Positions 1-64,000 of a stretch of 64,000 nt of DNA are shown here, piece by piece. The stretch lies in the NCBI GenBank assembly GCA_965202585.1, contig OZ241831.1, positions 12,524,001-12,588,000 on the forward strand, read 5' to 3'. Positions within the stretch are counted from its first letter, which is position 1, and each line of letters opens with the position of its first letter. A model generated the notes under the pieces. That model did no database searches. It was not told where the DNA came from and saw only the letters and a list, made by a program, of their open reading frames with translations. The stretch is from Thalia democratica. Lineage: Eukaryota. The position numbers and the translations under genes were made by a program.

Positions 1-600
1 TTTTATACAAAGTTTTAAAAGGAAATCTTTAATGTAAGCGTGTATTATAAGTTAATTGGCTTAACGAAAATATGTGGTTAATAACTTGTTTTACTGCTTT
101 TTGTGTCATATATCATAAAGTTAAATAAATTGTTTGTAAATGCACTTCAAGTTTTTAAAACAAGCAATACAGCAGTTTTGATTAATTAAGACGTTTTAAA
201 ACCTTTTTAATCACAAAATCCACAAATTAAAAGGTTGAATTTGTTCGTATAAGCTTCTTAACGTTCGATTCGTGTGCTTAAAGTCTGGCAAATTACGAAA
301 CATCTAAACAAATTTTCTACCTTATTAAAGTTTTTATTAAACACAGTTAACTTGTTGCTTAAAATCATTTAAATAAACAAGAAGTACAAACGTATGAATT
401 TTAGTATTGATAAAATATTTTTATATATCTTAGTTTTTTTTATCTTCACTGTTTTTACATATTAGCTGATCCATAATAAAGTGTTGAAAAGTTTTTTTGT
501 TTTCTATAATCTATAAATGAAATTACATCATTTACTAAAATTTTGTACCAAAACTTATTTAATTTGTAAAATATTGTCTATATAATTATCTTGTCCTGAA

Positions 601-714
601 CAAGACGTTAAAAGGTGTCCGTGGTGTGCGACTCGATAACCGAAAGTTTTTTTCGAGCACCAGGTCCTAGGACCAAGTACTTTGAGTGTATTTTATATCG
701 TTTAATAAACTATA
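601..714 (+). repeat. Short interspersed repeat (~110 bp, unclassified), copy
   Basis: Core aagacgttaaaagg..gtggtgtgc.actcgataaccgaaag...gcaccaggtcctaggac recurs at 34710-34819 (-), 43092-43200 (-), 46877-46991 (+) and 62882-63000 (+). Confidence 0.8.
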
Positions 715-1052
715 TATTGAGCTATTAAACATGTAACTAAAATAAGAATATTATCAGATTCTATTGATACCTTAGATATCTTAATTAATTTTTTTTTTCT
801 AGTTAGTTAATTAGCATACACTTTAAGTTTTTTTTTCAAAGCATGATTTTTAAAGTTATTTATAACCTTAGTTTGATAACATTTGTTACTTGTTAGTGTA
901 GACTTTTAAAAGTGCAACCACTTAACCATATAAAACCACAAAATTATCTTTGTGTGTGGATTTACTTTTTTTGGTAGATGCTTATTTAATCTGAAATTCA
1001 ATTTTTGAGTTGCTTAAATACAAAAGTACTTGCAACTTAAATATTCTTTCAG

Positions 1053-30027
<28,975 letters not shown>

Positions 30028-32248
30028 AGCTTTTTTTAAGCGAGGCGCAGCTTAGTCAGATCGTCCGGGGTCATTGAACGCCCAAAGTAAAAGCAAGGAA
30101 GTCGGTTGGCAGCCGTATGCGAAGATTAGAACACTTTGCCGCACACCAAAACATTTGTTATACTTACGTTTTTATTGACCTCAAAAAAGTGTACACCCTC
30201 CTTCTTTGCGTAACGTTTTGTTCATACAAGTTGATCGGTTTGCTTTGAAAAACTTTCTGGGCGCTTCGTGCCTTTAAAGGGTTTTCTAACGTCTTAATTA
30301 TACAACTAGATTTTACACAATTTAAAAAATTGACCCAGCTTTTTTAGGTGAAAACGTTAAGTTTTGTTATGTTATAAAAGCTTTTTTTTTCTTTTTGTAA
30401 TCAAGTAACTTATTTTAGTTTTACTGTTGCCTTGGCGAACCTTTTTTATTACGCGGGTTTATTTGAGCACATACACACGTTACATACCATATTTAGTCTG
30501 ATTTTCAATTTTCGACTCCAACCCATAGGATAATTGCCTTACAAATTACTGAGCTTTTGTTCAACATACACATTTTGTTATCAGGTCAACCTAAAGATAC
30601 AGTACAGTCTCACATTTTTACATTTACTTAAAAATTGCCTGCTATATATACGACTGTTTTCACAGTTTTCAAATCATTCAATCATTTTTCTGCTTTTATC
30701 TTTATTTATTGTTTTTAACCAGCACTTATTACTTACTTTGTGATCAAAAAAGCTAGATATGTATTGATCTATTGCTCTATATTAATAAAATATTTCTAAA
30801 AATACTTTTGTTTGGAGTATTAGAGTTATTTCATTGTAAAAAAATTTGTTTATCAGAATTCGCTTTTAACAATTAATAGCTAGTAAAATCAAAATAAATA
30901 ATAACTACAATTTTTTAGCTCTGCAATAAAAATCAATTTAAAAGAAATTTTAAAGTCGAACTAAAAATAGTTTCTTACTTAATAATTTTTTAATATAATT
31001 TTGTAAAAAATAGTTCAATGACGAAGTCAAGGAGTTATAAATGAATTAATAGTTAGTTTTTACGAATTTATAAGTTTTAAACATCAGCAAAACTTCTTTA
31101 AAAAGTAGTCTAGCATAGATAAAACTTTAAGATTTTTAGTCTAAGAATACATAGTTATACAACATAAGAAGCTACGAACAAAAAAAATCAATGAAGCATA
31201 AATATTAGATAAAACGTAAGAAAAAACAAACATAAAATTAGGTTTCTATAACTTGTTCTTAGCTAAACAAATACAAAGCAAAAGGTGCTAATACACGGTT
31301 TGGTAAACGCTTAGTTAAGACAAAGTACAAAACTTCTTTTATAAAGTCGCAAGCTACGTTGTTTAAATGAAAACTGAATAATATTAACCAGTATAATAAA
31401 CAGTATTTTGGGTAAGCATCGAAATGCTTTTTGCAAGCATTAAAAAAAATTTCATATATATATTTAACTTAATGTGTAAGTCGTTGTTCTTTAGTACGGG
31501 TTTTTATATTAAAACCTTGTTGTTTCTACTTAGTTTTTATTATACTATTATAAGATTAAAAAAAGTTGTAGTTGTCACGGAGCTGAACTGTATCTGAAAA
31601 CAATTAATACCGTATAGTAAGCCCTTTATAGTTTTTCAAAAGTTTTCTGGTCTAAAAATCGAACTGTGAAGCTTATGATAAACTTTCAAAATATTTTCTT
31701 TTTTAGATTAATGTGGTTTAATTTAGATGTATAAGTATATGTAGCGTAAATATTTATTTTGTTATATTCTAAGTATTGTCTTTATTTAAATTGAATTAAA
31801 TCAGAATTTAAATAGTTTGTATCTCTAATTGAACAGAACTACATGTGAACTATTTATTTAGCTTAAATAACATTAAAGATACTTAAAAATTACTAATTGT
31901 TATTCCAGCTACTTGAAGAGCTGGGGTTTTACGCAATCATTTAATAGCATTAGGCTTTGTTATCAAAAGATGTTAAACTACAATTGAAGCCGTTTTAGCT
32001 TTATACTGTAACATTTTATCTTCTATACAATTTAAAATTAACTATTTAAATAGTGTATATGATAAATAAAAACGTTTTTATAGCTGAACAATTTTATTGA
32101 ACTTAAATTAAATACAATAACGAAAAGATTTTAATAACTTATAGGAAGTGATTTAATACATCACTATTAAATAGACCAACACCTTGCTATAAATTGAAAT
32201 CTCAACAAAAATTATAATTTATAACTTATAGTAAAATTTTGAAATAAT

Positions 32249-33259
32249 TTACTGTAAAACACAACAACATTTGCGTTCTGGAACTTCTGCACCTCCATCA
32301 TCGACCGTTTCTTTTCCGTTTTCACATTCTTCGTTGTCAACCACTTCGTTGTCAACCTCTTCATTATCCACACTTTCTTCTTGGTTCTCAACACCTCTTA
32401 GATTATTTTCTAATTCGTTCGCTTGCTTTTTCTTCTCTTGCAGCTCGACCCACTGGTCTATTTTTTCGCTATGATTTTTCTCAGGTTCTTCCAGTTCACA
32501 ACAACCGCACAGTGTACATTTTAAGCTTTTACCTTTTCCTTTGACATTAACTTTAGCGGCTCCAGTACCTTTTGTCGTGTGTGTATCTACTTTATTCTCA
32601 TTTGGATTACCTTGCACATCAACTTCATCTTCTTCGGGAAAAGCTTGTTCTTGCTCATTTTTTTCTTCAACACCTTTCGGATTTACTTTTAAAGCCGTTT
32701 CGATTTGAAATTTCTGCTGATGAACGATATTGGCTTTAATTGAAGTACATAACAAACTATCTTGGTTTAGCTGTGGGTTTTCTACTTTATTTTTTTCAGT
32801 GGATAAGACAAGCTGCTCACTATTTTGGGTATGTTGGTCGGGTTCAAATGCGTTATTCAAGTACTGATGTTCACTCCCCGAATGAAGAACAACATCGCCA
32901 ACACGCTCCACTGATGCTGTAAGCACTTGACTCACTATTTTGCTCATTCGCGGCGTACTGTCTTCAGTGGAATCAGTCGTTTTAGATACCACTATTTTGT
33001 TAGATACGACTCCTGCAGTCCCTGAACTATCTTCATCTTCATTCACAAATCCTTCGTTTGTTTCACATCCCAATTGAGATTTGCATCCTTTTTTATCATC
33101 AGAAGCAGTATTTCCGAGAAGATCTTTGGATTGCTGCGTTGATCTTACAAGATCTTTTTCACTTGGTTGGTCAGGCACAAACGTATCTTCCGCATGCTGC
33201 GATTCTTCAATCGATTTTGAAATAAGATTTTTTTTCAAATCACTATTCATCCTAGCCAT
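32249..33259 (-). CDS. Uncharacterised acidic, low-complexity protein ending in RKCCCVLQ (CaaX plus adjacent Cys), copy 1; 336 aa from the first ATG, may have an upstream exon
   Basis: 1-kb stop-free ORF in ~25% GC surroundings; E/D/N/Q/K-rich. C-terminal CVLQ-stop. A ctaacag acceptor lies 20 nt upstream of the ATG, and the frame stays open across that leader. Confidence 0.8.
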   Translation of the reverse strand: MARMNSDLKKNLISKSIEESQHAEDTFVPDQPSEKDLVRSTQQSKDLLGNTASDDKKGCKSQLGCETNEGFVNEDEDSSGTAGVVSNKIVVSKTTDSTEDSTPRMSKIVSQVLTASVERVGDVVLHSGSEHQYLNNAFEPDQHTQNSEQLVLSTEKNKVENPQLNQDSLLCTSIKANIVHQQKFQIETALKVNPKGVEEKNEQEQAFPEEDEVDVQGNPNENKVDTHTTKGTGAAKVNVKGKGKSLKCTLCGCCELEEPEKNHSEKIDQWVELQEKKKQANELENNLRGVENQEESVDNEEVDNEVVDNEECENGKETVDDGGAEVPERKCCCVLQ

Positions 33260-34709
33260 AAAATAATTGATCAAAGTAGCTGTTAGTTAAAATTATTATT
33301 GGTAACATGGGATGTTAAGGTTGCTTATTTATGTTTATCACAACTGCATAATTTAAATAAAATTATAACTATAAGCCTAGTAATTTTACTTAGTAAACAA
33401 TTTTGAGCATTCAAGATAATAATTTATTATTGAAATTGATTTTCCACTAGATCAACTTACTTTTATATGTAAGTATAACTTCAACCAAAAACTAATGGTT
33501 TTTTTTTAAGCTATATCGTAAATTTAAGTTCTGTTACCTAAATGTTGAAGTATCATATACTATCTTAACCACTTGAAACGTTTTTTAGTCAAAATACTAA
33601 CTACAATATAAAAAAATTAAATTTAATTTAATAAGAAATTATTTCATGGACTAGTATAAATACTTTTTATTTAACAAAAAAAAATCTTAAAGTTTTTGTT
33701 CATTATAAAGAGTAAACTATAACAGAAATCCATCAACAAAATAAACTGTATGCCTTTATAAATATTTTTTTTTGATTAAACACAAAACAATATAACAACA
33801 ACTTTATTACAGCTTGACTATGTTCGTTATTCAAAAAAATATGCTTTCTTTGTTTAAACTTTGAGCTGGACACCAAAGGAATGTTTTATTGATATAAACT
33901 CAAACTGTTATTTGTTAAAATTCAATATGTTCTAAATTACTTTAAATATACACATTTAAATATTATTTTCTTTTATGTTTTCTAAAATCCTTGGTCTCAG
34001 TTTCCTTATTGTGTAAGCCACAAAGCTAAAAAACAAATTTATTTAATAAATGACCATATTCCACTTAAATTTGATACAATTTATAAAAACATAAAACTTA
34101 AAATATCTATCATAATATAATCTAAACAAGTAGTTTTAAGATATTTTTTATATTATCATGCCGTAGTATTACAGACTTATATATACACTCTAATCTTCTT
34201 AATTATAAACATATTATTAATTAATTTAAGCCGATAAGAATTCAACCCTAAAAACATGTTCAAAGGACAATACGTATATAAAAACTTTCTGATTATTGAG
34301 CTACACCAACACTAGTTTTACTTTAAATATGTTAATCTTGATAGAAAATAAATATACTATTTCCTGAATAAACTAGTATTTTTTTAACTACCTAGATGAT
34401 AAAATTTCATAACGCTTTTGTTTAAAATAATGTAAAACTTTCTGATACATACTCAAACTTTATTGAAATTATTTTAGCATGTGTTATACTTAAAATTTTC
34501 AAAAACAGCTGTAGATAAGGAACTGATGTCTAAAAGTACAGAATTTTAAAGCTAAAGATAAAGTTTTACATATAAAATGCCTACCACTATACGTTTGTTT
34601 TTTATTGAAATATATATAATTTAATTTTTTGAAGAAATTATTTGTAATCATGTTCTTTAACTATACAAAGCTATACATGTTTAAAAATGTTATGTTGTGT
34701 AGTTATTAC

Positions 34710-34819
34710 AGTTTATTTGACGATAAAAAAATGCTCAAAATATTCGGTCCTAGGACTTGGTGCACGAAGAACCTTTCGGTTATCGAATTGCACACCGCTT
34801 GGATACTTTCAACGTCTTG
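34710..34819 (-). repeat. Short interspersed repeat, copy
   Basis: Reverse complement of the 601-714 element. Confidence 0.8.
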
Positions 34820-35778
34820 TAGACTTTATTTACTTTAAGACTTTTTTGCTGCTTTAAAACCTCTATTATAAACAATTTACTTGTCATTTTTTATGAAGAA
34901 CAAACTGAAAGATTTTACTTTTCACAAACAACTTAGAAAATTAAATAAAAAAATTTAACACGTATAAAAATGTTTTAAATTAATAATGTATTAGTTCCAA
35001 ATTTGTTTAACATGAAGACAAATTTTTATTTGTTACAGCGAAAAACTCTTCTCAACAAATAATTTTCTTTACTACTTGTATTCATAAATTAACTGTAATT
35101 TCAAAGTGCATACGCATTGTCTTACTTTTAACAGTTCTTAGGTTCTTAACTGTGCTGAAGTTGGATATTGGAGTCAACAGTTTTTGATAAACTCATTAAA
35201 TTTACTTCACATTCTAATAAACAAGTTCACTTTAGCACTTTTTTCAGTTACACGGCACTTAAAAACTCAGAAAATTCATACTCTTATATAAAAATTAAAG
35301 GGATGTACCTCAGAAAATTGAAAAGTTCTACGTTTCACTAAATTGTAGTGAACAGTAAAATTGTTTTTATACTTATCATAGTGCACAGCTGCACCGATGA
35401 GAACCACTGCCTTAAACAATGCTCTATAAAAACTTATCGTTTAAGAAGCTATTTTAAATGTCACTTTTCCAAATGTATGCATCCGTGCAAAGTAAAAGTT
35501 TTTTATTGTCTACCGAATAGATATCGCAAACATGTATAACTTATAGTTTGTTTAAATGTTAATCGAGTAAGTGTATTTGAACTATTTTTATAACTTCTAA
35601 AGCTGTATAAGCTTTTAACACAATTTTGTATATATTTTTATGAGTATTTTGATTTAGCAACCATAACAACCAAGGTTATGTCATTTAATGCAAAGATAAA
35701 AAGTTATTTTTTATTCCAATAAAAAATACACCAAGTTATATTTTACTTACATTACGGAAGTACAAATTGTAAATCAAT

Positions 35779-36821
35779 ATGAAGACATACGAAGAAGTAT
35801 TCAATAAAGATTACAGCTGGTACGAGTAAGTGAATTGTATTTACTTTTATTTATAAGAAAAAAATTTAAGCTTTAAAATTGATGTATTGTATATGTTTGT
35901 AGCTCAAATGACATAGTCAGTGAGTGACCTAAGACTAGATTTTTTATGATTTCAAAAAACTACGCATATATATTTAGATATAAAATGTAGAAAAAAGCTT
36001 AAGTATCTTTAAATTATAGATTAAACATGTTTCCTTAAACTTTTATCAACTTCTGTTTAATGTACATTGTTAATTGATATCATAAAAGTCTCTATGTAAA
36101 GTACACTTTCAAGTTAGCAAAGTCTTTAAGCTTTCAATACTTTTTGTTAGCCTAATCATGTAATGTTGTAACATATAGACTCTTTCTTTAACGACTAGTT
36201 TAAGTCTTTATAAACATGAGAATTGTGCTAATAAATCACTGAGACCACTTTATTAAATCTATTTCTCTTTTTATATTACAACAAGTAAGCATTCTTTACA
36301 GTGACGTTGTTGCGTGGGAAAAGAGCCAAACGACTGAAAAAAGCTCTGACTCGGAATACCACTCTGAGAATGACAAAGTACCAGAGTTCGAAGTTCTTAG
36401 AGAAACTTTAAACAATCATAACATCGAATGGCCAGATGTTGTTGATGAAAGTGAATGCAGCAGTGCTAGCTCGTCTTTCTTCTTAGCTTCAATAACCGAA
36501 GAAAGCAATGAAAACGATCAAACCAGTGTAGATGTAGGAGAAAGGAAAGTCAATATTGCGAAAGGAAGAAAAACTGACGAGGCTGAAAAGAGGCTTGAGA
36601 AAGCAAGCAAGCTGCTAGATGATGAAAAAATTTCTTTGGCACGATTCTTGCAGATGCTGGACCCAACTGGGGAGTGGTTTCCCGAAGACTCAAAATTTAC
36701 TTTTGAGTTTGAGGAGGAAAGTATAGAAACCAACACCATCGAAATGATTATGAAAGATTTTTCTGGACCTGATTGGAGCAGTTCTTTTCAGTTTGAGTTC
36801 AATAGTGACATTGAAGCTTAA
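35779..36821 (+). CDS. Uncharacterised 188-aa acidic protein, two coding exons (35779-35825, 36302-36821)
   Basis: ATG AAG ACA TAC...TGG TAC GA|gtaagt joins tttacag|T GAC GTT... in frame. The second exon is open for 172 codons (MKTYEEVFNKDYSWYDDVVAWEKS...FEFNSDIEA*). AATAAA at 36836. Confidence 0.7.
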
Positions 36822-39800
36822 AATTTTATATTTTCAATAAAATGATATATACAAAAGTAAAGCATTGTTTAAAATAAGCTTAAATTCTTTGAATATTATA
36901 TAACCACTTCATTCAAAACAAAAGCTTTAAAACTTTTGCAATCTTATTGTTTTGAAATGTGGAAAAAACGTAAATTTTACGAAGTTTCTTGCTTACAATG
37001 ACAAACTATCATATTTGCTTTTAGTATTTGATTAGTTTTCGGCTTTAAACTCTATTTTTTAAGCCGGGTCTTTTAAAAAAACGGGCTAATTTTTGTAAAA
37101 TAAGGTTGCTTGTGGGCCACACGATTTAGAAAAATGTCTTCAAAGGGCCGAAAAAACGGAAAATAGTTGTAATAAACATCATAAAAAATACTATTCAAAA
37201 TATGAAGCTACTATTAAAAAATTAATATGTTTATATATAACTGTTCAAAATATAGATTTAATCGTTTGCTAACAAAAGATCCAAATGATCAAGTTCACCT
37301 GAATATAAATAAAAACAAACTACACAGTAATCTTCCTTTATTGTACCAATATAAGTTTCTGTGTGTTAACGAATCAACACACTTCAATTGATGAATTTGT
37401 TTATATTTGTATATATATCTATTTAGGAGTTCTGCTTACTATTACATATTTTTTTTGTAGATCAGTGTTAAGACTTTTTAGCATAAAAATATAGTTCATT
37501 ATTTTTAACTTGTTTTTCAAAATTTCTACTGTTTTAGCTTTGTCCTAGTTTGTTGATAGTTTTCTGTTCACATTTGATAACGTAAGAGAAAAAATATTCT
37601 TGTTGTGTAAATCATTTTTATATGAAGAAAGCAGTTTGTGAATTTTCGGGGTACGAATAAACCTTTCCAAAAATATGGTGTAGGAGTACCACAATATAAA
37701 GTCTTAAAACCCTAATTGCTTTTAATACACATTAATGATTTGTAGAACAATGGGTTCATAGCTTTGCAGATTAAGCACTACTGTAAAGAATATCAAGGAA
37801 TATCAAAAAAAAAATTGTTAGTAAGTGGCAACTTAAAATAAGATTTTTTTTTTTTTAATTTACTTAAAATAAATAAAACTAAAAGAACACCATTGAATAA
37901 AAAAAATCCTTTTAGGGTAAAATAAAGATTTTCATGTCAATATAGGTTTTAAAAAATTTTTTAAGTTAAATGATAAATATCTTTAAGTGTTTAAGACTGA
38001 TTATTATAGTCGTCTTAACTGGTCACAACATGGCACGCACTTCCTTTTGTTCACTATTCAGAGCGCTTTATTTCTGGAAATCTGGCAACCCTGAATTATT
38101 ACATATGTTGTTCTAATAAATTACAAATTTTCTAATTTGCATCACATCTTCAAGGCTAAACTTAACTTAAAGTTTTGTAATGGAGTACTAGATAGCATAT
38201 TTTAGTGATTTAAATTCAATTTAATGACAATTGAGTTAAGCGGTTGGTAGGAATCATATTTGCACTTGGCATTAATAGTTTATTATATATTTAATTTTTT
38301 GTTTAATAGGTAATATATTTAGCAATTTTTTCAACTGGTGATAAAATTTATACATTTTGTTGATAAAACTAAACTACAAATGGTTATTTTTAAACCACTT
38401 CAGTCTGGTTAAAAAAACTATTACAATTTTGGTCTGATCCCATAGGATAATTGCCTTACAAATTACTGAGCTTTTGTTCAACATACACATTTTGTTATCA
38501 GGTCAACCTAAAGATACAGTACAGTCTCACATTTTTACATTTACTTAAAAATTGCCTGCTATATATACGACTGTTTTCACAGTTTTCAAATCATTCAATC
38601 ATTTTTCTGCTTTTATCTTTATTTATTGTTTTTAACCAGCACTTATTACTGACTTTGTGATCAAAAAAGCTAAATATGTATTGATCTTCTACTGTATAGT
38701 AATAAAATATTTTAAATATACTTTTGTTTGGAGTATTAGAGTTGTTTCATTATAAAAAAATGTCTGCATAAGAAATCACTTTTATCAATTAATAACTAGT
38801 AACAACAAAATAAATACTAATAACATAATAATAAATATAAATTTTTAGCTCTGCAATAAAAATAAATTTAAAAGTAATTTTAATAGTCGAATTAAAAATA
38901 GTTTCTTACTATAATAATTTTTTAATATAAATTTGTAAAAAATAATTCAATGACGAAGTCAAAAAGTTATAAATTCGTAAAAACTAACTATTAATTAATT
39001 AATAAGTTTTAAACATCAGCAAGACTTCTTTAAAAAGTAGTCTAGCATACATAAGATTTTAAGGTTTTTAGTCTAAATGTACATACAAAAAAGAAGCTAC
39101 AATCAAAAAAAAATCAATGAAGCATAAATATTAGATAAAACGTAAGAAAAAACAAACATAAAATTAGGTTTCTATAACTTGTTCTTAGCTAAACAAATAC
39201 AAAGCAAAAGATGCTAATACACGATTTGGTGAATGCTTGGTTAAGACAAAGTACAAAACCTTATTTATAAAGTCGCAAGCTACCTTGTTTATAAATCAAT
39301 ATATTATAATATATTCAGTATATATCAGTATTTTCGGTAAGCATCGAAATGCTTTTTGCAAGCATTAAAAAGTTTTGTTCATATTTAATAAACTTAATGC
39401 GTAAGTCGCTTTTTTTAGTACGGGTTTTTAAATTTAAAACCTTTTTGTTTCTACTTAGTTTTTATTATATTATAACAAGATAAAAAAAAGTTGAACAGTT
39501 TTGTCACGGAGCTGAATTGTTTCTGAAAACAATTAATACCGTATAGTAAGCTCTTATAGCTTTTTTAAGTTTTTTAAAAATTTTTCAGTTTAAAAATCGA
39601 ACTATGGAGCTTATGATAAAGTTTCAAAATATTTTCTTTTTCAGATTAATGTTGTTAAATTTAGATGTGCCAATTCATGAAACATAAATTTTTATTTATT
39701 GTGGTTTAATTGAAATATTGACCTTAATTAGTTTGAAATTTAATCAGAACAAACTAGAACACTCTAACTGTAGAACTACCTGTTATAACTCGTTAGAACT

Positions 39801-40180
39801 AATATATAAGATACTTAAAAATTACTAATTGTTATACCAACTACTTCAAGAGCTGGGGTTTTACGCAATTATTTAGTAGCACTAGGCTTTGTTATCAAAA
39901 GATGTTAAACTACAATTGAAGCAGTTTTAGCTTTATACTGTAACATTTTATCTTCTATACAATTTAAAATTAACTATTTAAATAGTGTATAAGATAAATA
40001 AAAACGTTTTTATAGCTGAACAATTTTATTGAACTTAAATTAAATACAATAACGAAAAGATTTTAATAACTTATAAGAAGTGATTTAATACATCATTATT
40101 AAATAAACCAACACCTTGCTATAAATTGAAATCTCAACAAAAATTATAATTTATAACTTATAGTAAAAATTTGAACTAAG

Positions 40181-41179
40181 TTACTGCAAAACACAACAAC
40201 ATTTACGTTCTGCACCTCCTTCATCGACCGTTTCTTTTCCGTTTTCACCTTCTTCGTTGTCAACCACTTCGTTGTCAACCTCATCATTATCCACACTTTC
40301 TTCTTGGTTCTCAACAATTCTTAGATTATTTTCTAATTCGTTCGCTTGCTTTTTCTTCTCTTGCAGCTCGATCCACTGGTCAAATTTTCTGCCATCATCT
40401 GGCTCAGGTTCTTCCGGTTCACAACAACCGCACAGTGAACATTTTAAACTTTTATCCTTTCCTTTGACATTGACTCTAGCGGCTCCAGTACCTTTTGTCG
40501 TGTGTGTATCTACTATATTTTCATTTTGATTACCTGGCACATCAACTTCATCTTCTTCGGGAAAAGCTTGTTCTTGCTCATTTTTTTCTTCAACACCCTT
40601 CGGATTTACTTTTAAAGCCGTTTCGATTTGAAATTTTTGCTGATGAACGATATTGGCTTTAATTGAAGTACATAACAAACTATCTTGGTTTGGCTGTTGG
40701 TTTTCTACTTTATTTTTTTCAGTGGATAAGACAAGCTGCTCACTATTTTGGGTATGTTGGTCGGGTTCAAATGCGTTATTTAAATACTGATGTTCACTCC
40801 CCGAATGAAGAACAACATCGCCAACACGCTCCACTGATGCTGTAAACTTTTGACTCACTATTTTGCTCATTCGCGGCGTACTGTCTTCAGTAGAATCAGT
40901 CGTTTTAGATACCACTATTTTATTAGATACGATTCCTGCAGTCCCTGAACTATCTTCATCTTCATTCACAAATCCTTCGTTTGTTTCACATCCCAATTGA
41001 GATTTGCATCCTTTATCATCAGAAGCAGTATTTCCGAGAAGATCTTTGGATTGCTGCGTTGATCTTACAAGATCTTTTTCACTTGGTTGGTTAGGCACAA
41101 ACGTATCTTCCGCATGCTGCGATTCTTCAACCGATTTTGAAATGAGATTTTTTTTCAAATCACTATTCATCCTAGCCAT
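40181..41179 (-). CDS. Uncharacterised acidic CaaX-terminated protein, copy 2 (332 aa from the first ATG)
   Basis: Paralog of 32249-33259. ORF intact, only in-frame indels (3 and 9 nt), RKCCCVLQ retained. Confidence 0.8.
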   Translation of the reverse strand: MARMNSDLKKNLISKSVEESQHAEDTFVPNQPSEKDLVRSTQQSKDLLGNTASDDKGCKSQLGCETNEGFVNEDEDSSGTAGIVSNKIVVSKTTDSTEDSTPRMSKIVSQKFTASVERVGDVVLHSGSEHQYLNNAFEPDQHTQNSEQLVLSTEKNKVENQQPNQDSLLCTSIKANIVHQQKFQIETALKVNPKGVEEKNEQEQAFPEEDEVDVPGNQNENIVDTHTTKGTGAARVNVKGKDKSLKCSLCGCCEPEEPEPDDGRKFDQWIELQEKKKQANELENNLRIVENQEESVDNDEVDNEVVDNEEGENGKETVDEGGAERKCCCVLQ

Positions 41180-42169
41180 AAAATAATTGATCAAAGTAGC
41201 TGTTAGTTAAAATTATTATTGGTAACATGAGATGTTAAGGTTGCTTATTTATGTATATCATAACTACATAATTTAAATAAAATTATAACTATAACCTACT
41301 AATTTTACTTAGTAAAAAATTTAGAGCATTCAAGATAATATTTTATTATTGAAATTGATTTCCCACTAGATCAACTTACTTTTATATGTAAGTATAACTT
41401 CTTAACTAAAAACTAGTTGTTTTTTTTAAGCTATATTGTAAATTTAATTTTGTTACCTAAATGTTGAATTATCATACACTATCCTAACCATTTGTAACCT
41501 TTTTTAGTTAAAATACGAACTACAGTTTTTTTTTTTTTTAGAAATTCTTTCATGGACTATTACAAGTACTTTTTATTTAACAAAGCAAAAATTTAAGATT
41601 TTGATATTTTTAAAGAGTAAACTATAAAAGAGATCTATCTACCAAACAAATTGTATGTTTTTATAAATATAAATTTTTGATTAGACACATAACAATATAA
41701 CAACAACTTTGACTATGATCGTTATTCAAAAAAATATACTTTCTTAGTTTAAACTTTGAGCTGGAGACCAAAGGAATGTTATATTGATATAAACTCAAAC
41801 TGTTATTTATTAAAATTCAATATACTCTCAATCACTTAAAATATACACATTTAAATATAATTTTAAATATACTGTCAAAAATCCTTGTTCTCAATTTCCT
41901 TTTTGTAAAAGCCACAAAGCAAAAAAATAAATCTATTTAATAAATGACCACTTTCCACTTAAATTTGATATAATTTATAAAAACATAAAACTTGAAATTT
42001 CTAACTTGATTTAATCTTAACAAGTAATTTTAAAATATTTTTTATATTAACATGCCGTAGTATTACAGAAATATATATACACTCTAATCTTCTTAATTAT
42101 AAACATATTATTAGTTTATTAGACGCGATAAGAACTCGGCCCTAAAAACACAGTCAAAGGACAATCAAT

Positions 42170-42671
42170 GGGTAGGTGTCACTTTTGCACAAGGAAACAC
42201 TTTTTCACAAGGAGACACTTTTACACAGCGTCACTTTTGCACGCAGGGTCACTTTAGCACAAGGAAACACTTTTTTACGGTGTCACTTTTGTACGGAAAA
42301 ACTTTTGCACAGAATGAAAAAAAAAATAATTTTTTTTTAACATTTTTTTTTTGCTATCAATTTTACCCTTAACCCTTACCCTCGGTCGGTAAAGTTTAAT
42401 TTCTTTTTTGTTTTTTTTTAATTAATATTTTGTAATTATTATTTTCCTGTTCTTTTTATTAATAAGCTTTATTAGATTTTTTTTTTCTATCACTGTTACC
42501 CCTAACCCTTACCCTCGGTCGGTAACTTTTTTTTTTACTCAAATATTTTTTTTTCTTTCTGTTTATTTTTTTTTCACTCTCGTGCAAAAATGACCCCTCG
42601 TGCTAAAGTGTCCCCTCGCACTAAAGTGACGCTCGTTCGAAAGTATTGCCGTGCAAAAGTGACCCGTTCCC
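42170..42671. mobile_element. Foldback/Mutator-like MITE inserted in duplication copy 2
   Basis: Absent from the homologous site in copy 1 (about 34262-34270). Flanked by aaggacaat at 42157-42165 and 42672-42680, plus an extra caat on the left. GGG...CCC termini, inverted arrays of cacttttgcac/gtgcaaaagtg, internal (ta)acccttaccctcggtcgg repeats. Confidence 0.85.
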
Positions 42672-43091
42672 AAGGACAATACATATAGAAATATAATGTA
42701 TGCACCAACACTTGTTTTACCTTAATGGAAAAGAAACATATTATTTCCTAAATAATTTAGTATCTTTTTTAAGTACCTACATGATAAAATTTTATAACGC
42801 TTTTATTTAAAATAATATATTACTTTCTGATACATACTCAAACTTTATTGAAATTATTTTAGCATGTATTATACTTAAACTTTCAAAACAGCTGTATATT
42901 AGGAACTGATGTCTAAAATATAAAATTTTAAAGCTGAAGATAAAGTTTTACATAAAAAATGCCTACCACTACATGTTTGTTTTTTATTGAAATTTATATA
43001 ATTAAGTTTTTTTAATAAATTATTTTAATCATTTTCTTTAATCTTATAAAAACTATACGTGTTTTAAAATGTTATGTTGTATAGTTATTAC

Positions 43092-43200
43092 AGTTTATTG
43101 AATGATAAAAAACGCTCAAAATATTTGGTCCTAGGACTTGGTGCACGAAGAACCTTTCGGTTATCGAATCGCACACCACTTGGATACTTTCAACGTCTTG
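43092..43200 (-). repeat. Short interspersed repeat, copy carried by the tandem duplication
   Basis: Homologous position to 34710-34819. Confidence 0.8.
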
Positions 43201-44150
43201 TAGACTTTGTTTACTTTAAGACTTGACTTTTTGCTGCTTTAAAACTTCTATTATAAATAACTTACTTGTCATTTTTTATGAAGAACAAACTGAAAGATTT
43301 TACTTTTCACAAACAACTTAGAAAATTAAATAAAAAATTTAACACGTATAAAAATGTTTTAAATTAATAATATTTTAGTTCCAAATTTTTTTAAATGAAG
43401 GCAAAATCTTACTTGTTACAGCCAAAAACTGTTCTCAACAAATAATTTTCTTTACTACTTGTATTCATAAATTAAGTGTAGTTTCAAAGTGCATACGCAT
43501 TGTCGTACTTTTAACAGTTCTTAGGTTCTTAACTGTGCTGAAGCTGGATATTGGACTTCTTGATAAACTCATTAAATTTACTTCACATTCTGATTAACAT
43601 GTTCACTTTAGCACTTTCAGTTACACGGCATTATAAACTCAGAAAATTAATACTCTTATATAAAAATTAAAGGGATGTACCTCAGAAAATTAAAAATTTC
43701 TTCGTTTCACTAAATTTTAGTGAACAGTAAAATTGTTTTTATGCACACCATATTGCACAGCTGCACTCATGAGAACCACTGCCTTAAACAATGCTCTATA
43801 AAAACTTATCATTTAAGAAGCTATTTTAAATGTCACTTTTCCAAATGTATGCATCCGTGCAAAGTAAAAGTTTTTTATTGTCTACCGAACAGATATCGCA
43901 AACATGTATAACTTATAGTTTGTTTAAATGTTAATCGAGTAAAGTTCTTTAAATTATTTTTATAACTAATAAGGATGTATAAACTTTTAATACAATTTTG
44001 TATATATTTTTATGAGTATTTTGATTTAGCAACCATAAAAACCAAGGTTATGTCATTTAAGGCAAAGATAAAAAGTTATTTTTTATTCCAATAAAAAATA
44101 CACCAAGTTGTATTTTACTTACATTACGGAAGTACAAATTGTAAATCAAT

Positions 44151-45185
44151 ATGAAGACATACGAAGAAGTATTCAATAAAGATCACAGCTGGTACGAGTA
44201 AGTAAATTGTATTTACTCTTATTTATAAGAAAAATTTTTTAAGTTTTAAAATTTGTGTATTGTGTATGTTTGTAGCTCAAATGACAACAAAGTCAGTAAG
44301 TGACCTAAGACTAGATTTTTTATACTTTCAAAAAGCTACGCTTATAAATTTAGATATAAAAATATAGAAAAAAGCTTAAGTATCTTTAGTTTATTGTTTA
44401 AACATATTTCCTTAAACTTATTTTAACTTCTGTTAATGTATATTGTTAATTGATATCAAAAAAGTATCTATGTAAAACACACTTTCAAGCTGGCCTTATA
44501 GTTTTCAATACTTTTTGTTAACCTAATTATCTAATGTTGTAACATATAGACTCTTTCTTTAACGACTAGTTTAAGTCTTTATAAACATGAGAATTGTGCT
44601 TATTGAGACCACTTTATTAAATCTATGTCTGTTTTTATATTACAACAAGTAAAAATTCTTTACAGTGACGTTGTTGCGTAGGAAAAGAGCCAAACGACTG
44701 AAAAAAGCTCTGACTCGGAATGCCACTCCGAGAATGACCAAGTACCAGAGTTCGAAGTTCTTAGAGAAATTTTAAACAATCATGACATCAAATGGCCAGA
44801 TATTGTTGATGAAAGCGAATGTAGCAGTGCTAGCTCGTCTTTCTACTTAGCTTCAATAACCGAAGAAAGCAATGAAAACGATCAAACCAGTGTAGATGTA
44901 GAAGAAAAGAAAGTCAATATTGCGAAAGGAAGAAAAATCGACGAGACTGAAAAGAGGCTTGAGAAAGCAAGCAAGCTGCTAATGATGAAAAAATTTCTTT
45001 GGCACGATTCTTGCAGATGCTGAACCCAACTGGGGAGTGGTTTCCCGAAGACACAAAACTTAGTTTTGAGTTCGAGAAGGAAAGTATAGAAACCAACGCC
45101 ATCGAAATGATTGTGAAAGATTTTTCTGGACCTGATTGGAGTAGTCCTTTTTCTGTTTGAGTTCAATAGTGACATTGAAGCTTAA
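44151..45185 (+). pseudogene. Disrupted copy of the 188-aa acidic-protein gene
   Basis: Same exon structure (44151-44197, 44666-45185), but TGG->TAG at 44679-44681, a 1-nt deletion near 44981 (ctaGatgat -> ctaatgat) and further indels downstream. Confidence 0.8.
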
Positions 45186-46876
45186 AATTTTATATTTTCA
45201 ATAAAAATGATAAATACAGTAGTAAAGCATTGTTTACATAAAGCTTAAATTCTTTAAATATTAGATAACCACTTCATTCGAAACAAAAGCTTTAAAACTT
45301 TTGCAATCTTATTGTTTTGAAATGTGGAAAAAACGTAAATTTTACGAAGTTTCTTGCTTACAATGACAAATCATCATATTTGCTTTTAGTATTTGATTAG
45401 TTTCCGGCTTTAAACTCTAATTTTAAGCAGGGCCTTTTAAAATAACGGGCTAATTTTTGTAAAATAAAGTTGCTTGTGGGCTGCAGGATTTAGAAAAATG
45501 TCTTCCAAGGGCCGAAAAAACGGAAATTAGTTGTAATAAACAACATAAAAAATACTATTCAAAATATGAAGCTACTTTTAAAAAATTAATATGTATATAT
45601 AATTGTTCAAAATATAGATTTAATCGTTTGCTAACAAAGGATCCAAGTGATCAAGTTCACCTGAATATAAATAAAAACAAATTACACAGTAATCTTCCCT
45701 TATTGTACCAATATAAGTTTCTGTGTGTAAACGAATCAACACACTTCAATTGATGAATTTGTTTATATTTGTATGTATATCTACTTAGGAGTTTATTACA
45801 TATTTTTTTGTAGATCAGTGTTAAGACTTTTTACCATAAAAATATAGTTCATTATTTTTAACTTGTTTTTCAAAATTTCTACTGTTTTAGCTTTGTCCTA
45901 GTATGTTGAAAAGTTTCTGTTCACATTTGATACCGTAAGAGAAATTCATTTTTATAAATTATTTGTAAATCATTTTTATCTGAAGAAAGCAGTTTGTGAA
46001 TTTTCGGGGTATGAATAAACCTTTTTTTAAATATGGTGTAGGAGTACCACAATATAAAGTCTTAAAACCCTAATTGCTTTTAATACACATTAATGATTTG
46101 TAGAACAATGGGTTCATAGTTTTGCAGATTAAGCACTACTGTAAAGATTATCAAAGAATATCAAAAAATAAATTTGTAAGTAAGTGGCAACTTATAGTTA
46201 GATTTTTTTTAATTAAATTTTAGTAAAAATAAATTTGACCTTACTAAAAATAAATAAAACTAGAAGAACACTATTAAATCAAGAAAAAATAAATCCTTTT
46301 TGTGTAAAATAAAGATTTTCATGTCAATATAGATTTTAAAACTTCTAAGTTAGATAATATTATTTAGTTATAAGTGTTTAAGATTGATTATTATAGTCGT
46401 CTTAACTGGTCACAACATGGCACGCACTTCCTTTTGTTCACTATTCAGAGCGCTTTATTTCTGGAAATCTGGCAACCCTGAATTATTACATATGTTGTTC
46501 TAATAAATTACAAATTTTCTAATTTGCATCACCTCTTCAAGGCTAAACTTAACTTAAATTTTTGCAATGGAGTACTTAGATAGCATATTTTAGTGATTTA
46601 AAAATCAATTTAATGACAATTAAGTTAAGCGGTTGGTAGGAATCAGATTTGCACTTGGCACTAATAGTTTATTATATATTTAATTTTTTGTTTAATAGGT
46701 AATATATTTAGCAATTTTTTCAACTGGTAAAAAAATGTAATACATTTTGTTGATAAAACTAAACTACAAATGGTTATTTTTAAACCACTTCAGTCTGGTT
46801 AAAAAACTATTATAATCTTGGTCTAAAAATACTTTTTTTTAAATTAGATAGTTTAAAATTCATAATAGATCTGGAA

Positions 46877-46991
46877 AAGACGTTAAAAGGTATGCAAGTG
46901 GTGTGCAACTTGATAACCGAAAGGTTTCTTTGTGCACCAGGTACTAGGATCAAATATTTTGAGCGCTGTTTTTGTCGTTTAATAAACTATA
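46877..46991 (+). repeat. Short interspersed repeat, copy
   Basis: Matches 601-714; lies about 50 bp beyond the right end of the duplication. Confidence 0.8.
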
Positions 46992-47470
46992 AGATAGTTT
47001 AAAAGTGATCTAAACTATACAGCAAATAGTGTTAGACCAGTCAATTAATAAATTTCTACTAACATTTTTTAATTAAATACTAAATTATCTTTCACAAATA
47101 GTCTTAATTGTATTGATTTAACATTCATAAACCAATAAGATACATATATATAGACATTTTATTTAAAAAGCTAAATTTATTACAATTTTTTCTCTCCCTT
47201 CTTTAAAAGTTAAAACTTATTTTTCTAATTCTACCAATGTATCAATTTGCTCAGCTACTTAAGAAACAAATAAGTTTTTTTTTCTCGGCTTTATTTTTTT
47301 TAACTTTAAGCATTTTTTAATCTAATCTAAGCAAAACATGTTTAAACTGTAAGAAAAGCAAAAAGTAAACTTATATTAAGGAGATCTTAAACTTCGTTAG
47401 ATTATTAAGTTGGTTTTAATTCAATTTTGTTACTTTTAACTTTTATCAAAATTAAATCTGTTTTAAACTA

Positions 47471-48401
47471 CAGTAACCTCTCGCATCTTTACGCACTCGT
47501 GACGTTACGCACTCTCGTTTAGTTCCCCTTTTTTAAATTCTAAAAGATTCAAAAAATAAAAATTTTAACTTTTCTAATTTTGCACAAATTAGGTTTATTG
47601 TAAGTTTTTAAGTGAAATTAGTATTTTTGCATTTCTAGTTTGTGCTTTTCATAAGGAGCCTACTGAACTCTATTGCTTTTACTTTTATAGCTTAGGTGTC
47701 TTAACACCCCTCCTTTTTTACCTTTATATAAAAAACAATTCAATTCATCAAATTCTTTTGGCATGAAATTTCATTCCTACTCAAAAAATCCATTATTATG
47801 TCTTTGATACAATGCAAGACAAGTTTATTCTTATGTGGGAAAAGGAGAAATTAAAAAAAGTTGTAGTAACATAAACAATTTTTATTAAACATTTTTCTTA
47901 TATTTTATAGATTTTGTTCTAAAGAAGAAATCCATTATAGCACCAAATGCATAATTTTGTAAAAGGCTATAGAAACAAATTTTAATACAGACACCACACC
48001 ATTTCTTAATTGTAAGCAAATACTTTATTATAAATTTAATTTGCAAAGTAGAATAGAATACAAATGTTAAATATCAAATAAGTCACATAAAAATAAAAAT
48101 AAAGATAAAATCTACTTATTATCAAAATTAGTAAAATTTTTCTACAAGTATTATTGTTTAATATGAATTTAAATCCTTTTTTTTTATATGTATAGTTTTG
48201 TCTTTTGTTTTTATATTTATAAATAAAATAAACAAATTGTTAATAGTGGGAAAGTCCCCAGTCTGCTTTTACCTAGAAGCAATATCAAAAAACAGCCATT
48301 ATAGTAAGTATATTTGGTACCTCTCGTATTTCTACGATCTATCGTATCTTTACGCACTTTTTCTGTGGAAACAATGTGCGTAAATAAGCGAGATGTTACT
48401 G
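47471..48401. mobile_element. Non-autonomous Tc1/mariner (pogo/Tigger-like) element with TA target duplication
   Basis: ta|cagtaacctctcgcatctttacgcac ... gtgcgtaaataagcgagatgttactg|ta: ~26-bp TIRs starting CAGT. No intact transposase ORF. Confidence 0.75.
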
Positions 48402-50797
48402 TAAATATGTTTAAACTCACAAAAATACCAAATATTTTGGTTTTTGAAAAGGTCTATAGTTTCATTAGTTTTACAAACTTTCTTCAACCAAAAGCTTCCA
48501 AATGTGCTCTAAAAAAACATCCGTGCTAGATTTAAGTTTGCATGGCCCATTTAATAAAAATCTATACTCCAATTCGTGTTTTAGTGCATTAATGATTTTT
48601 TCTACTAGCGCTTTAAAACTATATCAATAAAATATTTATTTTACATTAAGCACAATTTAAAAACTCAGAAAAGTAGGAAACAAAAGAATTACGTGAAGTA
48701 GATTTCAAATAGTAAGCTAAAATTTAAAATTATATTAATTTAAGAACTTGTAGTTGTAATCAAACCAATGTATTGAAATAGTAAATTGATATCATAATAA
48801 CAAATTTAAATAGTACTTTTTCTTTATTACACTAACACATGTTTCTGTGTGTTATCAAGTTAATACACTTCAACGGATCTCTGTAGAAAAATAAAATACT
48901 GTAAGGAAAGAATTGAAGCTAAAGTAGGTACACATATATATATAGTTTTTTTTTTGTTTTATAAACAATTATATTTTAAAACAAAAAAAATTATTTAGAT
49001 TTACAAGTCTTTTTATTGAAAAAATAACAAAAATACATTTCATAAAACTTTGTTTAAGCAAAAAACGTTTCCAGTGTTAAACACATCTGCATTAAAGTAA
49101 TTAAAATATTATAGCTTGTGAAAACTTGAGCACGTTAAAAAACTACAAAGTGTTTCGAGATATCTTGTCGGTCTTGACGAATTCTTCTGTTTATTTGAAA
49201 TTAGATTTTACTAAAACACTTAAAGGTTTTAAAAAACTGACTTGATATTAATGCACAAACTGTTTGATTTAAAAGTTTTGTTTGACAAGTTTACAAATGT
49301 TCAATTAATTTTGCAAGCAGTGAAATTTAACTTTCTTCAATTAGAAGGTGTTATACAAACGTTATAAGCAAATACTTCTTTATTTTTAAACTAAACTTAA
49401 ATCCTTAAATTGCAATATTTTTAGAATTATCTTAGTACCTAAAGAAAAACAGTTTTTAGGTCTAATTATGCGTATTAACAACACGAAAAATGGTCACGGT
49501 AACTATTTAATAGTGTTAACACATAGAATCATTTAAAAAACATTTAAAATTTATCTTTTTCGATTAGTTTATTGAACATAAAACAAAGATCTATCTTAAT
49601 AGACATAAAAACTAAAACCGACGCTAAACATGAATAAAAAAATTAGTGAAAACTATTATCAATTGAACAGTAATTTAAGGTAACAATTTAACTTGTAAAC
49701 TTTTTTCAAGTTTTTATGTCACAGACTTAGTAAATATACCTCAAATAGCAACATCTATTTACAGATAAATCACTAATATTCCAAGTGTAATATGAATACT
49801 ATAATTGCTATAATCTAGACTGGGTCTAATGTCATTCGAAGTCATTTAACCGAATTAGAAAGGTCTGTCCTTTGATTTAAAATTTCAATTTAATTTTTTT
49901 GTGTTTATTAAATTAGCAGATTTTCATTCGCAAAAAATTAACAAGATTAGTATTTTATCATGTTTATAGATTGTTTACAGGTTTTTGATGGTCTAACTAA
50001 AAAAATCTTCACTGTTTTATGTATATCTAAAACTTACTAATAGTACGGTTTTGACTAGAAAAGTATTTAGCTAAATAATTTACTGCTTTTTTTAAATTAA
50101 TTTCCATTGAACAAATTTTTAGGAATCATTGACTGTGTTCGGCTTTAGCTTTTACGCCGCCATGTAGACAACGAAGTTATGAAGGAAATAAATTTCCGTC
50201 CCTTTATCTAATTCTCCTGTTTAGCTACGCTTAAATGGAAGCATTCAAAATTATAATTTTAATATCATGAAGTGATATAACACTCATTGGTCTAAAGATT
50301 TGTGGTTTCAATCTTTTTTTTTAGTGACCGTGATAAATAATGATAACTAATAAATAACCTAGATACTTTTAGTGTTTACCTAATCACCTGTGATTATTAT
50401 TGGTTTTAATCGGTCGCATTTCCTTAATAAGCAGACCAGTCTGAAATTTTATAACAGTCCATAAGGTTGTGCAAATTTAAATAAAAGAATTGAAAAATAG
50501 ATACTTCTTTATATTAACTTTATATTTAAATTTAACTAGACAATGGTAACAGGTGCTTTTAAAATTGCTAATATTTCAATTGATATTTTGATTTGATAAC
50601 TTGGTGAATTAACTCTACATCAATTTAGGATAAAGGGGACGTTGATTTTTACAACACGGTGGCCACTGGTTTTCTGAAATTATTCCAGGTTTTCGAAAAT
50701 ACACACTTTTGGGTCTATTTTTTGTTTTAAGATAAGTTTAAAAACTGTAGCAAGTAGTATAACAACACTGAGAAGATACTGTAAAGCTGCTTTAAAT

Positions 50798-51022
50798 GGG
50801 AAGGGGTCAAAATTGCACGAAGACAATTTTGCACCAAGGGTCAATTTTGCACGAGAGTAAAAAAAATAAAAATAAATTAATAAAAAACAAAAAAGTTATA
50901 AGACCGAGGGTAAGGGGTCACAGTGATAGTTGAAAAAAAATTCAACCTGTGCAAAATTGTCTGCTCGTGCAAAAGTGTCTTTGCGCAATTTTATCCCATC
51001 GTGCAATTTTGTCAGCTACCCA
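50798..51022. mobile_element. Shorter member of the same Foldback/Mutator-like MITE family
   Basis: gggaaggggtcaaaattgcacga ... tcgtgcaattttgtcagctaccc. Flanked by ctttaaat (50790-50797 and 51023-51030); internal gaccgagggtaagggg is shared with 42170-42671. Confidence 0.75.
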
Positions 51023-51499
51023 CTTTAAATATGCTTTTTTTATCTTAATGATAGATTTTTTGTGTCGAATAAAAACTTAACTATTTAAAATTTATAGTTG
51101 TTTAAAATTAGAATTTTTTCATAACTTTTTTTAGTTATTTTTGTTCATAATTCCAGGTATTTTTTTGCCCAAATTGTCAAATTCAATGTTAAGTGACATT
51201 ACAAGACCATTTTATTTTGTACAGTAATTCTGAGCTATCAGATTCTCAACTATTTTAAACAAGGTTTAATTTAATTTTCGTTATATAAACGATCAAGGTC
51301 GTTGGCCTCAATAAGTTACTAATAGGTGCACATCAAAAAAATTATTTCAAAAAAATCTATCTTCACCTTAGTTTATAAATTTAATTTCAAAAATTAATAT
51401 TTAGATCGATTGAATACAGGAATTTTTTACTTTCAAAATTAAAAATTTTATAAAAAAAACCACCTGTATTTTGTTTTTAACTTCAACATCTTAAGTTTG

Positions 51500-51650
51500 A
51501 ATTACTAAAGGAATGTTTCCTGAAAATTTGAGACCTCTACCTCAAAAAATAAAGAAAATAGATATATAATGAATTTTCAAGACTTTCTATAAAATTGCGG
51601 TCCATACGCTTGTATTGGAAACTTTCAACAAAACATTTATATCTCAAAAA
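51500..51650. repeat. Fragment related to the palindromic TTAA MITE
   Basis: aggaatgtttcctgaaaatttgag and tatatctcaaaaat motifs are shared with 54692-55360; no partner arm seen. Confidence 0.4.
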
Positions 51651-52362
51651 TAAAGAAAAATCTTATATTTTGTAACTAGGATGAAGATCCCTTTCAATCA
51701 AATACCATTGTTTAGGTTTAATAAAAGCTTGGAAAAATTAACTAATCAGACCTTTGTTATTGAAGTTCTATTAACCTGATAGTCTCACCTATGAAAAGTA
51801 TTTACCGACAGGACATACTATATATTAATTTAATTTAGTTACATTAAAATATTAATAACATTCATAAATAAACGTGCCAAGCTGCTATTAAATCCATTAA
51901 TAATCTTAAAACCTATTTCAGATGTTTATCCACTGCTTTATGCCAACACAAATCTTCAGGTCAAATAATTTACTAAGAACTAAAATGAAACCTTTGTCAA
52001 AACTATGCTTTAAATGTCCTAAGTCTAGATGAAGATCTTAGTTAGCTTTTTTTGTTTGATACATAACAAATACTTCCCTATTCTACAATTGCTTTTCAAC
52101 GATTTTCTGAATTGTAAGTAACTTAACTTAAAATAAAACCAACTTAATATACCTAATAATAAATGAAAGCTTCGAGGGTAATAAAAAAGTCTATTCTCAC
52201 TAGCTAGAAAAAGAGCAACAATAAAATAAAAACAACTTTTTATTGAATTAATAATCTTACAGGAATCACATTGCAAACATATATATAAACGAAAACACAT
52301 CAAACTTAATTAACAGACACAATCACACGTGAAAAATTTATAAATTTTTTTATTTTTATTTT

Positions 52363-53911
<1,549 letters not shown>

Positions 53912-54691
53912 TTACAACAATTAGAAAAAGCTGCAAAAATTTAGAGTTAAATAAATTGTTGAATTTAAAAACTTATTAAATATGTCAAAGTGAAGCTAGT
54001 AAACAAACTTTTAGAAGATAATCAGTGTCTTAAAACCATTAAAATAAATAGAAGCTAAAAACTTTCAGTCTAGTTTAAATATCAACATTAACAATAAGTT
54101 TATTTTTTTGATTAATTAAGCTTTATATCACATACAAAAACTTGGTTTTATTGTTTATCATTCCTTTTTGATGTTTATCACTGCGTTCGGGACAAGTCTG
54201 AAGTTTGTCATTAAAAAATTTTGAATTAGATAAACTGATTTTTTTTATCAAATTAACTAAAATTTTAGCTTGATTCACTAAATATCAAAGAGTTTTGAAA
54301 TACTTAAATTGTAAAACAGTTGCATTACTTGAAATACTTTAGTCAAACCCTTTTTAAAGATTGAGGGCAGAACTCATTTTTACACAAAACATGTGCTTCT
54401 TATCATATTTATTTTGAATCAAAATGGCCAGTATTATCTAGAAATTATTTTCAAAAATATTCTTTGTATTAAAATTTATTGTTTATTTTATATATAGGTG
54501 GGTAATTGTTTAACTCTTTCTTTGATTTGATCAGAAAAGCAATTTTATAAAAAATACTCTAGTAACTTGTACATACTGCTAATTTTTTTATTTAAAATCT
54601 ACTTTTAAAACCCAACGTTTAAAAATAACTCAACTTAAAAATAATTGGTTAGATCCATTTACTATGTCTCACTATTAAGGTAATAAATTAA

Positions 54692-55360
54692 GGGCATAGG
54701 GGGGGTAAACACCCTTTTTTGGGTTTTTACCTTATTTTATATAGTTTTTACTAAGCTACAAGATGCTTTTTACAGATTTTAAAAATTTAAAATAATTTTT
54801 GAGATATAGCCGGTCAAAGTTGGAGGCAACAATAGGAACCTTATGGGAGGCGCAAACTACAACAGCAAATAACTAGAAATCACTAAAAATCTATCTTCTA
54901 CGTTTTTAGAGATAACTACTTCAAATTTTCAGGAAATGTTCCTTGCAATATTTAGAAAATTCTGTCGGAACGGAATTTAAAAAAAATAAAAATTTTATAA
55001 CAAAAAAACTAAAAAAAAACTGTTTTTTTTGTTTATTTTTTATATAAAATTTTTATTTTTAATATTTTTTAAATTCCTTCCGACAGAATTTTCTAAATAT
55101 ATTAAGGAACATTTCCTGAAAATTTGAGGTAGTTATCTCAAAAAACGTAGGAGAAGATAGATTTTTAGTAAAACAGTCTATTTTTGCCGTTTTAGTTTGC
55201 GCCTCCCATAAGGAACCTGTTGTTGCCTCCAACTTTGACCGGCTATATCTCAAAAATTATTTTGAATTTTTAAAATCTGTAAAAAGCATCTTGTAGCTTA
55301 GTAAAAACAATATAAAATAAGATATAAAACCAAAAAAGGTTGTTTACCCCCCCTATGCCC
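54692..55360. mobile_element. 669-bp near-perfect palindromic MITE with TTAA target duplication (Kolobok-like termini)
   Basis: TTAA at 54688-54691 and 55361-55364; starts gggcataggggggg and ends ccccccctatgccc. The two halves are reverse complements around a centre near 55021. Confidence 0.9.
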
Positions 55361-58300
55361 TTAATCATGAAAGTGATTATTTTTAAGTAGCCCCTTTATC
55401 AGGACGTTCATCTTTTCATTTTGCAGAAATAAATAATCTGAACCAGTATTGTGAATTTACCAGTATTGCCACATAATCTGAAAGATGTTTTTGCTGCAAA
55501 ATGGCCACAGGTATATGAAAGAATGAGTGACCACTTAAGAAAGTGGAATAAAATTATATAATCAAGAGTCAAACAATGGGCATAATTTCAACAATGCCTA
55601 ATTGTTTAGATATCATTGTTAACAGGCTAAAAAAAAATATTTGATTGAATCTCATTTACTTTTGTACATTTAAAACTACAAATTCATGTCATTTAAGGTG
55701 TGATATGTTAAACTCGTATATTTTAACTTAGTAGAGTAAGTATAATTTTAACTTACTCAAAATTAATTAATCTCTATCATATATAGGGAACCAATAAAAT
55801 AATGCAAATCATTACTGTTAATTTATTAATTAGCTTACTTTTTAGTTATTTTGTTATAAATTTTTTAATAAGTTTTTTATCACATATAGTATAAAATTAT
55901 TTATTTTTCTTATTTTAAGTGTCAGGATAATCCAACATAACATGGTTGCCCAGTCTGAGACTGCCCAAGTTTATAAGAAAATAAAAATAAAAACCTGTGA
56001 TGGTCAAATTAAAAAAAAACTATAATCAAGCATTATTATCTAATTTTATATAAGTAATAATATAGGGACTTATGATAGTTAACTTTAAGGAAAAAATCAT
56101 AAAATTAACTTAAGATACAGAAAAAAAATTCAACGTAACCAAAGTTTTTCAAAATATTTCAACTAGCCAAAAGTTATCCCAAGTAGTCCAAAGTGTGTAA
56201 CAACCCTAACAAACCAACTTAAAAATTTATTTGAGCAAGAGTGAAAGTATAAATTAAAAAACTTTATCTAAAACTCCAACAAATGCTTGATTAATTATGA
56301 CAATTCTTCAATAACTTAATACGGAAAATTTGTCAAGAGTATTAAGCATGGATCTGAAGTTTCAAGTCCTTAAGCAAAGTGACTGTGCTATTTACCATTA
56401 ACAAAACTATCACTAATATCCTTGTGTTGTCACTAATAAACATTTACTGAACTAACATATGACTAACATAAACAAGTAAGATAAACAATTTTTTTTTTAC
56501 TTTTGAGTAGAGTTGCAAGAATTATATAAATAAAGAGTATTGATTACTCTACTAACATTTTAACATTATGCTTAAGTAATTATGTGACAATTTTATCTCA
56601 GAAAAATTAAAAACGGATAATTTTCTTCTTGTAGGTCTAGTGGTTATTATTTTTTCTTTGTTTAAAATCATTGATTTTTGATATATCAAGTTATGGGTTA
56701 GGGTACAAAAATGGAAAGGAAAATCCAAGTTTTTAATAAGGTGGATTAGAGGTACTGATTTTTGTTAGGTAATTAAGGTAGAAGTATAAATGGGTCTTTT
56801 TTTCTCTGGGGGCAGCATTTTATTTTTATTAGTTTTTTAGTTTTTTTTTTTACTTATAGTTTAGCAAAGTTTTACTTTAAGTTGCAAAAATAAATACTTA
56901 GTTATGTAACAATTCAAAGAAATACCAATTGCCATGAAAATACTTTTTGTTGTAAATATAAAAACTGAAGACTCTTATATTTTATTTAGCAAAATTTAAA
57001 AGATAAATGCTCAAATTGTTTAGCGTTTTATAATTTTTCTTATCATTTTCTAATAGATTTTTAGAACTTACTAATCGACCTAGTTTTAAGAGATAAATCA
57101 GTTAAGGTTTGACCTAAACTTAACCTTGGTCTTAAACTACAATACTAGATCATCTGTTTAATGAATTTTTATATCATCTGTTGAAGTGATCATGATTTTA
57201 TATTTTTCACTTAATTGTTGAACTTAATTGTTGCACTAAATGTTATTTTAGTACTACTTTAGATATTTGCAGTCTCAAATAAGTGACCTTAAACAGTTTG
57301 TTGTTTATTTAACACTTATTTCATACATTTAATTCTAAGAGGCTATTTTTTTGCAGTCAATTTTGAAAAAAGGTAAAAATAAATTTTTTAACTTGTTTTA
57401 AAACATTATGGAACTTAAAGTTTAGAACTATTTTATCCACTTAAAGTTAAAATATCAAAATTTATATAAATAACTTCCAGAGAGTTAAGTTTACTACTTA
57501 TTATAAAACTCAGAAAATAGGATAATTATTTTAATATTTCAAATAACTTGAGAAAAAATGTGTCAATTATACACAGCTAACTAACTTAAGTTTAAATCTA
57601 TAAAGTTTTTTTGAACAAACTCTATTAGATATTCTTTATATTAGAACAAACTTTGACTTCTACTGTATTGTATAATAATTGGTGCCATCATATCTACCTG
57701 AATTTAAGTTTACTTGCTGCATTGTTAATGTAAACATTATTCATTCTTTTAGTGATTATAAAACGATATAATTGCTATTGTTAAATTTTCCAGTTGAGTA
57801 TTTAATTAAAATCATCTTCTAAAAATTTAAATTATTAGCAAAGAAATCAATTTTTGTTTATGTGTAAGGGGGTTTACCATTTGTTTAATCCTACATTATC
57901 AATGGTGTGTAGGCAATCAAACTTAATTCATTAGGTTCCATATGGAATGTACAAACTAAAAAGGCAAAAAAAAAGACTATTTAATTGAAATTTTCAAGAA
58001 AATTAGCCATGCTTTTTAATACATTGCTTTTTAATAATTATTTACAAAACTGATCATATATGTTCATCAAGACATTTTTATTTAATAAAACTATCTAGTA
58101 GTATAGTATATAAATTATCATAATAAAGTTAATTAGTTTAGTTTTGTACAAAAATATTAAAACCCCTTACTTACAGCTAATAATTAATATGCAACTAGTT
58201 TATTTTTCAATTTTAAGATAATGATCTACATGTTTGAGAAAATCATTTGAGAAATTGAACCTTTTATTGATGTTCCTATTAAATGCAGTATAAATTTAAA

Positions 58301-61300
58301 ATTTGAAGCTGTATACTTAACAAGACAACATTATAACTTCTTTAAAACACTTTTCATCTTAGCTTAAAGGTTGTCAGAAAAGCCAATAACGATTTTAAGA
58401 CAAAAAAGTCACTGCTAGTCTTGTCAGCAGCAACCAAACAAAACCACTTGTATTGGCATCATATATACTTTTTGATTGATTGAGTGGCTCTTAAGAATTG
58501 GTTATATAATACTGGTGTTTACTACTTTTGAATGAGTTTATGGAAAAAAATTTAGAGATAAGTTACATATAAGAGACTTTAGGTTTAAGTTAATTGAAAT
58601 AAGGGTTTGGCTTGAAGTTATTAAGTAAAGGTATGCCAATGTTTAAAATAAAACAAATGTTAAATACAAAACAAACTGGGCACTTATATAACACTGCATA
58701 TAATTGAAGCAGTCTAAAAATAACAGGAAGTGCAACATATACAGAGTTTCCTATAAGTTACTTAATAAAAACATTTCATTTTTTTAAGAATATTTAGATA
58801 AAGTATTGATTTTCACTTAACTATTTAACTACTAGTAAAATTTAGTTATTAAAAGAAATCATGGTCATAAATTTTTCATTTAAAAATTAAACAGAAATAT
58901 TTACCAAGAAATAAATCTTAAAATTTTCAATATCAGAAATATTTATATGTAGAATAACTATACTGTTAATTTGTTTTAAAAGTTAGAATTAAATTACTAT
59001 AATATTATTAAATGATGTATTTTTACTAGATTGACCACTAGATTAAATGAAGTATTTTTTTGAATAAATAATATCTCGCCTGGAAAAAAAAAATTTAATG
59101 ATGATAATATTAACAAAGTTTAAGTAGTTTAATAAATTCTTTCAAAATCATGTTTTTAACAAAATAGTGACTATCAGTAGTTTAAAAATTGTTTGATTTC
59201 AGTTACTTTTAACTGTTTGTTATTATTATATAATCATTTGTAATTCAATACTTTTGCAATACTTTGATTCTATAATTTTTAAAAGCTATTTCTATAGTTC
59301 TTTAGCAATAAGTTCCAAATCGATAACTTTAACATATTGTTAATCACTTAAAATTCAGAAAATTAAAAACTTAACTTATAATATAGTTAAAATTTTAAAT
59401 TAAATTTTCAAACTCAAAACTAAATATATTTTGGGATCAAAAACACAGTTGATTGTAACCTATTTTTGTTCCATAACTTAACACTTTAAAATTTAAATTT
59501 TAACCTTTAGAAATAAGACATTATAAATTTAAGAAATTTAAGAAAGTTTGTCTAAAAACAATATTTTATGACTAATAGATGTTGGATTGATACAATAAAA
59601 ATATATATATAAATTGAGAAATTTAGTAGACTTAGGCGAAAAGTCTAAAGAGATAACAAGTAAGAACCTCAACAGGTGTTCTTAAAATTATGAAATCTCC
59701 TTGTACTTAGTATATAGTTTTGCCAAAATTACTCAGGGGGATACACCAATTGTTTATGAACATTATCTTCTGTTGGATAATTTTCAACCAAACACTACAG
59801 AAAAACTTGAACAAAAATATAAATTAAACGCATGCATTAAGATGTTAAGATACTAAGATAGATTCTTATAATGTAACTTAAATTATTAAAAATTTATAAA
59901 TCAATAACTTAAATTTTGGCTAGAATAACCATTTGTTTATAACAACTTAAGTTTAAGCTTTGTCAGAATCTTTTTATTACTTGTGTAATAAGAATTAAAA
60001 CTAAATCAAAAAAAAACCTTGCAAATAATATACACAGAAAATATTAAAATAAATGCATTCAGAATCCTTAGTAACAATATCATGCTTAGCAAATAGATAA
60101 AAACTAATCCAAGTTTATCAATAATTTACTACAAAGAGTTTAGTTAAGACTTTATGAGTACTTGAATAAATAAAGATTGGGTTACATTTACATGAGAACT
60201 TAATGATTAGCAAAATTAATTCATCACTTGAACATGCATGCTTAATATATAGTACCAAGAAAAACTGCTGACTATTAATAACTTTAAAGATATTTGCTTC
60301 AAGCTTTTAAAATTATATAATTAAATTGACATCCTTTAAAACAATGATTGAGAAAAATCAGTACAACTATGAATAAAACTTACAAAACACAAACTCAAAC
60401 ATATCTTTAAATGGATAATTAGAAACGCATTTATTTCATATAACCTGTTTGAAGTTCTTAATGAATAATGTACACAACTGCCTTTGGAGTTTAGGAACTT
60501 ATGCAGATTACAATGACAAATTAACTTCTGCTGGAGAGGGTTTTTACATAATAAATTTCCTAATGTCTTCAGTTACCGCCTAATTAATTTTTAAATCAGG
60601 GTGTCGCTAAAGAGCTTGCTCGAAAATTCTATACTGTTTCTGCCAATACCGGGAACAAAAGATTACAGCTGAACTGTTATAAATAAATATATAAATTAAT
60701 AAATAAATAAAGCTTACAGATTTGTATTAATTTGGTACGAAGGAAAAAACAACAGAAAAATGTTGTTATTTAATTTAGAAAATATCAAAAAATATTTTAA
60801 AAACATATCAAAAATTTTAAATTTATATAAAGGCTGTTTATTTTATACCAAGTGTTCATTAACTGATTAACTTAATAAATTTAGCAAACAAAGCCTTAAT
60901 ATTTTGTTAGAGGTTTTATTTTTATTAATACTACTCTTTTTGAAACAAAATGACAATGAAGTTGTTTTTTAAATTTTTTAGCTAAATTCAGATTTTGTGA
61001 ATTAAAACAAACTATATTAGCAGTTTTGATAAGGCTTCGTATGAAACTTCAATAATATTTTTAAAGTTTTAGTTTGCTTACAGAAACGAAAGGAGTTTAA
61101 AGGTCGAAAGTATAAATAAAACTTAAAAAAATAATATTTGTCTTGGAATTTTTTGTTTTGTTAATAACAACGTAATAAACCAGTTATTTTCGCATCTTTA
61201 TATTTTTGATTACTGATTATTTGACTAGTAACGAAAGCATTAGAGCAAGAACAAAAATTAAGTTAAGAAGCTTATTAACGTAGTTTAAAAACTAAAGCTT

Positions 61301-61539
61301 TTACTTTTAAATCTTATCCCTTAAATTAAAAAATAATAATAATAACTCCATAACCTTTAGTTTAAAAACACAAAATAGCTGTTTTTTTTTTTTTGTGTTT
61401 TTCAAATATTCAATTGTGACTGGTGCTTATATTTTTAAAATTACGTGTTAATAACTGCTAAACAATCTCAATTTAAAAATACCTCTTAAAATTGCAAAAT
61501 TACCTTTAACTTTGCGAGAACTGTGTATAAAATTAAGAA

Positions 61540-61810
61540 TACTCACAATTCTCACCAATTTTATTCCTATCAAATCAGTTTCAATTCAACCCGAACCAAT
61601 GCCCACTTAATCAATTCTCACCCGATAAATTCCCACTTGAATCAATTCTCGTCCGATAAGTTCCCAACCAATCATAATTAACACAAAATTCGATTTGCAC
61701 AAAGAGTCTTTTTTGCAAAGGAGTTACTTTTCCACGAATCAAGACTTTTTTATGACCGTACTTTTGCACAAAGCGTTATATCAGATATCGTTTTTTGCAC
61801 AACTGACATT
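61540..61810. repeat. Degenerate short tandem arrays (aattctcacc-like, then cttttgcac-like), probably decayed MITE arms
   Basis: Repeated caattctc/ccc units at 61540-61680. The ttttgcac units at 61690-61805 resemble the arms of 42170-42671. Confidence 0.45.
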
Positions 61811-62881
61811 TTTTAAATTAAGATAAAACTAAGCTGACAAAACTTGCCTTGAAACTTTAAAAAAGAAATTATCTAAAGTTGTGTTTTAATTAAATTTTGC
61901 TTCTTAAAAAATCGATTACGTATTAATATATAACTAAACTTAGATAAGATTTATACTACGTTTGACATATTATTTAAATAAAACTTAATAAAAGTAAAAT
62001 CTTATTCTAACTTTTAGTAGAATATAAACTACATTTTAAATTTTGTTTAAAAAAAATACAGACGATTCAAGAAACAATTTATTTAATTGAGTTTTGTATT
62101 CTTAGACTAGCATTACTGTTTTTATTTTGATAATCACTATTTTTCTACTACCAGGTCCAAACACCCATACTTAGTTATACGCTGTTAAAGCAAGATAGTC
62201 CTTGAAAGATAGTCTAACAATGTTATAACTTTTCAAGATAGCTTTACTGCTAAAAATAAATGCTATACAACCTTTTTTGTTTCACTTGGATTATAATTAT
62301 ACATTTTATTCTTTATTCTTAGCATTAAATTAAATTTTTAATATTTCTATAAAATATTATAAAACAACTTAATAAAAAGAATACAAATAAGGATAAAAAT
62401 TTTTAGCCTACCATTTTAAAATGATTTTATTTTATGTATTAAATACAAAATATTTTAAGATTAACTTACTTATAAAACAAAAAAAAACTGTAATAAACAT
62501 TAGAACACCAATATGTACATACGTTCTCTAACAAGTAGCTTCTTCAATAAACGGTAGATTGAGCTTGTAAAACATTAACTTATTATAACAAAAACGTATA
62601 AAAGTATTTACACAGGAATCTTGGTAGAATTTGTGTACAAAATAGTAACTTATTTAATTTTTTGCTAAAAACCCCACTTACAAACAAATTGGGGAACACA
62701 ATTATAAACTTGACGCATGATGGCGTAATAAGGGGTACAGGGCAATTTAAATTACCTCTAGTGTTGTTTTGGTTTTATATTAATGTATGCAGCTAGGTTA
62801 AACTTGAAAATAAATGGTTTTTTGATGCATGAGAAATAAATGTATACATGGCAGTTAACATTATTTTTTTTAAAACACAAA

Positions 62882-63000
62882 CAAGATCATGTACTGGACA
62901 AACCACTAAAAGGCATCCATGAAACGCAACTCGATAACCGAACGGTTCTTCGTGCACCAGGTTTACTTTGAACGTTTTTTTTTGTCGTTCAATAAAATAT
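62882..63000 (+). repeat. Short interspersed repeat, diverged copy
   Basis: actcgataaccgaacggttcttcgtgcaccagg core with a rearranged 5' part. Confidence 0.7.
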
Positions 63001-64000
63001 AACATTAAATAACAAAACTGATACTAAATTGTAATAAATTTAAAAAACTAAGTAGATTAAGTCTTAAATAAATCTTTTACAAAAGTGGTTAGTTTGATGG
63101 CGCGACGCGTCTGTTCTTAAACATAAGACATTTCATAAACTTAAACACATTATAAATAAACATAAAAGTCTGAAAGTCTTAAAAAAGTAAACTAACATAA
63201 AATGTAAAGCTGATTAAGTTATTTTTAAATTTATTAAATCTTTTAAGTTAATTTATTTAAATTATTCATAAAACATAAGAAAACTTATGTTTAAATAAAA
63301 AGTAAACATAAAATTGTTTAGAAAAGTACGAAGTCATGCGAATTACAGTGTTTTAGTTGGTACTTATGTAAAAGAACTTAGTTTTGTGAAACAGTTAAGA
63401 AAAAAAATGCATCAATCCAATAAAAACTATCATAGACAGTTTATACCTCTATCTAAATTTTTTTAACGAGTTAACTCTTTTCATGGGTTAATACCTGCTT
63501 TGCTTGTATTTAAGTTTAATTTGTAACTACCTACACAAAAATTTAAAATAGATATCTAATATTCTTTGAAAAATATACGGACAAACACACTACTTTAAGC
63601 TTAAACCAAATTCATTCTTACATTTGTAATATTACTTGTAGCAAAGATCTTTCAAAACGTATATTATTTTGTTCTTTCTCGGTTAGATGCAACATAGAAA
63701 AACTTGAAAAACATAATTCTTTTCAAAGTAAAGTTTGTTAGTTTGATTTTTTTTACAAGAAATTCTTTTAAGCTTTATTTAGATGCCTTAAAGACTATCA
63801 CGACTTTATTGTTTAGAAACTTTGCTAATAACAACTAAGTATAAAATCATAGAATGTTATGGAAATACTAGACAAAAAAAAAGATTAAAACATACTATAA
63901 GTTAAGCAAATAGTTATACAAAAAAAAAACTAATCTTAAAAGGCCACTAAAAATACCACGCTAGTAAAAGTTATGAAAAAAGAGTTCCCTATTATTCAGA

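Follow-up and report, generated by a model that had tools for sequence, protein, structure and literature searches.

In the 64-kb window (the whole 64,000-nt stretch of Thalia democratica DNA analyzed here), a real and fairly young tandem segmental duplication of ~8 kb probably copied two unrelated genes that were neighbors by chance; the gene for a protein with a C-terminal CaaX box was kept in both copies, whereas its partner was lost from one. The duplication itself, the lesions in the lost gene, the rates at which the copies have changed, and the size of the family to which the partner belongs were all observed directly. We infer expression of either gene, and likewise the reason for retention of the CaaX gene, from patterns in the DNA. 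Coordinates of the features are collected in Table 1.

Table 1. Features of the duplicated segment (window coordinates).
Feature	Coordinates	Strand	Description	Evidence
Tandem unit 1	30522–38438		7,917 bp	Self-BLASTN, repeat finder, three-way breakpoint alignment
Tandem unit 2	38439–46824		8,386 bp	Self-BLASTN, repeat finder, breakpoint and unit alignments
Unit start segment	30522–30746	.	99–100 per cent identical to 38439–38663; adjoining DNA 13–25 per cent diverged	Sliding identity
Interspersed repeat	42166–42720	.	~550 bp with an 18-nt minisatellite; only in unit 2, between both genes	Unit alignment, tandem repeats
AATAAA signal	32093–32098	-	~150 nt past the CaaX stop	3' flank 96–99 per cent identical between units
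CaaX gene copy 1	32249–33259	-	Single coding exon, 336 aa	ORF, ortholog alignment, physico-chemistry, AF2
AG acceptor	33280–33281	-	Candidate spliced-leader or 5'UTR acceptor	Conserved with flanks across species
TATA-like box	33461–33469	-	Presumed CaaX core promoter	Conserved block, found in units 1 and 2 and the Tara ortholog
CaaX gene copy 2	40181–41179	-	Intact, 332 aa, ~92 per cent identical to copy 1	ORF, copy alignment
Partner family promoter	35656–35746	+	Putative; 31-nt motif (35656–35686) and TATA-like box (35736–35746)	Alignment of 13 family 5' regions
Partner, unit 1, exon 1	35779–35825	+	ATG and 15 2/3 codons, then GTAAGT donor	Paralog peptide identity
Partner, unit 1, exon 2	36302–36821	+	172 codons and stop; AATAAA at 36836–36841	Family alignment
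Partner pseudogene, unit 2, exon 1	44151–44197	+	Tyr>His in a peptide otherwise (nearly) identical in the paralogs checked	
Partner pseudogene, unit 2, exon 2	44666–45185	+	TGG>TAG at 44679–44681, -1 after 44981, +1 at 45148	

A tandem duplication downstream of a calcium-channel gene

The gene upstream of unit 1, in which pore, S4, and IQ-motif exons are readable, encodes an L-type calcium-channel alpha-1 subunit, and its last open frame stops at 30025–30027. An earlier note on this DNA had described a tandem duplication of an ~8-kb unit beginning 495 bp past this Cav1 stop, and self-BLASTN bears out both its extent and its starting point (30027 + 495 = 30522). The two units are adjacent, lie in the same orientation, and are 89–92 per cent identical overall, with direct blocks at 30503–34271 versus 38421–42165 (89.1 per cent identity) and at 34337–38435 versus 42721–46824 (91.6 per cent identity). 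Unit 2 is longer than unit 1 because of the insertion of an interspersed repeat, for which the genome as a whole yielded 131 scored matches out of 4,671 first-look candidates. The three breakpoints (30521/30522, 38438/38439, and 46824/46825) have in common only ~12 nt of imperfect microhomology, and a novel junction joins unit end to unit start between the two adjacent direct copies, as in a tandem duplication. A microhomology-mediated event just downstream of the channel gene probably created the duplication.

Alternatively, the units could be diverged haplotypes of one locus that were misassembled in tandem, given that tunicates are highly heterozygous. To compare the window with public reads, we used Logan contigs, which are short and come from non-RNA runs. 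The contigs listed include no bridge over 38438/38439, and the depth of copy-specific contigs is about one-half or one-third that of shared contigs (X1, 59 versus 115–180; X3, 48–51 versus 134–155), which also fits two alleles; being relative to shared contigs, these depths are compatible with a haplotype artifact or with copy-number polymorphism. However, the similarity of only ~12 nt between unit end and unit start means that an overlap-based false join has no substrate, and the window contains no N bases and no gap. In three independent public runs, contigs begin precisely at 38439, which is what a de Bruijn branch point with two real, merging left contexts would produce. Contigs specific to unit 2 (with 0–2 differences) are present in two differently labeled samples, and in both samples the two sequence types occur at similar depth. 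Non-coding divergence of up to 25 per cent, a 550-bp insertion, and three lesions would also be extreme for alleles. Finally, the unit DNA is present in only two copies in the 802-Mb assembly, and a stray haplotig is therefore absent. We consider misassembled haplotypes an improbable explanation and treat the units as true tandem copies. Apparent variants over CaaX copy 2, which might be taken for polymorphism, are mostly copy-1 bases from copy-1 contigs or collapsed mosaics, and we rejected them as such.

Divergence between the units is mosaic, and therefore gene conversion acts on them as well. The unit start segment, also found in only two copies in the assembly, includes a ~200-bp tract without any difference between the units, and its near identity suggests that it is likely a recent gene-conversion or crossover tract. 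We detected no RNA-structure signal in this conserved segment (z-scores of -0.1 and +1.6), no match of an exact 24-mer from the unit start among JGI metagenome contigs, and no tRNA or Rfam family inside the unit. The right half of the unit shows 3–10 per cent divergence between copies, and indels in non-coding unit DNA amount to ~10 per kb. Adjacent direct copies, breakpoint microhomology, asymmetric gene fate, a repeat inserted afterward, and tracts of inter-copy conversion are all features of young tandem segmental duplications, from which the present case differs in nothing notable; both of its genes happen to be lineage-restricted.

The CaaX gene

Only three ORFs of at least 300 aa are found in the window, namely the two CaaX ORFs and beta-tubulin, and the chance of a 336-codon open frame at 28 per cent GC is ~1e-13 (a rough estimate from base composition). 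The CaaX ORFs are therefore not random. An ortholog of 245 aa, found on a Tara Oceans contig, has the same start context, the Cys cluster described below, and a stretch of eight C-terminal residues identical to those of both copies. Across species, it is the second ATG of copy 1, at 33250, that is conserved as the start codon. In a three-way alignment, the presumed promoter block, conserved across species, sits ~200 bp upstream of the CaaX ATG, and the candidate acceptor precedes the first ATG by 21 nt. Between the units, both the 3'UTR and the 5' flank of the gene are conserved. A GTAAGT that follows the TATA-like box was considered as a 5'UTR donor and dropped, as it is not conserved in the ortholog. 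From the 1-kb ORF in AT-rich DNA, the Tara ortholog, and the conserved promoter block and acceptor, the CaaX gene is evidently real.

The gene is absent elsewhere in its own genome, with both copies at this locus only, and a search with the full-length protein found the Tara ortholog as the sole relative. With both copies as queries, Pfam returned no match at E-values up to 1 (only weak sub-threshold noise), and exact-product look-ups retrieved no equal database protein and no contig. There was likewise no usable match in an ESM Atlas feature search, no match to the C-terminal 130 residues, and no relative in a protein-pattern scan of JGI metagenome contigs. As judged from these searches, the CaaX gene is lineage-restricted.

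Between the two copies there are 25 substitutions and two indels, both in frame (of one and three residues), in agreement with the earlier description of copy 2 as intact, with about two dozen amino-acid changes and only in-frame indels. Their product (~37 kDa; pI 4.55–4.61; GRAVY ~-1.0) has no hydrophobic or transmembrane segment (top 19-residue hydropathy of 0.96). In the AF2 model of copy 1 (mean pLDDT of 41.2), 290 of the 336 residues have a pLDDT below 50 (~85 per cent predicted disordered), and the lone confident helix spans residues 262–293. Both copies end in an Arg-Lys basic cluster, Cys-Cys, and then CVLQ and the stop; an internal Cys cluster, flanked by basic residues, is located at residues 248–254 of copy 1.

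A putative paralemmin-like membrane anchor

The CVLQ terminus fits the farnesyltransferase-substrate pattern, with Cys at -4 and aliphatic residues at -3 and -2. By established enzymology, a CaaX box with Gln as X favors farnesyl over geranylgeranyl transfer, and a C-terminus in which basic residues and two Cys precede such a box is classically a signal to add one farnesyl and then two palmitates. Judging from this motif, the CaaX protein would be lipidated and located at a membrane. Its C-terminus would carry a farnesyl and two palmitates, and the second Cys cluster, 80 residues upstream of the C-terminal one, would add further palmitates. Both anchors would pin the 30-residue helix to the inner membrane face, and the 250-residue acidic tail would hang free in the cytoplasm.

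Similar design is found in the paralemmin family (PALM1–3 and palmdelphin; PF03285), whose members are acidic, hydrophilic proteins of ~40 kDa that have no membrane-spanning segment, consist of short conserved cassettes with poorly conserved linkers between them, and end, as both salp copies do, in a CaaX box that two Cys and a basic cluster precede. Prenylation and palmitoylation of this C-terminus have been demonstrated for paralemmin, which depends on it for its effect on cell shape (PMC2148134; PMC3405040). Paralemmins are reported only in vertebrates and from one lancelet fragment, and not in Ciona (PMC3405040). The salp protein departs from paralemmins in its additional, internal Cys cluster and in having its whole coding sequence in one exon, and it shows no sequence similarity to the family (no match at E-values up to 1 to PF03285, the paralemmin domain with its 11-residue paralemmin motif); the likeness is an analogy of design, not membership. 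H-Ras and Xlcaax, which PMC2148134 cites as carrying both farnesyl and palmitoyl, also have a terminal CaaX box with cysteines just upstream, but the salp protein lacks a GTPase or other recognized domain. By analogy only, the most likely role of the CaaX protein is that of a membrane protein anchored, like paralemmin, by farnesyl and palmitoyl groups.

The partner gene, its family, and its pseudogene

The partner gene in unit 1 is intact and consists of two exons that encode an acidic 188-aa protein. Although it had been taken for an orphan, it belongs to a family of about 30 genes that has 34 matches in its own genome, mostly open; at least 25 intact members lie outside this locus. Tara metagenome contigs provided 27 relatives, and all family relatives examined are unspliced calls on metagenomic DNA. 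With this family of small acidic salp proteins, the partner shares the two-exon structure (a conserved exon 1, a ~480-nt intron, and an exon 2 of ~172 codons), the promoter motif, and the 3' flank. Specifically, the 16-residue exon-1 peptide matches that of 11 paralogs fully or almost fully; it is 100 per cent identical in seven paralogs and 93 per cent identical in three more, where it precedes exon 2 by ~480 bp, and the exon-2 protein is 71–79 per cent identical to paralogs from its own genome. The repeated family unit corresponds to positions 35622–37195 of the window, its own conserved putative promoter included; the partner is a dispersed member, and each member would have a compact promoter to itself. 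The dN/dS values of the unit-1 partner versus its paralogs are 0.20–0.33, and those among paralogs are ~0.23.

The copies in the window differ from the rest of the family in that they form their own subfamily (stem length of 0.086), lack a nearly invariant Glu-Cys-Cys motif, and are situated ~15 Mb from the main family cluster. The absence of this motif and changes at other conserved positions suggest that the unit-1 partner, too, may be drifting. Pfam and Atlas searches with the partner found nothing, and a profile of the 34 family members, compared to 1.84 billion representative proteins, gave 17 matches, all of them family members or fragments. The AF2 model of exon 2 has a mean pLDDT of 54.5 and, like that of the CaaX protein, is too poor and therefore unfit for fold searches. 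From these comparisons, the family, which has no public name, appears to be restricted to salp-like DNA.

The unit-2 partner is a pseudogene, with both disabling lesions and a loss of constraint. The nonsense codon and frameshifts noted earlier are present as one TGG>TAG change, one -1, and one +1. The unit-2 copy has accumulated 18 derived changes (15 of them non-synonymous) versus seven in unit 1, and thus has evolved ~2.6 times faster; the corresponding tree branches are 0.042 and 0.014. Because there are many paralogs, the unit-2 copy is redundant, and it would have lost constraint on that account and become a pseudogene.

Are the two genes a module?

The earlier note proposed that the divergent genes form a co-regulated module, and a functionally coupled pair would indeed be compatible with their head-to-head arrangement in both units, with nothing recognizable between them, and with the acidic and disordered character of both products. 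The distance between the ATGs, which had been put at ~2.5 kb, is 2,520 bp. Bidirectional-promoter pairs have starts less than ~1 kb apart, a shared promoter, and conserved pairing, whereas here a separate, conserved putative promoter block precedes each of the two genes, the blocks lying ~2.2 kb apart, and no other locus in the genome shows this pairing. The CaaX gene occurs only here, and no other family member has a CaaX gene beside it, yet more than 25 family members lie at other sites, where two of them often face each other head to head (in one pair, with ATGs 414 bp apart). Unit 2, moreover, lost the partner without losing the CaaX gene, and the two proteins have no sequence relation (a probability of 0.2 per cent in a profile comparison of the CaaX protein with the partner family). 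Functional coupling is highly improbable on this evidence, and the CaaX gene and its partner appear to be chance neighbors.

Probable selection and gene conversion after duplication

The opposite fates ascribed to the two genes are reflected in their derived changes. Both CaaX copies are open and, when polarized with the Tara ortholog, show 12 (copy 1) and 14 (copy 2) derived changes, versus the unequal counts and the three unit-2 lesions of the partner. The dN/dS between the CaaX copies is 0.53 (P-value of ~0.04–0.08), and versus the ortholog it is 0.53–0.58; both copies would be kept by weak purifying selection equal to that since the split from the ortholog. Each single selection test on copy 2 gives a P-value of only 0.04–0.08.

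It could instead be argued that CaaX copy 2 is redundant and has stayed open through its youth and repair by conversion, and that the contrast with the partner reflects luck and lower conversion at the partner. Such repair fits the mosaic divergence, including the perfectly identical 200-bp tract, and the position of the CaaX transcription unit (31905–33550) in an island of 95–99 per cent identity (1–5 per cent diverged), with flanks that are 13–25 per cent diverged. The synonymous divergence between the copies (dS of 0.07) is also below that of the flanks, Logan contigs across the CaaX CDS mix copy-1 and copy-2 states, and the probability that 43 neutral changes would leave a CaaX copy without a stop is 0.07, which is not negligible. 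However, synonymous divergence varies rather little along the CDS (0.04–0.10) and non-synonymous divergence is uneven, which points to selection and not to conversion tracts. Over codons 1–225, dN/dS is 0.35, a constraint that equals or beats the long-term value; codons 225–300, with a dN/dS of 1.1, show no constraint and speak against selection there. Moreover, the derived changes are symmetric between the copies, conversion spreads lesions as readily as it removes them, and the partner decayed even though it lies in the right half of the unit, where divergence is likewise low. We regard redundancy with conversion repair as unlikely.

Selection to keep the second CaaX copy, as proposed earlier, is thus moderately supported by the DNA comparisons: the dN/dS of 0.53, the 0.07 probability of an absent stop under neutrality, the indels (only two, both in frame, versus ~10 per kb in non-coding DNA), and the conserved 3'UTR and 5' flank speak for it, but gene conversion between the units can also keep a copy intact. 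Occasional gene conversion between the units would help to keep both CaaX copies open.

Implications

The 75-residue segment between the two putative anchors is the only part of the CaaX protein with dN/dS near 1, and there copy 1 has changed and copy 2 is ancestral. A bolder reading, which we offer as a speculation with rather little likelihood, is that the CaaX protein is a tunicate invention that converged on the paralemmin design and added a second palmitoyl cluster, that its copies are specializing in this inter-anchor segment, and that the neighboring family is an undescribed, fast-expanding class of salp proteins whose N-terminal peptide serves as a functional tag.

Otherwise, the locus represents ordinary genome evolution and opens no long-standing question. 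It provides a clean, datable case of neighboring genes with different fates after one duplication, in which a lineage-specific gene would be kept in two copies and a surplus member of a large family discarded. It also brings to light two protein families that appear limited to salp-like DNA and for which billions of public proteins include no detectable relative; one of the two, the CaaX family, carries a very clear membrane-anchor signal.

Tandem duplication and its flanks

The window is AT-rich (~28 per cent GC) and contains no Ns. In a self-BLASTN of the window, 30503–34271 aligns with 38421–42165 (89.1 per cent identity) and 34337–38435 with 42721–46824 (91.6 per cent identity), both matches being direct and collinear, and a repeat finder gives the same register of the two units. 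Three-way alignment places the breakpoints at 30521/30522, 38438/38439, and 46824/46825, confirming the claim of the earlier note that an ~8 kb tandem duplication begins 495 bp past a calcium-channel stop codon. An imperfect match of ~12 nt is all that links the left flank to the end of the unit. The upstream gene, judged by its pore, S4, and IQ motifs, is an L-type calcium-channel alpha-1 gene. The only ORFs of at least 300 aa in the 64-kb window are those of the beta-tubulin gene and of the two copies of the CaaX gene. A 679-bp palindrome (54687–55365; 88 per cent identical to its own reverse complement) is located ~0.8 kb from the beta-tubulin start codon, on its 5' side.

Coordinates of features in and around the duplicated units. 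Identities are between the two units, from a sliding window in unit-1 coordinates.
Feature	Coordinates	Strand	Remarks
Unit 1	30522–38438		Direct tandem copy
Unit 2	38439–46824		Direct tandem copy
L-type calcium-channel alpha-1 gene	30025–30027 (stop of last frame)		Upstream of unit 1; pore, S4, and IQ-motif exons legible in frame
CaaX copy 1	32249–33259	minus	ORF, 336 aa
CaaX copy 2	40181–41179	minus	ORF, 332 aa
Partner exon 1, unit 1	35779–35825	plus	GTAAGT donor
Partner exon 2, unit 1	36302–36821	plus	Product 188 aa, pI 4.2
Beta-tubulin gene	52366–53893	minus	Downstream of duplication
~155-bp interspersed element	37236–37390; ~45600–45752		In both units
~550-bp repeat	42166–42720		Unit 2 only
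~115-bp dispersed repeat	600–714; 34706–34820; 43088–43201; 46877–46992		
Unit start	30522–30746		Identity 99–100 per cent
Band after unit start	30747–31900		Identity 75–87 per cent in most windows
CaaX transcription unit	31905–33550		Identity 95–99 per cent, save the fast coding segment
Band beyond CaaX transcription unit	33553–34270		Identity 80–88 per cent in most windows
Right part of unit	34338–38438		Identity 88–98 per cent

The units were compared with Logan contigs of public runs, none of them from RNA. Contigs from three runs start exactly at 38439, which is the branch point expected if the unit-start segment is truly preceded by two different sequences. Two differently labelled samples contain unit-2-specific contigs with 0–2 differences, and in one of these samples both copy types have similar depth. 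The sequences joined at 38438/38439 neither overlap nor are separated by a gap. Although none of the contigs listed bridges this junction, these observations make it quite unlikely that the duplication is an assembly artifact. In two of the public runs (X1 and X3), the contig depth of the shared unit start (38439–38650) is ~3×, not 2×, that of single unit-2-specific contigs, as a contig-to-contig ratio without a single-copy baseline; this may be due to haplotype-split contigs or copy-number polymorphism.

Several repeats populate the region. The ~155-bp element, which matched neither tRNAs nor Rfam, is extremely numerous: its summed contig depth is ~700,000 in two runs, compared to ~200 nearby, and over 2,000 first-look candidates were counted genome-wide. 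The ~550-bp repeat, an abundant interspersed sequence that unit 2 gained between the two genes after the duplication, contains an 18-nt minisatellite, has 4,671 first-look candidates genome-wide, and is MITE-like in its inverted-repeat ends, both of which match other genomic copies in either orientation. One inverted copy of the ~115-bp repeat lies 53 bp past the right end of the duplication, and the same repeat adjoins relatives of the partner gene at other loci (L007 and L010).

The CaaX gene and its product

The 802 Mb genome holds two copies of the CaaX gene and none elsewhere. Between them there are 25 substitutions and two indels (one and three residues), both in frame, and the second copy is intact, as the earlier note had it. 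Among 5.8 billion public proteins the gene has a single relative, a protein of 245 aa encoded on a Tara Oceans metagenome contig of 1,636 bp (PRJEB4352); the best local match has 57 per cent identity and covers 43 per cent of the query. The start of this Tara orthologue corresponds to the second ATG of copy 1 (33250), and the two proteins have in common a number of short cassettes, a cluster of internal Cys, and a C-terminal octapeptide made up of a basic pair, two Cys, and CVLQ. Conservation extends to the 5' side, where a block contains a TATA-like box ~200 nt before the CaaX ATG and a candidate AG acceptor (33280–33281) lies 21 nt before that ATG. An AATAAA is found ~150 nt 3' of the stop codon. 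Within the coding sequence, a 15-nt tandem repeat (32329–32362 and 40252–40280) encodes repeated acidic pentapeptides (Val-Asp-Asn-Glu-Glu-like) close to the C-terminus.

The CaaX protein is acidic (pI 4.6) and strongly hydrophilic, lacks a hydrophobic segment, and has no match in Pfam or the ESM Atlas. AlphaFold gives pLDDT <50 in 290 of its 336 residues and a single confident helix (residues 262–293), flanked by the two Cys clusters. A CaaX box that ends in Gln is expected to receive a farnesyl lipid. The second Cys cluster, bordered by Lys and Gly, resembles known multi-palmitoylation sites. In paralemmin, a tail that combines a basic cluster, a pair of Cys, and a CaaX box has been shown experimentally to direct prenylation, palmitoylation, and membrane binding (PMC2148134), and such a tail has the same role in H-Ras and Xlcaax (cited in PMC2148134). 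We therefore propose that the CaaX protein would sit peripherally on the inner membrane face, anchored at two points, from which its long acidic disordered tail would extend. It is an analogue of paralemmin in design but not a member of the paralemmin family, because the paralemmin Pfam model gives no match and no paralemmin has been reported from tunicates (PMC3405040).

The partner gene belongs to a family

The description of the two genes as an orphan pair does not survive for the partner. A six-frame search found 34 family matches in its own genome, mostly open, which cluster on the same chromosome (at ~5.46, 27.04, 27.82, 28.14–28.29, and 29.03–29.06 Mb); a few lie on two further chromosomes. 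Marine metagenome contigs carry 27 relatives (53–80 per cent identical), and the one whose origin was traced shares its Tara sample with the CaaX orthologue. The confinement of relatives to marine metagenomes fits a source animal that is marine and planktonic. A profile of the 34 sequences recovered family members and their fragments, and nothing else, from 1.84 billion representative proteins; it revealed no relation to the CaaX protein, and the partner had no match in Pfam or the Atlas.

The repeated family unit comprises only 35622–37195, in which ~150 bp of promoter precede the two exons with their intron, followed by the 3' flank. A 15-residue exon-1 peptide is 100 per cent identical in seven paralogues, 93 per cent in three, and 80 per cent in one more. 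A TATA-like box is conserved upstream of family members, and a 31-nt motif (35656–35686, ~95–120 nt upstream of the ATG) is near-invariant in the family promoters (loci L002–L012) and includes TTATGTCAT, a candidate transcription-factor site. The conserved peptide and compact promoter suggest that the N-terminus may serve as a short functional tag and that family members may follow one common regulatory programme. In the Tara Oceans relatives P0020 and P0023 (also P0021, P0022, and P0025), an in-frame insert of ~27 residues in exon 2 repeats the exon-1 peptide, or such a peptide is found at the end. Exon 2 has a median dN/dS of ~0.23 across the family; for that of the partner, AlphaFold predicts a helix pair (residues 87–118) at low confidence.

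At locus L004 (G000:C7:28273818-28277342), two family members stand head to head with start codons 414 bp apart. Orientations alternate in the main cluster (28.26–28.29 Mb), and the family therefore seems usually to grow by inverted duplication. Because the CaaX gene and the partner have separate promoters ~2.2 kb apart and are paired only at this locus, and because one of the two partner copies has already been lost, they are probably chance neighbours, contrary to the proposal of a co-regulated module.

Fates of the duplicated genes

The unit-2 partner carries the reported nonsense codon (TGG>TAG at 44679–44681) and frameshifts (one nucleotide deleted after 44981 and one inserted at 45148), as well as a Tyr>His change within the conserved first exon. 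When polarised by ten paralogues, it has 18 derived changes (15 non-synonymous), compared to seven in unit 1, and its branch in a maximum-likelihood tree is longer (0.042 versus 0.014). Hence, the unit-1 partner is constrained and the unit-2 partner is drifting. Full functionality of the former is not certain, judging from its lack of a near-invariant Glu-Cys-Cys motif and changes at other conserved positions. In the CaaX gene, derived changes are symmetric (12 and 14, against the Tara orthologue), and the reading of opposite fates holds.

Between the CaaX copies, dN is 0.038 and dS is 0.071 (dN/dS = 0.53; 0.53–0.58 against the Tara orthologue), with a synonymous excess at p = 0.04–0.08. By segment, dN/dS is 0.35 in codons 1–225, 1.1 in codons 225–300, and 0.24 in the last 36 codons; in the fast segment, copy 1 has changed and copy 2 holds the state of the Tara orthologue. 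The coding sequence has two indels, whereas non-coding DNA of the units has ~10 per kb. In a simulation with the local mutation spectrum, 43 neutral changes created no stop in the CaaX gene with a probability of 0.07.

Divergence between the units is a mosaic. The perfect 200-bp tract at the unit start occurs twice in the assembly and no more, and has no RNA-structure signal. We interpret the mosaic as tracts of gene conversion or unequal crossover, superimposed on a duplication whose age exceeds that implied by the coding divergence. Conversion therefore accounts in part for how well CaaX copy 2 is preserved. Along the CaaX coding sequence, however, synonymous divergence is fairly even whereas non-synonymous divergence is uneven, which argues that selection on the protein acts as well. 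Selection to keep a second CaaX gene is plausible but unproven. Overall, the locus reflects ordinary duplication dynamics of two lineage-restricted genes.
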